DNA from: an uncultured Methanosarcinales archaeon
GTDB lineage: Archaea; Nanobdellota; Nanobdellia; Woesearchaeales; GW2011-AR15
DNA: 64,000 nt
Direction of reading: 5' to 3'
NCBI GenBank assembly: GCA_964441565.1
Contig: CAYTWW010000004.1
Span: forward strand, 35,407-99,406
In this document: piece after piece, positions 1 to 64,000 of the stretch
Position numbering within the stretch: position 1 is the first letter of the stretch
How the letters are laid out: each line of letters opens with the position of its first letter
Program-made: the position numbers and the translations under genes
The notes under the pieces: generated by a model
The model's database searches: none
Told to the model about the DNA's origin: nothing
The model's input: only the letters and a program-made list of their open reading frames with translations

Positions 1-1879
1 GTATCTCCATCTTCCTGTCGTCTACTTTCGCAGATTCCACTTCTGGCAGGCTTTCAAGCTCCTTTCGGAGGACCCAAAGCTCCTGCTCAGTGAAGCAACT
101 GTCCTCAAGGCAGATGAAGACTATCCTTTCCTTGGAAGTGTCTGCGATGCTGTATATGGAGAGAAGAAGCTCCTTATAGGATCTGGTCCACTTCACATAT
201 TCCAACCTATCTATCATGATGACATCATATCCCTCAGGGATGGATTGAAGGGTCTCGAGAGACAGAGGAAGAAAGCTATGAGGGAATCCCAACTGTCTCT
301 CTTTCCTGCCAATATGCAGTATCTTCTTCCCTTCCTGCCAGTACTGGCTAAGAAGAGAGATTATCTTAGGCTCTTGATGAGGACTGTAGCTGTAGCAGGA
401 ACCCTGGGTTATCCTGCCGAGTGCGCTTCTCATAGATGTCACATCTGTGCCGATGATGAGCAGTTGAGGATTGCTGCTGTTCTTGTTTATGCGGCTGCAG
501 CTGAACACGATGTCCTTGCATCCATGCCTATTGCATAATTGGTTCTCGAAGACCCTGGATTCCCTGCCTTCGCATACCTGCCGGAGGATCGATATGAAGC
601 AGGCAAGTGTCTCGGGCAGGTTGTCCGAGAAGATGTTCCGGTATAGCATCGACCTCCTAGAGACGCCTGTGACATTGGCGATGGTATCATTCCACAAGAG
701 TATGTTTCCCAGCGAGTCAAGGCACACGATGACCTCTGAGGCACCGTCAATAAGATTCTCCAGCTGCTCTTTGGCAGACTGCAGCTCGTCTTCTATCAGT
801 TTGCGCCTTGTTATGTCTCTGACTGCAAGGATCATCGTCTCTGTGCCTGCCACACTCATCCTGCTTGTCGTCGCCTCGATAGGGAAGACCGACCCGTCCT
901 TCTTCCGGTGCAGCCTGAAGGGGATTGTCATGCTATGGTACTCGACAATCTTCTGGGACTTCTCAGGTTCAGCAGACAGATCAGTCAGCATCATCTCGGA
1001 GAATTCAGATGCCTCATATCCGTAGAGGTCGCAGGCGGCGTTGTTGGATTCTATTATCCGTAATGTCACAGGATCTATCAGGAACACTGCGTCTGAAAGG
1101 AAGTCATATAGCGTCCTATACCTTCTCCCGCTCTCGATTATCTCATCTTCAGCCTTCTTCCTCTTGTCAATATCTATGCAGGTGCCGATGAATCCTTCGA
1201 AATCCCCCTCGGAATCAAAGATCGGAAGTCCTGATTCGCTTATCCATCTGTATGTCCCATCATGATGCCTGAGACGGTACTCCATCTCATAAGGTTGCTC
1301 CCGAGCCACATTCTCATCGAATAGCTGGCATGTCTGCTGCAGATCGTCCGGGTGAATGTCATCTTTCCAACCATCACCTATCTGTTCCTCCAGCTTCCTG
1401 CCTGTGAAGTCAAGCCATGACTTGTTGAAGTAATCAATATGACCCTTCTTATCGGATTTCCAGATAGGGATCATCACCTCATCCAGGATCCTCATATAGA
1501 AGTCCCTTGAACGTACCAGGATGCTCTCGCGTTGTCTCAGTTCTGTAAGGTCGTTGATAGTGACCATGACAGTCGATGCGCTTATTGGTATAAAAGTCAA
1601 GTGAAGGCTTCTGTCTCCTACCTTCTGCTCAGCTGACATGCTGGTCCCAGAGATCTTGACTGCTCTTAGCTTGTCGATAAGAGAAGAAGCGAGCTCGTGC
1701 GTGAGGAACTTGTCAAGAGAAAGTCCTGCTTCTGCCCTTCGGATGCCAAGAAGCCTAATAGCGCTCTTGTTCACGAAAGAGCACACGCTATCGAATGTAA
1801 GTACGAGTATCCCATTGTTGCTTGACTCAGCAAGCTCAGTCAAGGAAGATACACCGTTCTCATCCAGGGATGCCAGACA
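1..1879 (-). CDS. Multi-PAS-domain sensor protein, partial (C-terminus runs off the left window edge)
   Basis: Manual translation of the minus strand gives one continuous frame from ATG at 1879 to position 1 with no stop. There are at least three PAS-like blocks with typical signatures (…FDENVAREQPYEMEYRLRHHDGTYRWISESGLPIFDSEGDFEGFIGTCIDI…; …KDGSVFPIEATTSRMSVAGTETMILAVRDITRRKLIEDELQ…; …VIVCLDSLGNILLWNDTIANVTGVSRRSMLYRNIF…). The + strand ORFs listed for 245-1265 and 1638-1901 are out-of-frame overlaps of this gene. A TATATA box at ~1903-1912 lies ~25 nt upstream on the minus strand. Confidence 0.75.
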
Positions 1880-1885
1880 TTCGAC

Positions 1886-1915
1886 GTTTATAAAAATATA
1901 GATACGCAAACAATT
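1886..1915. promoter_or_regulatory. Divergent AT-rich promoter region (TTTATAAAAATATA / TATATA boxes) between PAS sensor gene (-) and GT4 gene (+)
   Basis: 60-bp intergenic spacer holding two TATA-like elements. Archaeal BRE/TATA typically sits ~25-30 bp upstream of leaderless starts. Confidence 0.35.
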
Positions 1916-1939
1916 ATATACTTGGGCGCCAGAGTCCAG

Positions 1940-3133
1940 ATGATGCTAAGGCTTGCATTCCTCGCACCTGAATTCATCCCTGCATGGGGCGGTGTCGGCG
2001 CATATTCAGAGGAGCTTGTCCGCTCCCTGTCAAAGAGGGGAGACATCGAGATCCATGTCCTCACTCCGAGCAGGGGGGCACAGTTCGATCCAAAGGCTGT
2101 CGAAGCGAACTTCGGAGGGAGGATAAAGGTGCATGCCATCTCCAAAGCCTCTGACACTTTCTTTTATAATTTCCATTTCCAGCGAGCAGTCCTCCGCGAG
2201 CTGCCACGCCTCCACAAGCTGCACTCCTTTGATCTGATCCATTCAGCGAATCTTGTGCAGATGCCTGACATCTTCCAGAAACTTTTCCGCAGGCTCGATA
2301 TACCTACTGTCTGCACAATACACTCGACGATCCAGAGCCAGGTGAGGGCAAGCCTGGACTCTTCGAAGAAGCTGTGGAAGATGGGTCCTTCAGAATATCT
2401 CAGCCTGATGCTCTACCCGGTGATAAGCACACTGCAATCTGCATATGTCAGGAGGACGACCAGGTTCATAACAGTATCGAGGAAGATGGCAATAAGCCTT
2501 GAGAAGCAGCTTGGTGTCCATCCCATAACTCCCGTCCATAACGGTGTTGACCTCGACCTCTTCAGAAAGCATAAAGGAGGATTCCCAGATGTCAGTGCAG
2601 CAGCAGGCAAAAGGCCTGTGATCCTCTACTCCGGCCGTCTGGTCTCACAGAAAGGTCTCTCCCTCTTTGTCAGGCTCATGGAAGAGCTTGATGCTTTCTT
2701 TGTCATCGCTGGCTCTGGCGAGCCCGATGTCATCCTCAGGCAGCTCAGGAATATTCCGATAGAGAAATATATGTTCCTCGGCCATGTCGACAGGAAGGAG
2801 CTTCCCGGCCTCTATGGCACATCAGACATCTTCGTCCTCCCATCCTACAGCGAGAATCTTCCTATGAGCATCCTGGAATCCATGGCCATGGGATGCTCTG
2901 TGGTCTCTACAGATGTTGGAGCAGTCGATGAGATGGTGGAGCATGGAAAGACAGGACTGTTGTGCAGACCAGGAGACTACACAGGACTCAAGCATGAAGT
3001 GGCATCGCTAATAGAGGACCCAAGGAAAAGGAAGTCTCTTGCTGAAGCTGCGCTGAAGAAGGTAAGGAAAGAGTTCAATTCCGATAGGATGGCAGATAAG
3101 ACCTTAGATGTCTACAAGGAGGTCATCAGATGA
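1940..3133 (+). CDS. Glycosyltransferase family 4 (GT-B, RfaB/WcaL-like)
   Basis: ORF track 1922..3133 uses a TTG. The likely ATG is at 1940 (MMLRLAFLAPEF). C-terminal GT4 signature …SYSENLPMSILESMAMGCSVVSTDVGAVDEMVEHGKTGLL…. Confidence 0.8.
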   Translation: MMLRLAFLAPEFIPAWGGVGAYSEELVRSLSKRGDIEIHVLTPSRGAQFDPKAVEANFGGRIKVHAISKASDTFFYNFHFQRAVLRELPRLHKLHSFDLIHSANLVQMPDIFQKLFRRLDIPTVCTIHSTIQSQVRASLDSSKKLWKMGPSEYLSLMLYPVISTLQSAYVRRTTRFITVSRKMAISLEKQLGVHPITPVHNGVDLDLFRKHKGGFPDVSAAAGKRPVILYSGRLVSQKGLSLFVRLMEELDAFFVIAGSGEPDVILRQLRNIPIEKYMFLGHVDRKELPGLYGTSDIFVLPSYSENLPMSILESMAMGCSVVSTDVGAVDEMVEHGKTGLLCRPGDYTGLKHEVASLIEDPRKRKSLAEAALKKVRKEFNSDRMADKTLDVYKEVIR

Positions 3134-3158
3134 TGACAGGTCAGGTGGGGAGTCTGCC

Positions 3159-4214
3159 ATGAGGATACTCTTTGTCGCTGCTCATATCGGCAAAGGTGGT
3201 GGCCAGGCTGTGCAGGCTGCCCGCATCATCTCTGAGATAAGGAAGAAAGGCCATTCCTGCCTGCTCCTGGCACTATCCACAAAAGAGAAGCTTGTCCAGG
3301 AGCCTTGCAAGACAATATATGCAGGAAGGCTGTCATTCCCTCGCGGCGTCCTTCAGCTCAGAAGCGAGATACTCAAGCAAAGATTCGATGTTGTCCAGTG
3401 CTTCGATCCCTTCTTCTCTCTTCCTGCCGCCTATCTTGCAGGTGCTCAGCCGAGGGTCCTGAGGATAGGGATGAATCCGGTCAAGGAGTTCAGCCAGAGG
3501 AGGATGCCTATCCACGAGGTGATCTTCTCAACACTCTTCCCGACGCTGCTCAAGGACACAAAGGTAGTTGTCAATTCTGAGGCTCTGGCTGATGATTATC
3601 TGGAGCACGATCCCTGGATCATCCGTAATGGCTTCAGCATCACGAAGACGATGAAAAAGCACAGCCAGGCAGAGAAGATAAGGCTCCTCTATTCAGGCAA
3701 GGTCATACCGAGGAAGAACCTGGAAGTTGTCTTCGAAGCCATAAGAGGCCTTCCAGTCAGCTTCATCATACTCGGCAATATCAATGAGGAGCATTACGGC
3801 AATCATTACTACGAACACCTGAGAAAGAGATACAAGGGAGGAGACTTCACATTCCTTGGCGAGAAGCCAAGCTCTGAAGTGGAATCAGAGTTACTGGAAG
3901 CAGATGCATTTGTCAATCCGTCTCTCCTGGAAGGAAGCCCGAACTCTGTCATAGAGGCGATGATAGCAGGCCTGCCGGTCCTCTGCTCAGACATCCCTGA
4001 GCACAGGGAGATAATGAGTCCTGAGAGAGGTATATTCTTCAAGGATGCAGAAGGACTGAGGCAAGGGATAAGGAAGCTGGCTGATCCGCATCTCAGGGAG
4101 AGGATGGGCAGTGCCGGAAGGAGATATGCTGAAGAACATCATGACATCGCCAGGAAGGCAGATGAATACCTGATGCTCTATGAATCGATACGGAACGAAG
4201 GGGGAGGAAGATGA
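3159..4214 (+). CDS. Glycosyltransferase family 4
   Basis: Internal start MRILFVAAHIGKGGGQA preceded by GGTGGGGAG RBS. C-terminal GT4 motif …PSLLEGSPNSVIEAMIAGLPVLCSDIP…. The stop overlaps the next start (ATGA). Confidence 0.8.
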   Translation: MRILFVAAHIGKGGGQAVQAARIISEIRKKGHSCLLLALSTKEKLVQEPCKTIYAGRLSFPRGVLQLRSEILKQRFDVVQCFDPFFSLPAAYLAGAQPRVLRIGMNPVKEFSQRRMPIHEVIFSTLFPTLLKDTKVVVNSEALADDYLEHDPWIIRNGFSITKTMKKHSQAEKIRLLYSGKVIPRKNLEVVFEAIRGLPVSFIILGNINEEHYGNHYYEHLRKRYKGGDFTFLGEKPSSEVESELLEADAFVNPSLLEGSPNSVIEAMIAGLPVLCSDIPEHREIMSPERGIFFKDAEGLRQGIRKLADPHLRERMGSAGRRYAEEHHDIARKADEYLMLYESIRNEGGGR

Positions 4215-5212
4215 AGATCCTCATCGTGACCCTTGGCATCCCTCCCTTTGTAGGAGGGGCAGAGAATGTTGCTTGGGACCTCGCCCACCATCTGAAAGAC
4301 CAGGCAGAGATCGCGCTCCTTTGCGGAGGAGATCTTGACAAGATCCAGATGATCGACGGCATGAAGGTCATCATGGTGAAGAGAAGATTTCCCTACACGC
4401 TTCATTTCGAACTCCTTAGGAAGCGACTGGAGGAGGTCGCTTCAGGCTTCGATGTCGTGAATGTGCATGGCACCCTTCCTTTCGGATACGCGCTCAGGAA
4501 GGCGAAAGCTAAGAAGATAATCACCTGCCATGGCATGGAAAGGGAGGACTGGAGCATGGAAGGCATATTCAACAGCCTCTTCATACCTGCTGCTATTCGG
4601 GCAGCTGATGCAGTGACAGCCCCTGGAAAAGGTTTCTCTCAATATCTCCAGAAGAGATACAGGATACCTGTCAGGACGATCCCGAATGGTATCGACCTGA
4701 AGCTTTTCCAGGATCTTGGCAAGAAGAGGGAGCCTAAGAGTGTGCTCTTCGCAGGAAGGTTCGCGAAGATCAAAGGCATTGCGATGCTCAGGCAGGTTGC
4801 CGGGCTTATGCCAGACCATAATTTCACATGCATCGGGGAGGGACCTCTCGCAGACATGCTGTTTGCAAACAACATCACCATCCTGCCAAAGATGGACAGG
4901 AAGCAGCTTGTCCAGGAATATAATAAGCATGAGTCCTGCCTTTTCCCTTCTGTCTCAGAGAATTTCCCGCTAGCTGCACTTGAGGCGAAAGCATGCGGCT
5001 GCCGAGTTGTCGCATCAGGAGCATTCGCAGATGTGCTTGAGGATGGTGTCGATGGGCTGATCGTCAGCAGGTACGAAGCCACGGAATTCAGGGACGCCAT
5101 AAAAAGGGCAAGGAAGATGACAGGCCTCCCTATGAAAGCAAGATCATCTGTAAAGAGATTCGGGTGGGAAGAAGTGTCAGGAGAATATCTCAGGTTGTTC
5201 TCTAGTGTCTGA
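4211..5212 (+). CDS. Glycosyltransferase family 4
   Basis: MKILIVTLGIPPFVGGAENVAWDLA… N-terminal GT-B domain. C-terminal …FPSVSENFPLAALEAKACGCRVVAS… EX7E-like motif. Confidence 0.8.
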   Translation: MKILIVTLGIPPFVGGAENVAWDLAHHLKDQAEIALLCGGDLDKIQMIDGMKVIMVKRRFPYTLHFELLRKRLEEVASGFDVVNVHGTLPFGYALRKAKAKKIITCHGMEREDWSMEGIFNSLFIPAAIRAADAVTAPGKGFSQYLQKRYRIPVRTIPNGIDLKLFQDLGKKREPKSVLFAGRFAKIKGIAMLRQVAGLMPDHNFTCIGEGPLADMLFANNITILPKMDRKQLVQEYNKHESCLFPSVSENFPLAALEAKACGCRVVASGAFADVLEDGVDGLIVSRYEATEFRDAIKRARKMTGLPMKARSSVKRFGWEEVSGEYLRLFSSV

Positions 5213-6281
5213 GCCGTGCCTTTATTTTCTCTCTTGTTTCCATGATCCTATTGTACAGCGGCCTGTTCCCCCTCAGTTTCTGTATCGCTCTCTTGCGGAT
5301 ATGATGGATATGCTTCGCCAGGCCTGTGAAGACCTCAAGCTCATAGTTTGCAGAAGAATGGTTGCTGTATTCTGACTTGTAAGACTGATCTCCCCGAGTG
5401 AAGTCGAAGCATGTGATGCCTTCATCGATAGCATGCCTGATTATCGACAGCGTATTAGCATTCCCTGGGGAGACACGGCTGAACTCCTTGTCATATGTTA
5501 TCGTATAGCTGTAATATGTCCGGTCATAGATATAGATGACTTCTGATGCGATTATCCTATCCTTTTCAAATACTGTGAACAGCTGCATCATCCCTTTCTT
5601 CCAGAGCGAGAGGTAGAGTTCATGGAAGAATCTCTTATGCTTCGGGTCTGCGAAATAGCTTGGGCTTGCAGTGTTCTCCCATCTTTGGATGTGGAACCTT
5701 GCGAGGCTTGAGAAAGCATCCTCGAATCCTCTCTCATCGATCGCTTTGCTGAACCTGAAATCAGGCGATCTCATGAACATCTTGAGCTTGCGTCTCTGCT
5801 TGAATACAGCATGCTCCATCTTCTCAAAATCCTGTGTGGCATCAGGTCCTATCATGAACTGGAACGTGTCTGCGATATGCGAGATGAGTCCGATGCCATT
5901 CTCCTGGCAATAGGAAAGAATGCAGGACCCGCCGGGTATCTCCTGCAGGTGCATCCGTCTTCCTCCTATGGCTTTGAATATCTCAGGCAGCACATCCTGC
6001 GTATGGTCCTTGTGGATGATGAAGTCATTGTAGTCAGACAAGGGCGTGCCGAGGAATCTTGTCACTCCTCGCTCGACAAAGAGCGGAGCGATGCCCAGGA
6101 GCTTTCCTCCTTCTCGTACAGTGATGATCTCCAGCTTGCCCTCCATGAACTCCTTTGTCCACGCGAGTATCCAATCAGATGTCTGGAAGAATGTCCTGGT
6201 GGAAGAAGAATGCATGAGTCCATCCCACTCAGGCCTCAGGTCCTCCATCCCTGCCAAGCTTGTGACTATCTTGATTTCCAT
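5202..6281 (-). CDS. GNAT-fold acyltransferase of the FemAB/CelD (BioF2-like, Acetyltransf_6) type, putative glycan-modifying enzyme
   Basis: 359 aa. Overall architecture and size are consistent with CelD/FemAB-like proteins in polysaccharide loci. No catalytic motif verified. Confidence 0.45.
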   Translation of the reverse strand: MEIKIVTSLAGMEDLRPEWDGLMHSSSTRTFFQTSDWILAWTKEFMEGKLEIITVREGGKLLGIAPLFVERGVTRFLGTPLSDYNDFIIHKDHTQDVLPEIFKAIGGRRMHLQEIPGGSCILSYCQENGIGLISHIADTFQFMIGPDATQDFEKMEHAVFKQRRKLKMFMRSPDFRFSKAIDERGFEDAFSSLARFHIQRWENTASPSYFADPKHKRFFHELYLSLWKKGMMQLFTVFEKDRIIASEVIYIYDRTYYSYTITYDKEFSRVSPGNANTLSIIRHAIDEGITCFDFTRGDQSYKSEYSNHSSANYELEVFTGLAKHIHHIRKRAIQKLRGNRPLYNRIMETREKIKARLRH

Positions 6282-7222
6282 CTGAACCTCTCCAGGAAAA
6301 CATCTATGCCAGCGAGCTTAGCAGGCATGTCTTGAGGAGATTCATCGCCAGCCACATACACTCGCGGGATCATCATCCTATCACATTCGGTTGTCACGAA
6401 TCCTATCCTTGTTGTGAAAGCTGCTTCATATCCTGCCTTTTTCGCTGATACAGCTGTCTCCCTGACAAAGCCTCCGTCAGGATACGCCAAACTCCTGCAA
6501 GAACTAAGCCTCCTGGCAATGGTCTTGCGTGACAAGACCAGCTCTTCGCTTGCCACATCTGCTTCTTCATTGGGGAGGATGACGTGTGTCATGGTGTGCG
6601 ACCCATAGGAGAACACATCCTGGCATGCCTTCAGGTCCTTCCAGTCCATGAAGACCTTGCTCCTGGGAGTCTCTCGCGAGAAAAAGCTGAGGATGGAATC
6701 TATCTCACTTCTTCTGAGCTTTTTTAGTATCCTCCTGGCTTCTGCAATGCGATTGAAGCTGAGAGTGCCCTTGCTTGTCTTGATGGATCTATGCTTCTTC
6801 AGAGCATAATGCAGTATATCCCACCATGGCATCGCATCAGGACTATCCGCGAACCTGGGTACTATGAACACAGTCCCAGGTATCCCAAGCTCTTTCATCA
6901 CAGGATAGGCATTCTCCTTCAGATCAAGATAACCATCATCGAATGTCACGAGCACGCTTCTAGGAGGGAAAGGCTTCTCTGCCTTCAAATGGAGGAGGAA
7001 TCTGTCCATGCTCAGCACATCAAAATCCTTCAGGATCCCCATATGTTTCCTGAAGAGTCCTGGATCGACGCGGAGCGTCGGGTCTCCGATGCCAGGACTG
7101 CCTACCCTATGGTACATGAGGACTATCACCTTGCCTTCATTCTTCTTATAGAGGGCAGGGAGGAACGCAGAGATCATCCGTGAAGCGATCTTCTTGACAG
7201 CAGTTGTCATAGTCCTTTGCAC
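6266..7222 (-). CDS. Polysaccharide deacetylase (NodB homology domain, CE4)
   Basis: …RSVLVTFDDGYLDLKENAYPVMKELGIPGTVFIV… carries the canonical TFDDG motif of CE4 deacetylases. Confidence 0.75.
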   Translation of the reverse strand: MQRTMTTAVKKIASRMISAFLPALYKKNEGKVIVLMYHRVGSPGIGDPTLRVDPGLFRKHMGILKDFDVLSMDRFLLHLKAEKPFPPRSVLVTFDDGYLDLKENAYPVMKELGIPGTVFIVPRFADSPDAMPWWDILHYALKKHRSIKTSKGTLSFNRIAEARRILKKLRRSEIDSILSFFSRETPRSKVFMDWKDLKACQDVFSYGSHTMTHVILPNEEADVASEELVLSRKTIARRLSSCRSLAYPDGGFVRETAVSAKKAGYEAAFTTRIGFVTTECDRMMIPRVYVAGDESPQDMPAKLAGIDVFLERFRWKSR

Positions 7223-8010
7223 TTGCGGCAGATGTCGTTTGTGTACACCCCTTTCCGCAGCTCCTTCCTGAGGGTCTTGAATCTCTCACTGTTCCAGATG
7301 CTGACAATATCCTCATCCATGACGTTACCCAGCTTCACAGAGCTGAAATAGTCATTAGAGCACAGGATGACGTTTCCATCGACATCGATGAAGAGCGAGT
7401 TGAGATCGCAATTCGCAGAGAACTTCACCTTCTTCGGCTTCACCAGCCCCCCCCTGTTCGACAGCTCGCAGTCATCGTTGACGATGCGGTAGTCGATCCT
7501 CTGGGCTTCCCTCTTATCAAGGCTTCTCAGGAACTCTGACATTGCCTTTGGCATCTCCTTGTCATATTGGGAGATTATGAACTTGTCCATGCCGGCCTTT
7601 ACAAGCGAATCGAACCTCTCCCTGTCAAGGAGGTCGCCATTGGTATAGATGACTATCGTCGCTCCTGGAAGGGAATCATGGATGATCCTCGTTATCTCCT
7701 CAAGCCTCTTGTCAAGCAGCGGCTCTCCATAGAGATGTGGTGAGATCCAGCCGCTGTACCTTATCTGCTTCAGGTCTGCGGCCAGTTTCTCGACGACAGC
7801 CATCTTCATGAGCTGGTGCTTCTTCGGACTTGTGCTCACAGGGCAGAAATGGCATCTGCGGTTGCATGTGGTTATCGTCTGGAACTCGATGAATGAGAAG
7901 AAATCTGCAGTATGATACCTGATGATGTTGTTGAGACTGAAGTATGCCTTCTGGGCAAGCCTTGATTTGCCAAAGACCGCCTGGCCGATGCTGTAGATAC
8001 GTCCTGCCAT
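7207..8010 (-). CDS. Radical SAM / SPASM-domain protein
   Basis: CxxxCxxC cluster (TTCNRRCHFCPVS) near the N-terminus and a C-terminal Cys pair (…NDICRKCKGL). The size (~267 aa) and GDL motif are typical of the small rSAM/SPASM enzymes found in archaeal glycosylation loci. Confidence 0.7.
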   Translation of the reverse strand: MAGRIYSIGQAVFGKSRLAQKAYFSLNNIIRYHTADFFSFIEFQTITTCNRRCHFCPVSTSPKKHQLMKMAVVEKLAADLKQIRYSGWISPHLYGEPLLDKRLEEITRIIHDSLPGATIVIYTNGDLLDRERFDSLVKAGMDKFIISQYDKEMPKAMSEFLRSLDKREAQRIDYRIVNDDCELSNRGGLVKPKKVKFSANCDLNSLFIDVDGNVILCSNDYFSSVKLGNVMDEDIVSIWNSERFKTLRKELRKGVYTNDICRKCKGL

Positions 8011-8070
8011 CCTGTTTAATGTCTTCCCTGCTGCTATAAATATTTTCCCTTAGCGCGTACTGAGAGAATC

Positions 8071-10155
8071 CTAGACAGGGAAGTTCCTGTTATAGTATAT
8101 CATCATCTGCCCATTCGTGTAGATGAGATCAAGATCATCTGAACCTGAGAACTTGTCAAGCTTCTCATCTGGCAGGGGTTCGCCATATGAGAAGCTCGGA
8201 TAGATCTTCGTGTGGCTGTTGATGGCGAAGTAGCTTATCCCTGCCTGGTCCTTGGTATGCCTGTAGATTCCGAAATCAATATCTTCCTTCTGCAGCATCC
8301 AGCCAAGGTCTGAGGAGTTGGCCAGATAGAATTGCGACACCCAGAAGTCTGTCGTAACGTCGAAGCGGAATCTTGATGAATAGATGTCGAACACAGTCGT
8401 GTCTCCGAACAACCTCCGTGTCCTGGCGTTGGCATCCAGCCATCTGCCTGCCTCCACCAGCTCGACTGTATAGGTGCTTGCGCTCTCAAGAGGCAGGACC
8501 TCCCCTGCCTCCCTGTTGATGCCTGTCCCAAGGCCCAGGAATATGCCGCCTATGAAAAAGATGAGCGAGAGACCTGCAAGGGTCAGGAGAGGGAGGAGAT
8601 TCCTTACCCTCTGCTCGATGAAATGATATCCATATACGATGAAAAGACTTGGTATGAGGGAGAAGAATGGAAGAAACAATTGCACCATGACTGCAAGGCT
8701 GCTTGTCAGGAATACTGCTGTGAATGCATAATATGCGAAAGAAGCAAGAGCGAGGTATGCTATGAAATAATTGAGGTCCTTCTTCCATGACTTTGATGCA
8801 TAGACGGCAAAGCCTGCGAAGCTCGCCAGGACAAACAAGCCCTGCGAGAGGATTATCAGGTAGCGCTCAAAAGGCCTGCTGATATGCACAGATGATGAGA
8901 CTGCTGATTGCTCCAAATCTGCCAGACGGCTGAAGAAGCTCCCGATATTCTCTAAGAAGCCTTTTGCGTAGAGTATATCAGTAGTGAGGAGCACACCTGT
9001 AGCAGCCTCCCACACAAGGAATATTGCAGCGAACACCAGCACCTTCTGCCCCAGATGGAGGAATGACGAGCCTGCTATCGCCTTCTTCTGCTCAGGGAGG
9101 AGCCTGACCAGGATCTCCCTGAAGATATATGCTCCAATGAGTATCCCAAGGAAACCTATGCTTATCGAATGGTTCGAGATCACGATGAATACGGCGAAGA
9201 TATGATACAGATAGGACCAGATCACATCCTTGTCATCCATCTCCTTCATGGCCGCATATATCGCCATCATCAGGAAGAATAAGGAGATGGTCCTCCTGGA
9301 TATGCCAAGCTCAAGCCATTCTGATGTCATCAGGCATATGAATGTCGCAAGAGCTGGAGTGAAGCTTCTTGGCTTGGACATGAAAACAGAGAAGAACGTG
9401 TACAGTATGAACACAGAGGCCACCTTGAAAAGTATGAAGAGGATGTACTTTGAGACGAAGAATGGAGAAAGCCCAGTTACAAGGGCTATCGCTGCGATCA
9501 TGTAGTGGAGGACCGGGGTGTATCCATAGTAGTCCTGGGCGAAGCCTGTCCCGCTCTTCGCATCCAGCCTTCCCTGCTCGATGATCAGTTCTGCCACCTG
9601 GCTCTCGAAATTGACATCCTTCGCCATCTGGTGGACAGCTGGCATGCTGCCCAGGATTATCATGTTGCTGCCAAGAGCAAATATCAGGAGGCAGACCAAC
9701 TTCATATCGCTCTTGACTGAGACAAGGTTCCAGAGCGATACAAGCGAGAAGCCAGCCAAGAAGATCCAGACAGGAAGCGAGAAGCCAAGCGCTGTCTTGA
9801 ATGCGAATGAGAGGAGGATTATTCCTGCGACAAGAGACTGTATCAGGAGCTGCACCAGATCGACTGGCTCAGGCAGCCTGGATCGAGGAAGCTTCCTCAT
9901 AGAGAATATGATGAGGATGCCTATCTCGATAAGTATCAGCAAGAAGAAGGAATTCCTGGAGATCATCCCCTTCCCATCCACCTGGACCACTCCGAGGAGG
10001 AAGAGGACGACGGTATTCATGATGGCAGAAAGCAGGAACCCAAGAGAGATCTTCGAAGGGACATCCAACCCTCTGACAAGCACACTGATGAGAAGATATC
10101 CTGGGACAAGAGTCACGAGAAGCGTCGCCAGGATGACGATCAGAAAATTGATCAT
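8071..10155 (-). CDS. Large polytopic membrane protein (≥12 predicted TM segments plus C-terminal extracellular domain); candidate polymerase/GT-C-like enzyme (DUF2206-like)
   Basis: 694 aa, very hydrophobic N-terminal 550 aa and a soluble C-terminal ~140 aa. No WWDYG motif, so it is not called AglB. Confidence 0.5.
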   Translation of the reverse strand: MINFLIVILATLLVTLVPGYLLISVLVRGLDVPSKISLGFLLSAIMNTVVLFLLGVVQVDGKGMISRNSFFLLILIEIGILIIFSMRKLPRSRLPEPVDLVQLLIQSLVAGIILLSFAFKTALGFSLPVWIFLAGFSLVSLWNLVSVKSDMKLVCLLIFALGSNMIILGSMPAVHQMAKDVNFESQVAELIIEQGRLDAKSGTGFAQDYYGYTPVLHYMIAAIALVTGLSPFFVSKYILFILFKVASVFILYTFFSVFMSKPRSFTPALATFICLMTSEWLELGISRRTISLFFLMMAIYAAMKEMDDKDVIWSYLYHIFAVFIVISNHSISIGFLGILIGAYIFREILVRLLPEQKKAIAGSSFLHLGQKVLVFAAIFLVWEAATGVLLTTDILYAKGFLENIGSFFSRLADLEQSAVSSSVHISRPFERYLIILSQGLFVLASFAGFAVYASKSWKKDLNYFIAYLALASFAYYAFTAVFLTSSLAVMVQLFLPFFSLIPSLFIVYGYHFIEQRVRNLLPLLTLAGLSLIFFIGGIFLGLGTGINREAGEVLPLESASTYTVELVEAGRWLDANARTRRLFGDTTVFDIYSSRFRFDVTTDFWVSQFYLANSSDLGWMLQKEDIDFGIYRHTKDQAGISYFAINSHTKIYPSFSYGEPLPDEKLDKFSGSDDLDLIYTNGQMMIYYNRNFPV

Positions 10156-10547
10156 GGCTCCACCTCGAAATGTATCTCAAGATCGCCGGCGGACACTGAG
10201 ATCCGCTGATGGGAAGATGCAGCAGTGAATCTGGCAGCAAGTATTTGCGAGGCGCCTGGAAGCAAGGAGACTTCCTTCTCATACAACAAGGACTGGCTGC
10301 TCCCGGTGATCTGCATCGCTTTGACATGATAGGATTCCTTTGTCCCTCCTCTGTTGGAGATCATGAAGGCGAATGTCTGCTCTGTCCCTGGAACAGCTGT
10401 CCTTGGGAGGGATGCATGGTCCACAAACGAAAGCTCTGAGAAATCGCTTCCTCTGTCAAGGAGAGTGAACGATACATAGAGTATCGACGTGAGCGCAGAT
10501 ACAAGCAGGATGATGAGTACGCTTGATATGAGCTTTCTCTGCATCAT
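10152..10547 (-). CDS. Small N-terminally membrane-anchored protein (DUF1616-like partner of the upstream large membrane protein)
   Basis: 131 aa with an N-terminal TM (SSVLIILLVSALTSILYVSFTLL). Its stop overlaps the start of the 694-aa gene. Confidence 0.45.
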   Translation of the reverse strand: MMQRKLISSVLIILLVSALTSILYVSFTLLDRGSDFSELSFVDHASLPRTAVPGTEQTFAFMISNRGGTKESYHVKAMQITGSSQSLLYEKEVSLLPGASQILAARFTAASSHQRISVSAGDLEIHFEVEP

Positions 10548-10636
10548 CTCAAGCCTGATTCCTTAACATATAAATATTTCTGATTCACTTCTAATCAATG
10601 ATTAAATTTATATAGTTTTTACCTATCGGAGGAACG

Positions 10637-11881
10637 ATGAAGAGACTCTCCGGATTCCTTGCTGATAAGCTTGTCGCAAACTCTCTTCTGCTTATCATCG
10701 ATGCTGGTTTCATGGCAGGAGTAGGTTTCCTGTTCTGGAAGATTGTGACATATTTCCTAGATCCTGCTGAAGTAGGGATAGCTTCCACAGTGCTGTCTGC
10801 AGTGGCATTCCTCGCCAATCTTTCCCTTCTAGGTTTTGACATGGCGATAATCAGGCATCTCGCGAAGGCCGACGACCGGAGGGAACTTACGAGATCCCTG
10901 CTCAGCGCTACCACGATAGCAGCGATTATCGCAGGGGGCCTCTTCCTTGTCCTGACGGATGTTGTGGCGCCTAAGCTTGCGTTCCTTCTCGACCATGCCT
11001 GGCTCGCGGCTGCCTTCATCATGATCGTCGTCTTCAATACTGCCTTCCTGTTCATCGATGCCATTCTGATATCCAAGGGAAACATCTTCCATAAGCTCTT
11101 CAAGACTTCTGTCTTCAATCTGACGAAAGTCGGGACAGTGTTCCTCCTTTTTTCGATGGGCGCAGGAGGGATCCTCATCGGCTACGGAAGCTCAGTCGCT
11201 CTGGCTGTGGTCTTCTCTGTGGCAATGCTTTGGAGGACGCACGGCACAGACAGCATAACCCTGGGCTTCCCTAAGGTGAGTGTCATAAAGGAGTATGCAG
11301 GCCTGTCCTTCGCAAATTTCTTCTCCCGGGTCGTCTCGAACCTGCCGAGCGTGGCTCTACCTCTGATTGTCCTGTATCATCTCACACCAAGCGATGCGGC
11401 ATTCCTCAACATATCTGTCATGCTCTCCTCCATCATAGCAAATGTCTCAAGCGGGATATCTGCATCGCTCTTCTCATCTGGATCTGGCGATGATAACCAT
11501 TCCCCCTATATCAAGAAGAGCATCCTCCTCACTTTCGCCCTTCTCCTGCCGGCAATCGCATTCCTTGTCTTATTCGCAAGGCCGATCCTGGGCTTCTTCG
11601 GCGCAGAATACTCTGAGAATGCGCTTGATCTCTTCCGCCTGCTTTGCATCAGCCAGCTCGGCTTCGCCGTAGAATCGATAATCTTCATCGTCATGAACCT
11701 CAAGAAGGATGGTAAAGGCATAATCTCGATGACTGCTCTTGTAGCCCTCATCACGATCATGTCATCTCTGTTTGTGAAGGATCTCGGCATCGCATGGGTC
11801 GGTGTCTCATACATCATAGCATATGTGGTAGCGATCCTGGTGTTTGGAAACAGGCTGCTGGAGCATATGGACAATGCGTAA
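10637..11881 (+). CDS. Oligo/polysaccharide flippase (MOP superfamily, Wzx/PST-like)
   Basis: 414 aa with ~12 TM and the typical PST-family topology and composition. Confidence 0.65.
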   Translation: MKRLSGFLADKLVANSLLLIIDAGFMAGVGFLFWKIVTYFLDPAEVGIASTVLSAVAFLANLSLLGFDMAIIRHLAKADDRRELTRSLLSATTIAAIIAGGLFLVLTDVVAPKLAFLLDHAWLAAAFIMIVVFNTAFLFIDAILISKGNIFHKLFKTSVFNLTKVGTVFLLFSMGAGGILIGYGSSVALAVVFSVAMLWRTHGTDSITLGFPKVSVIKEYAGLSFANFFSRVVSNLPSVALPLIVLYHLTPSDAAFLNISVMLSSIIANVSSGISASLFSSGSGDDNHSPYIKKSILLTFALLLPAIAFLVLFARPILGFFGAEYSENALDLFRLLCISQLGFAVESIIFIVMNLKKDGKGIISMTALVALITIMSSLFVKDLGIAWVGVSYIIAYVVAILVFGNRLLEHMDNA

Positions 11882-13199
11882 GCGAGTATGGACTTTGATA
11901 GTGGTAGCGGTGGTCGTGCTTGCCTGCCTTCTATTCATCCTCATGCAGGAGGAAAGACCTGTCGAGGTCATCATCCCTCCTGAGCACGTGAAGGCATTCC
12001 CTGGTGCGATCGGCTACGGTTCTGACACGCCTGGAGGAAGAGGCGGCAGGACCATATACGTCACAAGCACTGAAGACAGCGGCCCAGGAAGCCTCAGGGA
12101 AGCGCTCAAGGCTGAAGGCAAGAGGATAGTCGTCTTTGCCGTCGCAGGGACGATACACCTGAAGGAGCCGCTCGATATATCAAGGCCATATGTGACAATC
12201 GCAGGCCAGACTGCCCCAGCACCTGGGATAACGCTTGTCGGAGCACCGATGACAATCAGGACGCATGATGTGATAGTCCGGCATATAAGAAGCAGGCCAG
12301 GGGACGGGCCAGGATTCGATCCAGAGGACAGGGACGGTTTCCAGATACTTGATGCGAAAGATGTCATCCTTGATCATGTCTCAGCGACATGGGCCATCGA
12401 TGAGAACATCGGGCTTTGGTACTCTCCGAGCGATATCACCATACAGGATTCGATAATAGCAGAAGCCCTGTATGAGAGCAGGCATCCTGAAGGGATCCAC
12501 AGCATGGGCCTCTTGGTCGGAGATGGCTCTCAGCGAGTGACTGTCGCACGCAATCTCTTCGCCCACAACAATGAGAGGAATCCTCTTATGAAAGGTGGCA
12601 CAAGGACAGATATCGTCAATAATGTCGTCTATGGCTGGTGCCCGGGAGGATGGGGCACCCATTTCGCTGATCCCGAAGACTCCGGACCTCTCCAGGCAAG
12701 AGTGGTGGCCAACTACTATATCGGTGCAAGGAGATGCACTGCCCCCATCAAGCTCTCTGAGATAGATAAGAAGTCAAGGATATCTGTGACAGGTAATATT
12801 CTTGAAGCACGAGGCTACAAGTCAAGCGCTGACATGGACCTCCTGCGCATCGCATCTCATATCCTGGATGGTGAGCCCGGAATCTTTGATTTTGATATAC
12901 TGTCAGCTGAAGCGTCTTATGATCGTGTGATCAGCTCAGCCGGAGCATTCCCCCGCGACGGCATCGATTCCCGCATTGTCGAAGAGACGCAGGAAAGGAG
13001 AGGAAGCAAGATCGATTCTCCCCCAGAAGGATATCCTGCCCCTGCCGGAATCATCCCACTCTTGGACTCAGACCTTGACGGGATGCCTGACAGCTGGGAA
13101 GAGACCCATGGGCTTGATCCTGCTGATGCCTCAGACAGTGTGGCAGACAGGGATGGCGACGGCTACACGAATATCGAGGAATACATCAACTCTATCTGA
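11874..13199 (+). CDS. Secreted right-handed beta-helix protein, pectate-lyase-like (PL1-type), with C-terminal Ca-binding D-x-D-x-D motifs
   Basis: Internal ATG at 11874 (MRKRVWTLIVVAVVVLACLLFIL signal/anchor). …DGFQILDAKDVILDHVSATWAIDENIG… resembles the vWiDH region of pectate lyases. C-terminal …DSDLDGMPDSWEETHGLDPADASDSVADRDGDGYTNIEEY…. Confidence 0.55.
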   Translation: MRKRVWTLIVVAVVVLACLLFILMQEERPVEVIIPPEHVKAFPGAIGYGSDTPGGRGGRTIYVTSTEDSGPGSLREALKAEGKRIVVFAVAGTIHLKEPLDISRPYVTIAGQTAPAPGITLVGAPMTIRTHDVIVRHIRSRPGDGPGFDPEDRDGFQILDAKDVILDHVSATWAIDENIGLWYSPSDITIQDSIIAEALYESRHPEGIHSMGLLVGDGSQRVTVARNLFAHNNERNPLMKGGTRTDIVNNVVYGWCPGGWGTHFADPEDSGPLQARVVANYYIGARRCTAPIKLSEIDKKSRISVTGNILEARGYKSSADMDLLRIASHILDGEPGIFDFDILSAEASYDRVISSAGAFPRDGIDSRIVEETQERRGSKIDSPPEGYPAPAGIIPLLDSDLDGMPDSWEETHGLDPADASDSVADRDGDGYTNIEEYINSI

Positions 13200-13299
13200 T
13201 GAGCTAGGTGTGAAGTGCTGGAATAATCGTAAGGAAGTACTTGAGGCTCCAATGCATCAGAGGTTACAGGTACTAGTATGCAAGTCCTATGTGCCTGGT

Positions 13300-13600
13300 G
13301 ATCCTACTATGAAAGGAAGCACCCAGTCCCATGAATGGTTTTATGCAGTGATGGGAGAAAAAAGAATTTTTGAACATTTTTTCCGTCCTGGAAATCTCTT
13401 TTTGCTGGCTCAAGATCAGGGAATACCTTAAAAAAGAGACCTGGAAAAACTGAATCAATTTATTCCGATCACTGCTTCCATTGTGTGATATCGGAACCTC
13501 GGTACTACCAGGACGCAAGTCCTAAGTGCCAGGGGAGAATCGATGCCAAGACTAACGACCTGACTACCTTGGTGATGCCTAGGATCCTGTGTACTAGGTG
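13300..13600. repeat. Copy A of a dispersed composite intergenic repeat family (forward orientation)
   Basis: Shares ordered blocks with loci at 28.2, 39.4-39.8 and 48.7-49.1 kb: GTGATGGGAGAAAAAAGAATTTTT…TCTCTTTTT-loop-AAAAAAGAGACCTGGAAAAAC…TTCCGATCAC, then hairpin unit ACCAGGACGCAAGTCCTAAG and CTACCTTGG. Confidence 0.75.
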
Positions 13601-13629
13601 GGTCAACCCCTTTCTCCTTCCAGGCAAAC

Positions 13630-13640
13630 CTATAAAAACT
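13630..13640 (+). promoter_or_regulatory. TATA-like box (CTATAAAAACT) ~25 bp upstream of the 13664 start
   Basis: Position and composition typical of an archaeal TATA. Confidence 0.35.
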
Positions 13641-13663
13641 CATTCCACATGTATGGCTTTAGG

Positions 13664-13927
13664 ATGGAGACAGCAAAGAGAGATGAGATCCTAGCCAGGA
13701 TACTGGAGCTCAAGAAGAAGCAGGACCCGACAATGCTTGAGAAGCTCAAGGTCATAAGGTTCTACTACAACACTGAGAAGCTTGAGAAGGAGCGCATCTA
13801 CAAGGAAGTGCCCTGGCCAAAGAAAGATGTCGACAGCATCCTCGAGGACCTGGACAAGGAAAGGCAGAAACCACGGCCAAAGAGATATTACGTCAGCCTG
13901 AAAGAGCCGCTTGAAGAAGGATATTAG
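13664..13927 (+). CDS. Small Lys/Glu-rich hypothetical protein (88 aa)
   Basis: ORF track 13598..13927. ATG at 13664 (METAKRDEILARILELKKKQ…) fits the TATA spacing. No recognisable domain. Confidence 0.4.
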   Translation: METAKRDEILARILELKKKQDPTMLEKLKVIRFYYNTEKLEKERIYKEVPWPKKDVDSILEDLDKERQKPRPKRYYVSLKEPLEEGY

Positions 13928-13942
13928 AACATTCTTATAACT

Positions 13943-13955
13943 AAATATAAATAGA
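13943..13955 (+). promoter_or_regulatory. TATA-like box (TAAATATAAATAG) ~27 bp upstream of 13978
   Basis: AT-rich box at the canonical distance from the ATG. Confidence 0.35.
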
Positions 13956-13977
13956 AATTACAAGATATAGTATCTTT

Positions 13978-14661
13978 GTGTTCAATAGTCATGCTAGAAT
14001 TGAGCGAGAGATGCCTTCTTCCTTAAGGACTCATCTTCTAAACAGAGTTCCATCATGGGAGAAGAAGATTGTTGGAAATATTAGAATCTACTTGAAAGAT
14101 CAACTGGATGATTCCTCCATGAATGGATACTATTCTAGCAGTGCAAATAGAATAGTAATAAGGACTGGTTGCGATTATACGAGTACTTTTTTCCATGAAT
14201 GGGGACATGCTTTTGACCACAAAGTCGGCATTCATCTATATAATACAAGGATATCACTGACTGATGAATGGGTTAGGCTGTCACGGAAGCACAGAGAGAT
14301 ACTTAATGAGAAAGGTATACTCTCTCAGTACTGGTCTGCACAGCTTGAAGGAGAGGCCTTTGCTGAGGCTTATAGGAAACTTAGAAGCGGTGAAGAGCTG
14401 CCAAACGACATAAAATCCTTTTTCAATTACCTTGAACATAAGGAAATTCTTGAGCTCAGCGAAAAATTAAGGAGAGACTTTCCCCTTAGTGAGACCCAAC
14501 GTGATAGGAAGCTAAATGAACCACCAAGAGTGCTTAGCCAGTATTCTCGAGAATGGGTTAGTAGGGATCTTAAGGAAAAACTTGACTCTCCAAATACTAA
14601 ATCCAGTCATATCAGTTGGATCTCGGATTTATTTGGCAAGCTTATCAGGCGAAGAAATTAG
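13978..14661 (+). CDS. Putative gluzincin-type zinc metallopeptidase (HExxH…E), compositionally atypical
   Basis: …CDYTSTFFHEWGHAFDHKVG… (HExxH) followed ~50 aa later by …QLEGEAFAEAYRKL… as a candidate third ligand. The ORF is ~40% GC against ~50% for its neighbours. Confidence 0.45.
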   Translation: MFNSHARIEREMPSSLRTHLLNRVPSWEKKIVGNIRIYLKDQLDDSSMNGYYSSSANRIVIRTGCDYTSTFFHEWGHAFDHKVGIHLYNTRISLTDEWVRLSRKHREILNEKGILSQYWSAQLEGEAFAEAYRKLRSGEELPNDIKSFFNYLEHKEILELSEKLRRDFPLSETQRDRKLNEPPRVLSQYSREWVSRDLKEKLDSPNTKSSHISWISDLFGKLIRRRN

Positions 14662-15272
14662 TTTTTGTTCTTGATCCTCTTGGTCCTGAAGATCGTCTCT
14701 CTCTCTTGTTCTTCAAGCCTCAGCTCAATGAAGCTTTTGACCCGCATGAGCTTCGGGATGACCTCGAACTCAAGCGCATTGACTCTCCTCTTTGTCCTGT
14801 CTATCTCAGACAGCAGACGCTTGAGGCTTGTCTCCACCTCAGCTGCCAGCAGGATATATTCAAGCAGCTCCTCATAGGCGCTTGTCGCCTCCATCGCAGG
14901 GATGCTTGGCGACATCAGCCCATATCCCCTGTCCATCAGCTTCTTCTTCTGTATGCTTGAATCTATCTTTGGTACGACCACGCCCATGATGTTCTTTGTC
15001 GTGACAGTCACTTCTGGCTGGTCCTTGATCGCAAGTGCGAGTGAATGCAGCTCAAGGTCGCTGTCCATGACGCGTGCCATATCTACCTTGCTGTGCGCAT
15101 CCTTGTACTTGGCAGCAAGCTCCTTCCTGATGCTCCTTATCCTCTTCAAGACTTCGAAGAACTCGAGGATGAGCCCATCTCTCTTCTTCTTCAGGAGCTT
15201 ATGGCCAGACCTCGCTAATTTGATCCTGTTCTTCAGCTTCATCAGCTCTGAGCGGGTTGGTTTGATATCCAT
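14658..15272 (-). CDS. atpD: A1AO (V/A-type) ATP synthase subunit D
   Basis: MDIKPTRSELMKLKNRIKLARSGHKLLKKKRDGLILEF… is the typical coiled-coil subunit D. It is the last gene of the H-I-K-E-C-F-A-B-D operon. Confidence 0.85.
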   Translation of the reverse strand: MDIKPTRSELMKLKNRIKLARSGHKLLKKKRDGLILEFFEVLKRIRSIRKELAAKYKDAHSKVDMARVMDSDLELHSLALAIKDQPEVTVTTKNIMGVVVPKIDSSIQKKKLMDRGYGLMSPSIPAMEATSAYEELLEYILLAAEVETSLKRLLSEIDRTKRRVNALEFEVIPKLMRVKSFIELRLEEQERETIFRTKRIKNKN

Positions 15273-15413
15273 GTTCTTCTTTCACGAGGAAGCTTTTGGC
15301 TTCCAGTGCCCAGGAAATCCCGGATTTCCTTGGGCTTTGACTCCACCTTTCTTTGGAAGATTCAAAGAAAGGTGGATTCTCTGGGTTCTTTGTCTTTTAT
15401 TGTATGTTAGAAT

Positions 15414-16802
15414 CTATTCTTTCCCAGGATAATACTTCTCCCTGAGCTCAGGTTTTATCCTTGTCAGCATCTGCTTAGGCATCCTGCCCATCAGCTCCCA
15501 TCCAAGCCCAAGCGTCCTCTGGATATCCCTGTTCTCAGTCTTTGCCTGCCTGACAAACTCAGCCTCGAAATCATCTGCGAACTTGAGGAGCTTCTTATCC
15601 TTGTCAGACAAGGCTTCCTCTCCGACGATCGCGACAAGCCCTCTCAGGTCCCTTCCTTCAGCATAGTTCGCATACAGCTGGTCAGAGACTTGCTTGTGGT
15701 CCTCTCTTGTCTTCTCAGGGCCGATGCCAGAATTCATCAGTCTTGATAGCGACGGGAGGATGTCGATAGGAGGATAGACTCCCTTCCTGTGCAGGTCTCG
15801 CGCAAGCACTATCTGTCCCTCTGTGATGTATCCTGTGAGATCAGGGATAGGATGAGTGATATCGTCGCCCATCATCGTGAGGATAGGGATCTGGGTTATC
15901 GAACCTTTCTTCCCCTTGATCATGCCTGCCCTCTCATAGAGGGATGCGAGATCTGTGTACATGTATCCAGGATATCCCCTTCGCCCTGGGATCTCTTCCC
16001 TCGCTGCGCCTATCTCCCGAAGCGCTTCGCAGTAGTTTGTCATGTCTGTCATGATGACAAGCACATGCATGTCATGCTCGAATGCAAGATACTCAGCAGC
16101 TGTGAGAGCCATCCTTGGTGTGATAAGCCTTTCGACTGCTGGATCATTCGCAAGGTTGAGGAACACGACAGCCCTCTCAAGCGCACCGGTCTTCTCGAAA
16201 TCCCTGATGAAATACTGGGACTCCTCGTTTGTGATGCCCATGGCTGCGAAGACGACTGCGAAATTCTCTCCCTTCCCAGCGACCTTGGCCTGCCTTGCTA
16301 TCTGGAGCGCGATCTCATTATGGGGGAGGCCGCTTCCTGAGAAGATCGGCAGCTTCTGCCCCCTGACGAGAGTATTACAGCCATCTATTGTCGAGATCCC
16401 TGTCTGTATGAAATCAGCCGGGCTTCTCCTCGAATATGGATTTATCGCCTGTCCTGTTATCTCCAGCCTCTGTTCCGGGACTATCTCAGGCCCCCCATCG
16501 ATCGGTTTCCCAGAGCCGGAGAGGATCCTCCCAAGCATATCCTTTGCCACATTCAGCTTGATTGTCTCTCCAAGGAATTTCACCCATGTGTTGTTCCGGT
16601 CTATGCCGCCTGTCCCTTCGAAGACCTGGACGACGACGATATCCTTGCTTGTGTCAAGCACCTGGCCGTTCTTGATGGTCCCGTCGGAAAGCCTGATCTC
16701 GACAAGGTCATTGTACCCCACCTCGTGAGTCTTCTCGACGAAGATGAGCGGTCCTTCGATACTCTTTATGGTCTTGTATTCCTTTAGCATCATGATCACC
16801 AC
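15414..16802 (-). CDS. atpB: A1AO ATP synthase subunit B (regulatory)
   Basis: …[20 protein letters not shown]… and a conserved subunit B core. The start may be the internal MLKEYK at 16790. Confidence 0.9.
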
Positions 16803-18541
16803 GCAGAAGCTTTCTCGAACTCCTGCTTCATCTCCCTCTTGATCTCCTGTATCTCTGTCTTGTAATCTTCTATGAACTTGATGTTTGCCATGCGCTCCTT
16901 GGCATCCATCGTGATCACGCTGTCGATGGTAGCTCCATCTTCAAGCGACTTCCTCGCGCTCTCTGCGAAGAACTCGATGAGTTCCATGATCATATAGGTC
17001 TTCTCAAGCGGACAGTAGGTGTCCACATCATGGAATGCGTTCTGCTGGAGGAAGAACTCCCTTATCATCCTCGCGACCTCGAGGGTCAGCTGCTGCCTCT
17101 CAGGGAGCGCGTCGCTTCCCACAAGCTGCACGATCTCAAGAAGCTTCTCCTCTTCCTGGAGATAGCTCATCATCTTCCCGACAAGCACGCTCCAGTCCTT
17201 GTTCACGCTCTGGTTGAACCAGCCGGAGAGAGTGTCCATGTAGAGGCTGTATGATGTCAGCCAGTTTATCGATGGGAAATGCCTTCTCTGCGCAAGCCTT
17301 GGATCAAGCGCCCAGAATGTCTTTATGACCCTGAGCGTATTCTGGGTGACAGGCTCGCTGAAATCCCCTCCTGGAGGACTCACTGCCCCTATCACGCTGA
17401 CTGACCCCTCTGGCCCTGACAAGGCGACAACTTTCCCAGCTCTCTCGTAGAACTGTGCAAGCCTTGTCGAAAGGTATGCAGGATAGCCTTCCTCCCCTGG
17501 CATCTCCTCAAGCCTTGATGAGATCTCCCTCATCGCCTCTGCCCAACGCGATGTGGAGTCTGCCATGAGCGCCACATGATAGCCCATGTCCCGGTAGTAT
17601 TCTGCGATAGTCATCCCTGTGTATACGCTCGCCTCTCTGGCAGCAACAGGCATGTTTGAGGTGTTTGCGATGAGGACAGTCCTGTTCATCAAAGGCTTCT
17701 TTGACTTTGGATCCTCAAGCTCAGGGAACTCAGTGAGGACTTCTGTCATCTCATTGCCTCGCTCTCCGCAGCCGATGTAGACGATGATATCAGCATCAGC
17801 CCATTTGGCAAGGCTCTGCTGTGTGACAGTCTTTCCTGTCCCGAATCCACCTGGGATCGCTGCCATCCCTCCCTTGGCAAGCGGGAATAGCGCGTCTATG
17901 ACGCGCTGGCCAGTGATGAGAGGGACCTCAGGTGTGAGCTTCTTCTTCGAGATCCTCGGAGTCCTGACAGGCCATCTCTGCGCAAGCTTGAGCACCTCTC
18001 CGTTGTCAAGCTTGGCGACAGTCTCCTCGACTGTGTATTCTCCGCTCTTGATCTCTGAGATCCTTCCTTTGTATCTTGGATAAGGAGGGACCATGATCCT
18101 GTGGATTATCCCAGGAGACTCTTCCACAGTGCCGATGACCATGCCTGGCTCGACTGCATCCCCTTTCTTTAAATCAGGCTTGAACATCCACTTCTTCTTC
18201 ACATCAAGACCATTCGCGCTGACTCCTCTCTGGATGAAATTCCCCATCTCCTCCTCAAGGACCGGAAGCGGCCTCTGGATGCCATCATAGATGCTTGTCA
18301 GGAGCCCAGGTCCCAGGTTCACAGACAACGGCTCGCCCGTATTCACGACAGGCTCGCCAGGCCTTATCCTCGAAGTGTCTTCATACACCTGGATCGTGAC
18401 CTTGTCACCTTCTATTTGGATGACCTCGCCCATCAGTTTCTCTTCTCCCACTGTTACAAGGTCGTACATGCGTGCCTCAAGGCCTTCGGCGACTATCACC
18501 GGGCCTGCTATCCTGTAGATTGTTCCTTTCATTATTATCAC
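16796..18541 (-). CDS. atpA: A1AO ATP synthase subunit A (catalytic)
   Basis: Walker [11 protein letters not shown], …[21 protein letters not shown]…. At 581 aa it has the non-homologous insert region typical of A-type A subunits. Confidence 0.95.
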
Positions 18542-18855
18542 ATCGATGACAGGTCCACACCAAGAGAGTTCTTTATCATCTCGTCAAGATGCTCCTGTTC
18601 TTCCTTCTCTGAGAGAGCCATGAATATAGGCTTGGAAAGATTGTCGAGTCTCTTCCTCATCTCCTTGGACAGCTGTGCCATGGTCTTCTCATCCGAGACG
18701 ACTATCCCTGCGTCCCTGGTGGTCGCGAGGTCTGAGAAGAGCCTGTCAAGCTCCTGCTGGCTGGCTCCTTCAGGGACACTCACGATATCCCGTATCCCTG
18801 CGAGCTCGAACCCCAGCGTGAACTGCGAGTCCCCCACAACAAATATCCTGGCCAT
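18538..18855 (-). CDS. atpF: A1AO ATP synthase subunit F
   Basis: 105 aa, [21 protein letters not shown]…. Position between C and A. Confidence 0.8.
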
Positions 18856-18864
18856 CTTCCAATC

Positions 18865-19866
18865 CTATACTACAATCCTTGATTCTATGAAAGCCTCGTC
18901 CAGCCCCAGCTGCTTGGCCTTTATGATCGTGCTGAGATTCCTTATCTCAAGCTCCTTTGCGAACATGTATGCGATTATCGAATTTATCGATTGGGGATAG
19001 TAATGATGGACCTCCTGCGTCTCTCTCAGGAGCATCCTGTCCATCCTTGCCTTGATATCTGTCAGGCTCCCTTCCTTCTCGACAAGTGCGGCGTATGGTC
19101 CTGACCCGATGATCTTGATGGCCGATTCGACATCTTTGGCTTCAGCCATCCTGTCCAGCTCCTGCTTCCTGAGCCTCTTGCCCTCATAGAACAGGAACTC
19201 CTTTATGTCCTTGGGTTCCATGTTAGCCTTCTTGAGCTTGAGCACAGTCTCAAGATTCTGCATATCCACTTCGATCAGCAGGTAATCCCTCAGGTTTGCA
19301 TCCGGCATAGTGGAGACGAACATGAGCAGGTCATGATAATACTGCTTGTCAAGGGCATTCTCGATAGCGACCAGGTTTGATCCTTTCAGGTCTATCCTTG
19401 AGGCATCGATCCCGGATTCCTCGATGATCCCTTCAGGCGTATCCCTGGCAAGCATCCTCTCTATCCTCTTCTCATCGGATGTCCCGCCTGGGACAAGCAT
19501 CTCCTGTATCTTTTCCCTGGGTAGATTGCGCATCTTCCCTCTCAGGATGGTCTTGAGGTTCCAGTAGTCCCGTTTCTTGAGATATTCATCGATCAGGCTC
19601 CTGAGATTGTCATCAGAGATCCGTCTGAGCTTCTCGATCGTCCTCTTGAAGTTTGTGGTGAGCGCAGCTTCAAGGAGAATCACTCCCGACTTTGAGATTG
19701 CATATTTCTCGATCTCATCTTCATATCCGTTCTCTCCCAGATACCTGGTGATCTCAGGTATCTTCATCCTTACAAGCTTCATATACTCTGCTCTGGGGAT
19801 GAGCTTCGAACGCATCACAGAGACGCGCGCGAAGGTGTACGGATTGAACCTGGCCTTAAGCGCCAT
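18865..19866 (-). CDS. atpC: A1AO ATP synthase subunit C
   Basis: 333 aa helical protein at the canonical position. Confidence 0.8.
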   Translation of the reverse strand: MALKARFNPYTFARVSVMRSKLIPRAEYMKLVRMKIPEITRYLGENGYEDEIEKYAISKSGVILLEAALTTNFKRTIEKLRRISDDNLRSLIDEYLKKRDYWNLKTILRGKMRNLPREKIQEMLVPGGTSDEKRIERMLARDTPEGIIEESGIDASRIDLKGSNLVAIENALDKQYYHDLLMFVSTMPDANLRDYLLIEVDMQNLETVLKLKKANMEPKDIKEFLFYEGKRLRKQELDRMAEAKDVESAIKIIGSGPYAALVEKEGSLTDIKARMDRMLLRETQEVHHYYPQSINSIIAYMFAKELEIRNLSTIIKAKQLGLDEAFIESRIVV

Positions 19867-20431
19867 TGAAGTAAGTCCTCGCTATCTGTGGGATGTTCTC
19901 CTGATAAGCCTGCCTCAGCAATGTGTCATAGCTCAGGTCAAGCCTCACAGATCCATCCTTGGAGACAGCGATGATACCTCCTGATATCTGAGCAGGCTCG
20001 ACCTTGGCATCTCCCTTAGGGACATATCCTCTGTCCTTCTCGTTGACCATGATCGTGCCTATGTCCATGATCCCTGATGCCTTTCCAGCAAGAGTCGTCA
20101 CATGGGCCTTGCGTCGCTCAGCAGCGAATCCCTGGATGTTCTCCTTGGCTTCAGCATAGAGTTCAGCGAGAAGCAGGTTCTGGCTCTCCAGGAGCGATCT
20201 CCTCTTCTCGAACTCAAGGCCGCTGAATAGCTGACGCTTGTATGCTTCAGCCTTTCCTCTCGCATCCTCTTCCTGCTGCTCTCTGTACCTTCTGGCCTCT
20301 TCCTCTGCTTTCGAGAGTAACTTCTGCTTCTCGCTCTCAGCTTCCTGGATTATCGCCTTCTCTTTCGCTTTCGCGGTGCTGAGGATGTCCTCCTTCAGCT
20401 CTTCGAATGCCATGGATCTACGCCTGCGCAA
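19856..20431 (-). CDS. atpE: A1AO ATP synthase subunit E
   Basis: 191 aa, charged coiled-coil N-terminus plus globular C-terminus. Position between K and C. Confidence 0.8.
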   Translation of the reverse strand: MRRRRSMAFEELKEDILSTAKAKEKAIIQEAESEKQKLLSKAEEEARRYREQQEEDARGKAEAYKRQLFSGLEFEKRRSLLESQNLLLAELYAEAKENIQGFAAERRKAHVTTLAGKASGIMDIGTIMVNEKDRGYVPKGDAKVEPAQISGGIIAVSKDGSVRLDLSYDTLLRQAYQENIPQIARTYFNGA

Positions 20432-20654
20432 GACCGACTATCAGGATCGCGACGACAAGGCCGAAGATGACTATCGACTCAGGGATGACAGTGAGGATAA
20501 GCCCTTTTCCGAAAAGCTCCTCCTTCTCAGCCATCGCACCGACAGCTGCAGTGCCAATCGCCTGCTCTGCCATCGCAGTCGCGATCGCTGTCGCTCCTAT
20601 AGAGAGTGCCGCACCCAGCGCCACCATTCCTGTTCCTACATCTACCATTTTCAT
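20418..20654 (-). CDS. atpK: A1AO ATP synthase subunit K (proteolipid c, single hairpin ~8 kDa)
   Basis: MKMVDVGTGMVALGAALSIGATAIATAMAEQAIG…LILTVIPESIVIFGLVVAILIVG. Two TM helices, with the conserved carboxylate (E) in helix 2. Confidence 0.9.
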   Translation of the reverse strand: MKMVDVGTGMVALGAALSIGATAIATAMAEQAIGTAAVGAMAEKEELFGKGLILTVIPESIVIFGLVVAILIVGLAQA

Positions 20655-20660
20655 TTCCTC

Positions 20661-22535
20661 CTATCTTGATTGGCCGAACGCCTTGAACCTCTGTCCTCCA
20701 CCCTTGAAGAACTTGCCGAAGAACTCCACATAATGGAGCCTCAGGCTGTGGAGGAATGGGCTAAGTATGCCCAGCGCGATATTTATAATGTGTCCTATCA
20801 CAAGCACGAAGATGCCGATCACTATGCCAGGTCCGCCTGAATGGAACAGTTCGCCTGACAGATCATTGACGACGACAGCCAGGGAGACTGATGCGAGGCC
20901 GACTGCCATGAGCCGAGCATATGAAAGGATGTTGCTTAGTATTCCAGGAAGCTCTAGCGCTCCTCTTATGCCTTCGCCTAGGATTATGAGGACAATCGCC
21001 ACAGCTGAGATTGCTATGAGCGGTATCATCGGAGGGACTATGAGGCTCGCGATCTGCCCATATTGCCCAGACAGGACCCCCAGGTTGCCCAGAAGCCAGA
21101 TCAGGAGCGGAGTGAGGAGCAGCCATCCAGCTTTCTCCATCACCGCATGCTTCAGCCCATGATGCCTGTATATGTTCACAAAACCGATGATATGCCCGAT
21201 CATCACATGGACGATACCGATCAGGACAGACAAAGTGAGCAGGTCAGTTATCTGGTGGGACCTTGATAGGAGATGGGGGAAGTGTATCGTCTCATGCCCA
21301 AGCTCGATCTCCTCAAGTCCGAATGCCTCTCCGAAGACCATGCCGAAGACAATGGTCGACAAGGATGCTATCATCAATGCATCCAGTATCATCCTTGCTC
21401 CTGGCATCTTCTTCTTCAGGAAGAAGAACAGGCCTAGAGTTATGATCCCGTATCCTACATCTCCCAGCATGAATCCGAAGAATATAGGGAAAGTCAGGAA
21501 CATGAAGAACGTCGGATCTATCTCTCCGTATCTGGGAAGCGTGTAGAGGTCCATGAAGAACCTGAATGGTTCCACAAGCTTCGGATGGTTGAGGGACACC
21601 GGAGCCTCCTCATGCACCTCCTCTGCCTGGATGTCGATCTTCCCTTTCGCGCTCTTCATTAGACGCTCCGTCATCCCTCTTACCTTTGCTGTCGGGACAT
21701 AGCCTCTTATTATGAATGTGTTCTCTGATGTCGCGAACCTGAGAGGCGCTTCTGCTATCTCGTTCTTGATTGTTGCCATCCTCTCAGCTGAGACAAGCAT
21801 GCTCCTGTTGGCTTTGGAAAGGTCTGACAGCTGCTTCTTTATCCTATCAAGCTCTGACTGAGCCCTCTCTGCGGAATCTCCCAGTTTCCTGTGCCTGAGC
21901 CCCGGAGTGCCTTTGATCTTGTACTGCTCCCTGATATATGGCACTTCTATCGGAATAAAATCTGCTGACTGGAGGAGCTTCTCTGCTTTCTCCTTCCTCC
22001 CTTTATCGACAAACAGGGCGAGGGCATATATCCCTTCTACCTTCTCTTCTGCATATGCCGCCTTCCTGAGGGCGGAGTCAACTTCCTCGCCTATGCTTCT
22101 CCTCGCATAGCCAATATAATATAGAGGGAAGCCAGGAAGCTCAAGATTGAGCGCCTTGAGGCTTGCCTGCTGCTTCTTAGGGCTGAGCAGATGGATGGCC
22201 TTCTCATGGAATCCCTTGCGCTCGACAAGCTCCAGGACCTTGGGATATAGTTCATCTGCTCTTTTCCTGGCTTCCTCCAGGGTGATATCCTTCTCCATCT
22301 CGCCAGGCTTTATGCTGAGATAGGACATCAGCGTCCTGAGCCTCACAAGGAGCGTCGATACCTCCTCATTGTCAAGGAACGGCCGGCCCAGATCGAACAG
22401 GTCCTCCCCCTCTTCCTTTGAGTAGTCGACTATATGGAACTGGCTCTGGCGGTGCAGCTCCTCGATCACTTCCCTCATCGCGCTTTTTGCGCCGACAAGA
22501 GTGACCTTTGACATGCGTTCAGGCTGTATCATCAT
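20661..22535 (-). CDS. atpI: A1AO ATP synthase subunit I (a-subunit, membrane stator)
   Basis: 624 aa. The N-terminal half is soluble and the C-terminal half is polytopic (…RLMAVGLASVSLAVVVN…). Confidence 0.9.
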   Translation of the reverse strand: MMIQPERMSKVTLVGAKSAMREVIEELHRQSQFHIVDYSKEEGEDLFDLGRPFLDNEEVSTLLVRLRTLMSYLSIKPGEMEKDITLEEARKRADELYPKVLELVERKGFHEKAIHLLSPKKQQASLKALNLELPGFPLYYIGYARRSIGEEVDSALRKAAYAEEKVEGIYALALFVDKGRKEKAEKLLQSADFIPIEVPYIREQYKIKGTPGLRHRKLGDSAERAQSELDRIKKQLSDLSKANRSMLVSAERMATIKNEIAEAPLRFATSENTFIIRGYVPTAKVRGMTERLMKSAKGKIDIQAEEVHEEAPVSLNHPKLVEPFRFFMDLYTLPRYGEIDPTFFMFLTFPIFFGFMLGDVGYGIITLGLFFFLKKKMPGARMILDALMIASLSTIVFGMVFGEAFGLEEIELGHETIHFPHLLSRSHQITDLLTLSVLIGIVHVMIGHIIGFVNIYRHHGLKHAVMEKAGWLLLTPLLIWLLGNLGVLSGQYGQIASLIVPPMIPLIAISAVAIVLIILGEGIRGALELPGILSNILSYARLMAVGLASVSLAVVVNDLSGELFHSGGPGIVIGIFVLVIGHIINIALGILSPFLHSLRLHYVEFFGKFFKGGGQRFKAFGQSR

Positions 22536-22855
22536 GCATCACCTATGATTTCCTCAAGCTTCTGCATGATGAGATCTGAGGCTTTCTTCCTGTTCACCCT
22601 GGCGCTCTGTTCCAGCGCCCTCTGGCTTTCTTTTGCCTTCTCCATCCTTTTCTGCATCTCAGCCTCAGCCGAAGCCTTCTCCTTCGCAAGGTAATCTTCT
22701 GCATCCCTCTCTGCCGTGATCCTCTCGTTTGCCAGCTGCATTGAGGCCTCCTCCTTGGCGCGCGAGATCATCTCTTCTTTCTGTTGCAAGGCAGATCTCT
22801 CGATATCGCTCGCCTGCTTCTCTACTTCTCTTATCTTCAGGACAGTATCTTCCAT
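22532..22855 (-). CDS. atpH: A1AO ATP synthase subunit H
   Basis: 107 aa charged coiled coil. First gene of the operon. Confidence 0.75.
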   Translation of the reverse strand: MEDTVLKIREVEKQASDIERSALQQKEEMISRAKEEASMQLANERITAERDAEDYLAKEKASAEAEMQKRMEKAKESQRALEQSARVNRKKASDLIMQKLEEIIGDA

Positions 22856-23740
22856 CTAATCTACCTTGTTTGTTATATGCCAGTCTGATAGTATCTCAGC
22901 GATGTGGTCCAGAAGGCCGATTATCCTCTCACGATAGAATGTCTTCGTGTCAGTCACCTCGACCTTCTCGAATCTTGAGACCTCCTTGATGAAGGAGACC
23001 ACATAGTTCTGGTCTATGTTTGCTATCGTCTCTTCCAGATGCTTCATCACAAGGAACACATCATCCAGGAGCTTGTCTGTCTTCTCGAGCCTGATGATAT
23101 CATCGGTAAGCTGTTCCAGCGTCCTTGAGATGAGTCCGATATAGAACAACTCGATATGCTTGAGCTTCGAATCCCTCCTGTACATGAATGAGCTGATGAT
23201 AGCCTTGTGGATCAGGAGATTGCTCTTATCTATCTCTTCCTCATATCTTGAGATGAGTTCTGGCAGCTCCCCCTGCTTTATGAGCGTGATTATGCTCTTT
23301 ATCTTCCTTATCATGTTGCCCAGAAGCAGGTCTGGGTCTCGTAGCGATATCGATGTCTGGCAGGTGATCTTGTTCTCGTCGAAATCCACGAGCTCGAGTC
23401 CTCCGAGGAGCTTCTTGTGCTCAAGTATCTGCTCAGCTGAGAGAGACTTCGGAAGAGTTATCTCGAAGCTCCTGACAGGGTTGATGAAGGTCGCGATGAT
23501 GATCTTATTGATCACATCCTGGCTCTTCTCTGACAGGTCCATCTTCAGGCTTGCCTGCTGCTTGGCCGCAAGCTTCGGGTGGATCATCAGATCCCCTCTT
23601 GTGTTCTTCTCCAGCGCTACTACAGAATCGGTCGTGATATTATGTTCCCTGCACCAGTTCGCAGGAAGATAGACATAATGGGTGGATCCTGATCTCTGGA
23701 CCTTTCTCGTCTCCATGATGCCGGGAAAACCGCTTACCAT
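22856..23740 (-). CDS. Putative transcription regulator with N-terminal AbrB/SpoVT-type swapped-hairpin domain and PhoU-like helical C-terminal domain
   Basis: …TRKVQRSGSTHYVYLPANWCREHNITTDSVVALE… resembles AbrB/MazE DNA-binding folds. The stop abuts the atpH start codon, and a TATA-like ATTTATATATGG lies upstream at ~23750-23760. Confidence 0.45.
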   Translation of the reverse strand: MVSGFPGIMETRKVQRSGSTHYVYLPANWCREHNITTDSVVALEKNTRGDLMIHPKLAAKQQASLKMDLSEKSQDVINKIIIATFINPVRSFEITLPKSLSAEQILEHKKLLGGLELVDFDENKITCQTSISLRDPDLLLGNMIRKIKSIITLIKQGELPELISRYEEEIDKSNLLIHKAIISSFMYRRDSKLKHIELFYIGLISRTLEQLTDDIIRLEKTDKLLDDVFLVMKHLEETIANIDQNYVVSFIKEVSRFEKVEVTDTKTFYRERIIGLLDHIAEILSDWHITNKVD

Positions 23741-23811
23741 ATATAAATCTATTTACACTACCTATATCTACTGAAACCAATTTGCCCCTATCTTGGATAG
23801 GCTCATTTCAA

Positions 23812-23826
23812 AATTTATTTATACCC
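23812..23826 (+). promoter_or_regulatory. TATA-like box (AAATTTATTTATACC) ~30 bp upstream of the GalE-like gene
   Basis: Followed by a GGTGA RBS and the ATG at 23856. Confidence 0.35.
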
Positions 23827-23855
23827 CCTTCTATTCAAGAGGCAAAGGTGATATC

Positions 23856-24770
23856 ATGAGGATACTTCTTACCGGCGGAGCCGGTTTCATCGGCAGCAAT
23901 CTCACAGACGAGCTGATCTCTAAAGGCCATGAAGTCATCGTGGTCGATGACCTTTCTTCTGGAAAGCAGAAGAACCTGAATCCAAAAGCCAGGTTCTACC
24001 AGATGGACCTGAGGGACCCAAGGCTTTCAGAGGTATTCGAGAAGCATAAGCCAGACATTGTCAACAATCATGCTGCCCAGATCTCTGTCACAAACTCTGT
24101 CTCTGATCCTATCAAGGATGCTGAGATAAATATAATCGGACTTCTGAACGTGCTGAAGAACGCAAAAGAATATGGTGCAAAGAAAGTCATCTCTGTGAGC
24201 TCAGGAGGAGTTGTCTACGGAGAACCACCGCTCCCTGCCAGGGAGGATATGCCCTTCGATCCTCTATCCCCATACGGAATAAGCAAGACCACAGGAGAAT
24301 TCTACCTGAGGTTCTACAGCAAGGTCCACGGCCTCAGATACACAATATTTCGCTACAGCAATGTCTTCGGCCCGAGACAGGATCCCCATGGCGAGGCAGG
24401 AGTGATCGCGATATTCTCACGGCTCATGCTCAAAGGGAACCAGCCCAAGATCTTCGGCACAGGAGAGGCGCAGAGGGACTACGTGTATGTGAAGGATGTC
24501 GTGAACGCAAACATCCTGGCCATGGAGATGGGAGACCAGGAGGCATTCAATATCGGCACAGGCACCCCTACTTCTGTGAACGAATTATTCAGGAAGCTGA
24601 AGGCAGCGACCGGATATAAGGGAGAAGCCAAGTACGAACCTGAGAGGCCAGGAGAACTGATGAAGAACTACCTGGATGCGAGCAAGGCCAAGGCGATCCT
24701 GGGCTGGCAGCCAAAGTATTCCCTGGAGGACGGCCTGAAGGAGACAGTCGAATACTTCAGGAACGAATAG
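23856..24770 (+). CDS. NAD-dependent epimerase/dehydratase (UDP-sugar 4-epimerase GalE-like, SDR family)
   Basis: MRILLTGGAGFIGSNLTDELISKGHEVIVVDDLSSG (GxxGxxG Rossmann), …SPYGISK… with the YxxxK catalytic motif. Confidence 0.85.
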   Translation: MRILLTGGAGFIGSNLTDELISKGHEVIVVDDLSSGKQKNLNPKARFYQMDLRDPRLSEVFEKHKPDIVNNHAAQISVTNSVSDPIKDAEINIIGLLNVLKNAKEYGAKKVISVSSGGVVYGEPPLPAREDMPFDPLSPYGISKTTGEFYLRFYSKVHGLRYTIFRYSNVFGPRQDPHGEAGVIAIFSRLMLKGNQPKIFGTGEAQRDYVYVKDVVNANILAMEMGDQEAFNIGTGTPTSVNELFRKLKAATGYKGEAKYEPERPGELMKNYLDASKAKAILGWQPKYSLEDGLKETVEYFRNE

Positions 24771-25049
24771 ATCTTCAATTTTTCTTGTTGTATAATTCTG
24801 CTTCAGTTCCATGGACTCATTCCATCAAACTGGAACACAATCTTTGGACACTCTCACTTGGAAGTCTGGATCCAAGGATCTCAAGATTCTTCGAACTTGC
24901 ACTTTTGAAAAAAAGAGCAGATATTCAGGCACTAGATATCTTCTGTTTCCTTGGATGCTTCTTATGCAAAGTGACAACCGATCATCCAACTTTTCATATC
25001 ATTACCGAGAACCAAGGTTCTCGGTCTCTCCTCGTGTCTGCGAATTTCA

Positions 25050-25445
25050 CCGCAGCTGCACAAAGCAGAATCATCAGGCAAAGCAATCGTGTGCACCTGC
25101 TTTGGAAATTGAGATTTTTTGAGAATCTTAGCATTGTTGGAATCAACAGACCGAAGGCATATCACATCACGCTGATGAATGATGACTTCTACCGCCTATC
25201 TATGGTGACTTGGCTGCCTGGCCATACTGCCTCGCCGACCGCCTGGGCTGAATCTGGACGCATACGCTGCAACGAAAAGCAGCTGCACAAAGCAGAGTAT
25301 CAAGCTGAGCATCTCTTTATCTGCTTTGGAATTCGTCAGTCTTTCGTTATCCTTTGCACTCATTGCAACATCAGACCGGAGGCCATCAAATCCAATTGAT
25401 GAATGATGACTTCTGTCCAGCTTGTCTATGGTCACTTAGGCCACC
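25050..25445. repeat. Two tandem direct-repeat units (~225-bp period) in a ~0.8-kb non-coding region
   Basis: Both units begin with GCAGCTGCACAAAGCAGA (25052, 25279) and end with CAGACCG(A/G)AGGC…TGATGAATGATGACTTCT…CTATGGT(G/C)ACTT(G/A)GG (25147, 25372). The middles have diverged. A perfect hairpin CCGAGAACC-AA-GGTTCTCGG precedes them at ~24997-25016. Confidence 0.6.
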
Positions 25446-25557
25446 TACTCAGCCACCTAGCCTTGCCGACAGCCAGGACTGGACAATATTAGAACAACAT
25501 CCATGAGAATTTCTCGTCCGTGTTCCTCCCCATCATTCTCTCTCATGCCCACCGATA

Positions 25558-25567
25558 GCTATTTAAA
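25558..25567 (+). promoter_or_regulatory. TATA box (CTATTTAAATG) 25 bp upstream of rpl10e ATG
   Basis: Leaderless-type spacing. Confidence 0.4.
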
Positions 25568-25590
25568 TGCCTGCAATTTTCATTGCCCCC

Positions 25591-26112
25591 ATGGCAAGAT
25601 TACGAAGCTTCATCGCATACAGGAAACTCGACAGACCATATACGAGGAAGTCCAAGTTCAGGAAAAAATCCTTCATAAGGGCCAATCCTCACTGCAAGGT
25701 CATCAAGTTCGATCTCGGTAACACAAGCGGCACATTCACACACAGGCTTGATCTCGTCTCCAAAGAGGCGCTCCAGATCAGGGATAACGCCCTCGAATCC
25801 GCAAGGCAGTCCATCAACAGGGGACTTGAGAAAAAGCTTGGCAAGGTCAACTATCACCTGAAAGTCAGGTCTTATCCGCATCACATCCTGAGGGAGCATG
25901 CTCTCGCGTCAGGAGCAGGAGCAGATAGGTTCTCGACAGGTATGGCTGGATCATTCGGCAAGCCTGCTGGTATCGCTGCAAGGATGAAGGCCGGACAGGC
26001 AATCATGTCATGCTATGTCAACGAGGATTTCATCAAGATGGCTAGGGCATCCATGATCAGGGGAAAATACAAGCTTCCCTGCCAGTGCCAGATTGTCGAG
26101 AACAAGCTTTGA
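25591..26112 (+). CDS. rpl10e: 50S ribosomal protein L10e (uL16)
   Basis: MARLRSFIAYRKLDRPYTRKSKFRKKSFIRANPHCKVIKFDLGN… is the archaeal L10e N-terminus. The track ORF starts 8 codons earlier at a non-conserved extension. Confidence 0.9.
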   Translation: MARLRSFIAYRKLDRPYTRKSKFRKKSFIRANPHCKVIKFDLGNTSGTFTHRLDLVSKEALQIRDNALESARQSINRGLEKKLGKVNYHLKVRSYPHHILREHALASGAGADRFSTGMAGSFGKPAGIAARMKAGQAIMSCYVNEDFIKMARASMIRGKYKLPCQCQIVENKL

Positions 26113-26332
26113 TTACAACTTGGATTCATATCCTGCAGCATAGTTTCCAAGAGCAAACTTTAATTTGCCGTTTAGCAAATTAAGCGATTCATGACACAAG
26201 TTGTAATCTCAGAAATTCCGGTCATGTAGGAATTTCTTTTGATTAAGATTCATTTCTGATTTATTCTGTTATTATTGAAATCCTTCACTTTTTACATATA
26301 TTGCTACCCCCAACCTCTAAACAAGAACGGGG

Positions 26333-27148
26333 GTGAATAAAGTGAAAGTTGCTATTGGTGTGATTTTGGCTGCATTGTTTGCCCTGCCTTTTGCAGCAGC
26401 GGGGCTTGAGATAGCTCCCTGGTACCCGCAGGGGAACAGCTACGTGTTTCTGTGCAGTATCCCGGACACGAGTTACGACTGGGACTTTGGTGATGGCGAG
26501 AAGCTGTATGACATAGCAGAGAGTTCGGTCTATCATACCTTCGAATCGCCAGGCACCTATGAAGTGTACTGCGAAGCAGGTGGAGAGAGGCATCTCCTCA
26601 GGGTGAAGGTCGGGACAGAGGAGCTTGTCCCTCCTGTCGATGGCGCATCAGCCAAGGTCAGCATCGCTCCATGGTATCCTCAGGAGAACAGGTATGTCTT
26701 CATCTGCGAGGAGGATGGATTCGAAGCGACAAGCTATGACTGGGATTTTGGAGACGGGCATAAGATCTATGACCTGCCGTTCGACAATGTCTTCCATGAA
26801 TTCTCTTCTGAAGGAGACTACTTGGTGAGCTGTACCGCATCTGACGGATTGACCAGGGTCGGAGCGTCGACGCTCATCGTTGGAGGAATACCTGAAGTCC
26901 CAACTGAGCTATCTGACGTGGAACTGTCTGTGGCTCCATGGTTCCCACAGGGGCTGGATGTCGTCTTCAACTGCGATGCGGGTTTTGATGCAGAGGAGTA
27001 TCTCTTTGAGTTCGGCGATGGAAGCTCGCTTAAGGTGGATTTCGACAACGTATACCACACATTCCCTGCATCAGGCGGATATGAAGTCACATGCACTGCT
27101 AAGAAAGGCGAGATGGTAGGCAAAGACTCTCTATTTGTCGAGGTCTAG
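26333..27148 (+). CDS. Secreted protein with three PKD-domain repeats
   Basis: GTG start after a GGGGGTG RBS. Signal peptide MNKVKVAIGVILAALFALPFAAAG. Three ~85-aa repeats each containing APWYPQ… and the PKD signature YDWDFGDG. Confidence 0.8.
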   Translation: MNKVKVAIGVILAALFALPFAAAGLEIAPWYPQGNSYVFLCSIPDTSYDWDFGDGEKLYDIAESSVYHTFESPGTYEVYCEAGGERHLLRVKVGTEELVPPVDGASAKVSIAPWYPQENRYVFICEEDGFEATSYDWDFGDGHKIYDLPFDNVFHEFSSEGDYLVSCTASDGLTRVGASTLIVGGIPEVPTELSDVELSVAPWFPQGLDVVFNCDAGFDAEEYLFEFGDGSSLKVDFDNVYHTFPASGGYEVTCTAKKGEMVGKDSLFVEV

Positions 27149-28122
27149 TCTCTTTTTTTCTTCTTCTCAGACCATAGCCTCTTGCTGAGCGCATCGATAT
27201 CTGTATAGATCTCTGGATGCTTCTCCCTGAAATCAGAGATTGTCAGCTCCTCCAGGATATCGGTCTTTGATAGGAAGAGGATCACAGGCTTTCCAAGTTC
27301 CATTGTCTTTTCGAGCAGCTTGTCCTGGCTCTCGACAGGATATTCTTCTGTGAGGTCGTAGACATACACGATCTGGTCCGCGAGATGGAGCATGGCCAGA
27401 TGCGCATGCCTCTCGATCGGATTCATCTTCTTGAACCTGTCCAGCGTCCCTGGAGTGTCGATGAGCTGTATCTTGTCCTTGTACTCATCTTCCATGTAGC
27501 CGAGGTTCAGCGATTTTGTCGTGAAAGGATACGCATTGACCTCTGGCTTGGCAGAAGTCAGCTTCGACAGCAGAGTCGATTTTCCGACATTAGGGAACCC
27601 TGCGATGCAGACAGTGAACATCTTTGTCTTTATCGATGGGAAGCCCTTCATCGCTTTCCTTGTCTCTTCCAGATACTCAAGGTTCTTCTTGATCTGCTTG
27701 AGGAGGCTTGCTACCCTGCCATAATATTCCTTCCTGAACCTGTTGATGACCTTGACATCCTCGGTCTTCACAATCTTCTTATGATAGATCTTGTGGAAAT
27801 CAGATATCTTCCCCTCGCACCACTTGACTGCTCCCAGGCTCTTCTTGAGAAGCGGATAATCCAGCGTGGTCTTTATCAGGTCTGTGTAGAATGGATCCAG
27901 CTTGTCGATCTCTGGGTAAGCGGTGAGGATATTCATCAGCTTCTCAGAGAGCGTGTCCCTGACAACGCCTATCTTCATCAGCTCGACACGCTTCGCTTTT
28001 CTCAGAGGATCGTCCTTCTTCTTCTTCGATCTCTCCTCATCAGACCTCTTCTTCGCCCTGCTATAGGCAAGGTCTAGGAAGAAGTCCGGCCCTTCGATAG
28101 TCTTGAGATCCTGGAAGTTCAT
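27145..28122 (-). CDS. NOG1-family GTP-binding protein (archaeal nucleolar GTPase 1 homologue)
   Basis: Internal start MNFQDLKTIEGPDFFLDLAYSRA (NOG1 N-terminal domain), G1 GFPNVGKSTLLSKLT, G3 DTPG. A TTTAAATA box lies ~25 bp upstream (28145-28152, minus strand). Confidence 0.8.
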   Translation of the reverse strand: MNFQDLKTIEGPDFFLDLAYSRAKKRSDEERSKKKKDDPLRKAKRVELMKIGVVRDTLSEKLMNILTAYPEIDKLDPFYTDLIKTTLDYPLLKKSLGAVKWCEGKISDFHKIYHKKIVKTEDVKVINRFRKEYYGRVASLLKQIKKNLEYLEETRKAMKGFPSIKTKMFTVCIAGFPNVGKSTLLSKLTSAKPEVNAYPFTTKSLNLGYMEDEYKDKIQLIDTPGTLDRFKKMNPIERHAHLAMLHLADQIVYVYDLTEEYPVESQDKLLEKTMELGKPVILFLSKTDILEELTISDFREKHPEIYTDIDALSKRLWSEKKKKRD

Positions 28123-28204
28123 ATCGAGAAGGAATCCACCTGCCTTTAAATAGGTTGGTAATAGGACTAGGAAATGTCGAAATCTGAGATTATATATCGT
28201 TGCA

Positions 28205-28410
28205 GACTTTACCAAGGTTCCGATTGCTAGCAATCTCGCTGATCGGAATTAGACAACGTCGTTAAGTTTTTCCAGTTCTCTTTTTTAAGGCTGTCACCCG
28301 AATGTGGAGCTAGTAAAAAGAGATTTTCAGGACGAGAAAAGACGAACGACTTTTTTTAACTCCATCACTGCACAAATAGCTTGATAGGGGAGCCTCTGGT
28401 GCTTCTTCTT
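28205..28410. repeat. Copy B of the dispersed composite intergenic repeat (reverse orientation relative to copies A/D)
   Basis: …GATCGGAATTAGACAACGTCGTTAAGTTTTTCCAGTTCTCTTTTTT-loop-AAAAAGAGATTTTCAGGACGAGAAAAGACG…CACTGCACAAATAGCTTGATAGGGGAGCCTCTGGTGCTTC aligns to the reverse complement of 48725-48925. Confidence 0.75.
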
Positions 28411-28494
28411 TGAATAATCTCACTGCTTTGACTTACCATAAAAACATTGCATACTCTCCTTTTCATTGAATCATATCGTCCCTCTCCCCCAAAA

Positions 28495-28505
28495 CTATAA
28501 ATACC
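28495..28505 (+). promoter_or_regulatory. TATA box (CTATAAATACC) ~25 bp upstream of the MFS gene ATG
   Basis: Canonical spacing to the ATG at 28526. Confidence 0.35.
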
Positions 28506-28525
28506 GTCTCCCCAACCGCAACTGC

Positions 28526-29872
28526 ATGAAGAAGGAACAGAAGATCAAGGATTCGCTACGCTACAGCATCCTCGATGGCATCTTCTACTCATCGATGGTC
28601 GGCTTTGGAGAATCTTTCTTCTCAGCATTCGCTGTCTTCCTCAATGCGACAAGCTTCCAGATAGGACTCATAGGTTCCCTCCCACAGATGTTAGGATCCT
28701 TATCACAGCTTTACAGCAACAAGCTCATGGAACGGATCAAGTCGAGGAAGAGGCTTGTCTCCCTGGGCGCGTTCCTCCAGGGCATCATGTACATCCCAGT
28801 CATACTCACATACTTCTTCGGGGAACTGCGGGTCTTCCACCTCATCCTCTTCGTCAGCTTGTACTGGGTCTTCTCTGCGATAGTATCTCCTGCTTGGAAC
28901 TCATGGATGGGAGACCTTGTCCCCGAGAACGAGAGAGGAAGCTATTTCGGCAGGCGCAACAAGCTTGCAGGCTTCGCAAGCTATATCGGGTTCGTGCTGG
29001 GCGGATTTGTCCTCCAGCGTATATCTCACGCGAACAGGGATGTCTTCATAGGTTTCATCGCCATCTTCAGCATTGCTCTTGTATCCAGGATGGTATCAGT
29101 CAGCTATGTGCTAAAGAAATATGAACCCAGATACAGTCTCCACAAGAAGCTCCAGTTCTCGTTCCTTGATTTCATAAAGAAGGCAGGCTACAACAACTAC
29201 GGCCTTTTCACCATCTTCCTTTCATTGATGAATTTCGCGACTTACATAGCTGCTCCATACTTCGCAGCTTACATGCTCAATGACCTCAGGTTCGACTATC
29301 TGACTTTCACAGTGGTATCGACAATGTCTCTCCTGGTGAAATACATCTCCATGCCTATCTGGGGGAAGGCATCTGATCGCTTCGGTGCGATAAAGGTGCT
29401 GAGCCTGACAGGCTTCTTTGTCCCGACTGTCGCGATACTCTGGATATTCTCAAGGAACTTCTGGTATCTCCTCGCTATCCAGGCCTGGTCAGGATTCATA
29501 TGGGCGGGTTTCGAGCTGTCCAGCTTCAAGTTCATCTATGACACGACCACACCTGAGAAGCGAGCCACCTGTGTCGCTTACTACAATGTCATGAACGGAA
29601 CAGGGATGTTCCTCGGCGCGCTTCTCGGCTCATTCCTCCTGGGTTTCAACACGTTCTTCTGGTCAGATTACCTGTTCATCTTCATGCTGTCCACATTCGC
29701 AAGATTCATACCTGCGATACTCTTCATCCCGAAGCTCAAGGAGGTCAGGAAGGTAGAGGATGTGAAGTACCATGAGCTCTTCTTCAATGTCCTCACGACA
29801 ATGCCGACGATCGGCATCATCTATGATCTGATACCATTGCCCAAGGAGAAGAAGACCAAAAAGCTTTTATAG
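28526..29872 (+). CDS. MFS-type transporter
   Basis: ~12 TM, about 450 aa, typical MFS loop composition. Internal start MKKEQKIKDS… chosen by the TATA spacing. Confidence 0.7.
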   Translation: MKKEQKIKDSLRYSILDGIFYSSMVGFGESFFSAFAVFLNATSFQIGLIGSLPQMLGSLSQLYSNKLMERIKSRKRLVSLGAFLQGIMYIPVILTYFFGELRVFHLILFVSLYWVFSAIVSPAWNSWMGDLVPENERGSYFGRRNKLAGFASYIGFVLGGFVLQRISHANRDVFIGFIAIFSIALVSRMVSVSYVLKKYEPRYSLHKKLQFSFLDFIKKAGYNNYGLFTIFLSLMNFATYIAAPYFAAYMLNDLRFDYLTFTVVSTMSLLVKYISMPIWGKASDRFGAIKVLSLTGFFVPTVAILWIFSRNFWYLLAIQAWSGFIWAGFELSSFKFIYDTTTPEKRATCVAYYNVMNGTGMFLGALLGSFLLGFNTFFWSDYLFIFMLSTFARFIPAILFIPKLKEVRKVEDVKYHELFFNVLTTMPTIGIIYDLIPLPKEKKTKKLL

Positions 29873-29893
29873 TCAGGATATAATTATTCATCT

Positions 29894-30526
29894 TTGATGA
29901 TCAACTTCATATCTCAGTTCCTGGACAAGTTCTTCAACAGGCTTTTCAGACGGAAGAAGAAGGTAAAGCTGGGTCTCTATGGCCCACCCAACGGTGGCAA
30001 GACCACGCTTGCGAACAGGATCTGCCAGGACTGGCTTGGCGAAGACATGGGCTCAGTCTCAGAGGTCGCTCATGAGACTAGGGAGATCCAGATCAAGGAG
30101 CAGGTCACGATAAAGGCAAAGGGAAAAGAGCTGACTTTCAATCTCGTCGACACACCTGGTATCGCTACCAAGATAGATTATGAGGATTTCCTAAAGCACA
30201 TGGACGAGAAGGATGCCAAGAAGCGAGCCAAGGAAGCGACCAAGGGAGTCATCGATTCCATCAAGTGGCTTGACGACATGGACACAGTCATCGTCGTACT
30301 CGATTCCACGATCGATCCTTATTCCCAGGTCAACATAACGATCATCGGCAATCTCCAGGCAAGGAACATCCCTGTCGTGATCGCTGCGAACAAGGTCGAC
30401 CTGAAGAAATCAGATATCAAGAGGATCGAGGCAGCGTTCCCCCAGTACAAGGTCATCGGCATCTCAGCAAAGCACGGAGACAACATCGATGAGTTCTACG
30501 AGAAGCTCATCGACCTGGTGGCATAA
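29894..30526 (+). CDS. Small GTP-binding protein (archaeal conserved GTPase)
   Basis: G1 GLYGPPNGGKTTL, G3 DTPG, G4 NKVD, G5 SAK. Confidence 0.75.
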   Translation: MMINFISQFLDKFFNRLFRRKKKVKLGLYGPPNGGKTTLANRICQDWLGEDMGSVSEVAHETREIQIKEQVTIKAKGKELTFNLVDTPGIATKIDYEDFLKHMDEKDAKKRAKEATKGVIDSIKWLDDMDTVIVVLDSTIDPYSQVNITIIGNLQARNIPVVIAANKVDLKKSDIKRIEAAFPQYKVIGISAKHGDNIDEFYEKLIDLVA

Positions 30527-30527
30527 G

Positions 30528-30914
30528 ATGCTCACTCTCCAGTTCGTCCCATATGCAGAGATTTCTACTCTGGATTCAGAGAAGAGGATAAAGAAGCTTC
30601 TTGCGCTTGTCAAGGAGGAGAAGATAGTCCTTCTTGAAGGCAGGCTCCAGAAAGGGGAGGAAGCTGGCCTTATCCAGAAGACAATGGAAGATATCGATGA
30701 GTCATTCAAAGGCATCGAGCTTGGCGTCATCTATCCTGATGAGAAGGCCAACGGATTCTTCAGGAGGCTTCATCAGCTGATGATAAGGGCTGTCCTTGGA
30801 GCACGTGAAGGCTTCACAGTCATCGGACCTGCCAGTATAATCAAGGAGATAAAACGAGATCCGAACAAGATCCAGCTCTTCACTGTCGACAAGAAAGAGA
30901 AGAAGAAGAAGTAA
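30528..30914 (+). CDS. Conserved archaeal hypothetical protein (DUF2073-like), partner of the GTPase
   Basis: The start overlaps/abuts the GTPase stop. MLTLQFVPYAEISTLDSEKRIKKLLALVKEEKIVLLEG…. Confidence 0.5.
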   Translation: MLTLQFVPYAEISTLDSEKRIKKLLALVKEEKIVLLEGRLQKGEEAGLIQKTMEDIDESFKGIELGVIYPDEKANGFFRRLHQLMIRAVLGAREGFTVIGPASIIKEIKRDPNKIQLFTVDKKEKKKK

Positions 30915-30916
30915 TA

Positions 30917-31306
30917 ATGCCACATCAGTGCGTCAAGTGCGGACGATTGTACGATAACGAAGGTCTTGACCTGACCAAGGGCTGCGATTGCGGCGGAAAA
31001 CTATTCTTCTTTGTCAAGAAAGAGCATCTTGACGACATGAAGCGATTCGCATACAGGCTCTCCAAGAACGAGAAGAGCCAGATCGAGGAGGATGTCTATG
31101 ATATACTAGGCATCGAGCGCGAGAAGGACCAGCCAGTCATCCTCGACTTCGAATCCATACGCGTTCTCAAGCCAGGCAAGTACGAGCTCGACCTTGTCAA
31201 TCTCTTCAAGGACCGGCCGCTCATCTACAAGCTGGAGGAAGGCAAGTACATGATCGATCTCCCAGAGAGCTTCAAGAAAGAACTAGACGCTAAGAAGAAG
31301 AAATAG
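30917..31306 (+). CDS. Zn-ribbon protein (CxxC…CxC)
   Basis: MPHQCVKCGRLYDNEGLDLTKGCDCGGKLFF…. Third member of the conserved GTPase/DUF/Zn-ribbon triad. Confidence 0.6.
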   Translation: MPHQCVKCGRLYDNEGLDLTKGCDCGGKLFFFVKKEHLDDMKRFAYRLSKNEKSQIEEDVYDILGIEREKDQPVILDFESIRVLKPGKYELDLVNLFKDRPLIYKLEEGKYMIDLPESFKKELDAKKKK

Positions 31307-31468
31307 CCATTTTCTTTGGCTCCACCTTTATTTTATGGTTTAAAAGAAAGGTGGAATCTTTAGAATTATTCAAAGGAGAGCTTGCCATCAGAGAAAAAGT
31401 AGGACTTATTTTCTTCATACATGCTAAACTTCGTTACCATTAAATACACCTCCCTCCTCCTTTACTTC

Positions 31469-32233
31469 ATGCTAGTCGACGTCCACGCGCACCTTGATGA
31501 GGTTTTCTTCGGAAAAGACATAGATGATATGCTTGGACGCAGCAGGAAAGCGAGGGTAGCTGCCATAATCGCCAATGGCGTCGACAGGAATACTAACAGG
31601 CAGGTCCTCGCCCTGGCTGAGAGGCACAGCATCATAAGGCCTGCACTTGGCATCTATCCGATGGACAAGCTGAGGAAGGAGACTGGCAAGGATCCTGATT
31701 TCACAGCAGATGAAGAGCTTTCCTTCATCGCCTCGAAGGCAGGAGGACTTGCAGCGCTTGGCGAATGCGGGCTTGATTTCTCTGATTCCACTGAAGAGGA
31801 GAAGAAGGAGCAGGAGCGGATCTTCATGACCCTTATAGAGATCGCGATGAAAGAGAAAAAGCCGATCATCGTCCATTCAAGGAAAGCTGAAGAGAGATGC
31901 ATCGATCTCCTGGAGGCATCAGGCCATAAGAAGATTGTCATGCACTGCTTCTCTGGAAAAAAGGCCTTGGTCGAGAGGATCAGGAAGAACAGATGGTATT
32001 TCTCGATACCCGCAAATATCGTCCGCTCAGAGCATTTCCAGAAGATCGTTGAAGAGACGCCGATGTCCCAGCTCCTCACTGAGACCGATGCGCCATTCCT
32101 GTCGCCCTACAAGGACCAGAAGAATGAGCCTGCCTTCGTCATCGAGACCATAAGGATTATGGCTCGCATCAAGGGGATCACTGAAGAAGAGGCAGAGAAT
32201 CTTGTCTTCATGAACTATCAGCGATTGTTCTAG
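31469..32233 (+). CDS. tatD: TatD-family metal-dependent hydrolase (DNase)
   Basis: MLVDVHAHLDE… (HxH motif), …IVHSR…, …LLTETDAPFLSP…. Confidence 0.85.
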   Translation: MLVDVHAHLDEVFFGKDIDDMLGRSRKARVAAIIANGVDRNTNRQVLALAERHSIIRPALGIYPMDKLRKETGKDPDFTADEELSFIASKAGGLAALGECGLDFSDSTEEEKKEQERIFMTLIEIAMKEKKPIIVHSRKAEERCIDLLEASGHKKIVMHCFSGKKALVERIRKNRWYFSIPANIVRSEHFQKIVEETPMSQLLTETDAPFLSPYKDQKNEPAFVIETIRIMARIKGITEEEAENLVFMNYQRLF

Positions 32234-33108
32234 CGATCCTTGGGAGTGAGACGCTTGCTCTGCAATACCTTGGCTAGGAGCTCAGACATCGGAAGGGGGA
32301 CATCATTCCTCTTGAAATCTAGGCTGTGTAGATTGCCTATTATCCCTTCCAGAAGAAGCTCTGGCTTTGGGTCTAGGTCCATCATTATCGTGCTGTGGCA
32401 CGTCACACCATCAGTCCCATTGATCCCTGGCATCTCCCGCAGATCCCTTTCAGCACGTCTGTTCGGCATGCTCTTATGCATCACCATCACTGGCAGGGAT
32501 GCAGCTGCACTATTGTACTTCTCCGCAAGGACAGGTATCCCATCATAACTGTGCAGCAAAGGTTCCCCAGACAGCCCAGCGCCCTCGAATGCGAATGGGT
32601 GGGGATAGATGAGCAGGGGAAAATTTTGTCGCATCAGCTCATTCAGTGTTAACAGGTCGCCATCATCCTTCCTGAATCCTGGGATATCAGAAGAAGGTAC
32701 GATCACTTCATAATTAGGCCTTGCATAGGAGGAAGGTCCTGATGTAGCCTTACCTCCTTCTGGCTTAACAAAGATTTCATATGCAGTCAGGACGTCAAGG
32801 CTTCTTCCTCCGCCTGCAATCCTGTGTCCATACACTTCCCCTCCTAAAGTCAACTCTTCCCCCAGATTTAGATCTCTCTCTGCAAGTGCTGTCCTGAACC
32901 CCTCCATCTGGCAGAGACCTAGGAACCCAGGCCACTCGCCATGCTCATCTTCAAATCTTGCGACAGCATGCCTGTGCTGGGTGTAGAATATGCCATCGGC
33001 GCGGCCGATATTGTTGGCTGCCCAGGAAACCATTCCTCTCATATAAGCTTCCAGTCCCAGCATCGCAGATGCAGGATTATGCACATGGAGACCAAGCGAA
33101 TACCTCAT
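32230..33108 (-). CDS. Hypothetical protein, possibly a zinc-dependent amidohydrolase (AstE/AspA- or M14-like)
   Basis: Only a weak LGLHVHNPAS motif near the N-terminus. No confident family assignment. Confidence 0.25.
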   Translation of the reverse strand: MRYSLGLHVHNPASAMLGLEAYMRGMVSWAANNIGRADGIFYTQHRHAVARFEDEHGEWPGFLGLCQMEGFRTALAERDLNLGEELTLGGEVYGHRIAGGGRSLDVLTAYEIFVKPEGGKATSGPSSYARPNYEVIVPSSDIPGFRKDDGDLLTLNELMRQNFPLLIYPHPFAFEGAGLSGEPLLHSYDGIPVLAEKYNSAAASLPVMVMHKSMPNRRAERDLREMPGINGTDGVTCHSTIMMDLDPKPELLLEGIIGNLHSLDFKRNDVPLPMSELLAKVLQSKRLTPKDR

Positions 33109-33213
33109 CCCTATTGGTTCAACCTGCCTATATATAAAACTGAAGGAAACGGTCCTACCGGGCGGACTGGGCCATGAAAAGATTCAAATATAGATTATGC
33201 TCGACGCGAATAG

Positions 33214-33987
33214 ATGGATCCAATCAGGGACTACACAAAAGAGAAGGTGATCTATGTGTCTAGAGGTGACTGGGGAGAAGAGCCTTCGACGATAGTCTGG
33301 AAAGGTCTTTCTCCTGGCATGGTGCCTGTCGCGATAAAAAGGACAAAGGATAGATCAGGCTACAGGCGCGAGAGAGATGCTCTCGGAAGGCTCACAGGCT
33401 ACCCTAATATCGTCCAGATGGTAGATTCCTTTCATGAGGATCCATGGTATTACATGATTACAACATACGAAGGAGAGAAGGACCTTCCGCATTGCAAGGA
33501 TAGCTTGGGTCTTCCGGATATGCTCCAGCGGATGTCTAAGATATCATATGCCCTTGATCACACCCATAAGTGCGGGATAGTGCATGCCGATGTGAATCCG
33601 GTGAACATCCGGATCAACGGCAGCACGACCACTTTGATAGACTTCGACCTGGCTAGGGGTCTCTATATGCCCATCCTTACTATCGGTCTTGAAAAACCCC
33701 TTTACTATTGGTCAGCCAGGGACAGGAACTCCATCATCACCCTGGCAATGCCAAGACTGGATATACACTCTGTCGGAGCCACTATCGATAATTTCGCAGG
33801 TGATCTGTTGTATGGCGAATGTTGGCATGGGTTCCTTCACTCCCACAGCAAAGAACCCAGGGGAGCGGATGCAGAAAAGCTTTCAAGACTGCTTCATAGG
33901 ATCATGGAAGAGACGAAGACTGCCTCTGACCTGGCTCACCTTCTGGAGGATTCATCAGGTAATCCTGCATTCACGAGGCTATCATGA
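33214..33987 (+). CDS. Protein-kinase-like fold protein (ePK/Kdo-WaaP lipopolysaccharide kinase-like)
   Basis: Catalytic loop HKCGIVHADVNPVNIRI (HxDxxxxN) and DFDLA (DFG-equivalent). Confidence 0.6.
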   Translation: MDPIRDYTKEKVIYVSRGDWGEEPSTIVWKGLSPGMVPVAIKRTKDRSGYRRERDALGRLTGYPNIVQMVDSFHEDPWYYMITTYEGEKDLPHCKDSLGLPDMLQRMSKISYALDHTHKCGIVHADVNPVNIRINGSTTTLIDFDLARGLYMPILTIGLEKPLYYWSARDRNSIITLAMPRLDIHSVGATIDNFAGDLLYGECWHGFLHSHSKEPRGADAEKLSRLLHRIMEETKTASDLAHLLEDSSGNPAFTRLS

Positions 33988-35237
33988 ACGCATTCTATCA
34001 TCGGCCAGGAGAGGGACGGCCGATTATGGTAGTCAGCGCCAATATCGGCCTTGGTAATCCCAGGTTCCTTGATGCCCTTTGCAGGCATCTGGCACTGCAG
34101 TCGACAAGGCCTGTCACAGGAATATTCGCAGATGACTTCAATCTTATAACTTCCAGGCTTTCAGAGAAATTCCTCAGGAGTCCTCATCGGGAGAAAGCAA
34201 GGACTGGAGACGAATCCTACAACACATTGGAAGGATATCTGAGGAGCAGAGGAGAGCTCGGTGCAGCAAATATCGCGAAAGCTCGGCTTGGTACAGATGC
34301 AGTGTTTGGACCATGGGCTGCATGGGCTGCGAAGCAAAGTATGGATGTCATCGGTACACAGGAGCTTCCGCTGGCATGCCTGGCAAGCAGGATGGAGGGA
34401 AAAGACATCCATCTCGGCCTGTATATCGCAGACACTATCGAGAAGCCAGCAGTCCATAGGATAGTCCCTCACCTTGATGCCTTGTGGCTCACATCTGGCT
34501 ATGATAGCGCGTTTGGAGGATACAGGGAGTTCCTGCCCGCGTATCAGAAAGGCGACCTGCTATCGATGTTCTCCAGCCAGCCGATCACAGGCACGATCCT
34601 CCCTCCTGAGATTGCGGAAAAAAGAGGGGAGAATTACATAAAGAGATGGGCTGAGATAGATAAGGTCATCTCAGGAAAACAATCACTTGAGGTCTGCATC
34701 ATCTCCTCAGGCTCCGGGATCAATCATGGCTGTGCCTATGATATCCTGGGTTCCCTTGAAGGCTTATCCGGAGTGAACATCAACGCCATCGCGACACAGC
34801 CTGTGGATGTGCCTTTATATTCAGCGTTGGATGGTCGGCTTGTCAGGAATCCCAACTCCAGCTATGCAGACAAGCATCAATTGATAGATGCATCCTATGA
34901 GATGCTCCAGAGATGCCATCTGGCCATAATCAGCCCAGGAGAGCTGGCCTCGATCTGCGAGGCTCTCGGGATACCATTCCTGATGATGAAAGGACGTGGA
35001 TTCAATGAGCTGCACAACTCCCAGGTCTATGAAGGTTTCTGCACAGGCATCCCGCTGCCTGATGCAAGCAAGGTTGGACAACTTATAAGATGCCTGGTCA
35101 ATCCGGATGATCCTCAGATCTACAAATTCAGAGAGGAATATCAGACAGATGGATATAGGGCAAGGAATGGATCACCTGACAAGGCATACACCCTTCCTTC
35201 CCAGGGTGTGACAAAGCTGCTTGAGAGCTTCATATAA
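33984..35237 (+). CDS. Putative GT-B-fold glycosyltransferase (MurG/MGDG-synthase-like), overlapping the kinase gene by ATGA
   Basis: Two Rossmann-like halves (MVVSANIGLGNPRFLDAL… and …AIISPGELASICEALGIPFLMM…). Low-confidence family call. Confidence 0.35.
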   Translation: MNAFYHRPGEGRPIMVVSANIGLGNPRFLDALCRHLALQSTRPVTGIFADDFNLITSRLSEKFLRSPHREKARTGDESYNTLEGYLRSRGELGAANIAKARLGTDAVFGPWAAWAAKQSMDVIGTQELPLACLASRMEGKDIHLGLYIADTIEKPAVHRIVPHLDALWLTSGYDSAFGGYREFLPAYQKGDLLSMFSSQPITGTILPPEIAEKRGENYIKRWAEIDKVISGKQSLEVCIISSGSGINHGCAYDILGSLEGLSGVNINAIATQPVDVPLYSALDGRLVRNPNSSYADKHQLIDASYEMLQRCHLAIISPGELASICEALGIPFLMMKGRGFNELHNSQVYEGFCTGIPLPDASKVGQLIRCLVNPDDPQIYKFREEYQTDGYRARNGSPDKAYTLPSQGVTKLLESFI

Positions 35238-35253
35238 AAAAAAGAATTTGAGA

Positions 35254-35694
35254 TCATCCTGCTCTCTTTGCGAGAAATCCGCCTATGCCTGCTAGCGCAG
35301 CCAATGCCCCAAGTGTGCCGAACTCAGGCGCATCCGGGATCTCATCTCCGCAGAGCGTGATATGGCTGATATCCTTGTTATCAAGGTCGCTCTTGTGAGA
35401 AGTACCTGAAGATCCGCCTGCATAGGTGTAGTAGTTCTGACCTCCTTTAGCTAATGCACCGTTCGCTCCCGGGCTTGATGTCCACAACGCAGTGGTTGCA
35501 TTGCCATCGATGCTCACCTCATAGCCGGATCTGACACCTTCTTCGCTGACCATGTATGAGTTCCCTGCCCACTCCCATTTCACGATGCCGAAGTCAAATC
35601 CCCTATCGATGCACTCTGAATCAGGAGAACCGACCTTGGCCAGACCACCAGAAGCAAGCATAAAAAATATCACAACCATCAGGATTTTCTTCAT
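35254..35694 (-). CDS. Secreted PEF-CTERM sorting-signal protein
   Basis: Signal peptide MKKILMVVIFFMLASGGLA. C-terminus …DAPEFGTLGALAALAGIGGFLAKRAG* (PEF motif, hydrophobic helix, basic tail). Confidence 0.8.
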   Translation of the reverse strand: MKKILMVVIFFMLASGGLAKVGSPDSECIDRGFDFGIVKWEWAGNSYMVSEEGVRSGYEVSIDGNATTALWTSSPGANGALAKGGQNYYTYAGGSSGTSHKSDLDNKDISHITLCGDEIPDAPEFGTLGALAALAGIGGFLAKRAG

Positions 35695-35728
35695 TTGACC
35701 ACCTCTTTGAAATAAATAAAAGAAAAGA

Positions 35729-36322
35729 TCAATTCTTCTTTCTCTTGACAGAAAGATAAGCGCCAGCTCCGGCAAGCACAAGTGCTGCTCCGACTGTGCC
35801 GAACTCAGGAGCCTCGCCGTCAGGTGTTGGCTCGCTTATGCAGTATCCTCTCACTGCATCTACTTCGACAGCATCGTTCCAATCGTCGCTCTTGATCTTG
35901 ACATATCTTACTGACTGATAGGATGTGAAAGCGATAGATAGCTCGTCATCCCCCTTTCCATCTGTCGATCCGACATACTCCCATCCTGCGTTAGGCTGGT
36001 TTGATACATAGATATCCACATCAAACTCACGTGAGTTGTCCTGATAGACCTTGAAGTCGAATCCAAGCCTGTCCCAGACCTCTTCTCCTTCTCCCATATC
36101 CAGGACGATGTATGATCCTGCCTTGTTCAGATAAGCGTACCTGTTGTCATCCTCTCCGACAGCTTTCTGTGCATTTGTCACTGAACCGCTTGTCACTGCT
36201 ACTGCATTGGCATAAGCGATCTCATCATCTCCTGCCCAGTAAGCTCCCTTAGGGCAGCTGTGTGCCAGCACGCTTGTGGCGAGCAAGGCGAAGACAGCCA
36301 TTATCACGATTGATTTCTTCAT
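35729..36322 (-). CDS. Secreted PEF-CTERM sorting-signal protein
   Basis: GGAGG RBS, signal peptide MKKSIVIMAVFALLATSVLA. C-terminus …GEAPEFGTVGAALVLAGAGAYLSVKRKKN*. Confidence 0.8.
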   Translation of the reverse strand: MKKSIVIMAVFALLATSVLAHSCPKGAYWAGDDEIAYANAVAVTSGSVTNAQKAVGEDDNRYAYLNKAGSYIVLDMGEGEEVWDRLGFDFKVYQDNSREFDVDIYVSNQPNAGWEYVGSTDGKGDDELSIAFTSYQSVRYVKIKSDDWNDAVEVDAVRGYCISEPTPDGEAPEFGTVGAALVLAGAGAYLSVKRKKN

Positions 36323-36502
36323 GTTTTTTCCTCCACGGGGACGCATTGATTGTATGTTCCCCCTGATTAGGAGTTATTGAAGTGGAGCTATTATATATAC
36401 TTTTCGGAAATGTTATTACTTTGGAATAGTACCATGTTATGATGTAGTCTTGATAGAGAATCAGCATTGCCTATTTACAAATTAAGAATGAGCAAAAAAA
36501 AA

Positions 36503-36994
36503 TTAATTCTTCCTCTTCCTGGCAGCATATACGCCAGCGACTGCGAGGAAAGCACCTGCTCCGAGCACGGTGAACTCAGGGATGAATGCTGTACCAGTCT
36601 CCTGGACCTTGACATTATCTCCTTCCATGCCATTCACGACATAAGCGAATGATCCGCCCATGGCGTTTTCTGTCTCGAGCATGATGACTCCGCATCCATT
36701 CTCATTGGTAGGTGTGGTTACGACTGTAGCTTTGAAGACATTTGTATCAGTATCTACTGCATCAAAGCAATCAGCGTCGTCGTTTCCGTCAAAGCAGTAG
36801 TCAGTGATGACCAGTGGCATACCAACAATAGGTGTTGATCCTTCAACATCGTTTTTATAGATGCATGCATCTACATAGACGGTGTCATCTGATTCCATGC
36901 CAACATCATACGGATTCAGGATTATCTCTGTTCCTGCAAGAGCAGTCGACACCATGACGAGTGCCATTGCCATAAAAGCCATTGTCTTATTCAT
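36503..36994 (-). CDS. Secreted Cys-rich PEF-CTERM sorting-signal protein
   Basis: GGAGGT RBS, signal MNKTMAFMAMALVMVSTALA. C-terminus …TAFIPEFTVLGAGAFLAVAGVYAARKRKN*. Confidence 0.8.
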   Translation of the reverse strand: MNKTMAFMAMALVMVSTALAGTEIILNPYDVGMESDDTVYVDACIYKNDVEGSTPIVGMPLVITDYCFDGNDDADCFDAVDTDTNVFKATVVTTPTNENGCGVIMLETENAMGGSFAYVVNGMEGDNVKVQETGTAFIPEFTVLGAGAFLAVAGVYAARKRKN

Positions 36995-37145
36995 GTTTCT
37001 TGACCTCCAAAAGGGATTGTGATTACTGTATATTGTGATTATTACCCCCTATATTTGGTTAGATAACTCCTAAGTTATATATAAACTTTTCCGTTATTCA
37101 TTAGTTAGTGACAATATCATATGTCGTAATATTTATGCACAGTTC

Positions 37146-37736
37146 CTACCAGAATTGGAAGCTCTGCGTATAGACGACAAAGAATCCAAGTGCGAGATTC
37201 GCCACAGCATGCGCTATTATGCATGGACCGATGCTTTTCCTTTTGAAATATAGGAGATTCAGAAGAGCTCCTGTCAAGAGGCCGGCCAGCCATCTCGTAT
37301 GAGAGAAGCCGAAGAACAGAACTGTGATGATGAAGCTTGGAAGTGTAAAACCTGGCTTGACCTTCCTCCAGTCCTTATCAATTATCCATCTGAGCAGGAA
37401 TGACCTTGTGAAGAACTCCTCAACTACAGGAGCAAGGACCACACCTGTCAAGAGCTTCAGAGCGATGTCCAGGGATGTGTAATCATATATCACATCTGGT
37501 CCGGTCTTTGGATAGAAAGGATCTAGGAGAACCCAAAGCGCGAAGATCGCGATTCCCAGCGCTACTGCGAGCACATCGAACGTGATCCTGAACTTAAGAT
37601 CCCTCCTGTATATATATAGACATACAGAGACTGCAAGTATCTTGAAGATCAGGGCCACTGTCAGGTTTCCAGTCAGATAATGAGCTAGAGGGAATGAGAA
37701 CAGGTAGACTGCGAATGTCACGATGAGAGGTATCAC
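37146..37736 (-). CDS. CPBP-family (CAAX protease / Abi, PF02517-like) intramembrane metalloprotease, candidate sorting protease for neighbouring PEF-CTERM proteins
   Basis: 196 aa, about 6 TM. All three CPBP motifs are present in order: EExxxR (VVEEFFTRSFLL), FxxxH (FGFSHTRW), HxxxN (IAHAVANL). GTG start, with a TATA ATTTTATATAGG ~25 nt upstream (37756-37767). Confidence 0.75.
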   Translation of the reverse strand: MIPLIVTFAVYLFSFPLAHYLTGNLTVALIFKILAVSVCLYIYRRDLKFRITFDVLAVALGIAIFALWVLLDPFYPKTGPDVIYDYTSLDIALKLLTGVVLAPVVEEFFTRSFLLRWIIDKDWRKVKPGFTLPSFIITVLFFGFSHTRWLAGLLTGALLNLLYFKRKSIGPCIIAHAVANLALGFFVVYTQSFQFW

Positions 37737-37797
37737 AACTATATGTTAGGAAATCCTATATAAAATGGTTTCTGTCGACAGTCTATTTGGCAGCTAA

Positions 37798-37819
37798 TTC
37801 ACTATCTAGCAATAGTGAA
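37798..37819. promoter_or_regulatory. Perfect inverted repeat TTCACTAT-CTAGCA-ATAGTGAA in the divergent CPBP / PEF-CTERM intergenic region
   Basis: 8-bp arms with a 6-bp spacer, between the two divergent TATA boxes (37756-37767 and 37838-37848). Candidate operator. Confidence 0.4.
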
Positions 37820-37876
37820 AAACATAGATTTAAATATAGCGGATGTTTTTGCCATCTTCATCAAGGGGGTAGACCT

Positions 37877-38353
37877 ATGAAAAGAACAATAATCCTGTTC
37901 ATGCTCATGATTGCTTCCGTAATGGCGGAAAGCATCCAGCCTATGGCATGCGATCCATTCGCCCCATCGGCAGAATTCGAAGAGGGAGCAGACATCTGCT
38001 TCTACGGCACAGGCTTTGATGAGCCAGTCGACCTTGCTCTGAGGGACAAGGCCACAGAAGAGGAGGTAGGGACCATAATCGATGCTGATGTCGACAATGG
38101 TGTCCTGAGCACTGTCTTCTCAGGCAGGTTCTTCGAGAATGTGAAGGCTGGCATCTACAGGCTCTTCATCAATCTCAGAGACAGAGACCTTGAGTACTCT
38201 GAAGACATCGTAGTGAGAGGCCAGATGGCTGATGACGATGACGATGATGACGATGATCCGACTGATCCTTCAGTCCCTGAATTCGGGACGATAGCTGCGG
38301 GCCTTGGCCTTATTGGCGCTGGAGCATATGCTGCAAGGAGGCGAAGGATATGA
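37877..38353 (+). CDS. Secreted PEF-CTERM protein with poly-Asp (D9) acidic tract
   Basis: GGGGGT RBS, signal MKRTIILFMLMIASVMA. …GQMADDDDDDDDDPTDPSVPEFGTIAAGLGLIGAGAYAARRRRI*. Confidence 0.8.
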   Translation: MKRTIILFMLMIASVMAESIQPMACDPFAPSAEFEEGADICFYGTGFDEPVDLALRDKATEEEVGTIIDADVDNGVLSTVFSGRFFENVKAGIYRLFINLRDRDLEYSEDIVVRGQMADDDDDDDDDPTDPSVPEFGTIAAGLGLIGAGAYAARRRRI

Positions 38354-39291
38354 GAAAGATACTTTTCATACTAGCTCTGCTCTCAGCTGCAGTGTTGGCA
38401 GATTGCGACCAGGTCGCTTGCCTCAATCAGGCTGAGAAAGCATGGTGCTCCCCAGGAGACTCTGCCTGTGTATTCTCTGAATGCGGCTTTTTTGAAGAGA
38501 GCGATGCAGATGGAGACAGCTGGACAGACAGCTGCGATGCATTCCCACAGGATGCTTCAGAGCAGGTGGATTATGACGCAGATGGCTGCGGCCACAACTC
38601 AGACATCGACGATCTCGACCATTCTGAAGTCTCTGGCTGTGAGGTCATCACAGACGATGATGACGATGATGACGATGACGACACAGAGGATACAGACGAG
38701 GATGGCATCGAAGACGAGTCTGACAACTGTCCAACTGTCGCAAACCCTGACCAGGCAGATAATGACGGAGATGGCCTAGGCGATGCATGTGACAACTGTC
38801 CTTCGACATCAAATCCTGACCAGGCAAATGCTGACGCAGACGGAACAGGCGATGCTTGCGAAGTTGTCGAGAAGAAAGAAAGCATCAGCTCAGGGAGCGG
38901 AGGAAGCGGACTAGGCACAGGCATCTGCATGTCAAGGGCATGGAGATGCGGTGAGTGGTCAGCATGCGAAGAAGGAACGCAGACAAGGACCTGCGATCAG
39001 ATCAACTTCGACTGCAAGGGTGACGAGAACAAGCCAAAGGAATCGCAGACCTGCGAGATGCCTGTCGAAGAAGTGATCCAGACACAGGACCAGCAGTCTG
39101 AAGAGACGGAAGAAGAGACCCAGGAGGAGACGGCAACAGTCACTCCTGTAAAGGAAGATAGTGCAGGGCTTTCAGGCATCACAGGAAATGTGATAGACGT
39201 GCCTAGGGGAGAATTCAACCCATGGATCCTGCTTCCAGTGTTCCTCGGCGGACTCTTGCTGATCTTCCTGTTCTTCAGGAAGAAGAACTGA
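38350..39291 (+). CDS. Secreted Cys-rich thrombospondin-type-3-repeat (Ca-binding) surface protein with poly-Asp tract and a C-terminal TM/basic anchor
   Basis: Signal MRKILFILALLSAAVLA. TSP3 repeats DNCPTVANPDQADNDGDGLGDACDNCPSTSNPDQANADADGTGDAC. D10 tract. C-terminus …NPWILLPVFLGGLLLIFLFFRKKN*. Confidence 0.7.
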   Translation: MRKILFILALLSAAVLADCDQVACLNQAEKAWCSPGDSACVFSECGFFEESDADGDSWTDSCDAFPQDASEQVDYDADGCGHNSDIDDLDHSEVSGCEVITDDDDDDDDDDTEDTDEDGIEDESDNCPTVANPDQADNDGDGLGDACDNCPSTSNPDQANADADGTGDACEVVEKKESISSGSGGSGLGTGICMSRAWRCGEWSACEEGTQTRTCDQINFDCKGDENKPKESQTCEMPVEEVIQTQDQQSEETEEETQEETATVTPVKEDSAGLSGITGNVIDVPRGEFNPWILLPVFLGGLLLIFLFFRKKN

Positions 39292-39374
39292 ATTTTTTCA
39301 TCTATTTTCTTGTGCTGAATCATTTCTTACACGTTGGAGGAACACCTGATAAGGTTCATGACATCAAGGTATCG

Positions 39375-39830
39375 ACTACTACCAAGGCATTATTCCTCTC
39401 TAGTTTCTCGTGGTGCTCGTAGTACTTTGTTTTTCCACAGATCAGAGAAGAGATTTTTCAAGAAGTGAAGAGACTGTTGCTTTACTCACTGCACATCAGA
39501 GCGTGATATGGGAGCCTCTGGCACTTATGGCTTCACAGAATCACCAAGGTGCTCAGGACTTTTCGTCCTGGCACCCACTAGGGTGGCCAAGACGAAGTCT
39601 TGGTATCACTCGAAGTATCTCGTGATTCCGATCTGATTGATTACCAAGGCACTGAGGACTAGCGTCCTGGTAGCACCAAGGCTTCCGATATTGCGCGATG
39701 GAAGCAGTGATCGGAATTAAGCAATGTCTTTTTCTTTTCCAGCTCTTTTTTCTGATTATCAGTATGAAATAAAGGCTCATTTACACCTACAGGAGCCTCT
39801 GGTGCTTCTTTCCAGGTGAATGAAGCCAAC
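39375..39830. repeat. Copy C of the dispersed composite intergenic repeat (rearranged, partly inverted)
   Basis: TATCACTCGAAGTATCTCGTGATTCCGATCT (39603-39633) matches the reverse complement of 48905-48935 exactly. Hairpin units GCTCAGGACTTTTCGTCCTGGC and CACTGAGGACTAGCGTCCTGG. Two GGGAGCCTCTGG(C/T)(A/G)CTTC boxes (39510, 39792). …GATCGGAATTAAG…TTTTCCAGCTCTTTTTT…. Confidence 0.75.
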
Positions 39831-39848
39831 TGGTTCGCTTAAGTTAGC

Positions 39849-40952
39849 CTACACAGCTTTCTCAGCGACTCTCCAGGTCCACATGACATTGATGATGTAG
39901 TTCCAGACGAATGCGACAAGGATGCCGACCAGATTGGCAGCCAGGTAATACATATTGAACTTCTCTACAAGCAGCAGCAGTATCAGGTAGTTGATGGCAA
40001 ATCCTCCGGCTGCTGCGATATGGAACTTAGCGAGCTTGCCCATGAATGAACCGCCTTTGACTTCCCTGAAGGTCCAAAGGTTGTTAAGGAAGAAATTCCA
40101 GAGGATGGAGAGTTCGACAGCTATCGGGCTTGAATACAGATACTTGATCTTCGCATGCTCTGTGAGAAGCCATAGGAACAGCATGTTGATGAAGATGCCT
40201 GTCCCTCCTACAAGGCTGAACTTGATGAGCTTCTCGCTTGACTTCATCCTGAGACGCACACTGTTCATGAAGAACTCCTGCATGTCCTTCCTGCTGATCT
40301 TCGACTCCCCATGCTGCCTGAGCCGGAAGACCAGAGGGATCTCTTTTACACGAGCGCCGTGCCTGAGGAATTCGTAGAGGACTGTGGATTGGAACGCATA
40401 TCCCTTGGTCTCAAGATCCTCTTTCTTTATCTTCTTGTATATCGAGGTCCTCAGCGCCCTGTAGCCGGATGTGCAATCATTGACCTTGTAGAGCCCTGCT
40501 ACGAACCTGGCGAAGAAGTTCCCCCCTCTTGATATGATCTGCCTTGTGATGGGGAACCCAGGCGTGCCTCCGCCTGGGATGTACCTCGAACCTATCACGA
40601 AATCATATCCTTCGTCGATGGCACGCATGAAATGCGGGATGAGGTCCGGAGGATGCTGCAGGTCAGCGTCCATCTCGAGCATCACATCTGCTTTCAGATG
40701 ATGCGCCGCATGGTCGAAGCCTCGGATATAGGCAGCGCCAAGCCCATTCTTCTCCCCAAGGAGGAGATGTATGTTCTTATGCTTCTGCTGGAATTTCCTG
40801 ACTTCGTCGGCTGTGCCGTCAGGACTCTTATCATCGACGACAAGTATGTGCATGTCATGCTTGATCTTCCTGAACTCTTCAAGGAGGAGGGGGATGAGTT
40901 TTTTGATATTCTGCTTTTCGTTATATGTCGGTAGGACAATCACTGCTTTCAT
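39849..40952 (-). CDS. GT2 glycosyltransferase of the dolichyl-phosphate mannose/glucose synthase (Dpm1-like) type fused to a C-terminal GtrA-like membrane domain
   Basis: Internal start MKAVIVLPTYNEKQNIKKL…, …LVVDDKSPDGTADEV…, DAD (…EMDADLQHPP…). C-terminal 4-TM GtrA-like region. Confidence 0.8.
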   Translation of the reverse strand: MKAVIVLPTYNEKQNIKKLIPLLLEEFRKIKHDMHILVVDDKSPDGTADEVRKFQQKHKNIHLLLGEKNGLGAAYIRGFDHAAHHLKADVMLEMDADLQHPPDLIPHFMRAIDEGYDFVIGSRYIPGGGTPGFPITRQIISRGGNFFARFVAGLYKVNDCTSGYRALRTSIYKKIKKEDLETKGYAFQSTVLYEFLRHGARVKEIPLVFRLRQHGESKISRKDMQEFFMNSVRLRMKSSEKLIKFSLVGGTGIFINMLFLWLLTEHAKIKYLYSSPIAVELSILWNFFLNNLWTFREVKGGSFMGKLAKFHIAAAGGFAINYLILLLLVEKFNMYYLAANLVGILVAFVWNYIINVMWTWRVAEKAV

Positions 40953-41058
40953 AAGCAGGATTCCAGTGAAAGGACTATAAAAATATTTCCCGAATAATCT
41001 GAAGGTACGAGACGTCATCTCTAAAGGGTGATAAACTTTATATCTAGGATCCTACCAC

Positions 41059-42096
41059 TTGCCGGATATGACGACCATGACATCCTTCTTGGGAGCAGAT
41101 CTTACTCTCACAGATATTGCGAGGATGATGAGGAGGATCGCACCTATTCTGGAGGAATCATCATACATATGGGGTTCATCAGCAAGCTGGGCAACTCCTG
41201 GCGCTTCACCAAGGTTCAATCTGCTCGACGGAGAGTACTTCAGTCTCCCCATAAGATTATCGCAAGGCATCTGGGTCATCCAGAACTGGCCTAATGGCGA
41301 TGGAGGGATGAATGATCAGGTAGAAAAAGACAGGAACTACACTGATTCGCAGCGTGCATCAAGGTTCTTGCCCACGCAGATGGGTTCGATGGTCGCATGC
41401 GTCAATGGGCGTATGGGAGACAGGAGGCTTCAGGGATCTGTCAACGAAGTATCAGGTCATGAGCTCCGAGGCTTCCTGACGAAGACATATCCTCTTTCTG
41501 AAGGTGAATTGTCAGGGCAGTTCTACAGGACAGTAATAAATGGATCCACATTGCCAGATTCAGAAAAGAGGTGGTGCGCTCAGGCGAGTCTTGAAGGTCT
41601 GATGGAGAGTTTCACAAGAAGCATACCTTTCAACCTCTTCGCATCTGGTCTTGCTGACAAGTATCTCGAGAAGACAACTCCTCCATGGTCGCTAGCCTAT
41701 AGACGCATGGTTGAAGGCGCTGATCTGGAAAGCCTGGGGGTGTTGGAAGAGATATACTATACTTTTGACAATTCCAGCTTCATCGCTTCTACGAGGCCAG
41801 AGATACTATCAATGGCAATCTATCTGGCTGGAAAGAATGGAAAAAACTCAGTGCCTATCTACAAGCTACGAGATGACCAATGGGTGCTAGCAACTCTTCA
41901 TGAGGATACTGAGAATACGGTCAGGATATTGAGGAATGCTGATGAGACAGCTGTTGGGGAAGTTGAACAGGTGACGCAGCTAAACTGCCGACCTCCATTG
42001 ACAGATGACTATGGACGACCTTGGCTAGGCCATAGGATCGCATATCAGTTAGACGGAGAAAAGAACTCTTTCTATCTCGATGAGAGGAAACTATAA
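41059..42096 (+). CDS. Hypothetical protein (345 aa, soluble)
   Basis: Long ORF with coding-like composition. No motif recognised. Confidence 0.4.
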   Translation: MPDMTTMTSFLGADLTLTDIARMMRRIAPILEESSYIWGSSASWATPGASPRFNLLDGEYFSLPIRLSQGIWVIQNWPNGDGGMNDQVEKDRNYTDSQRASRFLPTQMGSMVACVNGRMGDRRLQGSVNEVSGHELRGFLTKTYPLSEGELSGQFYRTVINGSTLPDSEKRWCAQASLEGLMESFTRSIPFNLFASGLADKYLEKTTPPWSLAYRRMVEGADLESLGVLEEIYYTFDNSSFIASTRPEILSMAIYLAGKNGKNSVPIYKLRDDQWVLATLHEDTENTVRILRNADETAVGEVEQVTQLNCRPPLTDDYGRPWLGHRIAYQLDGEKNSFYLDERKL

Positions 42097-42109
42097 ATAG
42101 CAGCCAGGA

Positions 42110-43174
42110 GTGCGATTCAATCTTATGATACTTGAGATATCGCTCCTGATCCTCTCGATCTTCCTCCTCTCTTCAGGGAGCGACGTATTTGTAGATGCTG
42201 TCAGCAGGCTGGCTAAGAGGCTTGGTGTCTCAGAATTCATAATCGGGCTTACCATGGTCGCATTCGCGACAAGCCTTCCTGAGCTTGCTTCGACCATCGT
42301 GTCCGCATACCAGGGCCATCATGGCATTATCGTAGGAAATGTCATCGGCAGCAACCTTGCGAATATCGGACTGATCCTGGGCCTCTCGGCTATGATCTCG
42401 ACTCTCAAGGTAGACACAGAGGTCCTGAAGAGGGATGGGTACATCATGGGATTCGCGACTCTCTTGTTCTATATCTTCGCCTTGAATAAAAAGATCTCAA
42501 GGTTGGAGGCGTTCTTCTTCATCCTCATCTATTTCGCCTACATACTGTTCCTCCTGAAATCGAAGAAGCTTTTCAAGGAGTATCACTTCAAGGAGTTCTT
42601 CGATTACTTCCTGAAGTTCGAATACATCAATACACTCTATGAGATAACCCGTCCTCCTGTCCTGCCTGACAGGAGGATCTTCCTCAAGACAGAAAGGCAG
42701 GCAGAGAGCTACGTGAAGAAGAAGATGATCAAGGATGGTCTCCTTGCTTCCGCATCCATTGTCATGGTTGTGGTGGGAGCCAATCTTCTGGTGAGCAATT
42801 CCATCTGGCTCGCAAGCCTGATCGGTATCCCTCAGGCTTTTGTCGGGCTCACAGTGGTCGCCATAGGCACTTCCCTCCCTGAGCTGACTGTCTCTCTATC
42901 TGCAGCAAGGAAAGGTTTCGCGAACATGGCTGTAGGGAACATCCTGGGAAGCAACATCGCAAATATCCTCCTCATCATGTCAGTCGGGTCTATCGTATCC
43001 CCTGTCGAGATATCTGTCACCAATCTTGTGTTCGTGATACCGTTCCTCTTCTTCCTGTCAAGCCTCCTTATGTTCTTCATCAGCCTGGATGGGAAGATAG
43101 ACAGGATGAAAGGCAGCGTGCTGATGATCCTCTACATCGTATTCATCTGCATCTCATTCATCTACGGGCTCTAG
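42110..43174 (+). CDS. Na+/Ca2+ (cation/Ca2+) exchanger, CaCA family (YrbG-like)
   Basis: Two alpha-repeats: GTSLPELASTIVSA… and …GTSLPELTVSLSAA…, each preceded by GSNLANIG / GSNIANIL. Confidence 0.85.
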   Translation: MRFNLMILEISLLILSIFLLSSGSDVFVDAVSRLAKRLGVSEFIIGLTMVAFATSLPELASTIVSAYQGHHGIIVGNVIGSNLANIGLILGLSAMISTLKVDTEVLKRDGYIMGFATLLFYIFALNKKISRLEAFFFILIYFAYILFLLKSKKLFKEYHFKEFFDYFLKFEYINTLYEITRPPVLPDRRIFLKTERQAESYVKKKMIKDGLLASASIVMVVVGANLLVSNSIWLASLIGIPQAFVGLTVVAIGTSLPELTVSLSAARKGFANMAVGNILGSNIANILLIMSVGSIVSPVEISVTNLVFVIPFLFFLSSLLMFFISLDGKIDRMKGSVLMILYIVFICISFIYGL

Positions 43175-43926
43175 ATGAAGAGAAGGAAGATCCCGAGGAG
43201 GAAGCAGTAGGCTGAGAAGGCATAGAACATATTCTTCTTGATTATCCTGATCAGGAGCCTCATGGAGACAAATCCAGTGACTATGGCTGTCATCATGCCT
43301 GCGAGCGTCGGTAGCAAATCCAGGCCTGCGATGCCTGGAAGCTTCAACACTGTCGCTCCGAGGACAAGGGGGATGAACAGGAGGAACGAGAACCTTGCTG
43401 CCTCTTCCCTGTCAATTCCCAGGAGCAGCGCTGAAGAGATTGTGGATCCTGACCTTGATACTCCGGGGAGGACTGCCAGGGCCTGGATTGCCCCGATCGC
43501 GACAGAGCTCGCGAAGGTCATCTTCTCATGGTTGACAATAGGATACCTTGACAGGTATAATAGGGCTGAAGTGAGGAGCAGCCCATAACCGACGATCCTA
43601 AGGTCTGAGAACGCAGAATCTATGAAATCTCCGAGGAAGACTCCCGCAAGAGCTGCAGGGACTGTCGCGATGCATAGGAGCAGGAACATCTTAAGTGCCT
43701 TCGGTTCCCTCCTGAGTATGCCGACCAAAAGCCAGTGGATATCTTTCCAGAAGACGACAAGCACTACAAGGAGGCTAGCGATATGGAGGGCGACATCGAG
43801 CGCCACTGCTTCCCCCACGCCAAGGAAGTGCTGGACAATCGCAAGGTGGCCGGATGAGCTTATAGGCAGCCATTCAGTGACTCCCTGGACTGCGCCAAGC
43901 AATATCGCCTCCCAGACAGTGACCAT
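43171..43926 (-). CDS. uppP: Undecaprenyl-diphosphatase (BacA/UppP)
   Basis: MVTVWEAILLGAVQGVTEWLPISSSGHLAIV… is the canonical UppP N-terminus. It has a second …SRSGSTIS… motif. Confidence 0.9.
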   Translation of the reverse strand: MVTVWEAILLGAVQGVTEWLPISSSGHLAIVQHFLGVGEAVALDVALHIASLLVVLVVFWKDIHWLLVGILRREPKALKMFLLLCIATVPAALAGVFLGDFIDSAFSDLRIVGYGLLLTSALLYLSRYPIVNHEKMTFASSVAIGAIQALAVLPGVSRSGSTISSALLLGIDREEAARFSFLLFIPLVLGATVLKLPGIAGLDLLPTLAGMMTAIVTGFVSMRLLIRIIKKNMFYAFSAYCFLLGIFLLFI

Positions 43927-43947
43927 GCATAAGAAGAGGCGGGAGGA

Positions 43948-44343
43948 CTATAAAAAAGCTTCGCGGCGTCTCTTCATCATGAAATGGATCGACCTGCCTA
44001 GGACATAGAATGCCAGGGCACCAAGAGCGCCTGCGAGCATGTCCTTCCTTGAGAAGACCCTGTGGTCTGTCAGCGTGCGCTGCAAGATCTCTATGGCGAC
44101 TGATGCGATTCCAGAATACAGGAGCGCTCCTTCGAATGGCCATCTGAACCTGAGCTCAAGGAGCAGGAGGGAGAGAAGCAGGCTGGTCCCGAAGAATGCG
44201 AGGAAATGCATAGGATACCCAGAGAACACATCTTCACCTATTCCCGGGCTTATCCTTGAGAGCGACGCATAAAGTATGAATGCCTGGCTGGATATGAATG
44301 CTATCGACAGCAGGACTCTTCTCATCGGCTGTGGGAGCGACAT
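43948..44343 (-). CDS. VanZ-like family membrane protein
   Basis: 131 aa, 4 TM. …HFLAFFGTS… and …EILQRTLTDHRVFSRKDMLAGALGA… match the VanZ motifs. Confidence 0.6.
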   Translation of the reverse strand: MSLPQPMRRVLLSIAFISSQAFILYASLSRISPGIGEDVFSGYPMHFLAFFGTSLLLSLLLLELRFRWPFEGALLYSGIASVAIEILQRTLTDHRVFSRKDMLAGALGALAFYVLGRSIHFMMKRRREAFL

Positions 44344-44357
44344 GATGTATATAAAAC

Positions 44358-45809
44358 CTAGTCCAGGAACAAAAGCCTTCCCTCTACCTTGCCACCGATA
44401 TTCTGATGATCACGCAGGTATTCTTCCATGACTTCCTGCATCGATGTGGTGATGACCTTCCCCTGGCCAAGCTCCTCTGGATCAAGGTCAAGGTATGCCT
44501 TTACATTGTTGTAGTGGTAGCCAGGCATGCAGATGGTGTAATCCTTTCCATCGTCTACAGGCTTTCCGCAGATCTCAAGCGATGATAAGCATCTCCTGCT
44601 CTCTGAGTATTTTGCGCTGACACCAGAGTTTACCTGATAGCATTCCCCCTCGCCACCTCTGTTCTCCTTGCGCATGAAGTGGCCAAATGCCCGCTTCAGC
44701 ATGCACCCTTTGACGCTGAACCTGTGCATGCTGTCTGAATAAGGGAAGCTTGTCATGAATTCCTGCAAGGTCACGAGAGGTCCGAGCTTCTTTGTCCTGA
44801 TGGAACCGCTTCCGATAAGGACGACATCTGCTCCTGACACATCCTTGAATGCATCTGCGAAAAGATTGCCCAAGGATGTCTCTATTGTCCTGTCTGGATG
44901 TGTCATCTCCCCGCTGAGCTTGCAGAGGATGGAGCTATATTTCTTATCGACTTCCTTCTTGTATTCCTGGATGTAATCCAGGAGCCTCTTGTCAGGCTCA
45001 GCTATCGAGGAGTCGATAGGGATGAGCTGCCACTTCCACTCGATGATGCTATTGGTGTCATCATCGACAAGGATATCGAACCTTCCTATCTGGTCAGTGC
45101 CTACTCCTGCCTGCGCAATCAAGATGTTGTTGATCTTCTCAGGCTGCTCAAGCACTGTGTGGCTATGGCCGCCGATTATCATGTCGACGCCCCAGCCAGG
45201 GTCGAGGAGGCGTGCAAGCTCCTTGTCTGAGTCGAAACCTATATGTGTCAGGCAGATAGTCAGGTCGATGTCGTCATTCTTGTATGCATTGCATATCCTC
45301 CCGACCTCTCCTGCAGCTTCCTTGAGCGTGACGAAGCTGCCGATGAGCTTGTCCTTGGCCAGGGCATCTATCACCTTCTCTGTGACTATGCCTGTGAAAA
45401 GGACGTCGAACCCTGCCTTGTTCAGGATGAGGTATGGCTTCATCAGGCGCTTGTTGTATGGCTTGATGTAGAGGTTGGCATTGACGATCGGAAAATTCGC
45501 GACCTTCTCGAGGAACAGTAGATGGGGAAGACCGTAATCGAACTCGTGGTTCCCGAGCGCCACGACATCAGGGCAGAGATAGTTCATTATCTCCATCGTC
45601 GAGACTCCCTTGTATTCAGAATCTATGATGGATCCCTGGAGCATGTCTCCGGATATGACGTAGAGGACATTTTCCTCCTCCTTACGGACCTTGTTGATAT
45701 AGCCTGATAGTAGCGCCAGGCCACCTATCATCTTCTCGTTGCCCTGCTCTGCAAGGAAATCTCCATGCATATCATTGGAATGCAGTATAACAAACCTTTT
45801 CGCTGCCAT
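44358..45809 (-). CDS. Bifunctional metallophosphatase/5'-nucleotidase (UshA-like)
   Basis: N-terminal calcineurin-like motifs FVILHSNDMHGDF… and …GNHEFDYG…. C-terminal 5'-nucleotidase domain. Confidence 0.8.
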   Translation of the reverse strand: MAAKRFVILHSNDMHGDFLAEQGNEKMIGGLALLSGYINKVRKEEENVLYVISGDMLQGSIIDSEYKGVSTMEIMNYLCPDVVALGNHEFDYGLPHLLFLEKVANFPIVNANLYIKPYNKRLMKPYLILNKAGFDVLFTGIVTEKVIDALAKDKLIGSFVTLKEAAGEVGRICNAYKNDDIDLTICLTHIGFDSDKELARLLDPGWGVDMIIGGHSHTVLEQPEKINNILIAQAGVGTDQIGRFDILVDDDTNSIIEWKWQLIPIDSSIAEPDKRLLDYIQEYKKEVDKKYSSILCKLSGEMTHPDRTIETSLGNLFADAFKDVSGADVVLIGSGSIRTKKLGPLVTLQEFMTSFPYSDSMHRFSVKGCMLKRAFGHFMRKENRGGEGECYQVNSGVSAKYSESRRCLSSLEICGKPVDDGKDYTICMPGYHYNNVKAYLDLDPEELGQGKVITTSMQEVMEEYLRDHQNIGGKVEGRLLFLD

Positions 45810-45827
45810 ATGCAGATGGGCTTGAAG

Positions 45828-47261
45828 CTACTTTAAAAATTTTGCCAGAGACACAAAATCCTGTTTCCTGTAGATGAGGTTCTGCATAGGGAAGATGATC
45901 ACAGAAGCTGATTGGTCCTGGAGCCTGTGATCCGCATTCAGCTCAGTATAGTCGCGGTAGAGACCTATGGACCAGTGCTCGCTACCTGCCTGGATGGAGA
46001 AGAAGGTGTTAGGCACTTCAGGCGGGGACATGTTTTTCCAATGTGCCAGGACCATCATCTCAGCCCCGAGCTTGGCAAAAACCGGGACATTTGTCTTCAC
46101 GCAGAGACCTTTCCTGTTGACATCATACATCGTCCTCTTCAAAGTAGGCATGGAGATGCCCAGCTTCTTCGCCAGCTCTGACTTCTGTCTGCAGCCAGTG
46201 ACAGCAAGCTGGACCAGCCTTTTCTCCCTCTCTGTGACTTCTACCAATTCTGTCTTCACCATCCTTGGCACAGGCTCCTGGCCAAGGCTGAAGAACCTGT
46301 CGACTATGCCTGCGAAACTGAAGAAATTCATCTTGGATCTCTGGTCGAAGACGTGAAGCATCTCATGCTCAGGCATGAAATTCTTCCTATGATCATGATT
46401 CATCGCCTGCACTGACGACCTGGTCTCCTGATATTCCCTGAAGTCATGGTACATGGTCAGCGAGAATCTTGCTCCGCTGATCACAAGACAGAATATCAGG
46501 TTTGTGCACTTGTCAAGGAACCCGGTGATTTCTTTCCATGCGATAGGATCCTCTTTTGAGATATCCATCTTCTGCCTTGCGTAGGACATATGGATATAGG
46601 GGAATCCCAGAAGGTCATATCGTGGGAGGCAGGCAGGGTAGAAGTAGCCTTCCTTTAGCAACCTGTTCCTGATGCAATTCAGGCTGACCCGGTTCATCCT
46701 CAATTTATCAGCCAGTTGGCTCATGGTGAGGTCCGGATATGCGACCAGGCCGTAGAGCGCCATCTTCTCCATCCTGGTCAATGGGATCTTGGCCAGCTGC
46801 TTCTTCTGGGGGATGTCAACCTGCCTCTTCAACTGAGCTTCCTTCTCTTTGAGTAGCTCCTCGAGGTGGGACTGATAGCTTTCATGTTCCTTCTCTTCCT
46901 TCTTGATATGATCGACATCCTTGGCCTGGACAATCGCCACCTGGTCTCCTCCCAGCTCCATGAGCCTCGCAGAAAGGAGCATGAGATGTATCTCTCCTGA
47001 CGATAAGCGGAACTGGACTTCAAAATCTGTGATAGTTCCTTTCTCCTGAAGCCTCCTATAGAATAGTTCCCTCTGCTTGAGGTTCACCCATGTCCTGCCA
47101 GCAATCTCTTTGGTTCCGATGACCTGGTCATCCTGATAGAAACCATATGACTTCAAGGCTTCGTTTATGTGGAGGATCCTGTTGTCTTCCAAGCGCAGGA
47201 CAAAAGCAGGATCAGGAAGAGCCATGAATATCCTCCTGAATGTGTCATCGTTTTGTTCCAT
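45828..47261 (-). CDS. PAS-domain transcriptional regulator with two HTH modules
   Basis: N-terminal PAS (…FRRIFMALPDPAFVLRLEDNRILHINEA…), coiled-coil linker, HTH-like …LTMSQLADKLRMNRVSLNCIRNRL… and …KSELAKKLGISMPTLKRTMYDV…. Confidence 0.55.
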   Translation of the reverse strand: MEQNDDTFRRIFMALPDPAFVLRLEDNRILHINEALKSYGFYQDDQVIGTKEIAGRTWVNLKQRELFYRRLQEKGTITDFEVQFRLSSGEIHLMLLSARLMELGGDQVAIVQAKDVDHIKKEEKEHESYQSHLEELLKEKEAQLKRQVDIPQKKQLAKIPLTRMEKMALYGLVAYPDLTMSQLADKLRMNRVSLNCIRNRLLKEGYFYPACLPRYDLLGFPYIHMSYARQKMDISKEDPIAWKEITGFLDKCTNLIFCLVISGARFSLTMYHDFREYQETRSSVQAMNHDHRKNFMPEHEMLHVFDQRSKMNFFSFAGIVDRFFSLGQEPVPRMVKTELVEVTEREKRLVQLAVTGCRQKSELAKKLGISMPTLKRTMYDVNRKGLCVKTNVPVFAKLGAEMMVLAHWKNMSPPEVPNTFFSIQAGSEHWSIGLYRDYTELNADHRLQDQSASVIIFPMQNLIYRKQDFVSLAKFLK

Positions 47262-47438
47262 CTTTTCGATTATGTTAAATTCTAGTGGCTTATTATCCTT
47301 TTTGTTTTAGAGATTCCAAATTATTCCTCAGAGGATTTTTATTTTGTAAAAAAAATAGCACCATATATGACAAGAACATAAATTTATATACCTGCATGTG
47401 ATTTAAAACGCTTGTGAAAAGCTTCCAGCTTTATCACA

Positions 47439-47481
47439 ATCGCTCCTACAGTGATGACAATTGACAGCGAACAGGAGCGAT
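47439..47481. promoter_or_regulatory. Inverted repeat ATCGCTCCT-N25-AGGAGCGAT in the divergent promoter region between the PAS-HTH regulator and the radical SAM gene
   Basis: 9-bp perfect arms. An AAATTTATATACC TATA-like element lies ~60 bp further upstream. Confidence 0.4.
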
Positions 47482-47524
47482 CCTTTTCAACATCTATTTA
47501 AGGGCCACATCTTTCTGATCAGAG

Positions 47525-48646
47525 ATGGAGAAGACTCCTTACTACTCATATAGGATAGGCAAGCTGGCAAAAGGCTGCAACGAATGCGTGAAGGGGAACA
47601 AATCAGTGTATTTCATAACAGGCCTTTGCTCAAGCGATTGCTTCTTCTGCCCGATCTCTGATGAGAAAAAGAACAAGGATGTCATCTATATCAATGAGTG
47701 GCCTACCAAGAAGACCAGGGACATATCCAGGGAGATAGAGCTTTGCTCATCAACAGGCGTCGGCATGACCGGAGGCGATCCTCTCCTCTGCATGGATCGG
47801 ACTGTCAAGGCGATCAGGCTCCTTAAGAAAAAAATAGATTTCCATATACATCTGTATACTCCTCTTGACCACGTCGACAGGAAGAAGCTGGCCAGGCTTG
47901 CGGCCGCAGGCCTTGATGAGATCAGGTTCCACCCGGATATCGATGACGACAGGTTGTGGGAAAGGCTTGAGCTGGCGAGGGAATTCGATTGGGATGTCGG
48001 GATAGAGATACCTGTCATACCTGGAAAGCTGAGGGAGACAAAGAGACTCCTGGATTTCATCGCCGGGAAAGTGGATTTCCTCAATCTCAACGAGCTTGAG
48101 TTCTCAGATACGAACTACAACAGGATACTTGAGCATGGTTTCAAGGCGAAGGATGATCTGAGCTATGCTGTGAAAGGCTCTGATCCGATGGCAAAGGCAT
48201 TGCTTAGATATGTTGAGAGGAAAGGGCTCAAGCTGAGGGTCCATTATTGCACAGCGAAGCTCAAGGACAAGGTCCAGCTGTCAGGCAGGATGAAGAGGAG
48301 GAGCAGCAAGGCTTCCCTCCCGTTCGACATAGTCACAGAAGATGGGCTCCTGATCCGGGGCGCGATCTACCTTCCTGAGCTGTTCCCTGGGTTCGACTAT
48401 AGGAAGAGACTCCTTGATGTTGACAGAGATGAGGTCCTTGGCTGGCTGAAGGCATGGAGATCCTCCCTGATAAAGCAATTCAGCCTACCGAAGGAGATGA
48501 TCGCGGTCGATGAGGTGAAGCTCAGGCTGCTCATCCACCCAGCGATCCTATCAGAGATCCACAAGGAGATCGACGGCCGCTCTGCGATAGTTACAGAATA
48601 CCCGACGTATGACATGTTCGAGGTCGAGATCCAGGAACTGATATAG
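47525..48646 (+). CDS. Radical SAM protein (activase-like) with N-terminal Cys4 ribbon
   Basis: CNEC…GLCSSDCFFCP (CxxxCxxC). …GVGMTGGDPLL… is the SAM-binding GGD/E motif. Confidence 0.7.
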   Translation: MEKTPYYSYRIGKLAKGCNECVKGNKSVYFITGLCSSDCFFCPISDEKKNKDVIYINEWPTKKTRDISREIELCSSTGVGMTGGDPLLCMDRTVKAIRLLKKKIDFHIHLYTPLDHVDRKKLARLAAAGLDEIRFHPDIDDDRLWERLELAREFDWDVGIEIPVIPGKLRETKRLLDFIAGKVDFLNLNELEFSDTNYNRILEHGFKAKDDLSYAVKGSDPMAKALLRYVERKGLKLRVHYCTAKLKDKVQLSGRMKRRSSKASLPFDIVTEDGLLIRGAIYLPELFPGFDYRKRLLDVDRDEVLGWLKAWRSSLIKQFSLPKEMIAVDEVKLRLLIHPAILSEIHKEIDGRSAIVTEYPTYDMFEVEIQELI

Positions 48647-48659
48647 TTCTTTTGCAGCA

Positions 48660-49135
48660 TAATTCAGATTCGGGAACCAGATTTTTCAGGGTATCAGGAC
48701 GAAAATCCACCTTGTGATGCCAGCAACAGAAGTGCCAGAGGCTCCCATGCCACCTAATTGTGCAGTGACGGGAGTAAAAAGAATTTTTCGTCTTTTTTTG
48801 TACTGAACATCTCTTTTTTTTGAAAGTCTACGCTTCTAAAAAAAGAGAGCTGGAAAAACAAAAGACGACAATTTCTTCCGATCGGCGAGATCGCTCACGC
48901 CGAAGATCGGAATCACGAGATACTTCGAGTGATACGAGGACGCAGTCCTTAGTACCTTGGTAATCAATTAGATCGGAAGTCACGAGACAGTCGAGTGATG
49001 CCAGGACGAAAAGTCCTCAGCACCACGAGTACCACGAGTGGCACCAGGACCAAGTCCTAAGTGTCACGAGAGAATCGAGTGATACCCAGTACGCTAGTCC
49101 TAAGTACCTTGGCGAATGTCGCGAAGAATTCAGCG
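48660..49135. repeat. Copy D (longest) of the dispersed composite intergenic repeat
   Basis: It contains all modules. There is the GCCAGAGGCTCCC box, then GTGACGGGAGTAAAAAGAATTTTTCG…, the hairpin CTCTTTTTTTT-GAAAGTCTACGCTTCT-AAAAAAAGAGAG, CTGGAAAAAC and TTCCGATCGG. It also carries four hairpin units: ACGAGGACGCAGTCCTTAG, CCAGGACGAAAAGTCCTCAG, CCAGGACCAAGTCCTAAG and GCTAGTCCTAAG. GTACCTTGG recurs twice. Confidence 0.8.
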
Positions 49136-49219
49136 TCGACAACCTCAAAAGAAGTCATGAAGGTTCCATTAAACCCATTCTCGCAAGCATTATAAACAAT
49201 AGAATTCCCCCATCCTGCC

Positions 49220-50755
49220 ATGAAGAGATACCTGCTCATCATCCTGTTCATGGTCCCTGCTCTCGCAGGCTTCTTCATGGCAGGCGACCGTATCTATTCA
49301 AGTGTGCATCCTCCTGACGGCAACAATTACCTGTCCATGATGCAGCAGGCAAAGGAAGGCAGGATCCTCCTGACAAACATGTACACTCCTGAGGATGTCC
49401 CATCGCTCCTCTTCAGGCCTGTCTTCACCCTGGCCGGCTGGGTCTCCGGCCTCACAGGACTCTCAGACCAGATCGTCTATCAGCTTTTCCGCATGGCGGG
49501 GATCGGACTCATCATCTTCTACCTGACAAGATTAGGCAGGCTCTTCTTCAAGGGAAGGCATGAACATCTCTATCTCTACATCGCAATATTCGGAAGCGGC
49601 ATCGGCTGGCTCTTCATCCTCCTATCGACATTCGGCGTCAAGCACTATGGCTCAGTAGACCAATGGATCACTGAAGCCAACAATCTCCTCATCTTCCTCA
49701 GCCATCCCCACACTCTCTTCTCGCTAGCATTCATGATCGCAGGAGCATACCACTTCATGAAAAGCTATGAGAACAGGCAGCTGAAGGATTACCTCATATC
49801 AGCAGCATTCCTCTTCATCGTAGGGATAGAGCATCTATTTGATGTGATAACGATCGGCTCAGCAGTCGCCATCCTCCTGCTCGATGACCTTATCATAACA
49901 AGGAAGCTTGACTGGCAGAGGATCCGGCACCTTATCGTCTGGGGCACGATAATCGTCATCCCATTCATCTACACATATGCGCTCTTCAATGTCCCATCCT
50001 ATTCAGAGTGGAATGATCAGAATGAGCTAGACACTCCTCCTATCCATCAGGTGATATTCGGGTACGGAATAATGGCAGGAGCATCTGCCCTTGCCTTCAT
50101 CCATCTTGCCAGGAATGGATACTCAAAGGTCCGGCCCGAGATAAAGCTGATGATATACTGGATCATCGCGACACTCATCCTCATATATTCCCCGCTCAAT
50201 GTACAGCGCAGGTTCCTGGAAGGCCTGCATGTCCCCATGGCTGTCATGACCGGCATATTCATCTTCTCAGTCCTCCCTCACTACATCAAGGACAGGAGGC
50301 TTGCCTCAGGTCTTTTGATCATCATGATCCTTTTCCTCCCTCTGACAAACATCTACCTGTTCCATAAGAGGACAGTCGCGCAGGACACAGGGAGAGGATC
50401 ATTCCCATACAATGTGCCTGCATATCTGGAACAGGGGGAGGACGAGGCCCTCAGATGGATAGCTGAGAAGACCTCACCTGGCGAGGTAATTCTATCTGGC
50501 TACAATATCGGTAACTATATCCCTGCTTATGCGAACAGACGAGTCTTCCTCGGCCACTGGGCACAGACAATCAGGTTCTATGAGAGAGCTGAGATGGTCG
50601 ACAGCTTCTACAAGACAGGAGACCTCTCGCTCATCGACCATGAGATAGATTACATCTATTATGGCGTAGACGAGAAAGCTTTAAATCCAAGCCTTTCGCT
50701 GCCAGGTGAGGAAGTCTTCCATAACGATCTGGTGCAGATATACAAGGTACGATGA
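49220..50755 (+). CDS. Polytopic membrane protein, putative GT-C-like glycan-processing enzyme
   Basis: 511 aa, ≥10 TM, large extracytoplasmic C-terminal domain. The stop overlaps the flippase start. Confidence 0.45.
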   Translation: MKRYLLIILFMVPALAGFFMAGDRIYSSVHPPDGNNYLSMMQQAKEGRILLTNMYTPEDVPSLLFRPVFTLAGWVSGLTGLSDQIVYQLFRMAGIGLIIFYLTRLGRLFFKGRHEHLYLYIAIFGSGIGWLFILLSTFGVKHYGSVDQWITEANNLLIFLSHPHTLFSLAFMIAGAYHFMKSYENRQLKDYLISAAFLFIVGIEHLFDVITIGSAVAILLLDDLIITRKLDWQRIRHLIVWGTIIVIPFIYTYALFNVPSYSEWNDQNELDTPPIHQVIFGYGIMAGASALAFIHLARNGYSKVRPEIKLMIYWIIATLILIYSPLNVQRRFLEGLHVPMAVMTGIFIFSVLPHYIKDRRLASGLLIIMILFLPLTNIYLFHKRTVAQDTGRGSFPYNVPAYLEQGEDEALRWIAEKTSPGEVILSGYNIGNYIPAYANRRVFLGHWAQTIRFYERAEMVDSFYKTGDLSLIDHEIDYIYYGVDEKALNPSLSLPGEEVFHNDLVQIYKVR

Positions 50756-52209
50756 CAGCAGCAAGAAGGATAGCTAAGAACGCAGGCATCATGTTCATTG
50801 GGGAGAATGCCACAAAAGTCCTGAGCATAATACTCGTCTTCCTTATTGCCAGGCTTCTTGGCGATGTAGACTATGGGAAGTTCACCTTCGCCCTATCCTT
50901 CACAGGTCTCTTCTACATGCTCATAGATTTCGGCACCAGGCTGCTCCTTGTCAGGGAGATCGCCCAGAACAAGGATAAGATACAGAAGATAATCTCGAAC
51001 GTGTTCACCCTCAAGCTTATCACCGGGATCCTGGTATATATCATCCTCAACGTGACTGCATTCCTTCTCGGATACGACAATGTGACTCTTATCGCTATAT
51101 CGATTGCTGGACTCGGCATCATGTTCGAGAGCATGAGCGCGACCCTTTTCGCAATATACCAGGCACATGAGAGGATGGACATACCTGTCATCGCAAAGAT
51201 ACTGCGTGTGATCGTGAGGTTCGCGATCACAGTCCCTATACTTCTCATGGGAGGGACATTCATGCAGGTCCTGATAGCCGCGATTTTTGTCCAGTTCCTC
51301 GACTTCCTGTTCCAGCTCATCGTGACCTTCAGGTTGTATATGAGGCCTGCTCTCGGATGGGATCTCAAGTATATGTTTTCTCTGTTGAAGCGCTCCCTGC
51401 CTTTCCTCCTGGCAGGGGTATTCGTATCAGTTTATTTCAGGATAGATGTGACCATGATGTCCAAGATGGCGCCTACATCCCTTCCTGGTGTCTACACAGC
51501 CGTCAGCAGAGACGCTATCATCGGATGGTACAGCGCAGCATATAATGTTCTCGACGGTATCTCTTCAGTACCTATCGCAGCGATAGCAGCGCTCCTTCCT
51601 GTGGCTATCATCTTCAGGAAGGAATCTGGTGAGAAGCTGCTTGATCTGTTCCGCACATCATCCAGATATCTCACATATCTCTCTATACCCATGGCAGTAG
51701 GAGTGAGCATGCTCGCTGAGAAGATCGTCCTCCTGATCTACAAGGACGCATATATCAATTCAGTCCCTGCGATGATAATCCTTTCCTGGACGATAATACC
51801 CCTGTCCATCAACTATGTCATGGGCACGATGATGGTCGCTGTGCAGAAGGAGAAGGAAGTGGTAGCGGTCCTGATGGGTAATGTGATAATAAATATCATC
51901 CTCAACATCTTCCTCATCCCCAGGCTCAGCCTCTATGGGGCGGCGATGACAACTGTCCTGACAGAGGTATTCTACCTCTCCGGCTATTATTTCCTCATCT
52001 CGCGAGAAGTTGGCAAGCTGGACTGGGCTGCGATGTTCGTCAAACCCTCGATCTCAGCAGCTGTGATGGCGCTTGTCCTCAGCACTGTCGACTATCATCT
52101 ATTCCTCATGATTCCTATCGGCGTAGTAACATATTTCGGTTCCATGTTCGCACTCAGGGCCTTCACTTCAGAAGACATAGACCTTCTCAGGCATCTTGTC
52201 AAGAGATGA
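50752..52209 (+). CDS. Polysaccharide/oligosaccharide flippase (MOP superfamily, Wzx-like)
   Basis: 485 aa, ~14 TM, typical PST family. Confidence 0.65.
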   Translation: MTAARRIAKNAGIMFIGENATKVLSIILVFLIARLLGDVDYGKFTFALSFTGLFYMLIDFGTRLLLVREIAQNKDKIQKIISNVFTLKLITGILVYIILNVTAFLLGYDNVTLIAISIAGLGIMFESMSATLFAIYQAHERMDIPVIAKILRVIVRFAITVPILLMGGTFMQVLIAAIFVQFLDFLFQLIVTFRLYMRPALGWDLKYMFSLLKRSLPFLLAGVFVSVYFRIDVTMMSKMAPTSLPGVYTAVSRDAIIGWYSAAYNVLDGISSVPIAAIAALLPVAIIFRKESGEKLLDLFRTSSRYLTYLSIPMAVGVSMLAEKIVLLIYKDAYINSVPAMIILSWTIIPLSINYVMGTMMVAVQKEKEVVAVLMGNVIINIILNIFLIPRLSLYGAAMTTVLTEVFYLSGYYFLISREVGKLDWAAMFVKPSISAAVMALVLSTVDYHLFLMIPIGVVTYFGSMFALRAFTSEDIDLLRHLVKR

Positions 52210-52210
52210 T

Positions 52211-55200
52211 CTACATTCTGAGCAGCTCGTAGACCTGCTTCTCCTGCCGAATCATCTTCAGGGATGAGAACAGCTCAGACCTGGTGCTGCATGGGATCTC
52301 CAGGCAGTGCTGGTCAAGGAATGACCTGATCTCTCCACTGTTCCTGTAATACTCGTACTCATTGTCAGCCATGTATGGAAGCGCCAGATACAAGCCCTCA
52401 AGGCTATGGAGAGGGAGCCCTGACAAGAGCTGCAGAGGCATCTCAGCCTTCTTCCGGAAGTCCAGGTTTATCACATTCTCAGGCAGTTTGAGGACAGAGC
52501 TCTTCTGAGGTTCGAATTCTCCCAGATAGATATTGTATAGCACCCTGTACATCTCGAGCCTGGAGTCAGATGACATGAGGACCTTTGCGACATCAGGCCT
52601 CCCGACAGACTCTGAAACCCACTGCTGAACAAGGCTTGTGTTCGAGAGCATCCTGAAGCTGTCCTCGCTCATCGCATGCAGGTGTCTGGCAAAGTCATAG
52701 AGAGTATGGGCCTCGCTGCCCTCGGGAAGGACAAGAGGCCTTGCTGCCTTCTTTGTCATGAGCTTTCCGTCTGCTGGCCTTTTCTTGTGTCCCCCTCTGC
52801 CGAAGATGAAGAAGAGTATCGAGCAAAGTAGACATACGACCAAAAAGCCGATTATCGCATCAGCGTGGCTGTTCTTTGCCTGCTTCGGCTCTTCGATCGA
52901 GGAGGACTTCTCTTCGAGCCTCACTTCCTGCTGCTCAGGTACGACAGGTATGGAAGGCTGCTCCATCACAGGAGGACTTGATGTCTTTTCGATTATCTCT
53001 GGTTCTGGCTCTGCTTTTACCACAGATGAACGGCTGAAGCTGCCTCCACCGCCGCCACCACCGCCGCTGCCTCCGCTGCCTCCGCTGCCGCCACCACCGC
53101 CGCCGCTATCACCGCCGCTTTCCTCCTCTTCGACAGCAGCAGTTGCAAGGCTGTATTCAGTGAAATGAGGCACATCAAAGCTGACATTCTCACCTAGCGA
53201 GATGTTCTCGCATATCGGGCAAGGCAGGCCGTCTTTTAGTATGACAGGGTCTGCGAGAGTGACATGGTAGAATGTAATCCTTGCGCTGCGGTTGAGGACT
53301 GGCACCAGTGAGGAATTGATGTATACCTTCCTATCCTCTATCCCGACAAATGAATCCAGGTCGACTGCAGTGACATTGACCTCTCCTCTCAGATTTATCC
53401 TGCCATGGTCAGATATCTCTAGCGTGATCCCCTCGAAAGTCAGGTTGTTCCTATTGAAGTCAGTAGTATGTCCATCAAACTTAGATGCATTCGGATAACC
53501 GGGATCATTGCTCCTTGTTCGTAGGTTGTGGACACCTGAGCTGTAAGCATTCCCATATCTATCAGTCCCATTCACCTTCCAATAATAGTCAGTGTCATTC
53601 TCAAGACCAGTGGCTGTCATCTGGTGGCTTGTGGCCTTTGCTGTGGAATGGAGATAGCTGGGAGCTGACAGGTCCGCATATGTCGAGATGAAGAGGCTAG
53701 CATTCCCTGATTCGTTCAGCGTAAGAGATACCCTGAACCTGTCTGATGAGATGGAGTTGTTCGATATCGCTATGATCGCAGGCGGAGTGATGTCCTCTGG
53801 CTCATTCTCAAGAGTCCGGAAGAAAGAGCTGTTGGTTATGCAGTTATTGTGCCTGTCGCACGTCGTCACATTGAAGTCATAAATAGCGTTGGCTGTCAGG
53901 TCTTGAAAAAAAAAAGTATGCACAGTAGTATAGACTGAGTCGACGACTGTGCCAAGGATCGTCCAGATGGTAGAGTTCGTGGCCTCATTTGTGATGATTG
54001 TGATCTGGCCAGTCTGGTTTGTCGTGATATTCTGATGGATCAACTCAGGATAGCTGATATCCTCCCCGGAACCGGTGATCACATAGTAGTTCGAGTTCTG
54101 GCCGGTTGTTATGTCGAAAGTCACCATGTTGCCTGAGACTGAGAGGACAGGCACGTCAGATCCATCGTCCTTCGTGATTATGAATCCCTGGGTCAGCGAA
54201 AGGTCAGAGCAGTCCACAGTCACTCTCCTTGTCTTAGGTACATCGATATACGGATCCCGCTCCATCGTGTTGGCTGTGAGGACTATTCTTTCTGACGAGA
54301 CCCTGAGATGTGCCTGTGTAGGTTGGTCTGATTCGAATAAAGTTTTTTCTCCGTCATGTATGTATGTTGCATTGAATGCAGCTATCTCTCCAGCCGAATA
54401 TGCGAGCGCCCATCCATCAGTCGACTTGCCTGCATAGGATACTGTTCCATCATTGTCTCCGTCAAAGAGGACTGTGTTCCCTCCGTCAATGAGGCCTTTC
54501 TCAGTCCCATTGATAGCAGTCACTCCCTCTTCAGAGAAGGTGTTCCAGTGATGCGAGAATACAAGGTCCAGGGAAGGATCGCCGATGTCTGTGTAGTAAT
54601 AGCGCCTCCCATACTTGCCGAGGCCTCTGGACCCGCCTGAACAGCTTGTCTTGGAGAAGCAGTAATTTACATTGGTCCTCCCTCCGCCGAAATACACTGG
54701 CGAATCAGAATAGATGAGCTGCGTGGACAGGAAGATGTCCTGGCCAGTCGCAGCATTAGTCCTCCTCGCAGTCCAGTTGAGCCCGCTCACAGTAGATGCG
54801 AACTCATCATCGATGTTGATGAAGTTGTGATAGATGCGGTCCCCCTGCGTCACACCTGACACCTTTGTCCTCTTGACCACTGTGTCGCCGAACTTCACGA
54901 AATACTCCTTCACAGGATCAGCCTTGTAGTACGGACGCCACACGAATGCGCCGGCGAGATTCGCGTCCGCAGTACCCATGTAATCCTCGATGTCGCCGCC
55001 GTACTGCAGTGGAAACTGGCGGAAATTAGGATAATCGGCAGGATAAAGTGCTGGATCACATGTTTTCATTCCATAATACTGGTTTTGTCCATGTTCTCCA
55101 CATTCAGACCTGTAATAGCTTACTAACCCCTCGACATTCTGTGTGTCGTTCGCTAAGCTGATTCCATTTTTCCAGAAATCTGCCCTTGTATCATCTTCAT

Positions 55201-57613
55201 ATGGGACTTGCTCGTAATCAATAAATGGCTCCCCCAGGATATAAAGATAATAGCCCTGAGCTTGGGAGTGTCCCATCCCTCTTTCCTCACCACCATCAAT
55301 CATCAGAAAAGTGTCATTGGAGAAAGTATAGTTCGTCCTCACAATCAAGGTGTCTTCTGCATTGTCAAATACGATTTTTGGCATAGCAGACTCTGGAGCC
55401 TCTTCAGAATCAACTGAGTCAAGGATCTGCTTGTAGAGATATGAGAGAGGATATGTTCTCATGGCACTCGATTCAGATATGTTGAAAGCATACTGTCTAA
55501 TCCAAAGTGATGTCTTCTTAGTGTTCAGGTCATCGCACATCAGAGCAAAGAAAAGCGGAGTATCCCACCCTGTGAACAAGCTGTCGTCGATCTTCTGATA
55601 GCTGTTTGAATCTCCTTTTTGCACTGACCTAAGGTAAAAAGGCTCATCATTTCTGGAATCTGACCCTTTGTAGTTACCATCAAGCAGCATAACAATATGC
55701 TCTCTTGCCATAGCACAAAAGGCATTATTATACTCTTCAATATCTATGAGCGAGTTCCGATATCTCATCCAAAGGACATCAGCTAGGTGAGGAAAAGCAT
55801 AAGTTCTGTAACCATATCCTTCCTGATACATATGCCAGGAGTCATTCTTGTATGACTGAAGTATCTTGTCTTCCCTGTCCATCCATTCATCTGGTATGTT
55901 CTTGCCCCAGTACTGGTCGCTGAGATTATGGATAAGAGTAGGGTTCTCGGCATACTCTCCGATGAAGCTATAGCAGAATCCACCCATCCCTGATCCAAAA
56001 GCCAATCCATTGTCCCCTGCAATCAAAGCGTCATTGTCGAGATCAGGGCGATCTCCGGGATGGTTAACGAACAGCTGGCAGATATCATGAGCTTTTCGCG
56101 AAAGATCCTCCTGCTCCTCTTGTGTAAAATAGGGAACCATCATATCATAGGCAATAGCAACATGAAGGTATTGATGGAACGCCTGGTTGGAAGTGAATGA
56201 CGAGAGGCTCCTGTTCAGCCAGCCATGTATGTGATCACTTGCAACCTTACAATTGTTTGTGTTTTCATATCCATTATGCATACAACTCATTGCAGCCTGG
56301 CGTGCATTCACAGCATAGGGGTCAGCGCTGTCTCCTGAATATCCTTCATTCCAGTCGGAGGATACAAAGTTATTAATCCAATTGCAGGAGTCATAAGCCA
56401 CCTCGTTTTCTGGATCAGAGCAAAAAGGGATGTAGGAATTATACTCATCAAGTGAGAAATGAAACCATGGCCTGTCCTTGAAGGGGATGTAGATCCTTTG
56501 GGCATTGTTATCCTCAACATCCTCCTCTACACTATCGTCAGTATCAATCTTAACAAATCCTGAATGCCATCCATATGACTTCTCCCAATTGCATATTATC
56601 TCTGTTTCTTCCATCCCTGAAAGAGAAAGGCTGTCTTCACATAAAACAGTTCCATCCATATCCACTTTGTAGACGAAGGGTCCGGTTGGCTCTGATCCAG
56701 CGTTCCTTATAATGATTGAGAGAGGCATTTCACCTATTGGATCTAGAAGATTACTTCCAGTGTAGTCTCGTGGCAAGGTGTACCTGATAGATTTAACATA
56801 AATATCTTTTTCAGGAGGCGAACCAAGTCGTTCCTCATTGTAAATTGCCTGGACATCTAATGTAGAGAAATTGCTTCTTCTCCAGATTCTCAGCTCATCT
56901 AGGTAACCTACAATATCCTGAGAAAATATCCCTGCTCCAACTCTTAGCATGCTCCCAGAAGTCATATTTGGGGTACCGAAGGGTGTGCTTGAATTCACAA
57001 CCAGTTCTCCGTTCTTCCATACATAGCTCCTCTGTTTGTCATATTGTAGGAAGTAGAAAGTCCATTGATCTGTAGGTGACTCCTGAGTATCCCCTGGAAA
57101 AGCTTTCACTTCACCTCCTTGCGCCCATACATGAAGGTTCATCCCATAGCCTGCTTCAGTCACATGCAGGTATTTAGGCCCTCCACAGCATCCTTCATGC
57201 CCGATATCCATAATGTCAAAAGAGTTTGCTCCTGAGACCGAAATAGTTGGATATAACCAGAAAGCCACTGCAATGCCGTCCGAAAGCTGAAATTTACTGG
57301 ATGAGTTGAGATAGTCAGCACCACCATCAGCAGAGAAATCAGCGCACCCGTTAATCTTGGATTGTGCTCTATCAAGCCATTCACCTGAGCGAAATGGAGT
57401 AAACTCGTGATCGTAGCCGGAATAATCCGTCCATGGCGATGAAGAATCATCGAAAGTCAGGTTCAGTACAAGATCAGATGAAAATGAGGAGCTAGCGGGA
57501 AAAATCACAAAGGCATCAGGTTTGAAACCAAGGAGATACACCACAGCCAGGCATGCACTGACAAGAAAGATGAGTGCAAATATTTTGAATATCCTTATTC
57601 CCCCTGCCATCAA
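52211..57613 (-). CDS. Giant (1800 aa) type-I membrane surface protein with an N-terminal LamG/ConA-like domain, a polysaccharide-lyase-like (heparinase II/III-like) central region, a Gly/Ser linker, a single TM and a ~190-aa cytoplasmic tail
   Basis: N-terminal signal/anchor MMAGGIRIFKIFALIFLVSACLAVVYL. …EEEESGGDSGGGGGGSGGSGGSGGGGGGGGSFSR… linker. TM AIIGFLVVCLLCSILFFIF followed by a basic stop-transfer. Domain calls are inferred from sequence patterns only. Confidence 0.5.
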   Translation of the reverse strand: MMAGGIRIFKIFALIFLVSACLAVVYLLGFKPDAFVIFPASSSFSSDLVLNLTFDDSSSPWTDYSGYDHEFTPFRSGEWLDRAQSKINGCADFSADGGADYLNSSSKFQLSDGIAVAFWLYPTISVSGANSFDIMDIGHEGCCGGPKYLHVTEAGYGMNLHVWAQGGEVKAFPGDTQESPTDQWTFYFLQYDKQRSYVWKNGELVVNSSTPFGTPNMTSGSMLRVGAGIFSQDIVGYLDELRIWRRSNFSTLDVQAIYNEERLGSPPEKDIYVKSIRYTLPRDYTGSNLLDPIGEMPLSIIIRNAGSEPTGPFVYKVDMDGTVLCEDSLSLSGMEETEIICNWEKSYGWHSGFVKIDTDDSVEEDVEDNNAQRIYIPFKDRPWFHFSLDEYNSYIPFCSDPENEVAYDSCNWINNFVSSDWNEGYSGDSADPYAVNARQAAMSCMHNGYENTNNCKVASDHIHGWLNRSLSSFTSNQAFHQYLHVAIAYDMMVPYFTQEEQEDLSRKAHDICQLFVNHPGDRPDLDNDALIAGDNGLAFGSGMGGFCYSFIGEYAENPTLIHNLSDQYWGKNIPDEWMDREDKILQSYKNDSWHMYQEGYGYRTYAFPHLADVLWMRYRNSLIDIEEYNNAFCAMAREHIVMLLDGNYKGSDSRNDEPFYLRSVQKGDSNSYQKIDDSLFTGWDTPLFFALMCDDLNTKKTSLWIRQYAFNISESSAMRTYPLSYLYKQILDSVDSEEAPESAMPKIVFDNAEDTLIVRTNYTFSNDTFLMIDGGEERGMGHSQAQGYYLYILGEPFIDYEQVPYEDDTRADFWKNGISLANDTQNVEGLVSYYRSECGEHGQNQYYGMKTCDPALYPADYPNFRQFPLQYGGDIEDYMGTADANLAGAFVWRPYYKADPVKEYFVKFGDTVVKRTKVSGVTQGDRIYHNFINIDDEFASTVSGLNWTARRTNAATGQDIFLSTQLIYSDSPVYFGGGRTNVNYCFSKTSCSGGSRGLGKYGRRYYYTDIGDPSLDLVFSHHWNTFSEEGVTAINGTEKGLIDGGNTVLFDGDNDGTVSYAGKSTDGWALAYSAGEIAAFNATYIHDGEKTLFESDQPTQAHLRVSSERIVLTANTMERDPYIDVPKTRRVTVDCSDLSLTQGFIITKDDGSDVPVLSVSGNMVTFDITTGQNSNYYVITGSGEDISYPELIHQNITTNQTGQITIITNEATNSTIWTILGTVVDSVYTTVHTFFFQDLTANAIYDFNVTTCDRHNNCITNSSFFRTLENEPEDITPPAIIAISNNSISSDRFRVSLTLNESGNASLFISTYADLSAPSYLHSTAKATSHQMTATGLENDTDYYWKVNGTDRYGNAYSSGVHNLRTRSNDPGYPNASKFDGHTTDFNRNNLTFEGITLEISDHGRINLRGEVNVTAVDLDSFVGIEDRKVYINSSLVPVLNRSARITFYHVTLADPVILKDGLPCPICENISLGENVSFDVPHFTEYSLATAAVEEEESGGDSGGGGGGSGGSGGSGGGGGGGGSFSRSSVVKAEPEPEIIEKTSSPPVMEQPSIPVVPEQQEVRLEEKSSSIEEPKQAKNSHADAIIGFLVVCLLCSILFFIFGRGGHKKRPADGKLMTKKAARPLVLPEGSEAHTLYDFARHLHAMSEDSFRMLSNTSLVQQWVSESVGRPDVAKVLMSSDSRLEMYRVLYNIYLGEFEPQKSSVLKLPENVINLDFRKKAEMPLQLLSGLPLHSLEGLYLALPYMADNEYEYYRNSGEIRSFLDQHCLEIPCSTRSELFSSLKMIRQEKQVYELLRM

Positions 57614-58638
57614 TCCTTAAAAGAAGTATGCTGTATAAAAAACTTGCTTAAAATACCCCTGGCAACACCCTCAGCGTATCTCGCTGAAACAGCAATTAGA
57701 AGTGCAGCGATGAACATCAGGATCATTCTAACAGGGAAGGGGAATATTGATACTGCAGAAGTAACAATTGAAAAAACTGTGAAATGAGTTAAGAAAAGAT
57801 AAAGAGAAAGCTTTCCAATCTCTTCCAGCAAGGGTGCCCGCATATCTCTGAGAAAAGAATAGAGTAATAGAAACAGGCTGATTGTAAGTGCTTGCTGACC
57901 AATGATCAGGAAAAGTGAGTCTACAAGTGTTGAAATGATTGATAGAATAAGAATGCAAAAGTATAGAGAAACCTGTTTTGATGAAATCAGCCTGGAGGAA
58001 AAATGAAAAACAAGTACCCCAAATACAAGCTCTGATAATCTTGAAAAAATAAGAACCCTATACCAGAGGTCTGAGCTGGGATTAGAAAGAAAAATCAGCA
58101 TTCTAGTGATAATTGACAATGCAATGCAGCCAATGCCTGTCGCTCTAGGATACTTTCTATAAAATCCGACAAGACCAGGGAAGAATATTATGATGGAGAG
58201 TAAAAGAGTGATGTACCACCAACTGCCATCAACAGCACCGGAATACTGAAGGAAAAAACCATGTATTCCGAGAAGATGTAGCAGAATTGCGCCTGGCGTT
58301 AGGTAAAGTCTTCCTTTGAGGATAAGAGGGAATACTATGAACATCAGGAGAAGCGTCCAATACAGGGGTAGAATACTAAGTATCCTTTTTCGTAGCCAGT
58401 TACGATAATCATTGTTCCTTGAGAAATTGACTCCTGCAACAATGATGAATAACCCCACACCTGCATATCCGAGTGACATAATAGTCATCAGGAGTGAAGT
58501 AGTATTTCCTCTTAAAAAATCCAGTAACAAACCCTTGGCCAGAGGCCAATTATAAGACATACCAAACGCATGGAACAGCATCACCAAAAGGATTGCTATA
58601 CCCTTAATCTTGTCTATTGTGTGATCTCTTCCTGTCAC
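57610..58638 (-). CDS. Acyltransferase family 3 (membrane O-acyltransferase, OatA/WecH-like)
   Basis: …IDKIKGIAILLVMLFHAFG… is the typical AT3 N-terminus. 10 TM. Confidence 0.75.
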   Translation of the reverse strand: MTGRDHTIDKIKGIAILLVMLFHAFGMSYNWPLAKGLLLDFLRGNTTSLLMTIMSLGYAGVGLFIIVAGVNFSRNNDYRNWLRKRILSILPLYWTLLLMFIVFPLILKGRLYLTPGAILLHLLGIHGFFLQYSGAVDGSWWYITLLLSIIIFFPGLVGFYRKYPRATGIGCIALSIITRMLIFLSNPSSDLWYRVLIFSRLSELVFGVLVFHFSSRLISSKQVSLYFCILILSIISTLVDSLFLIIGQQALTISLFLLLYSFLRDMRAPLLEEIGKLSLYLFLTHFTVFSIVTSAVSIFPFPVRMILMFIAALLIAVSARYAEGVARGILSKFFIQHTSFKD

Positions 58639-59351
58639 TTCTGAACCTTAATCTTACCTAGCCTGAATCTGAGTTCCGCAGAGTTTTTGATATAGTCTCT
58701 TACAGTCTTCCCTATCTTTACCGTGCTACCTGAATCATCTATCCAGTCAACAGGAATCTCTTTTATCTTGAAACCTATTTTTTCAGCAATCAATAGCAGC
58801 TCAGTATCAAAGAAGAATTCATTGTCTTTTATGAATGGTTCCAGTTTCATGAACACTTCTTTTCTGACTCCTTTAAAACCGCATTGCATATCATGTATCT
58901 TTGTAAAGTAGAAAGCCTTAATGAGAGCATTATACCCCCTTGATAAAACCTCTCTCTTGAATCCTCGCTGTACAACTGAACCTTTGATTAGTCTGGATCC
59001 CACAACAATGTCTGCTCCCTGTGAAAATTCTCTCAGCATGCACGGAAACGCATCCAGACTTGTCGATAGGTCTATGTCCATGAATGTCAGTATGTCGCAA
59101 TCACTCTCCTTCCATACCGTTCTGAGGGCAACTCCCCTTCCCTTTATAGGGATCCGCACATATTTAACAAATGGAAATTCCCTTGAGATCCTTTCCATCA
59201 CTGCGGGAGTATTATCCGTGGAGGCATTATCAGCAACCACTATCCGGCATACAGTAATGTGCATTTTTTTGAGAAATTCAATCGTAGACCTGATGCTCTT
59301 TTCCAATGTTTCTGCTTCATTATATACCGGAAAAGTAATGAGGACATCCAT
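58635..59351 (-). CDS. GT2 glycosyltransferase (dolichyl-phosphate hexose transferase-like)
   Basis: MDVLITFPVYNEAETL…, …VVADNASTDNT…, …DIDLS… (DxD). Confidence 0.8.
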   Translation of the reverse strand: MDVLITFPVYNEAETLEKSIRSTIEFLKKMHITVCRIVVADNASTDNTPAVMERISREFPFVKYVRIPIKGRGVALRTVWKESDCDILTFMDIDLSTSLDAFPCMLREFSQGADIVVGSRLIKGSVVQRGFKREVLSRGYNALIKAFYFTKIHDMQCGFKGVRKEVFMKLEPFIKDNEFFFDTELLLIAEKIGFKIKEIPVDWIDDSGSTVKIGKTVRDYIKNSAELRFRLGKIKVQK

Positions 59352-59426
59352 AATGCGTAAAAAGAGAATACAATATAAAAGGGTTTCGAATTAGTGACTT
59401 TGATAGTAAAATTATAATATTAGTGA

Positions 59427-61088
59427 TTGTTCAGAAGGTCTGTGAACAAAATTGCTGCTGCAGTAGCCTATCTCTTAATGGCTTTACTGTTCACGTTTCC
59501 ACTTGTTTTTAACATAAGTTCAATGATGGTAGGAGTTGAGGAAGACAACTACCAGTTCTTGTGGAATATGTGGTGGATGAAGAGGTCGCTATTTCGAGAG
59601 GATCTACTACATACGGATATGTTATTCTATTCTCATGGCGCTGACCTTACATATCACTCCCTGACTTACTACAACTCAATAATCTCAATAGCTCTGCAGC
59701 CATTTTTCCCTCTACCAGTCATATACAACTTACTGTCAATACAGATACTTGTCTTATCAGCATTCTTCACGTACCTTCTTGTATTGGAACTGACCCAGGA
59801 AACAAAATCTGCATTTCTAGCTGGCGCATTTTTCGGTTTCTCACCCTATCTTTTGATGAAGCTCTCCCATCATCTCAATATTGCGAGCGTCCAGTTCATC
59901 CCGCTGACACTGCTCATGATGCTGCGGATAAGCAAAAATCCTAGATTCTCAAATGCGGTATACCTTTCACTCTCATTTCTGCTCGTTACACTTTGCGACT
60001 GGCATCATGGTCTGATCACAGGATTATTTATGCTGTTATTTTTCTTATTCCAATTTTATAGAGAAAGAAGCTTTTACATTATTAAGTACTTAGCTTTCTC
60101 TTGCTTAATTTTTGTAGTTCTGATTGCCCCTTTTGCTTTTCCACTGCTAAAAGGGTTGAACAGTTTTGATGAGCTTCAGATGGGTGGATATGACTATAAC
60201 AAGCTGGATCTCTTATCAATAGCTGTTCCATCCTATGATCAGAGCATATGGGGAAGGTTTTTTCGCCCACTTTATGAACGATTTGAAGGCAATGACTGGG
60301 AGAATGTAGCTTTCATCGGAATAGTCCCAGGTATCTTATTAGTTCTTTATGTCTACAAAAAAAAATATCCGGATATCTGGATATCAATGTTCATCGTATT
60401 TTATGTGCTATCGCTTGGATCACACCTTGGTGTCTTTGGCCACTCTGTGCTTAATCTCAAGGGGCAGACAATGAGCACATTATGGTTTTCAGATCACCTT
60501 CCGGACATTTCTTTAAGGATTCCCCTTCCCTTTATGTTGATTCAAAACCTTCCGTTTTTCAGCATTATCCGCACTCCCAACAGGTTCGTGATAATTGCAT
60601 ATCTTATGGCTGCTGTCATGCTGGCATATTCAGTAAAAGAAATTTGCCAGGGGAAAAGATATCTTCACTGGCTTCTTCTGTTCCTAATAATTTTTGAGTT
60701 TATTGCAATTCCATTTCCGCTGAGCAGAATTGAGGTTCCAGAAGCATATTCCTCACTGGGAATGGGGAGTCAGCCAATTATTGAGTTTCCCTCAGATAAC
60801 TACAAATCTGATGCAAAATATATGTTCTATCAAACGTACCACGAGAGGCCAATATTATCAGGATACGCCTCAAGGTCAGGTGAGACAGAAAAGTGGCTTT
60901 CTCTTGCCATTAACAGGACACTATTGTCTGAGCCAGATGCCTTCAGGAAATATGTCGGGGAGCTGAATGTCAGCCATATCCTTGTTCACAAAAATCTTCT
61001 CACATTGGACGAGCAATTTGCAGCAGAAGAAAGCTTAAAAGGTTTGGAAAAAACATCCTATGGTGATATTGATGTCTATAGAACATAA
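59427..61088 (+). CDS. Polytopic membrane protein (YfhO/GT-C-like), glycan-processing candidate
   Basis: 553 aa, ≥12 TM. Contains an A10 homopolymer at ~60353-60362 encoding KKK. Confidence 0.45.
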   Translation: MFRRSVNKIAAAVAYLLMALLFTFPLVFNISSMMVGVEEDNYQFLWNMWWMKRSLFREDLLHTDMLFYSHGADLTYHSLTYYNSIISIALQPFFPLPVIYNLLSIQILVLSAFFTYLLVLELTQETKSAFLAGAFFGFSPYLLMKLSHHLNIASVQFIPLTLLMMLRISKNPRFSNAVYLSLSFLLVTLCDWHHGLITGLFMLLFFLFQFYRERSFYIIKYLAFSCLIFVVLIAPFAFPLLKGLNSFDELQMGGYDYNKLDLLSIAVPSYDQSIWGRFFRPLYERFEGNDWENVAFIGIVPGILLVLYVYKKKYPDIWISMFIVFYVLSLGSHLGVFGHSVLNLKGQTMSTLWFSDHLPDISLRIPLPFMLIQNLPFFSIIRTPNRFVIIAYLMAAVMLAYSVKEICQGKRYLHWLLLFLIIFEFIAIPFPLSRIEVPEAYSSLGMGSQPIIEFPSDNYKSDAKYMFYQTYHERPILSGYASRSGETEKWLSLAINRTLLSEPDAFRKYVGELNVSHILVHKNLLTLDEQFAAEESLKGLEKTSYGDIDVYRT

Positions 61089-62517
61089 AAAGTATAGGAT
61101 CTTGTTGCTACTGGCAATTGTCGGTCTTCTTCTAAGGCTTTACCTACTGGACAAGCAAAGCCTCTGGAATGATGAGGCTGATGAAGTTATGCTTCTGAAG
61201 CGATCAAGCCTTTTCCAGCTTGCCACAGGTGAAGAGTTCGACCAGAGCCATCCTCCACTATATCATCTTGCTCTTGGAGCATGGACTTCCGTCTTTGGAT
61301 ATAGTCGTTCATCGGTAAGATTACCTTCTGTTCTGTTTGGAGTAGCTGCTATCATAGGCACTTACTTCATTGGAAAACTCATTTTTAATACAGAGACTGC
61401 TCTTGCTGCAGCTTTTCTTCTTGCGATTTCCCCTTTCCATATAATGCAGAGCCAAATTGTAAGACCATATGGACTCCTGATATTGTTAGGTATCATCAAT
61501 CTCTACTTCTTCTTCAAGTATAGAGATACAAAAAAAAAACTTTACCTTTTGGCTTTCACGGTAACCGCAATCCTCATGAATTATACCCATTATTTTGCTG
61601 CACTACAGATCGCAACGCTTAATGCAGCCCTTATACTGTGGCACAGGCATGCTTTTGATCGGAGATGGATTATGGCAAACATTATTATCGCACTCGCATC
61701 TTTGCCTCTTATTGCCTTGATATCAAAGGGGCTTGGACAGGGAGCAGGTGCGAGGACTTTTTTTAGCCCTCTTGAAATTGCCTATCTTGCCCAGATGTTC
61801 TCGATTGGGTCAGCAGGTTTCATTTTCAAGTTATCAACACTAAAGGAAGATATTATTGCCCACCTGCCAGTGCTGGCTATAACAGCAGCCGCCTATGGAT
61901 ACTTGCTCCTTACATTTGTCAGGGACTTCAGCAGATGGAAGAAGAACAATAACATTACGTTGTTGATTTTCTTCATACTTATGCCAACAATATTGCTCTA
62001 TGTTTCAGGGTTTGTTTACCCCTTATTTCGTGCAAGGTATCTATCATTCATCTATCCTGCTGTTGTACTTATCATCTCCTATGTAATAGCGAACCTGTCC
62101 AGACCTAAACTGGCTTTTACTGTTATTGCGGGTCTAAGTATCTTCTCGCTGTCCAGCTACTACTTTTCATATCAGAGCGAACCATGGGAACAGATCTGCG
62201 AATATATTGAAGCTAATGGAGATCAAGGAGACCTTATCCTTGCTTCTAGGACAAAGCCTTTCGCATACTGCTATTCAGGAACTGCTCGTCACCAATTCAT
62301 CCTTGATATGGATGAAGACCAGATTTTGGCATATCCTTCTATTTGGTTGGTCCTTTCCAACTACCGACAAAGCTATGCTCACGAGACAGAAGAGCTGAAG
62401 GATATACTTAATGCGAGCTATAGAACAGTAGATGAAAGGTTTTTCAAAGATGACATGAACATCATATCCGGAGACATAATTGTGTATCATTTCATAAGAA
62501 GTAGTAACTTACAATGA
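61060..62517 (+). CDS. GT-C glycosyltransferase of the ArnT/PMT (GT39/GT83-like) type
   Basis: First extracytoplasmic loop …LYLLDKQSLWNDEADEVMLLKRS… (DE motif), polytopic. Contains an A10 tract (~61535-61544). Confidence 0.55.
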   Translation: MVILMSIEHKKYRILLLLAIVGLLLRLYLLDKQSLWNDEADEVMLLKRSSLFQLATGEEFDQSHPPLYHLALGAWTSVFGYSRSSVRLPSVLFGVAAIIGTYFIGKLIFNTETALAAAFLLAISPFHIMQSQIVRPYGLLILLGIINLYFFFKYRDTKKKLYLLAFTVTAILMNYTHYFAALQIATLNAALILWHRHAFDRRWIMANIIIALASLPLIALISKGLGQGAGARTFFSPLEIAYLAQMFSIGSAGFIFKLSTLKEDIIAHLPVLAITAAAYGYLLLTFVRDFSRWKKNNNITLLIFFILMPTILLYVSGFVYPLFRARYLSFIYPAVVLIISYVIANLSRPKLAFTVIAGLSIFSLSSYYFSYQSEPWEQICEYIEANGDQGDLILASRTKPFAYCYSGTARHQFILDMDEDQILAYPSIWLVLSNYRQSYAHETEELKDILNASYRTVDERFFKDDMNIISGDIIVYHFIRSSNLQ

Positions 62518-63812
62518 AACCGAAGTACATGATCTTCGTAGGTACTTTTATTGTATTAATGCTACTTACAAAGACAACAGTGCCATCAGGTAATCCTGCA
62601 TCTCGCTTTGCCTCTGTGGAATCTCTTGTAGAAAGAGGTACATGGGCTATTGACAATTCGTCATTCTTCGGGGATGCAAACACTTATGATCCGGAGGGAG
62701 CTGAGCCGCTAATGATGAGGAATTCGCAAGAGGCAATAAACGGGACTAATGATATGGTCCAGATTAACGGCAGGTTTTACTCAGATAAACCTCCGGTACT
62801 GTCACTCCTTGCTGCCTTTCCATATTTAATACTCTATAACCTTGGAATCACTTTTTCAGCTGCAGGCAACATGGCAGTGTATCTCCTGACATTGTTCACT
62901 GTTGGCCTATCTGTCTCTCTCCTTGCGATGCTTTTTTTCATTGAAGCAGAAAAAACAGGTCAGAAGACAGCAGGAGCCTTCACGTTACTGATGATCTTTG
63001 GCACCCTTATTCTGCCATATTCGGTCACGTTTAACAACCATATTTTCTCTGCGGTCTGCATCTTTGCATCATATACACTCATCCGAAACGTGCAGGGCAT
63101 GGGTCTTACTCTCGCTGGTTTCCTAGCTGGCATGGGATTTGTAATAGACTTGGTGAGCGGTGGAGTATTCATGGCCTTGTTCGGCGTACTAGTCATTATT
63201 AACAAAGGTTGGAAGAGTGCACTGCTGTTTTGTGTTCCATGTGTGTTCCCACTAATTCTTCACTGCATTATTAACATCCCAATTACAGGCGATGTCATGC
63301 CTGGCGCAATGCATCCAGAGTACTGGGATTATCCAGGATCAGACTTCAGCGCGTCAACACTTACTGGAGTTTCTCTGAACCTTTCCGGCTTAACTACATA
63401 CACATTCCATCTTTTGTTCGGCTATAGGGGCATGTTTTTGTTCTTCCCAGTTCTGCTTTTTGCATGTATCTATTTGTTAGGTTCACTGCGGGTTCAAAAG
63501 GAAAGACTATATAGCCTGTCTATCCTGACAGGTTCAGTTGCAGTCATTTTATACTATGCACTATTTTCTGATAATTTTGGAGGATGGTCTTATGGTGTTA
63601 GATGGTTTGTCCCTCTGATTCCAATTCTTATGACTGGTCTTTATCGTGCTGGCAAGATCAATCGATTGTTCATCGTTGCCTCAGTTATTTCAATCGTGTC
63701 TGCATTGATAGGACTATATCAGCCATGGACTGACATGTGGTATAGCCCAATTCCATTCATAAACAACTTAAGGGAGATAGCAATCCTGGTTAAAAGCATA
63801 CTATTCAAGTGA
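62514..63812 (+). CDS. Polytopic membrane protein, GT-C-like
   Basis: 432 aa, ≥10 TM. ATGA overlap with the upstream gene. Confidence 0.45.
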   Translation: MKPKYMIFVGTFIVLMLLTKTTVPSGNPASRFASVESLVERGTWAIDNSSFFGDANTYDPEGAEPLMMRNSQEAINGTNDMVQINGRFYSDKPPVLSLLAAFPYLILYNLGITFSAAGNMAVYLLTLFTVGLSVSLLAMLFFIEAEKTGQKTAGAFTLLMIFGTLILPYSVTFNNHIFSAVCIFASYTLIRNVQGMGLTLAGFLAGMGFVIDLVSGGVFMALFGVLVIINKGWKSALLFCVPCVFPLILHCIINIPITGDVMPGAMHPEYWDYPGSDFSASTLTGVSLNLSGLTTYTFHLLFGYRGMFLFFPVLLFACIYLLGSLRVQKERLYSLSILTGSVAVILYYALFSDNFGGWSYGVRWFVPLIPILMTGLYRAGKINRLFIVASVISIVSALIGLYQPWTDMWYSPIPFINNLREIAILVKSILFK

Positions 63813-64000
63813 TTTCAATGCCTTATTAAGCCCTTTCAGAAAAATTTCAAGAGAGAATTTTTTGGCTGCTGCATTTGCTGCTTGGGTAAGTCTATCCGGT
63901 CCCTGAATAGCCTTTGTTGTCAGTTCAGGGAGCTCAGCGGGATTATCCCATATAAGTCCTCCCTTTCCCACAACTTCAGGTTGAGCTCCAAGATTTATGA
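63801..64000 (-). CDS. Partial CDS (C-terminal 66 codons of a gene running off the right edge)
   Basis: The minus-strand frame reads …INLGAQPEVVGKGGLIWDNPAELPELTTKAIQGPDRLTQAANAAAKKFSLEIFLKGLNKALKSLE* with the stop at 63801-63803. Not in the ORF track because the start lies outside the window. Confidence 0.3.
   Translation of the reverse strand, partial: INLGAQPEVVGKGGLIWDNPAELPELTTKAIQGPDRLTQAANAAAKKFSLEIFLKGLNKALKSLE

Follow-up and report, generated by a model that had tools for sequence, protein, structure and literature searches.

In the window analysed here, a 64-kb stretch of DNA from a Woesearchaeota-like DPANN archaeon, the interval between a small Lys/Glu-rich gene and atpD is occupied by one open reading frame encoding a putative zinc metallopeptidase (hereafter, the zincin ORF). 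The features of the locus are the following:

13340..13543, + strand: repeat copy A, one of several copies of a repeat dispersed over intergenic regions; the native small gene stands between it and the insert
about 13629-13637, + strand: TATA-like box of the small gene's own
13664..13927, + strand: left flank, the native small Lys/Glu-rich gene, outside the insert; conserved in relatives, GC3 0.69
13928..14657, + strand: putative inserted segment (promoter and zincin ORF), as indicated by empty sites and by its GC3 contrast with the flanks
13943..13953, + strand: putative TATA-like box with the sequence aaatataaata, located some 25-35 nt ahead of GTG 13978
13978..14661, + strand: zincin ORF, a candidate orphan minimal gluzincin gene whose product has no hydrophobic segment
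14194..14208, + strand: HEWGH motif (H73-E74-x-x-H77 in the 227-aa numbering), aligning with H686-E687-x-x-H690 of anthrax lethal factor
14329..14331, + strand: Tyr118, which may correspond to Tyr728 of lethal factor; lethal factor and the proteins P0002 and P0003 (see below) share a conserved Tyr
14347..14373, + strand: EGEAFAEAY, predicted helix; E126 aligns with lethal factor E735 in NEAEFFAEAF
14380..14658, + strand: C-terminal tail of about 90 residues, basic and hydrophilic (pI 9.7 on the last 81 residues)
14658..15272, - strand: right flank, atpD, outside the insert; Pfam ATP-synt_D, E = 3e-53

When GTG 13978 is taken as the start, the ORF encodes 227 aa, whereas the gene callers on five metagenome contigs picked ATG 14011, giving a product of 216 aa (P0001). 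Its codon positions follow the coding pattern GC1 > GC2 > GC3 (0.449/0.383/0.370). Several observations of the first-pass annotation held at this level: the 227-aa frame does carry both HEWGH and EGEAFAEAY, its own TATA-like box lies at the distance also seen for such boxes elsewhere in the window, and its stop codon, said to abut the end of atpD, in fact overlaps it (TAG 14659-14661 on the + strand, TAA 14658-14660 on the - strand).

The composition of the ORF also sets it apart from its surroundings. Its overall GC is 0.401, and the 500-nt window 14001-14500 has a GC of 0.404 against about 0.47-0.55 in the flanks. All composition statistics were computed within the 64-kb window, where the GC3 of 0.37 is the joint lowest among 63 ORFs (z = -3.6 against 50 core ORFs with GC3 0.61 +/- 0.07) and the codon-usage distance from the same 50 core ORFs reaches z = +3.7, so that the ORF is an outlier by both measures. 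The flanking genes, in contrast, are compositionally typical, with GC3 of 0.69 for the small gene and 0.70 for atpD. An AT-rich island had been proposed for the whole of 13300-14661; the deviation is real, but it is confined, with sharp boundaries, to 13928-14661, and 13300-13927 does not deviate.

The small Lys/Glu-rich ORF had likewise been counted as part of a horizontally acquired cassette, and we reject this assignment. The gene encodes 87 aa (C-terminal KPRPKRYYVSLKEPLE) without an HTH or any other Pfam match, and it is a native, conserved gene of Woesearchaeota: at least 14 related lineages have it next to atpD, the last gene of the atp operon, which encodes subunit D of the A-type ATP synthase. 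Repeat copy A exists as described, and the family has three further intergenic copies in the window (28229-28406, 39486-39810 and 48689-49112; 70-95% identical), but the copy lies beyond this native gene rather than next to the insert, which rules it out as a boundary. Because the small gene is native and the repeat lies beyond it, the insert shrinks to about 730 bp (13928-14657) with one ORF only, and it fills the entire gap between two native convergent genes. For the same reason the empty site to be looked for is the junction of the small gene with atpD rather than that of the pectate-lyase-like gene with atpD, as had been suggested. Such empty sites were found in nine relatives (L006, L009, L010, L015, L022, L025, L032, L053 and L087), in which the small gene is convergent to atpD, the two lying between 31 nt apart and a 20-nt overlap.

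In five other relatives (L007, L014, L037, L060 and L086) the gap holds other genes, none of them zincins and all unrelated among themselves. No zincin homologue was found at any of the 109 (57 + 52) related atpD loci examined. These comparisons reach across considerable distance, as the genome and metagenome scans with AtpD returned no genome above 69% AtpD identity. The compositional deviation, the absence from the 109 related loci and the nine empty sites together indicate that the zincin gene was very probably acquired horizontally. What stands of the cassette model is the zincin gene as a very probable acquisition; its boundaries were wrong, and its small member is a conserved native gene.

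Turning to the protein, we predict from the motifs that HEWGH supplies two zinc ligands and the catalytic Glu, and E126 the third zinc ligand. In lethal factor the established zinc ligands are H686, H690 and E735, with E687 and Y728 as catalytic residues, a numbering that agrees with our phmmer alignment. E126 lies 49 residues after H77, the corresponding spacing in lethal factor being 45, and Y118 lies 8 residues before E126 (8 in P0002, 7 in lethal factor); the gapless phmmer alignment, with an offset of one residue, places W119, not Y118, opposite Y728. The product has a maximum Kyte-Doolittle 19-residue mean of 0.07, compared with 2.7 in P0002 and 1.6 in P0003, and by this measure it has neither a signal peptide nor a hydrophobic N-terminus; lacking a signal peptide, it is probably cytoplasmic. 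The C-terminal tail, predicted to be helical at low confidence, has no detectable homologue. AlphaFold2 models were unusable (pLDDT 36 from the single sequence, 43 from a three-sequence alignment), and Foldseek against PDB with the unusable pLDDT-43 model gave no match with E below 0.9.

Relatives of the protein are extremely scarce. An exhaustive HMMER search of 1.84 billion representative proteins returned one match, the bacterial protein P0002 (E = 5.8e-4), about 30% identical to the zincin over roughly 90 residues, and word-indexed searches with the protein, a two-sequence profile and a three-sequence core profile recovered only the query itself, P0002 and, weakly, P0003. P0002 scores 35.4 bits on the Pfam model of the anthrax lethal factor domain, ATLF (PF07737; cut-off 27.4), and its gene adjoins a sortase gene. 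The query itself reached no Pfam or NCBIfam threshold, and ATLF was absent among its Pfam matches at E <= 1. Lethal factor is the sole PDB family matched: phmmer with the query alone found it at E = 0.002-0.11 with HExxH and E-x-E-x-FAEA aligned, and the three-sequence profile at E = 6e-7. With hhalign, the query aligned to P0002, P0003 and a lethal factor fragment at a probability of 97.6% (E = 3.6e-12) over 89 columns that include both motifs. The link of the query to ATLF, as the sequence comparisons draw it, is transitive, through P0002 and hhalign. The similarity is best explained by a lethal-factor-like (MEROPS M34-like) minimal gluzincin, since the alignment with lethal factor and ATLF-like proteins extends over the entire catalytic core, while the resemblance to ImmA/IrrE discussed below covers the strand and the HExxH helix only.

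Shared with the ATLF/M34 group, which includes the Pro-Pro endopeptidases (PPEPs) of Firmicutes, are the HExGHxxD helix and an intervening helix, with the second His and the third-ligand helix (E-x-x-A-E-A) set about 45-49 residues apart; a Tyr 7-8 residues ahead of the third-ligand Glu is a candidate further shared feature. The sortase neighbour of P0002 also agrees with the gene neighbourhood of PPEPs, enzymes that free sortase-anchored adhesins from the surface (PMC8610288). In contrast to lethal factor and PPEPs, which are secreted or surface-anchored, the zincin has neither signal peptide nor membrane anchor, retains approximately half of the domain and falls below the Pfam threshold, and it has an archaeal host and a novel basic C-terminal tail. 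Among the families proposed at first, the toxin-type zincins fit best, and the SprT-like or Wss1-type proteases can be set aside, no SprT-like family being among the Pfam or NCBIfam matches at E <= 1.

Taken together, these results lead us to a main reading to which we would assign a probability of roughly 60%: a single foreign gene for a lethal-factor-type minimal gluzincin was acquired between the small gene and atpD in a Woesearchaeota-like DPANN archaeon. Under this reading the archaeon would have gained one gene of about 730 bp, promoter included, which would have landed in the short spacer between the convergent small gene and atpD. An AT-rich bacterium is the probable donor, since every relative that could be detected is a bacterial ATLF-like protein, secreted or anchored in the membrane. 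The product would be a soluble protein without signal peptide, whose residues from about 48 to 136 (227-aa numbering) would form the minimal gluzincin core. Predicted beta-strands would run into the HEWGH helix, where the zinc would be bound by H73 and H77, with E74 as general base; an intervening helix would follow, then the GEAFAEAY helix contributing E126, with Tyr118 just upstream as the likely transition-state-stabilising residue, and finally the homologue-less basic tail of roughly 90 residues. We further infer a folded, zinc-binding protein that would cleave one particular protein or peptide inside the cell.

The small size of such a core has precedents: folded zincins that have a three-stranded sheet and measure only about 110 aa have been described (PMC3890501). 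The zincin core is comparably small to these mini-zincin and minigluzincin scaffolds, with few strands and two ligand helices, but no sequence similarity to them was detected, and the mini-zincins of that study are Asp-zincins (HEXXHXXGXXD), unlike the gluzincin proposed here.

On the other hand, only the C-terminal part of the 193-position ATLF model, about one half, is matched, and the zincin could therefore be a truncated remnant. It might be the inactive, decaying and 5'-truncated relic of a bacterial gene for a secreted ATLF-like protease, kept by chance, which had been stripped of the signal peptide and of the domain's N-terminal half and whose frame read on into new sequence up to the stop at atpD. 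Only 36 residues precede the core, and the zincin is missing both the N-terminal TM or signal segment of P0002 and P0003 and another 60-100 residues present in them. The tail of about 90 residues without a homologue, and a stop codon overlapping that of atpD as though the frame had simply reached the end of the insert, would suit such a relic equally, and the ORF shows zero differences across the five metagenome contigs, hence zero variants from which selection might be read. Against this, 227 stop-free codons at the ORF's base composition have a probability of approximately 4e-7 (estimated from base frequencies), so that an open frame of this length in 40% GC DNA is very unlikely unless maintained. 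All predicted catalytic-site residues are intact, the TATA-like box stands at normal spacing from the start, samples of at least five metagenomes carry the identical gene, and zincins as small as about 110 aa are folded. Decay by truncation is, in our judgement, rather unlikely.

We give still less credence to the view that the zincin is a regulatory protease of the ImmA/IrrE type (MEROPS M78), which would cleave a transcriptional repressor upon a signal, as ImmA of phages and ICEs cleaves ImmR and IrrE cleaves DdrO. The similarity on which it builds is genuine. The best library match of the zincin is phrog_87, an ImmA/IrrE-type family (E = 3.6e-7), whose member in Enterococcus phage EH-TP1 is a Peptidase_M78 by Pfam, lies in a lysogeny module beside a regulator and an integrase, and matches the zincin at E = 2e-7 in pairwise BLASTP; hhalign against ten ImmA-like phage proteins gave a probability of 87.5%. 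Like ImmA and IrrE, the zincin would be a small cytoplasmic protein in which a strand-turn-strand precedes the HExGH helix. This resemblance, however, ends after the HExxH helix (49 hhalign columns), in the N-terminal half of the core. The M78 third ligand lies in the segment KMEKEAEEF of the phage protein, which follows HExxH by about 27 residues; opposite this segment the query reads RLSRKHREI without a conserved Glu, and its own Glu helix differs in sequence and in position, the distance of 49 residues being like that in lethal factor (45). Moreover, Pfam Peptidase_M78 (PF06114) gave no match at E <= 1, and no HTH/XRE gene that could encode a substrate is adjacent, the sole same-strand neighbour being the small gene, which lacks an HTH and occurs in relatives without the protease. 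The lack of M78 among the PDB matches of the query is uninformative, because the ImmA-like protein of EH-TP1 itself matched no PDB structure. A further cytoplasmic zincin, MtfA (Peptidase_M90), resembles lethal factor and offers a precedent for action on, or together with, a regulator; P0002 weakly matches Peptidase_M90 (E = 0.0012), but the zincin itself does not.

The suggestion of a mobile or defence-type insertion did not hold up: that the zincin is mobile-element cargo or a stand-alone defence or toxin gene could draw on its foreign composition, its restriction to the present lineage, the different genes at the same junction in other lineages and non-significant tblastn matches (E about 4) in the metalloprotease domains of ArdC/LtrC-type proteins of conjugative plasmids, yet it is very improbable, as the insert is a single gene without antitoxin or sensor partner, with no integrase or transposase in it, no target-site duplication, terminal inverted repeat or flanking repeats at it, no tRNA in the 64-kb window and no Rfam family in or near it, and as the zincin matched no family of the PADLOC-DB defence profiles at E <= 1. 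Nor did the virus and plasmid collections yield a relative at significant E-values: neither the core profile nor P0002 matched anything in IMG/VR, tblastn of the zincin against phages and plasmids gave only HExxH-driven matches at E = 3-7, and P0003 matched no plasmid.

The main reading, that of a single acquired gene for a lethal-factor-type gluzincin, opens onto two linked and wider readings, to which we attach a slim chance. First, the zincin may be the first case of a lethal-factor-like protease domesticated in DPANN as a cytoplasmic enzyme, without signal peptide and with a new basic tail, which could act on a specific cellular protein or, after cell-cell transfer, on a host protein. Second, the junction of the small gene with atpD, which holds six different occupants among about 15 lineages, may be a recurrent site of gene capture in Woesearchaeota, where new single genes settle without a recombinase signature.

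With regard to the biology of the organism, the locus provides a clean and well-bounded case of a reduced DPANN genome gaining one gene by horizontal transfer, a gain that is real but fairly ordinary. With regard to the family, the zincin would be an extremely divergent, cytoplasmic and archaeal addition to the lethal-factor-like zincins, which to our knowledge are otherwise secreted bacterial toxins and adhesin-releasing proteases. Its general importance would otherwise be limited, but an active zincin could, through its target, point to a proteolytic step in regulation or symbiosis that is particular to the lineage.

The A-type ATP synthase operon is complete in the window, on the minus strand. 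Its AtpD shares at most 69% identity with the AtpD of MAGs that carry the labels Woesearchaeota, Nanoarchaeota or archaeon GW2011_AR15, and from this similarity the source is concluded to be a Woesearchaeota-type DPANN archaeon. Its GC content (about 50%) exceeds that of the related loci measured (29-40%). A polysaccharide locus lies upstream of the zincin gene, and the region is organized as follows.

10637-11881: flippase-like gene, polysaccharide locus
11844-13199: PelZ-like pectate-lyase fold, polysaccharide locus
13664-13927, plus strand: small gene, of a family of about 80-95 aa in Woesearchaeota (loci L006, L009, L010, L015, L022 and others)
13943-13953, plus strand: TATA-like 'aaatataaata', upstream of the zincin ORF
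13978-14661, plus strand: zincin ORF, 227 codons counted from GTG
14194-14208, plus strand: HEWGH motif of the zincin ORF
14347-14373, plus strand: EGEAFAEAY motif of the zincin ORF
14658-15272, minus strand: atpD (Pfam ATP-synt_D, E = 3e-53)

Everything that the first-pass annotation had listed here was found again, namely the ORF, its low GC, both motifs, the TATA-like box, the stop abutting atpD and repeat copy A. Gene callers on five metagenome contigs chose ATG 14011 as the start, giving the 216-aa form P0001. With a GC of 0.401 and a GC3 of 0.370, which ties for the lowest among the 63 ORFs of the window, the zincin ORF proved an outlier in the windowed and codon check: against the 50 core ORFs of the window (GC3 0.613 +/- 0.067), its GC3 z-score is -3.6 and its Karlin-type codon-usage distance 0.58 (z = +3.7). 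Because both flanking genes are typical (GC3 0.69 for the small gene and 0.70 for atpD), the compositional boundary is sharp. The stop codons overlap, the zincin TAG at 14659-14661 with the atpD TAA at 14658-14660 on the minus strand.

The 227-aa protein is almost an orphan. Nothing significant was returned from Pfam or NCBIfam, and when 1.84 billion representative proteins were scanned exhaustively with HMMER, the only sequences recovered were the query itself and P0002 (E = 5.8e-4), a membrane-anchored bacterial protein of 229 aa whose gene, carried on a short contig, adjoins that of a sortase, and which is a bona fide member of ATLF, the Pfam anthrax lethal factor domain family (35.4 bits, cut-off 27.4). 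P0003, a weak further bacterial relative, has a signal peptide, the same motifs and 24 bits on ATLF. When the query alone was compared by phmmer with all PDB sequences, anthrax lethal factor was the sole match, with the best value (E = 0.002) for 2L0R, its 106-residue catalytic fragment; HEWGH aligned with H686-E687-x-x-H690 and E-G-E-A-F-A-E-A-Y with E-A-E735-F-F-A-E-A-F, and a three-sequence profile improved the match to E = 6e-7. Structure predictions were unusable (pLDDT 36 and 43) and the fold search was uninformative.

Among characterised proteins the M34 zincins are its nearest relatives: anthrax lethal factor on the one hand and, on the other, the Pro-Pro endopeptidases of Firmicutes, which are secreted and release sortase-anchored adhesins (PMC8610288), a biology that the sortase beside P0002 fits. 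Compared with these, the window's protein is missing the N-terminal half of the domain as well as any signal for secretion, and its C-terminus is a basic tail, roughly 90 residues long, matching nothing. It is rather improbable that the ORF is a truncated, non-functional remnant: the H-E-x-x-H...Y...E constellation, its Tyr a candidate equivalent of that in lethal factor, is intact in an open frame, a promoter-like element stands at the right distance from the start, as in many other genes of the window, and a core this small is able to fold, as minimal zincins of about 110 residues demonstrate (PMC3890501). An ImmA/IrrE-like regulatory protease is suggested by phrog_87 (E = 3.6e-7), a family traced to phage lysogeny modules and their ImmA/IrrE (Peptidase_M78) proteases, but we regard this as still less likely, for hhalign against ten phage M78 proteins covered only 49 columns, ending just past the HExxH helix (probability 87.5%), and the M78 third-ligand segment had no counterpart in the query at the aligned position. 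Against a mini-alignment of P0002, P0003 and a lethal factor fragment, in contrast, hhalign covered 89 columns and both motifs (probability 97.6%, E = 3.6e-12). It is for these reasons that we file the protein as one that would work like a lethal-factor-type gluzincin, with only about half of the ATLF domain and outside formal Pfam ATLF membership; on its sequence, it seems to be a new, very divergent member of an already known kind of enzyme.

The protein has no hydrophobic segment, and both bacterial relatives have one. We envisage a soluble zinc endopeptidase with an active site like that of lethal factor: H73, H77 and E126 would hold the metal, E74 would activate the water and Y118 might help to stabilise the intermediate; the substrate would be intracellular. 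Given that its only relatives come from bacteria, we take an AT-rich bacterium as the probable donor.

Several other features accompany the gene in the window.

13340-13543 (plus; copy A), 28229-28406 (minus), 39486-39810 (minus), 48689-49112 (plus): modular dispersed intergenic repeats
15339-15376 and 31321-31358: 38-nt near-perfect palindrome GACTCCACCTTTCTTTGG...CAAAGAAAGGTGGA, two copies
24785-25399, plus strand: 204-aa ORF with atypical codons (GC3 0.47, codon-usage z = +3.2), no Pfam match
52211-57613, minus strand: 1800-aa ORF with Laminin_G_3 and weak CARDB domains
57610-63812: another AT-rich block, larger than the zincin segment (GC3 of 0.37-0.43; codon-usage z between +2.3 and +3.7)

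The four repeat copies in 64 kb are 70-95% identical and carry a palindrome (TTCCGATC...GATCGGAA) and repeated AGGAC(N3-4)GTCCT hairpin units. Shuffled versions of copy A fold somewhat less well than copy A itself (z = -2.4); the family has no Rfam match and could be either a structured RNA or a MITE-like element. Synteny with relatives breaks at copy A: in them, the gene upstream of the small one encodes an A24 peptidase. The 38-nt palindromes, one in the atpB-atpD spacer and the other downstream of a gene ending at 31306, could be terminator or processing hairpins. The 204-aa ORF may be a further foreign or orphan gene, and the 1800-aa ORF, in which a 9-nt GC-rich unit is repeated in tandem at 53039-53118, is probably a giant surface protein. 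In the larger AT-rich block lie genes for an Acyl_transf_3 acyltransferase and for two glycosyltransferases, one GT2 and one PMT_2-like, along with two ORFs that match nothing in Pfam. The block is probably a surface-glycan island gained by horizontal transfer, and its composition resembles that of the zincin gene.

A tblastn and HMM search of 109 related atpD loci, of genome and metagenome origin, found the 227-aa protein in five contigs only (L001-L005). Over 2-21 kb these show 1-10 differences from the window, so few that they are taken to be the same organism. All ten differences of L004 cluster at 13630-13708 (promoter and 5' end of the small gene), and its zincin ORF and atpD are identical to those of the window. 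The small gene, with a probable true start at ATG 13664 (87 aa), belongs to a family with no match in Pfam or PDB and an almost invariant C-terminus (KPRPKRYYVSLKEPLE), whose members, seen in at least 14 lineages, always lie convergent to atpD. The two genes range from 31 nt apart to a 20-nt overlap in nine lineages (L006, L009, L010, L015, L022, L025, L032, L053, L087), and in five the gap is filled by unrelated genes of 0.9-2.7 kb.

L014: 273-aa protein with a weak carbonic-anhydrase-like match
L037: 255-aa protein without Pfam match
L060: Trans_reg_C protein
L086: occupant of about 1.5 kb
L007: two ORFs

Several of these occupants are orphans, and that of L037 has a GC3 below that of its neighbours.

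Because the small gene is conserved and the gap is empty or otherwise occupied in relatives, the acquired segment appears to be 13928-14657, a promoter and one ORF exactly filling the gap between the small gene and atpD. Foreign composition and a site empty in relatives thus support the horizontal acquisition of the metallopeptidase gene that had been proposed, and the cassette drawn at 13300-14661 is reduced to a single gene: the small ORF is a member of a native family, conserved beside atpD, and repeat copy A, previously taken as a boundary, likewise falls outside. The expected empty site does exist, as abutting neighbours in the nine lineages, with the small gene, rather than the pectate-lyase-like gene, next to atpD. 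Carriage as mobile-element or defence cargo, also suggested in the first-pass annotation, is very improbable, nothing in the data pointing that way: the insert has no accompanying tRNA, integrase, terminal repeat or target-site duplication, and PADLOC gave no match to the protein. The convergent junction of atpD and the small gene may be a recurrent site of gene gain in Woesearchaeota.

Follow-up and report, generated by a model that had tools for sequence, protein, structure and literature searches.

The 64-kb stretch of DNA analyzed here (the window) is best explained as harboring a cell-surface protein sorting cassette of a Woesearchaeota (DPANN) archaeon, in which a gene for a TIGR03008-family CPBP protease lies amid genes for Sec-exported client proteins. 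Five open reading frames had been singled out in a sequence-only reading of this DNA, and all five were found at the positions given below. Four encode Sec-exported proteins, each with a signal-peptide-like N terminus and a C terminus made up of [IVA]PEF[GT], a Gly/Ala-rich helix, and a basic tail; the reading of a common tripartite signal was confirmed. PEF-type tails were found on no further open reading frame in the 64-kb window or in the contig extensions. The window is also rich in envelope genes, including those for glycosyltransferases, flippases, BacA, and VanZ.

Client 1 (35254–35694, minus strand; 146 amino acids, also in the JGI gene call) consists of a signal peptide and a small domain with a conserved ISHITLCG motif, and members of its family were present in nine CPBP loci. 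Its tail is IPDAPEFGTLGALAALAGIGGFLAKRAG, with the signal given as APEFGTLGALAALAGIGGFLAKRAG. Client 2 (35729–36322, minus strand) has 197 amino acids when started at MKKSIV, compared with 205 in the JGI call, and carries a weak F5/8-type-C-like domain; its tail is GEAPEFGTVGAALVLAGAGAYLSVKRKKN (signal given as APEFGTVGAALVLAGAGAYLSVKRKKN). Client 3 (36503–36994, minus strand; 163 amino acids) is the conserved first client after the CPBP gene; its orthologs, found in 13 loci, lie downstream of that gene by a median of 161 nt. A GGAGGT sequence precedes its ATG by 8 nt, a TATA-like box, AAAGTTTATATATA, is located about 90 nt upstream of the start at 36994, and the tail reads AFIPEFTVLGAGAFLAVAGVYAARKRKN (signal given as IPEFTVLGAGAFLAVAGVYAARKRKN). 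Client 4 (37877–38353, plus strand; 158 amino acids) has a signal peptide, nine consecutive Asp residues, and the tail PSVPEFGTIAAGLGLIGAGAYAARRRRI (signal given as VPEFGTIAAGLGLIGAGAYAARRRRI). The start of the next gene (38350–39291, plus strand) overlaps client 4 by 4 nt, and the two are therefore probably co-transcribed. It encodes an acidic thrombospondin-type-3-repeat surface protein of 313 amino acids with Asp runs, which, as had been read, ends differently from the others, in a plain C-terminal transmembrane segment followed by RKKN and without a PEF motif; its membership of the sorting system is uncertain. Similar TM-anchored, non-PEF neighbors also occur in loci L002 and L005.

Amid the PEF-tailed genes lies a single gene (37146–37736, minus strand) for a CPBP (Rce1-like) glutamic intramembrane protease with seven predicted helices. 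The product, 196 amino acids from a GTG at 37736 (191 amino acids from 37721 in the JGI call), scored 57.4 bits against PF02517 (gathering cutoff 22.4), and the motifs attributed to it are intact: EEFFTR, FGFSH, and HAVAN, corresponding to EExxxR, FxxxH, and HxxxN. Residues E106, E107, R111, H146, H176, and N180 were invariant among 25 homologs, and homologs with invariant catalytic residues span 33%–61% identity; the protein is predicted to be catalytically competent. A PDB sequence search gave no match. Matches came by fold comparison only, which confirmed the CPBP fold, and the best of them was SpdC from the SpdC-SagB complex of Staphylococcus aureus (PDB: 6u0o).

Among curated family models, the protein passed TIGR03008 (pepcterm_CAAX; 121.5 bits, equivalog cutoff 81.05), a family that we take to be defined by its context, namely by co-occurrence with an exosortase-family enzyme in one genome. 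It aligned to residues 328–513 of the 516-residue exosortase E model TIGR04162 (XrtE), the protease half, at a score below the cutoff (69.3 bits, cutoff 150), and it was also below the cutoffs of the myxosortase models Mrt_core (NF040914; 16.8 bits, cutoff 100), MrtJ (37.7 bits, cutoff 75), and MrtS (20.3 bits, cutoff 130). The CPBP and client 4 genes diverge from an intergenic region (37737–37876) that contains a TATA-like sequence, TTTTATATA, about 25–33 nt upstream of the CPBP start, and it is plausible that the CPBP gene has a promoter of its own.

Mapping the neighborhoods of CPBP homologs, a check proposed in the sequence-only reading, bore out its view of a PEF cluster organized around the CPBP. 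Across 34 DPANN archaeal loci with this CPBP, which amount to about 485 kb in addition to the window, 90 PEF tails were found in 26 loci, mostly directly downstream of the CPBP gene, compared with none in 79 control DPANN loci (490 kb); the association of PEF tails with this CPBP is far beyond chance. The linkage persists across lineages whose other neighbor genes differ. The CPBP gene and its PEF-tailed neighbors have stayed together as a unit in DPANN archaea, which makes a processing relationship very likely, and we are fairly confident that the CPBP is the dedicated processing partner of the PEF clients. No description of this DPANN arrangement was found in the searchable literature.

An alternative is that the CPBP is a scaffold, a regulator, or an immunity-type protein (like SpdC or bacteriocin-immunity Abi proteins) that accompanies the clients by synteny only, within an envelope gene island. 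The best structural match, SpdC, is described as a non-proteolytic partner of SagB, the window is envelope-gene-rich, and 8 of the 34 archaeal CPBP loci have no PEF tails, 4 of them with ample flanks. This reading is nevertheless improbable: unlike SpdC, the window CPBP retains every catalytic residue; the invariance of these residues at 33%–61% identity is unlike inactive CPBPs; the PEF linkage survives changes of other neighbors across lineages; and there are no bacteriocin-like genes nearby. It is still less probable that the tails belong to the classical PEF-CTERM type and depend on an archaeosortase C (ArtC) encoded elsewhere in the genome, with the CPBP being incidental. The motif does contain P-E-F, and two related exosortases (long or 333 amino acids) gave weak partial matches to the ArtC model TIGR03762 (34.7 and 35.6 bits, cutoff 100), but none of the exosortase relatives found here reached the ArtC cutoff. 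In addition, the literature found to mention PEF-CTERM covers Methanosarcinales and ANME archaea, not DPANN, and this reading offers no explanation for the conserved linkage to the CPBP. We rejected the classical system on the model scores of the exosortase relatives and of the tails themselves, described next.

The lineage consensus of the tail is [ED]-[IV]-P-E-F-[TSG]-x-[IL]-[GA]-A, followed by a Gly/Ala-rich helix and then an Arg/Lys cluster. Across the 90 tails, the helix shows unusual conservation and a high Gly and Ala content, and no conserved Cys was found at positions −6 to +29; C[VS]PEF is confined to a small XrtE-like subgroup (L023, L027, and L035). The tails had been taken for PEF-CTERM signals, an assignment that the models did not support: none of eight tails matched the PEF-CTERM model TIGR03024, even at E ≤ 10, and scores against the PEFG-CTERM model TIGR04296 were 11.8–13.2 bits (cutoff 25), with only the PEFG letters covered. 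Scores against the PEP-CTERM model TIGR02595 (11.6–12 bits, cutoff 16) were also too low, the Pfam VPEP and the VPEID-CTERM models gave no match to the tails, and the MYXO-CTERM model likewise failed. Since the tails fail all of these curated models, the signal is a new variant. Scores of 19–22 bits against the LPXTG model TIGR01167 (cutoff 15.9) came from the helix and basic tail, and the motif is PEF, not LPXTG; we regard the match as a probable generic-tail false positive. The tails were below the cutoff of the Pfam LPXTG model.

No exosortase or archaeosortase was found in the window when all polytopic open reading frames were compared with NCBIfam and Pfam, no long-type exosortase was detected there by a local HMM built from DPANN long-type exosortases, and terminal-gene look-ups gave no PF09721 gene in the contig extensions. 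In total, about 80 kb of the organism's 86-kb contig had no exosortase-family gene, and neither ArtC nor ArtE was found in the contig. Elsewhere in the archaeal set, 9 of the 34 loci have an exosortase-family gene no more than 10 kb from the CPBP gene (a non-pacearchaeosortase type in 7), including long XrtE-like exosortase genes in 6 loci. The exosortase gene ends 8 nt before the CPBP start in L023 and 1 nt before it in L035, and L027 has an exosortase-GT-CPBP row; an exosortase gene abutting the CPBP gene resembles exosortase E divided into two genes. In L009, which belongs to the window's own CPBP clade, an ArtB/ArtE-like archaeosortase is located 2.2 kb from the CPBP gene with a PEF client alongside, and most loci of this clade have no exosortase-family gene within 10 kb. 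The earlier proposal of a CPBP "rather than an archaeosortase" was thus upheld for about 80 kb of the contig, but it is unproven for this organism and wrong for part of the family because of the TIGR03008 and XrtE matches and the nearby exosortase genes.

The 79 control loci came from a metagenome scan for archaeosortases, in which all were of the pacearchaeosortase type, the one curated DPANN archaeosortase type, and none came from the JGI samples 3300023203, 3300023207, 3300021843, or 3300021561. They carry the recurrent tail FW[IL]I[AG]D, which the pacearchaeosortase seems to serve instead of PEF; with this different tail and with neither a PEF tail nor a CPBP gene in any of the 79 loci, the pacearchaeosortase was rejected as the PEF enzyme. 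The long-type HMM found no long-type exosortase in the 490 kb of control loci. A word-indexed search returned 6 long-type exosortases versus at least 42 archaeal CPBPs. In uncultured archaea, exosortases akin to the long type make up a large family, with 169 clusters at E ≤ 1e-30. GenBank accession proximity and one archaeosortase look-up placed CPBP and sortase genes in different MAGs and gave no link within one MAG. The fusion protein P0068 (PF09721 plus PF02517) adjoins a 60-amino-acid VPEID-CTERM protein, and a bacterial CPBP homolog in Kuenenia is 830 nt from a VPEP...RRR protein. As far as we know, all P-E-x and P-G-F tripartite signals named to date are paired with an exosortase or an archaeosortase. 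Fusions of EpsH to a CAAX protease were reported by Haft (2006), and the exosortase-CAAX protease link has been in print since then (PMC1569441).

We lean toward a PEF-type sorting cassette of DPANN archaea whose CPBP acts together with an exosortase-family enzyme, and on balance the CPBP probably needs such a partner. The clients cross the membrane via Sec, as their signal peptides show, and would then remain anchored through the C-terminal helix; the positive-inside rule predicts that the basic tail is cytoplasmic. The analogy with ArtA and exosortases, together with the neighbor genes in related loci, leads us to propose that a Cys-Arg-His transpeptidase of the exosortase/archaeosortase family would recognize and cut the PEF motif on the outer side of the membrane and hand the client to a lipid or glycan anchor. 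Its gene, beside the CPBP gene in some relatives, would lie elsewhere in the genome of the window organism. The CPBP may make a second, intramembrane step that trims the client or clears the remnant of the Gly/Ala-rich helix, a role for which we know of no experimental precedent. The window cassette would thus represent the CPBP-plus-clients half of a split system resembling exosortase E and VPEID-CTERM. Counterpoints to this partnership are that the client genes cluster with the CPBP gene, not with sortase genes, that no exosortase-family gene was found in about 80 kb of the contig or within 10 kb in most window-clade loci, and that archaeal CPBPs far outnumber long-type exosortases in the word-indexed search.

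It is possible, but in our judgment rather unlikely, that the Woesearchaeota-clade CPBP itself recognizes and cleaves the PEF tail, like a myxosortase and without an exosortase-family enzyme. Such recognition would be lipid- and cysteine-independent because the signal has no invariant cysteine. The tight, conserved order of CPBP then clients is consistent with this, as are the lack of an exosortase in the roughly 80 kb of contig and near the CPBP in most window-clade loci, and pacearchaeosortase loci that are unrelated to PEF tails. The unusually conserved tail helix also fits, and Gly/Ala-rich helices are typical of intramembrane protease substrates. Proof that CPBP enzymes can be sorting proteases comes from myxosortases, among which MrtX was established as a sorting enzyme by experiment and cleavage was lost in Cys-to-Ala/Ser clients (PMC11980579). 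However, known CPBP sorting systems all need an invariant, presumably lipidated Cys, and the window protein failed Mrt_core while passing the exosortase-linked TIGR03008. Exosortase genes are, in addition, operonic with the same CPBP family in other DPANN lineages, and absence from 80 kb is weak evidence for a genome of roughly 1 Mb, our own estimate for the lineage.

The favored partnership with an exosortase-family enzyme has its closest known counterpart in exosortase E. Besides the match of the window CPBP to the XrtE protease half, the long DPANN exosortases adjoining this CPBP family align best to the XrtE N-terminal half, and the tiny client proteins of long-exosortase loci have C[VS]PEF[ST] endings, close to V-P-E-I-D. 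In contrast, XrtE is an exosortase fused to a CPBP, whereas the genes here are separate and the window has the CPBP alone; its clients are archaeal, numerous, and 146–197 amino acids long. Close Woesearchaeota homologs are already named pepcterm_CAAX by NCBI, and bacterial TIGR03008 relatives occur near a PEP-CTERM protein and beside GAF/His-kinase, sigma-54 activator, TPR, and Bac_transf genes, as at the Desulfuromonas homolog locus. The bacterial members are about 228 amino acids long and have no flanking client arrays, whereas clients directly follow the CPBP in the archaeal clade, with the motif PEF, not PEP. Myxosortases (MrtX, MrtC, MrtP, MrtJ, MrtS, and MrtA) are likewise CPBP proteases genetically tied to tripartite C-terminal signals, and MrtJ, like the window CPBP, was identified via gene neighborhood, but the MYXO-, JDVT-, Synerg-, and CGP-CTERM signals need an invariant Cys for cleavage. 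ArtC/PEF-CTERM and ArtE/PEFG-CTERM share an archaeal P-E-F(-G), transmembrane helix, and basic tail, from which the Gly/Ala-rich helix, the lack of a PEF-CTERM match, and the sub-cutoff PEFG-CTERM scores set the present tails apart; we know of no account that pairs either system with a CPBP.

DPANN archaea have tiny genomes and rely on contact with host cells, so surface-protein display matters for their biology. The cassette defines a sorting signal outside the curated models and ties it to a specific enzyme; because no curated model recognizes the signal, current pipelines leave the tails unnamed or mislabel them as LPXTG. With the CPBP and clients packaged together and the exosortase adjacent, distant, or possibly absent depending on lineage, the family lends itself to a natural experiment on the role of the exosortases' CAAX-protease-like partner, a question that dates from 2006. 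Should the window's Woesearchaeota clade have lost its exosortase partner, leaving the TIGR03008-type CPBP alone to recognize and cleave the [IV]PEF tail, which we regard as doubtful, this would be the first CPBP-based C-terminal sorting that requires neither a cysteine nor a lipid mark, as well as the first in DPANN archaea, and CPBP sorting enzymes would extend past cysteine-dependent signals.

Six genes were identified by ORF reading between positions 35254 and 39291 of the window. The gene for a 196-amino-acid (aa) polytopic protein of the CPBP family of Rce1-like intramembrane proteases (37146–37736, minus strand) is followed on the same strand by three genes for small secreted proteins, hereafter clients (36503–36994, 35729–36322, and 35254–35694), and a fourth client gene (37877–38353, plus strand) diverges from it across a spacer of 140 nt. 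All four clients have signal-peptide-like N termini, and their C termini consist of [IVA]PEF[GT], a Gly/Ala-rich hydrophobic stretch, and KRAG, KRKKN, RKRKN, or RRRRI; these ORFs and tails bear out the sequence-only reading of four secreted proteins with a shared tripartite tail around a single polytopic protein. No PEF-type tail was found in any other ORF of the 64 kb window or in the neighboring parts of the contig. The sixth gene (38350–39291, plus strand), whose start overlaps the fourth client gene by 4 nt, encodes a 313-aa acidic protein with thrombospondin type-3 repeats and a plain transmembrane (TM) anchor that lacks the PEF motif, as had been proposed for this fifth neighbor. Predicted TATA-like boxes lie upstream of the CPBP gene and of the first client gene downstream of it (36503–36994). 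The 37877–38353 and 38350–39291 products contain uninterrupted stretches of 9 and 10 Asp, respectively; together with the thrombospondin type-3 (calcium-binding) repeats in the latter, these suggest calcium-binding surface proteins. Converging on the cluster is a gene pair (33214–35237, plus strand) in which a Ser/Thr protein kinase-like gene (257 aa) shares 4 nt with the gene for a 417-aa protein without a family match; this pair is not conserved in other CPBP loci.

The tails had been named PEF-CTERM, a name that did not survive comparison with curated definitions because none of eight tails matched TIGR03024 (PEF-CTERM) at E ≤ 10. The same eight reached 11.8–13.2 bits with the PEFG-CTERM model (cutoff 25) and about 12 bits with the PEP-CTERM model (cutoff 16), and the MYXO-CTERM cutoff was touched once, by the helix only. 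Apart from sub-threshold LPXTG, no Pfam C-terminal-signal model matched the tails. The NCBIfam LPXTG_anchor model (TIGR01167) gave 19–22 bits on the helix and basic tail, against a low cutoff of 15.9; this was read as a generic false positive. Automated pipelines may misname archaeal PEF proteins "LPXTG cell wall anchor domain-containing," which is an annotation risk. Judged by these scores, the PEF tail is an unmodeled variant signal.

The 196-aa protein matches the Pfam Rce1-like family PF02517 and passes the NCBIfam model TIGR03008 ("pepcterm_CAAX") with 121.5 bits against a curated cutoff of 81.05. It aligns to residues 328–513 of the 516-residue model for exosortase E (XrtE), an exosortase fused to a CPBP protease, and falls far under the cutoffs of the myxosortase models. 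Residues E106, E107, R111, H146, H176, and N180 are invariant in an alignment of 25 homologs. On these grounds, it looks like an active CPBP protease, and its subfamily is one already tied by curators to exosortase systems. The nearest named homologs come from Candidatus Woesearchaeota and Nanoarchaeota MAGs, and those of Woesearchaeota are already named "CAAX prenyl protease-related protein" by NCBI. An identical product (a 191-aa JGI gene call within the 196-aa ORF) is present on the 86 kb JGI metagenome contig Ga0255812_10557809. The gene content is of archaeal type, including V/A-type ATPase subunit I, NOG1, OapB/C, and TYW3.

The CPBP alignment was scanned against one genome per GTDB species, which returned 39 loci, 33 from DPANN archaea and 6 from bacteria. 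With the window included, 26 of 34 archaeal loci carry PEF tails (90 in total, with a maximum of 12 per locus), mostly in genes directly downstream of the CPBP gene; four of the eight archaeal loci without tails have a flank too short to judge. The tails share the consensus [ED]-[IV]-P-E-F-[TSG]-[TAV]-[IL]-[GA]-A-[GA]-L-A-L-x-G-A-G...[RK][KR]R[KR][KR], 24–28 residues from the Pro. One client family, including 36503–36994, occurs in 13 loci (median distance to the CPBP stop, 161 nt), and a second, including 35254–35694, occurs in 9. By comparison, a control set of 79 DPANN loci around pacearchaeosortase genes (490 kb) contained neither PEF tails nor a CPBP of the window's family. The proposed pairing of protease and clients thus recurs in the neighborhoods of CPBP relatives, and the association is real and specific.

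It had also been proposed that the cluster lacks an archaeosortase. This holds for the window and for about 80 kb of the 86 kb contig, where no exosortase or archaeosortase was found, but not for the family as a whole, because Pfam Exosortase_EpsH matched 9 of 39 polytopic CPBP neighbors in related loci. Six of the nine are of a long type (333–531 aa) that passes the exosortase/archaeosortase signature model and has its best partial match in the exosortase half of XrtE. The long-type gene stops 8 nt before the CPBP start in locus L023 and 1 nt before it in L035; in L027, the gene order is exosortase, glycosyltransferase, CPBP. Clients in these three loci are proteins of 75–81 aa ending in C[VS]PEF[ST] and resemble the 60-aa VPEID-CTERM protein adjoining P0068, a true exosortase-CPBP fusion (PF09721 and PF02517). 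A short ArtB/ArtE-like archaeosortase, adjoined by a PEF client, is encoded in L009, a locus of the window's own CPBP clade; L026 and L033 carry the curated "pacearchaeosortase." A long-type HMM had no match in the 490 kb control set; therefore, 6–7 of 34 loci with such a gene near the CPBP, depending on whether L009 is counted, is a clear enrichment.

Three of the six long exosortases (L023:8559–9992, L035:5053–6492, and L027:522–1940) have SSG instead of the catalytic CSG, with a Cys 3–4 residues upstream, which could indicate that Ser acts as the nucleophile, that the Cys has shifted, or that the enzyme is inactive. CSG is kept in L020, L037, and L013, and Arg and His are invariant in all six. 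According to an exhaustive profile search, the exosortase family to which the long type is related is large in uncultured archaea: at E ≤ 1e-30 it comprises 169 clusters, of which about 30 are full length and more than 100 are proteins of about 320 aa, and the members looked up are named "exosortase/archaeosortase family protein." The single member that was placed closes a row of glycosyltransferase genes and has no CPBP in its vicinity; exosortase genes can therefore lie far from their clients.

Pacearchaeosortase was considered as the PEF enzyme and rejected because no PEF tail occurs in its 79 loci and its large neighbors end in a different tail; it appears unrelated to PEF. Large proteins (500–1,680 aa) near pacearchaeosortase end in FW[IL]I[AG]D followed by a helix rich in Ile and Val and then a basic tail, which is probably its unmodeled cognate signal. 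The pacearchaeosortase genes occur as tandem paralog pairs (L053:1622–2696, L054:10001–11078, and L055–L133) that adjoin DUF7121 and ribosomal P1/L10/L1 genes.

We lean toward a split XrtE-like system in which an exosortase-family enzyme and the CPBP act on the PEF clients, because the CPBP belongs to TIGR03008, operonic exosortase-CPBP pairs occur in other DPANN lineages, and the PEF motif resembles PEP/VPEID signals. To our knowledge, no P-E-x signal has been named that lacks an exosortase-family enzyme, which points the same way. Published exosortase-CAAX protease fusions also argue for two enzymes (PMC1569441). That the CPBP sorts its clients alone, with no exosortase, is less likely, but it would fit the clustering of clients with the CPBP rather than with any sortase, the 80 kb without an exosortase, the position of most exosortase-linked CPBPs outside the window's clade in a neighbor-joining tree, and the proven sorting by CPBP proteases in myxobacteria (PMC11980579). 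However, cleavage by MrtX needs the client's invariant Cys (PMC11980579), which is carried by all four myxosortase-type signals and is absent from the PEF tails. A role for the CPBP outside processing is improbable, and a classical ArtC system is more improbable still.

Several other genes were observed in the window and related loci. In L002/L010:8792–9882, the CPBP is immediately preceded by BacA (polyprenyl-diphosphate phosphatase) and a VanZ-like gene; in the window, these genes (43171–44343, minus strand) are 5.5 kb away from the CPBP, a weak conserved synteny with lipid-carrier metabolism. Beside the CPBP of L037 (L037:10001–10510) is a gene for a 351-aa, 7-TM protein (L037:10576–11631, minus strand) with a weak C-terminal resemblance to protein-S-isoprenylcysteine O-methyltransferase (NF040696, 31 bits against a cutoff of 160), and one member of the set matched Pfam ICMT at 6e-06; the Rce1-like and ICMT-like pair, in this one locus only, recalls eukaryotic CAAX processing. 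Window positions 56000–64000 (GC 0.40–0.43 versus about 0.49 elsewhere) and their continuation, L046, are dense in glycosyltransferases and polytopic proteins, some of PMT_2 type, and also encode an acyltransferase and an asparagine synthase; they may represent a glycan island gained by horizontal transfer. The 1,800-aa product of 52211–57613 (minus strand), a candidate giant surface or S-layer-like protein, combines LamG-like and weak CARDB domains with a TM or signal at its N terminus and a single TM close to residue 1581, and it lacks a PEF tail. On a sister contig (L047:2524–7648), CheW/response-regulator, methyl-accepting chemotaxis, and PAS-sensor genes lie immediately to the left of the glycosyltransferase genes of the window; as far as we know, chemotaxis-type signaling genes are unexpected in a DPANN archaeon.

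A tripartite C-terminal signal with an exosortase- or CPBP-family enzyme is a known kind of system, and a curated name already exists for the protease family. The DPANN-wide [IV]PEF[TSG] signal, its tight packaging with a TIGR03008-type CPBP, and split XrtE-like operons in archaea were not found in curated models or the searchable literature. The cassette provides a tractable way to learn what exosortase-associated CPBP proteases do, and should the CPBP act on its own, the cysteine rule would have a notable exception.

Follow-up and report, generated by a model that had tools for sequence, protein, structure and literature searches.

CPBP enzymes are glutamic intramembrane endopeptidases (PMC11980579), and one of them is encoded in the window, as we call the whole 64-kb stretch of DNA analysed here. 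Its nearest described counterparts are the members of the TIGR03008 family, which have the same length, helix count and motifs. As with the window gene, the next gene after a bacterial TIGR03008 gene codes for a small secreted protein that ends in a Pro-Glu-X tail. The host here is an archaeon, however, and the partner tails carry PEF and a Gly/Ala-rich helix, not PEP. Bacterial homologues of the window protein are found in XrtA/PEP-CTERM loci together with PrsR (TIGR02915), PrsT (TIGR02917) and EpsB_2 (TIGR03013), in three of these loci also with an exosortase (TIGR02602), and are often directly followed by the gene of a PEP-CTERM protein of about 200 aa. The PrsK/PrsR/PrsT regulatory genes of the Geobacter TIGR03008 loci are not present here, and no exosortase was seen on the contig. 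To our knowledge, no TIGR03008 member has been characterised experimentally, so any specific biochemical role assigned to one is conjectural.

The exosortase E/protease of the VPEID-CTERM system (TIGR04162) is a fusion protein. The window CPBP aligns as a whole to the C-terminal CPBP half of this model (profile positions 328-513 of 516; 69.3 bits against a cutoff of 150), but it is a stand-alone protein of 196 aa and has no N-terminal exosortase domain. In related archaea the two halves are separate genes that adjoin each other (locus L115 of our sample). Fusions also occur among the relatives of the window protein: about 20 of the 150 best CPBP-family representatives measure 469-560 aa and match CPBP in the C-terminal part, and all six long representatives that were scanned (374-560 aa) are exosortase-CPBP fusions scoring above the TIGR04162 cutoff. 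Such fusions were read as a functional link by Haft et al. 2006 (PMC1569441).

Myxosortases (MrtX, MrtC, MrtJ, MrtS, and MrtA), which cleave C-terminal sorting signals, share the catalytic motifs and the predicted fold of the window CPBP. As here, their partner signals are three-part and the gene of the enzyme adjoins those of its presumed targets. Nevertheless, the window protein fails all Mrt models (16.8 bits against a cutoff of 100 for Mrt_core NF040914, 37.7 against 75 for MrtJ and 20.3 against 130 for MrtS). By definition, the signature motif of a myxosortase partner signal contains an invariant Cys (bioRxiv 10.1101/2023.06.07.544157), which is presumably lipidated, whereas the PEF tails of the window are free of Cys.

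The PEF motif, TM helix and basic cluster of the neighbouring proteins are shared with the archaeosortase C/PEF-CTERM system (TIGR03762/TIGR03024) and with PEFG-CTERM (TIGR04296). According to PMC5244752, which cites Haft 2012, archaeosortase C and exosortases recognise tails of PEF and PEP type, PEF-CTERM being assigned to archaeosortase C. The archaeosortase C system is also approached by a sister clade of longer CPBPs, through the tails encoded beside them, and by archaeal exosortase-family neighbours of related CPBPs, which match ArtC partially. The window differs in that its tails fall under every curated cutoff and no archaeosortase gene was found in it.

Rce1, the type II CAAX prenyl endopeptidase (MmRce1, PDB 4CAD), has EExxxR, FxxxH and HxxxN in common with the window CPBP. 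The latter has seven helices, not eight, and its presumed substrates lack a CAAX box. Neither sequence nor profile searches with it gave any match in PDB, even at E ≤ 10.

The CPBP protein

Read from the sequence, the CPBP frame opens with a GTG codon and codes for 196 aa without an internal Met. The JGI gene call starts at 37721, 15 nt further in, which gives 191 aa. We consider 37736 to be the better start because homologue alignments begin at residue 1 of the 196-aa version. The three CPBP motifs reported as intact in the preliminary description are all present in this product: EExxxR as VVEEFFTRSF (E106, E107, and R111), FxxxH as FGFSHTRW (F142 and H146), and HxxxN as IAHAVANL (H176 and N180).

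An HMM search with TIGR03008 ("CAAX prenyl protease-related protein"; profile of 222 positions) matched residues 36-196 with 121.5 bits and an E-value of 4.6e-35, the curated cutoff being 81.05 bits. By this score the protein is a member of TIGR03008, the CPBP subfamily associated with PEP-CTERM and exosortases. Pfam PF02517 (CPBP/Rce1-like) gave 57.4 bits (gathering threshold 22.4). Among the 102 CPBP relatives collected in this analysis, E106, E107, R111, H146, H176, and N180 are each kept in 101, and F142 in 100. AlphaFold2 predicted its structure with very high confidence (pLDDT 96.6, pTM 0.91). Since the motif residues are kept across the relatives, the protein looks catalytically competent, in agreement with the earlier prediction. 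The reading as an immunity protein or a degenerate Abi was rejected, as the catalytic residues are conserved family-wide.

Two epithets used earlier do not suit this protein. It had been called a metalloprotease, while CPBP enzymes belong to the glutamic type (PMC11980579). It had also been called minimal, but 196 aa is an ordinary size for the subfamily: archaeal relatives have 192-211 aa, and the TIGR03008 profile is not much longer.

The best homologues, with 61% identity, are named Candidatus Woesearchaeota. NCBI already names the Woesearchaeota homologues "CAAX prenyl protease-related protein". The family is large: 4,019 cluster representatives pass a threshold of E ≤ 1e-3, and 2,376 pass E ≤ 1e-10. 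Scans of the 64-kb window for Rfam families (at gathering thresholds) and for tRNAs found nothing.

PEF-tail genes around CPBP

CPBP is flanked on both sides by genes for small secreted proteins (Table 1). Four of the proteins, 146-205 aa long, combine an N-terminal signal peptide with a C-terminal PEF motif, a Gly/Ala-rich TM helix and an Arg/Lys cluster. The neighbouring tail proteins thereby have, at the extreme C-terminus, the complete three-part architecture of motif, TM helix and basic cluster. The four genes for PEF-TM-Arg/Lys tails are all at most 1.9 kb away from CPBP, and no further PEF-type tails were found in the rest of its 64 kb. There is no Cys in the PEF motif or adjoining it in any of the four tails. 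The start of the gene for the thrombospondin repeat protein overlaps the stop of the poly-Asp gene by 4 bp, therefore these two genes are probably co-transcribed.

Table 1. Features of the CPBP locus and of a possibly related module in the window (positions from the first letter of the window; a dot marks features without strand).
Feature	Position	Strand	Remarks
Possibly related module: 694-aa protein with 14 TM helices (8071-10155) and Polysacc_synt flippase (10637-11881)	8071-11881	- (8071-10155), + (10637-11881)	tblastn, Pfam
Secreted 146-aa protein, tail APEFGTLGALAALAGIGGFLAKRAG	35254-35694	-	Orthologue in L002
Secreted 205-aa protein, tail APEFGTVGAALVLAGAGAYLSVKRKKN	35729-36346	-	Weak F5/8 type C match
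Secreted 163-aa protein, tail IPEFTVLGAGAFLAVAGVYAARKRKN	36503-36994	-	Directly downstream of CPBP; orthologues directly or closely downstream in L002, L007, L011, L088, nearby in L009, L089
CPBP (Rce1-like) glutamic intramembrane endopeptidase, 196 aa, seven predicted helices	37146-37736	-	TIGR03008 pepcterm_CAAX member
TATA-like box of CPBP, TTTTATATA	37757-37765	-	20 nt upstream of GTG; consensus reading, putative
Perfect palindrome TTCACTAT-N6-ATAGTGAA, spacer ctagca	37798-37819	.	8-bp arms, 100% complementary
Second perfect 8-bp inverted repeat AAAAACAT-N17-ATGTTTTT	37818-37850	.	One arm on each side of the TATA box of the PEF operon
TATA box of the divergent PEF-tail operon, TTTAAATA	37830-37837	+	39 nt upstream of ATG 37877
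Secreted 158-aa protein, signal peptide, nine-Asp run, C-terminal tail PEFGTIAAGLGLIGAGAYAARRRRI	37877-38353	+	Orthologues likewise divergent from CPBP in L002, L011, L086, L087
Asp-rich 313-aa protein, thrombospondin type-3 repeat, C-terminal TM anchor without PEF motif	38350-39291	+	PF02412, 26.5 bits; orthologues in L002, L011, L086

None of the curated tail models recognises these proteins. TIGR03024 (PEF-CTERM) gave no match, TIGR04296 (PEFG-CTERM) gave 12.9 bits with a cutoff of 25, and TIGR02595 (PEP-CTERM) gave 11.5 bits with a cutoff of 16. On these scores, the window tails are a lineage variant missed by the curated models. With DPANN archaea using a PEF-tail variant that the current models overlook, their surface proteomes would be under-annotated.

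Our sample of CPBP loci comprised 80 from reference genomes and 44 from metagenomes. Linkage was counted over 34 non-redundant archaeal-type loci with a flank of at least 800 bp. A PEF-tail gene lies no more than 2.5 kb from CPBP in 20 of these and is directly adjacent to it in 18. The density of such genes falls from 0.57 per kb at 0-0.5 kb from CPBP to 0.03-0.04 per kb at 3-10 kb, an enrichment of about 15-fold beside CPBP. The flanking genes are orthologous across loci and keep their order: the TSP3 protein, the poly-Asp PEF protein, CPBP and the 163-aa PEF protein. The link of CPBP to PEF-tail genes is a conserved gene neighbourhood and not a coincidence.

The type of tail goes with the CPBP clade. 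Short CPBPs are accompanied by Gly/Ala-rich PEF tails, and the sister clade with CPBPs of 277-309 aa by canonical PEF-CTERM tails at or near the TIGR03024 cutoff, such as those in L119 and L122 (24.8 and 22.9 bits; cutoff 23).

The preliminary description had treated CPBP and the divergently encoded tail protein as protease and substrate. The association of the genes holds, given the conserved PEF-tail neighbourhood with adjacency in 18 of the 34 loci, but it does not by itself establish the pairing. CPBP may be a partner protein and not the sorting enzyme, because its subfamily is fused to exosortase-family enzymes or encoded beside them.

The surrounding genes of the window (OapB, OapC, a GTPase and TatD) are shared by the MAG GCA_016935095.1. 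Together with the names of the best homologues, this makes a Woesearchaeota-like DPANN archaeon the probable source of the DNA. Genes for a VanZ-like protein and for BacA (undecaprenyl-diphosphatase) adjoin CPBP in L003 and are located 6 kb from it in the window.

Exosortase links and the proposed role of CPBP

Genes of the exosortase/archaeosortase family (PF09721, TIGR04178) are located 0.1-2.6 kb from CPBP in five archaeal lineages: L115, L109-111 (counted once, as L110), L112, L126, and L134, the last one being the Woesearchaeota MAG GCA_016933095.1. In an alignment of 24 sequences of the linked exosortase-family proteins, Arg and His never vary, and at least 90% of the sequences retain the Cys of the C-S-G motif. 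At the subfamily level these proteins match the exosortase half of TIGR04162 and archaeosortase C best; they reach only the general TIGR04178 signature, the ArtC match being partial. In two other loci of related archaea, L136 and L139, exosortase-family genes adjoin PEF-tail genes, and the 8-10 kb of flank examined there contain no CPBP.

The 64-kb window and the flanks of the contig reached via L131 and L132, about 80 kb in total, yielded no exosortase or archaeosortase gene. For the window, this search combined Pfam on multi-TM ORFs lacking a Pfam annotation with a local HMM search on all ORFs of at least 80 aa. Most archaeal loci are similar: PEF-tail genes are beside CPBP, and an exosortase was not found within 10 kb. 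The window does contain a possibly related module (Table 1). Its two genes are homologous (tblastn, 27-31% identity, E-values from 1e-27 to 1e-51) to the two operon partners that an exosortase-family gene has in L115 and L138; in the window the module comes without an exosortase gene.

The explanation we prefer, giving it slightly better than an even chance, is that CPBP serves as the partner protease of an archaeosortase-type PEF sorting pathway and acts on the membrane-embedded tails of its neighbours. The tail proteins would be exported by Sec and then held in the membrane by the C-terminal helix. An archaeosortase-family Cys enzyme, presumably encoded elsewhere in the genome, would recognise the PEF motif. 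CPBP would act on the same membrane-embedded tails, either making or completing the cut or clearing the released anchor peptide. CPBP and a separate archaeosortase would then be, in effect, a split version of the fused exosortase-protease. The substrates, the order of the steps, the archaeosortase gene of this genome and the cleavage of these tails by CPBP are inferred. The partner model is supported by membership in TIGR03008, by the conservation of the catalytic residues, by the linkage to PEF-tail genes, with a tail type that follows the CPBP clade, by the fusion or adjacency to exosortases in the subfamily and by the exosortase-family genes beside PEF-tail genes in L136 and L139. It is weakened by the lack of an exosortase in about 80 kb of contig which does hold the homologues of its operon partners, by the lack of an exosortase within 10 kb of CPBP in most archaeal loci, and by the scores of the window tails under every curated PEF, PEFG, and PEP-CTERM cutoff.

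In a different arrangement, CPBP alone would sort the PEF-tail proteins in a myxosortase-like manner, through a cysteine-free signal and with no need for an archaeosortase. Adjacent PEF-tail genes are common (18 of 34 loci) and a nearby exosortase is rare (five lineages), and in the window even the homologues of the operon partners come without one. There are precedents: the CPBP protein MrtX was recently proven to cut MYXO-CTERM, both in M. xanthus and in E. coli (PMC11980579), and MrtJ forms a two-gene cassette with a JDVT-CTERM protein (bioRxiv 10.1101/2023.06.07.544157). On the other hand, the window protein scores far below the myxosortase models, the known myxosortase signals have the invariant Cys that the window tails lack, and the subfamily is pervasively fused to exosortases or encoded beside them. 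PEF-tail genes also occur next to exosortase-family genes with no CPBP in the flanks read, and the DNA covered here is a small part of the genome. We regard sorting by CPBP alone as unlikely in general. For Woesearchaeota which have the cassette and no exosortase, we would likewise give a low probability to a stand-alone TIGR03008-type CPBP cleaving and sorting the PEF-tail surface proteins. If true, it would extend the myxosortase principle to a cysteine-free signal of PEP/PEF type and to DPANN archaea, and a family of thousands of proteins would gain its first known function.

Immunity and regulatory proteins are numerous among the CPBP proteins of prokaryotes, and a role unrelated to the tails, with a loose tie to the surface-protein genes, also has to be weighed: an immunity or Abi-type function, a scaffold or regulator of a cell-envelope enzyme in the manner of SpdC, or a generic membrane protease. 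The VanZ-like and BacA genes near CPBP in L003 and in the window would fit such a role. It is hard to reconcile with the conservation of all catalytic residues across the family, the strong enrichment of PEF-tail genes beside CPBP, the co-variation of tail type with CPBP clade and the existence of CPBP-exosortase fusions, and we consider it very improbable.

TIGR03008-type CPBPs are a large family (the 2,376 representatives counted at the stricter threshold) tied to exosortases by fusion and neighbourhood. The compact archaeal cassette, with one CPBP, four small PEF-tail proteins and no exosortase nearby, is a simple place to study the action of the protease on the tails. The protein family is already named by annotation pipelines, and the CPBP-PEF cassette conserved in DPANN archaea is an incremental, though useful, addition.

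The divergent promoter region

The intergenic region between CPBP and the poly-Asp gene covers 140 bp (37737-37876). The perfect palindrome noted there earlier is present, with fully complementary arms of 8 + 8 bp, and it does lie between two TATA boxes, 10 nt upstream of that of the PEF operon and 32 nt from that of CPBP. The AGATTTAWATATAG block at the TATA box of the PEF operon is kept in all five orthologous promoters, the window included (alignment A4). The same box is bracketed by the second inverted repeat (Table 1), and the L002 promoter has a similar AAAACA...TGTTTT pair.

When the 140-bp region was shuffled, a perfect 8-bp inverted repeat with a spacer of up to 10 appeared in 3.3% of the shuffles (P = 0.033), and two such repeats with spacers of up to 20 in 0.2% (P = 0.002). 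Comparable 8-bp repeat centres number 45 in the 64-kb window, which makes an 8-bp palindrome weak evidence on its own. Even with three mismatches allowed, the pattern of this palindrome occurs once in the window, and at least one match was obtained in 23 of 100 shuffles.

Archaeal activators and repressors use positions just upstream of the TATA box, where this palindrome is located. It could be the operator of a dimeric transcription factor that co-regulates CPBP and the divergent PEF operon. The perfection of the dyad, its place next to a conserved TATA box and the low shuffle probabilities, especially for two repeats, argue for this, as does a loose ACT-N(4-10)-AGTG pattern found at the corresponding position in L002, L011, and L086, that is, in four of the five promoters when the window is counted. 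The two halves of the loose pattern are, however, anywhere from 4 to 10 nt apart, and the palindrome itself is missing in L002, L011, L086, and L087; upstream of the TATA box, these orthologous promoters have no inverted repeat that surpasses those of shuffled sequence (P 0.09-0.97). Within the window, neither a second copy nor half-sites were found near other PEF genes, and no regulator gene adjoins the palindrome. L002 has a ribbon-helix-helix gene upstream of CPBP, with its own 10+10 palindrome, but this gene has no homologue in the 64-kb window.

We find an operator of this kind doubtful. A transcription-factor site serving the divergent PEF operon is possible, though we would not expect it. 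As the palindrome is unique in the window and not conserved in the four orthologous promoters, its operator role is unsupported, and the co-regulation of protease and substrate that had been proposed from it does not find backing in either the search upstream of the other PEF genes of the window or the comparison of promoters. The palindrome itself adds little to the significance of the locus.

The putative TATA box of CPBP is only 20 nt before the GTG codon, which implies a leaderless transcript or one with a very short leader. In L086 and L087, A/T-rich TATA-like boxes precede the CPBP start by a comparable distance.

Repeats and palindromes near the CPBP and PEF-tail genes

The leader of the 163-aa PEF-tail gene (36503-36994, minus strand) carries ATTGTGATTA twice as a perfect 10-bp direct repeat with a start-to-start distance of 16 bp, flanked by the TATA box on one side and the ATG on the other. 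None of the orthologous leaders compared (L002, L003, L007, L011 and L088, all loci of CPBP relatives) conserves this repeat. Another element, GGGGGTA(GAC), recurs in several PEF-gene leaders about 30 nt 3' of the TATA boxes, and in some of them it is distinct from the ATG-adjacent Shine-Dalgarno sequence.

In L002, the closest NCBI relative, an 85-aa ribbon-helix-helix gene is inserted 5' of the CPBP gene; its product gives CdrS-, ParD- and NikR-like matches, and the gene has a perfect 10+10 palindrome (TGTAATACTA/TAGTATTACA) in front of it. Elsewhere in the window, an inverted-repeat arm (TCCACCTTT...) is identical in two separate intergenic regions and may represent a common terminator or regulatory element.

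Coordinates of the features described
Feature	Locus	Positions
694-aa 14-TM protein and Polysacc_synt flippase genes	window	8071-11881
Inverted-repeat arm, two copies	window	15342-15390; 31321-31360
ATTGTGATTA direct repeat	window	37016-37041
GGGGGTA(GAC) element	window	37866-37875; ~37046-37054
GGGGGTA(GAC) element	L011	~10800-10815
1,800-aa protein with Laminin_G_3 domain	window	52211-57613
Palindrome	L002	9529-9560
Ribbon-helix-helix gene	L002	9560-9817
Methyl-accepting chemotaxis protein, CheW-response-regulator fusion and PAS sensor genes	L132	2524-7648
Region of the ICMT-like gene adjoining CPBP	L134	3139-4862

Surface and chemotaxis genes

The Laminin_G_3 protein gene is embedded in a large region of glycosyltransferase, flippase and acyltransferase genes, which points to a heavily glycosylated cell surface. 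The chemotaxis genes, unexpected in a small DPANN-type genome, were located on L132, a contig of the same organism from another sample, in a segment homologous to the stretch immediately left of the window.

Partners of exosortase-family and CPBP genes

The 14-TM protein (no match in a Pfam search) and the flippase are homologues of the operon partners of exosortase-family genes in the loci L115 and L138. In the window their genes are separated by a 131-aa DUF1616-like gene, and no exosortase gene lies beside the pair. In L134, a Woesearchaeota MAG (GCA_016933095.1), the gene adjoining CPBP has weak ICMT/DUF1295 (isoprenylcysteine carboxyl methyltransferase-like) matches and is located about 1.5 kb from an exosortase-family gene (511 aa). 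This pairing recalls the eukaryotic Rce1-ICMT pair.

Follow-up and report, generated by a model that had tools for sequence, protein, structure and literature searches.

What do two small adjacent genes, both encoding uninterrupted aspartate tracts and both next to a membrane protease gene, contribute to the surface of the cell that carries them? An earlier sequence-only reading of the 64,000-nucleotide stretch of archaeal DNA analyzed here (the window) saw in them a Ca2+-binding surface matrix, i.e., a sheath, an S-layer, or an aggregate. The explanation that we consider probable for the locus as a whole is a different one: a coupled pair of surface proteins of a DPANN archaeon, carried in a cassette with a protease and PEF-type sorting signals and having a Ca2+-dependent adhesive or structural role. 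The closest named relatives of the protease are from Woesearchaeota, Nanoarchaeota, and Pacearchaeota, and the host is a Woesearchaeota-like DPANN archaeon, one of the tiny symbiotic type, and not a sheathed methanogen. DPANN archaea are thought to need attachment to other cells, and their surface proteins are almost uncharted.

Both genes lie on the plus strand. Gene 1 (positions 37877 to 38353) encodes a protein of 158 amino acids and gene 2 (38350 to 39291) a protein of 313 amino acids, as defined by open reading frames and gene calls, and the same two products were called independently on five metagenome contigs. Read from the sequence, the stop codon of gene 1 and the start codon of gene 2 share the ATGA at 38350 to 38353, an overlap that recurs at loci L007, L010, L011, and L024. 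The genes would form a translationally coupled pair for cell-surface proteins. Each protein begins with a signal-peptide-like segment, MKRTIILFMLMIASVMA followed by E in protein 1 and MRKILFILALLSAAVLA followed by D in protein 2, and the two adjacent, apparently secreted products with nine and ten consecutive aspartates (D9 and D10) are encoded exactly as had been claimed. The cleavage site of protein 2 (VLA-D-C) was considered as a lipobox and dismissed, since position -1 is Asp. The predicted mature proteins are 23 to 26% acidic, with 26% Asp plus Glu in protein 2.

The protease gene (37146 to 37736, minus strand) diverges from the pair, and the intergenic region between it and gene 1 (37737 to 37876, no strand assigned), read directly from the sequence, holds putative promoters. 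It includes AT-rich, TATA-like boxes at 37757 to 37765 (TATATAAAA) and 37829 to 37838 (TTTAAATATA), as well as a Shine-Dalgarno-like AGGGGGT at 37864 to 37870, 6 nucleotides upstream of the gene 1 ATG. Rfam and tRNA scans of the 64-kb window gave no matches.

Seven related genomes share the gene pair. The orthologous pair adjoins the protease at loci L006/L014, L007/L041, L011/L015, L012, and L024, and in L010 it stands at the end of a row of PEF genes. Orthologs of protein 1 have 46 to 48% identity in L006 and L007, with further ones in L010, L011, L012, and L024, and orthologs of protein 2 were found at L006/L014, L007/L041 (P0189), L011/L015, L012, L024, and L010 (P0193). A scan of the GTDB species genomes with the CPBP protease alone found no close relative; a rescan with a 25-sequence CPBP alignment gave 80 loci. 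At least one PEF tail lies within 8 kb of the protease in 33 of the 47 archaeal loci, while the bacterial CPBP loci other than one from Kuenenia have none. Altogether, 94 PEF tails were collected from 35 loci, the window and the Kuenenia locus included, and 87 of the 94 have I or V at position -1, which the search pattern did not require. The pair thus appears to belong to a conserved cassette in which a TIGR03008-type CPBP protease accompanies small proteins that end in an (I/V)PEF motif, a transmembrane segment, and a basic cluster.

In protein 1, a signal peptide leads into a globular domain of roughly 100 amino acids, and an acidic spacer then connects this domain to a C-terminal sorting tail of the (I/V)PEF type; searches of Pfam and of PDB sequences gave no match to the protein. 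The D9 tract (38231 to 38257, plus strand) is written in mixed GAT and GAC codons, and at the same position the orthologs have EQEEPEEPNPEPDPE, DDDGSDGEDNGEPGEPA, EQEEPPEEPEEPDE, or GGGGGEQSE. The alignment points to D9 as the local version of a variable, acidic, Pro-rich spacer that precedes the PEF motif. In the 94 tails, 20% of the residues at the 12 positions before PEF are acidic, compared to 12% overall. The tail itself (PEFGTIAAGLGLIGAGAYAARRRRI; 38276 to 38350, plus strand) was assigned by its fit to the consensus of the 94 tails from 35 CPBP loci, [IV]PEF[TSG][TA]I[GA]AGLALLGAG..RRKK; it runs from VPEFGT through a hydrophobic stretch to RRRRI.

Four proteins of the window have this tripartite C terminus of PEF motif, hydrophobic helix, and terminal basic cluster. 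The other three are small secreted proteins encoded on the minus strand between 35254 and 36994 (35254 to 35694/35781, 35729 to 36346, and 36503 to 36994), on the far side of the protease from the gene pair, so that all four hydrophobic PEF tails of the 64-kb window fall within 35254 to 38353, clustered around the protease. No PEF-CTERM model was among the NCBIfam matches of the full proteins or the isolated tails, and PEFG-CTERM (TIGR04296) scored below threshold (13.2 bits against a cut-off of 25). Among the curated archaeal and exosortase-type C-terminal models, the isolated tails reached a cut-off only with MYXO-CTERM on the protein 1 tail (20.3 bits against 20), a match that we discounted because it is limited to the hydrophobic helix plus the basic end and because the required Cys is absent. 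LPXTG_anchor exceeded its low cut-off of 15.9 bits on three tails, two PEF tails of the window and the tail of the L011 ortholog, and was likewise discounted, as it covers the helix and basic end with no LPXTG. Protein 1 would be exported by way of its signal peptide to present a small globular domain on an acidic spacer, and its PEF tail is presumably cleaved or re-anchored by an archaeosortase encoded elsewhere, by the adjacent CPBP protease, or by both.

Protein 2 is larger, with 18 Cys and a mosaic ectodomain, and on the simplest reading it would be a type I membrane protein. Its first part would be a conserved Cys-rich N-terminal domain with TSP3-like DxDxDG loops. The second part would be a variable acidic segment, replaced or expanded here by D10 and two and a half canonical thrombospondin type 3 (TSP3) repeats. 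Then would come a conserved six-Cys module, an acidic stalk, an ITG motif, a membrane helix, and a basic cytoplasmic tail. The acidic loops of the N-terminal domain (residues 52 to 85, DADGDSWTDSCDAFPQDASEQVDYDADGCGHNSD; 38503 to 38604, plus strand) have 16 positions, D52, D54, D56, W58, C62, D63, A64, F65, D68, E71, D74, D76, D78, G81, N83, and D85, that are invariant in three orthologs, and the set is retained in six of the seven. By eye, residues 52 to 85 look like one degenerate TSP3-like unit that is part of the conserved core of the family; the likeness is by inspection only, because these residues are outside both of the stretches matched by HMMs, 135 to 158 for TSP_3 and 97 to 171 for MtsC.

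The canonical repeats occupy residues 113 to 171 (38686 to 38862, plus strand), where one DxDxDG loop is followed by two full units of the form DNCPxxxNPDQxDxDxDGxGDACD. The two 69-nucleotide repeat units are identical at 51 of 69 bases, and the signature DxDxDGxxDxxDNCPxxxNxxQ, with its conserved Cys pair, is present in tandem. A failure to match the TSP3 HMM had been named as the result that would refute these repeats, and they pass this test: Pfam TSP_3 (PF02412) matches residues 135 to 158 at 26.5 bits (E = 5.3e-6), a narrow margin above the gathering score of 25. In phmmer searches, residues 113 to 171 match, over their full length, solved Ca-binding TSP3 "wires," those of COMP (3fby) with E = 3.7e-38 and those of thrombospondin-2 (1yo8/2rhp) with E of about 2.5e-37; the match to TSP-1 (1ux6) has E = 8.5e-15, and that of the bacterial OmpA-family structure 5wtl to residues 112 to 161 is weaker (E = 9e-7). 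The repeats are thus genuine and appear to be of the Ca-binding type, as the sequence-only reading had it, and the alignment to solved repeats suggests that their Asp loops bind Ca2+. Together with the adjoining D10 tract, they should form a Ca2+-loaded, disulfide-stapled wire. An AlphaFold2 (AF2) model of protein 2, built from a composite alignment, has pLDDT values below 55 in the N-terminal domain and TSP3 part, which were predicted without ions.

Protein 2 shares its signature and paired Cys with COMP (3fby), thrombospondin-2 (1yo8), and prokaryotic TSP3 surface proteins. Unlike the metazoan thrombospondins, it is a small archaeal membrane protein with only two and a half units and no C-terminal lectin-like domain. 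The best-scoring curated model is MtsC (NF047638), a MYXO-CTERM protein of Myxococcus cell-cell cohesion, with which residues 97 to 171 match at 59.9 bits, far below the cut-off of 350. MtsC and protein 2 are both TSP3-bearing surface proteins with a C-terminal anchor, from organisms that have CPBP-type sorting proteases; however, the match is confined to the repeats, and protein 2 has neither a MYXO-CTERM signal nor an invariant Cys in its tail. We therefore dismissed it as an MtsC equivalog.

The D10 tract (38653 to 38682, plus strand), also of mixed GAT and GAC codons, forms the N-terminal part of a segment that sets this protein apart from its relatives. D9 and D10 are the only acidic homopolymer runs of at least six residues in all long reading frames of the 64-kb window and are therefore not a chance feature. 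D10 and the canonical TSP3 repeats are absent from all seven orthologs, which have at the position of D10 short, unrelated acidic segments, each different, and so the segment of about 75 residues is a lineage-specific insertion. From these alignments, the TSP3 segment appears to have been gained recently by a small archaeal surface protein. Full-length protein 2 has 3,804 database matches at E ≤ 1e-3, which, the identical sequence aside, extend over no more than about half of the query; the best 120 of these are mostly unnamed and all have Pfam TSP_3, and the named ones are bacterial. The full-length search was swamped by TSP3 proteins, and the orthologs surfaced only through synteny and a profile from which the insertion had been removed. 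That genuine TSP3 Ca-binding repeats can be inserted, recently and in a single lineage, into a small surface protein of an archaeon is a modest finding in its own right.

Downstream of the repeats lies the Cys-rich module, present as quoted in the earlier reading together with the non-PEF C-terminal anchor. This six-Cys "W-C-W" module (residues 193 to 235; 38926 to 39054, plus strand; CxExWxCxxWSxCxxGxQTRxCxDxNxCGTxxxKPxxxQxC) is a 41-residue domain without a Pfam model that was found in 7,868 protein clusters; the best 150 matches to the module bear no taxon label. Its predicted fold, in a high-confidence model, is most like thrombospondin type 1 repeats (TSR), with weak scores; the comparators are TSP-1 (1lsl/7yyk), BAI1 TSR3 (7r84), semaphorin-5A (8ckg), and complement C6 to C8. 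Neither protein 2 nor proteins in which the module occurs six times gave a Pfam match to the TSP_1 family, and a profile search of PDB sequences with the module retrieved no TSR. On the basis of the model, a TSR-like fold is likely.

The module is followed by a Glu/Thr/Gln-rich acidic stalk (39055 to 39177, plus strand), predicted to be disordered (pLDDT < 55), whose acidic character but not its sequence is kept among the orthologs. The ITG motif (residues 277 to 279; 39178 to 39186, plus strand) comes 12 residues before the membrane helix. ITG is invariant in three orthologs, five of the seven have [IV]TG[QNL], and a more distant protein 2-like protein of L064 has GITGN. Among 37 module proteins, 12 have an [ILVP]TG motif ahead of the C-terminal helix, compared to 4.9% of background windows, and ITG occurs in 6 of 7 module-bearing anchored open reading frames as opposed to 8 of 98 others. 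The predicted transmembrane helix, W292 to F309, and the basic tail RKKN after it (39223 to 39288, plus strand) correspond to an AF2 helix at residues 291 to 310 with pLDDT of about 90. The tail of protein 2 matched none of the curated sorting-domain models, and it misses the PEF pattern, with GEF and an 18-residue Leu/Phe-rich helix. We considered the GEF as a degenerate PEF and dismissed it, as the orthologs have GQL, TVF, GNF, or GFM there. The recurrence of the motif suggests that the ITG anchor is a recurrent membrane anchor that has not been catalogued, and the use of two different C-terminal anchors at one locus is borne out, with the same arrangement conserved in the orthologous pairs. 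The locus exposes a very large module family, with thousands of clusters, along with a recurrent anchor. Curating the two would better annotate many hypothetical proteins of DPANN and similar uncultured organisms and would provide concrete candidates for adhesion studies.

How far do these features agree with the proposed Ca2+-binding matrix? The general part of the proposal holds up well: both proteins have the look of secreted surface proteins, and the TSP3 repeats are genuine and appear to be of the Ca-binding type. The more specific version, in which the pair would assemble into an extracellular sheath, S-layer, or aggregate cross-linked by Ca2+, with TSP3 and poly-Asp as its functional core, could also draw on the acidic composition of the mature proteins and on the clustering of several surface proteins in one locus. 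However, every ortholog found lacks the TSP3 repeats and both poly-Asp tracts, which therefore cannot make up what is functionally conserved in the pair. Moreover, the proteins are small (158 and 313 amino acids), neither has an S-layer or sheath family match in Pfam or NCBIfam, the host is a DPANN archaeon and not a sheathed methanogen, and the membrane helix of protein 2 is more in keeping with a tethered protein than with a lattice subunit. We consider a matrix of this kind very unlikely. The pair is instead an unexceptional addition to a class of sorted surface proteins that is already known, with a Cys-rich module and an anchor that are uncatalogued. In our preferred reading, the two proteins would be adhesive or structural components of the envelope that depend on Ca2+ and that plausibly help the cell to attach to host cells or to the matrix around it, an adhesive role suggested by domain analogy and by the DPANN lifestyle. 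The poly-Asp tracts would serve as flexible, cation-binding spacers rather than as specific functional sites.

The GAT/GAC tracts had also been proposed as length-variable sites, to be checked by comparing TSP3-repeat number and poly-Asp length among related strains or metagenome reads. Five other metagenome assemblies match the window at 99.97% identity or more and have neither an indel nor a SNP between 37877 and 39291, and thus no change in either feature; this is a weak test, as all five contigs are from one population and consensus assemblies hide minority alleles. Pattern scans of metagenome contigs for both tracts, or for D10 alone, gave no match at all, the collection evidently being without the organism. 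The assemblies thus lend no support to length variation within the population, while between species the acidic segments vary freely. The tracts do hold short tandem repeats of 6 and 9 nucleotides, and the corresponding segments differ in length and sequence between species, two points in favor of slippage. Against their being contingency sites, at which spacer length varies within populations to give surface variation, are not only the five unchanged assemblies but also the mixed GAT and GAC codons, which keep the longest perfect repeat short, and the fact that triplet changes keep the frame and so give no on/off switching. A role as contingency sites seems to us highly improbable; the poly-Asp tracts are simply one of the forms that a freely changing acidic spacer takes.

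The protease beside the pair had been taken for a sorting protease. It does adjoin the pair, but it is a CPBP/Rce1-like intramembrane protease of 196 amino acids and of the TIGR03008 type ("CAAX prenyl protease-related protein"), not an archaeosortase. It scores 121.5 bits with TIGR03008, above the cut-off of 81.05, and 57.4 bits with the Pfam Rce1-like model. The motifs EEFFTR (residues 105 to 110), FGFSH (141 to 145), and HAVAN (175 to 179) are invariant in 25 homologs and include all of the CPBP catalytic residues (EExxxR, FxxxH, and HxxxN; E105, E106, R110, F141, H145, H175, and N179). No archaeosortase was detected in the 64-kb window by tblastn and phmmer searches with two DPANN enzymes or by Pfam and NCBIfam scans of every open reading frame with multiple transmembrane segments. 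At this locus, a conserved gene pair is tied both to sorting signals of the PEF type and to a protease of the CPBP family.

The cognate enzyme of PEF-CTERM is archaeosortase C in Methanosarcinales, according to Haft 2012 as cited in PMC5244752. As in that system, the window encodes several paralogous small secreted proteins that end in P-E-F, a helix, and a basic cluster; unlike in that system, the tails fall below the curated HMMs, the window has no archaeosortase, and the linked gene is that of a CPBP protease. The TIGR03008 family is known as an exosortase partner or exosortase fusion, and exosortase-CPBP gene fusions have been known since 2006. The protease of the window matches the protease half of the fused exosortase E (TIGR04162) at 69 bits, and the (I/V)PE core of the signal in the window resembles the VPEID of VPEID-CTERM, the signal of this exosortase E/protease. 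In contrast to the exosortase-associated TIGR03008 systems, the protease here is stand-alone and archaeal, and of 47 related archaeal loci only 6 have an exosortase-family gene next to it. These are L009, L013, and four others, and they include neither the window nor its closest relatives.

Could the CPBP protease then process the (I/V)PEF tails in place of an archaeosortase, with protein 2 and its ITG anchor as a fixed accessory or a second substrate? CPBP enzymes do sort other C-terminal signals, myxosortase being an example (PMC11980579). A tight linkage of the protease to PEF genes, with no archaeosortase within 8 kb, is seen in the window and in its closest relatives; only 6 of the 47 archaeal loci have an adjacent one, and the gene pair is the most conserved neighbor of the protease. 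However, the myxosortase-type signals in the preprint all have an invariant Cys, which none of the four PEF tails of the window and only 8 of the 94 tails across all loci have, and the scores of the protease with the Mrt models are far from the cut-offs (Mrt_core, 16.8 against 100; MrtJ, 37.7 against 75; MrtS, 20.3 against 130). The known exosortase-CPBP fusions and the match to the XrtE model TIGR04162 also count against this reading, as do L009 and L013, where an exosortase-family gene stands beside the protease and a PEF protein, and our view of the genome spans 64 kb. On this evidence, we think it unlikely that the protease takes the place of an archaeosortase in this way. A broader proposal would make the locus an undescribed DPANN sorting cassette, in which a stand-alone TIGR03008 CPBP protease processes Cys-free (I/V)PEF tails, replacing or joining an archaeosortase, and in which the TSR-like module, acidic stalk, ITG, transmembrane helix, and basic tail constitute a second, uncatalogued signal that marks a separate class of surface proteins served by the same locus, the pair being core substrates or accessories. 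We regard this proposal as decidedly doubtful. The coupled, Ca2+-dependent surface pair that we favor accommodates either enzyme. The exosortase-family enzyme of L009 is most like XrtE, and CPBP homologs with nearby PEF tails occur also on contigs of ANME-2c, Argoarchaeum, and other Methanosarcinales.

Two open reading frames of 158 and 313 codons lie on the plus strand within 37877-39291, and the same two genes were called independently by gene callers on five metagenome contigs. The first (37877-38353) has a Shine-Dalgarno-like AGGGGGT 6 nt 5' of its ATG, and its stop overlaps the start of the second (38350-39291) in the ATGA at 38350-38353. Proteins 1 and 2 both begin with a typical signal peptide, and each carries an aspartate tract encoded on the plus strand by mixed GAT and GAC codons, D9 in protein 1 (38231-38257) and D10 in protein 2 (38653-38682), as the sequence-only reading had described for two adjacent secreted proteins. 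These tracts are the sole acidic homopolymers of at least six residues in all long frames of the window. The two anchor types it had assigned to the locus are likewise seen: protein 1 ends in VPEFGTIAAGLGLIGAGAYAARRRRI, a PEF-type tail ((I/V)PEF, a transmembrane helix, and a basic end), and protein 2 in RKKN, preceded by a Leu/Phe-rich helix. The pair belongs to a class already known, the C-terminally sorted, acidic, repeat-bearing surface proteins of prokaryotes.

The strongest evidence for the putative thrombospondin type-3 (TSP3) repeats of protein 2 is an alignment made with phmmer against PDB sequences, in which residues 113-171 match, end to end, the calcium-binding type-3 repeats of solved structures: COMP (3fby, E = 3.7e-38), thrombospondin-2 (1yo8 and 2rhp, E about 2.5e-37), and thrombospondin-1 (1ux6, E = 8.5e-15). 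A bacterial OmpA-family protein, 5wtl, gave a weaker match over residues 112-161 (E = 9e-7). The Pfam TSP_3 model, the check proposed earlier for these repeats, accepts protein 2 by a small margin (26.5 bits, with a cut-off of 25), and the NCBIfam MtsC model aligns to residues 97-171, far under its equivalog cut-off. Judged by homology, the repeats are genuine and of a predicted calcium-binding type, and the earlier proposal of such repeats agrees with both the Pfam match and the COMP and thrombospondin alignments. In a related locus, L007, an ISL3-family transposase (9430-10545) sits within a row of PEF genes and is followed by a protein of >660 aa (10603-12594) with TSP_3 and MopE-like copper-binding matches; its TSP_3 match indicates that these repeats recur in the surface proteins of this clade. 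Elsewhere in the window, a PelZ-like pectate-lyase-fold protein (11844-13199, plus strand; 221 bits, under the equivalog cut-off) has a TSP3-like acidic loop, DSDLDGMPDSWE, in its C-terminal tail (13065-13100), which would make it the window's second secreted protein with a calcium loop.

In the ortholog alignments, the pair is conserved, but the TSP3 repeats and poly-Asp tracts do not. Orthologous pairs lie side by side and adjoin the protease in the related loci L006/L014, L007/L041, L011/L015, L012, and L024, and the pair stands at the end of a PEF-gene row in L010; four of the ortholog loci share the 4-nt overlap. D10 and the canonical TSP3 units (~75 residues) are found only in the window's protein 2, the same site in each ortholog being occupied by a short and different acidic segment, among them EEEEEEVVEE, DIEINDTETNETDDKDDDNGDS, and DPDGDGNTNEQEYNDGSDPN. 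The window protease is 62% identical to its L014 counterpart and 47% to those of L024 and L010, which makes a gain in this lineage the simpler history. D9 of protein 1 is matched in orthologs by EQEEPEEPNPEPDPE, DDDGSDGEDNGEPGEPA, and similar segments, and Asp/Glu residues are enriched just before PEF (20% versus 12% overall). Protein 2 has a conserved core made up of a Cys-rich N-terminal domain, a six-Cys module, an acidic stalk, an ITG motif, and the membrane helix. The N-terminal domain has the invariant pattern D.D.D.W...CDAF..D..E..D.D.DG.G.N.D, which looks, by eye and without HMM support, like one degenerate TSP3 unit. The GAY tracts had also been put forward as sites of variable length; five other assemblies, which match the window without gaps at 99.97% identity or higher, have four SNP positions, none within 37877-39291, and show no tract-length polymorphism, which is a weak test. 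Pattern scans of a metagenome collection, taken not to hold this organism, gave no match.

The six-Cys module, a 41-residue 'W-C-W' domain (38926-39054), has the consensus CxExWxCxxWSxCxxGxQTRxCxDxNxCGTxxxKPxxxQxC (proteins P0190-P0347). A 41-position profile recovered 7,868 cluster representatives out of 1.84 billion at E <= 1e-3 and 238 at E <= 1e-30. Single proteins have as many as 17 copies in tandem, and the module is found alongside CARDB and many other domains. No Pfam model matches it, even in six-copy proteins, and it has no match among PDB sequences. In the AF2 model of full-length protein 2, the module is predicted with confidence (pLDDT 79-97); modeled alone, it has a mean pLDDT of 74 and three strands. 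Foldseek ranked thrombospondin type-1 repeats (TSRs) of C7 and semaphorin-5A at the top, not significantly. The module is TSR-like in its predicted fold, and we do not claim membership in the TSR family. Among the papers searched, none ties TSRs to DPANN archaea or thrombospondin domains to Woesearchaeota surface proteins, the one co-mention being unrelated. This uncatalogued and very large family is worth following up.

A helix is confidently predicted by AF2 at residues 291-310 of protein 2, and I277-T278-G279 (39178-39186) lies twelve residues N-terminal of it. The ITG is invariant in three orthologs, five of seven orthologs have [IV]TG[QNL], and the more distant p2-like protein of locus L064 has GITGN. 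An [ILVP]TG occurs no more than 35 residues upstream in 12 of 37 module proteins with a C-terminal helix (4.9% in control windows), and in CPBP loci the motif is present in 6/7 module-bearing anchored ORFs versus 8/98 others. None of the curated sorting-domain models matches the protein 2 tail. This end of protein 2 is most simply read as a type-I membrane anchor whose juxtamembrane motif is conserved, though it may be a new sorting signal. Either way, the ITG anchor is uncatalogued and deserves further study. In its recurrent form, [IV]TG and a hydrophobic residue stand 10-20 residues ahead of a C-terminal transmembrane helix and basic tail; this form is also seen in L014 (14651-15925) and L064 (4635-5390 and 5898-6698), nearly always together with the six-Cys module.

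The protease encoded at 37146-37736 on the minus strand is an intramembrane enzyme of the CPBP/Rce1-like kind. Its TIGR03008 score is 121.5 bits (cut-off 81), and it has a further match to the protease half of the fused exosortase E model; its EExxxR, FxxxH, and HxxxN motifs are invariant in 25 homologs. That it adjoins the pair was correctly noted, and its naming as the sorting protease needs to be qualified to a CPBP/Rce1-like protein of the TIGR03008 type. Its nearest named relatives are from Candidatus Woesearchaeota, Nanoarchaeota, and Pacearchaeota, which places the window in a DPANN archaeon and not a sheathed methanogen; the suggested sheath or S-layer is not supported. Records L015, L016, L018, L023, L025, and L033-L035 are titled 'uncultured Methanosarcinales archaeon' and have Woesearchaeota or Nanoarchaeota as nearest kin; the 'Methanosarcinales' labels of these binned MAGs with protease/PEF loci look unreliable.

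Across the protease from the gene pair are three further small secreted proteins with PEF-type tails, and all four such tails in the 64-kb window lie within 35254-38353. Archaeal loci with a homologous protease, 47 in all, came from synteny searches and from scanning GTDB genomes with a profile; 33 of them have one or more PEF-type tails within 8 kb. Ninety-four tails from 35 loci (the window and one Kuenenia locus included) give the consensus [IV]PEF[TSG][TA]I[GA]AGLALLGAG..RRKK, with I/V at position -1 in 87, a residue not demanded by the search pattern. The distant protease homologs (L060, L062, L063, and L065-L093) come from Kuenenia, Myxococcota, Planctomycetota, and other bacteria, and the single nearby tail among them is that of L060 (Kuenenia); no other bacterial protease locus has one, so that the PEF linkage is essentially confined to the archaeal branch.

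The identity of the enzyme that processes the PEF tails merits attention. The curated PEF-CTERM and PEFG-CTERM HMMs do not accept these tails; PEF-CTERM is assigned to archaeosortase C in a statement of PMC5244752 citing Haft 2012, and no archaeosortase was found in the 64-kb window. It is established that CPBP enzymes act as sorting proteases on Cys-containing signals, whereas the window's PEF tails have no Cys. Fusions of exosortase with CPBP have been known since 2006, and six loci, L009 and L013 among them, have an exosortase-family gene adjoining the protease. In the related DPANN loci L009 (2453-3967 and 6749-7003) and L013 (4709-5731), a gene of the exosortase/archaeosortase family neighbors both the CPBP protease and a PEF protein. 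The L009 gene resembles exosortase E most closely, with 50 bits on the TIGR04178 signature, and a second, 84-aa fragment repeats its C terminus with 89% identity; the L013 gene was recognized by a Pfam Exosortase_EpsH match.

Other genes in the window are of note. An 1800-aa protein (52211-57613, minus strand), probably also a large surface protein, contains Laminin_G_3 and CARDB domains as well as poly-Gly linkers (G8 and G6, at about 53042-53104). Envelope glycosylation genes are abundant (39849-41018, 50752-52209, 57610-59351, and 59427-63812) and include a GT2 with a GtrA-like domain, a Wzx-type flippase, an acyltransferase, and several large multi-TM Agl23/STT3-like glycosyltransferases, a set that fits a surface-biogenesis neighborhood. 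The region 33214-35237 (plus strand), directly upstream of the PEF cluster, encodes a Ser/Thr-kinase-like protein of 257 aa and a second protein of 417 aa, whose genes overlap by 4 nt; both are conserved on contigs L001 and L002, which come from the same strain.
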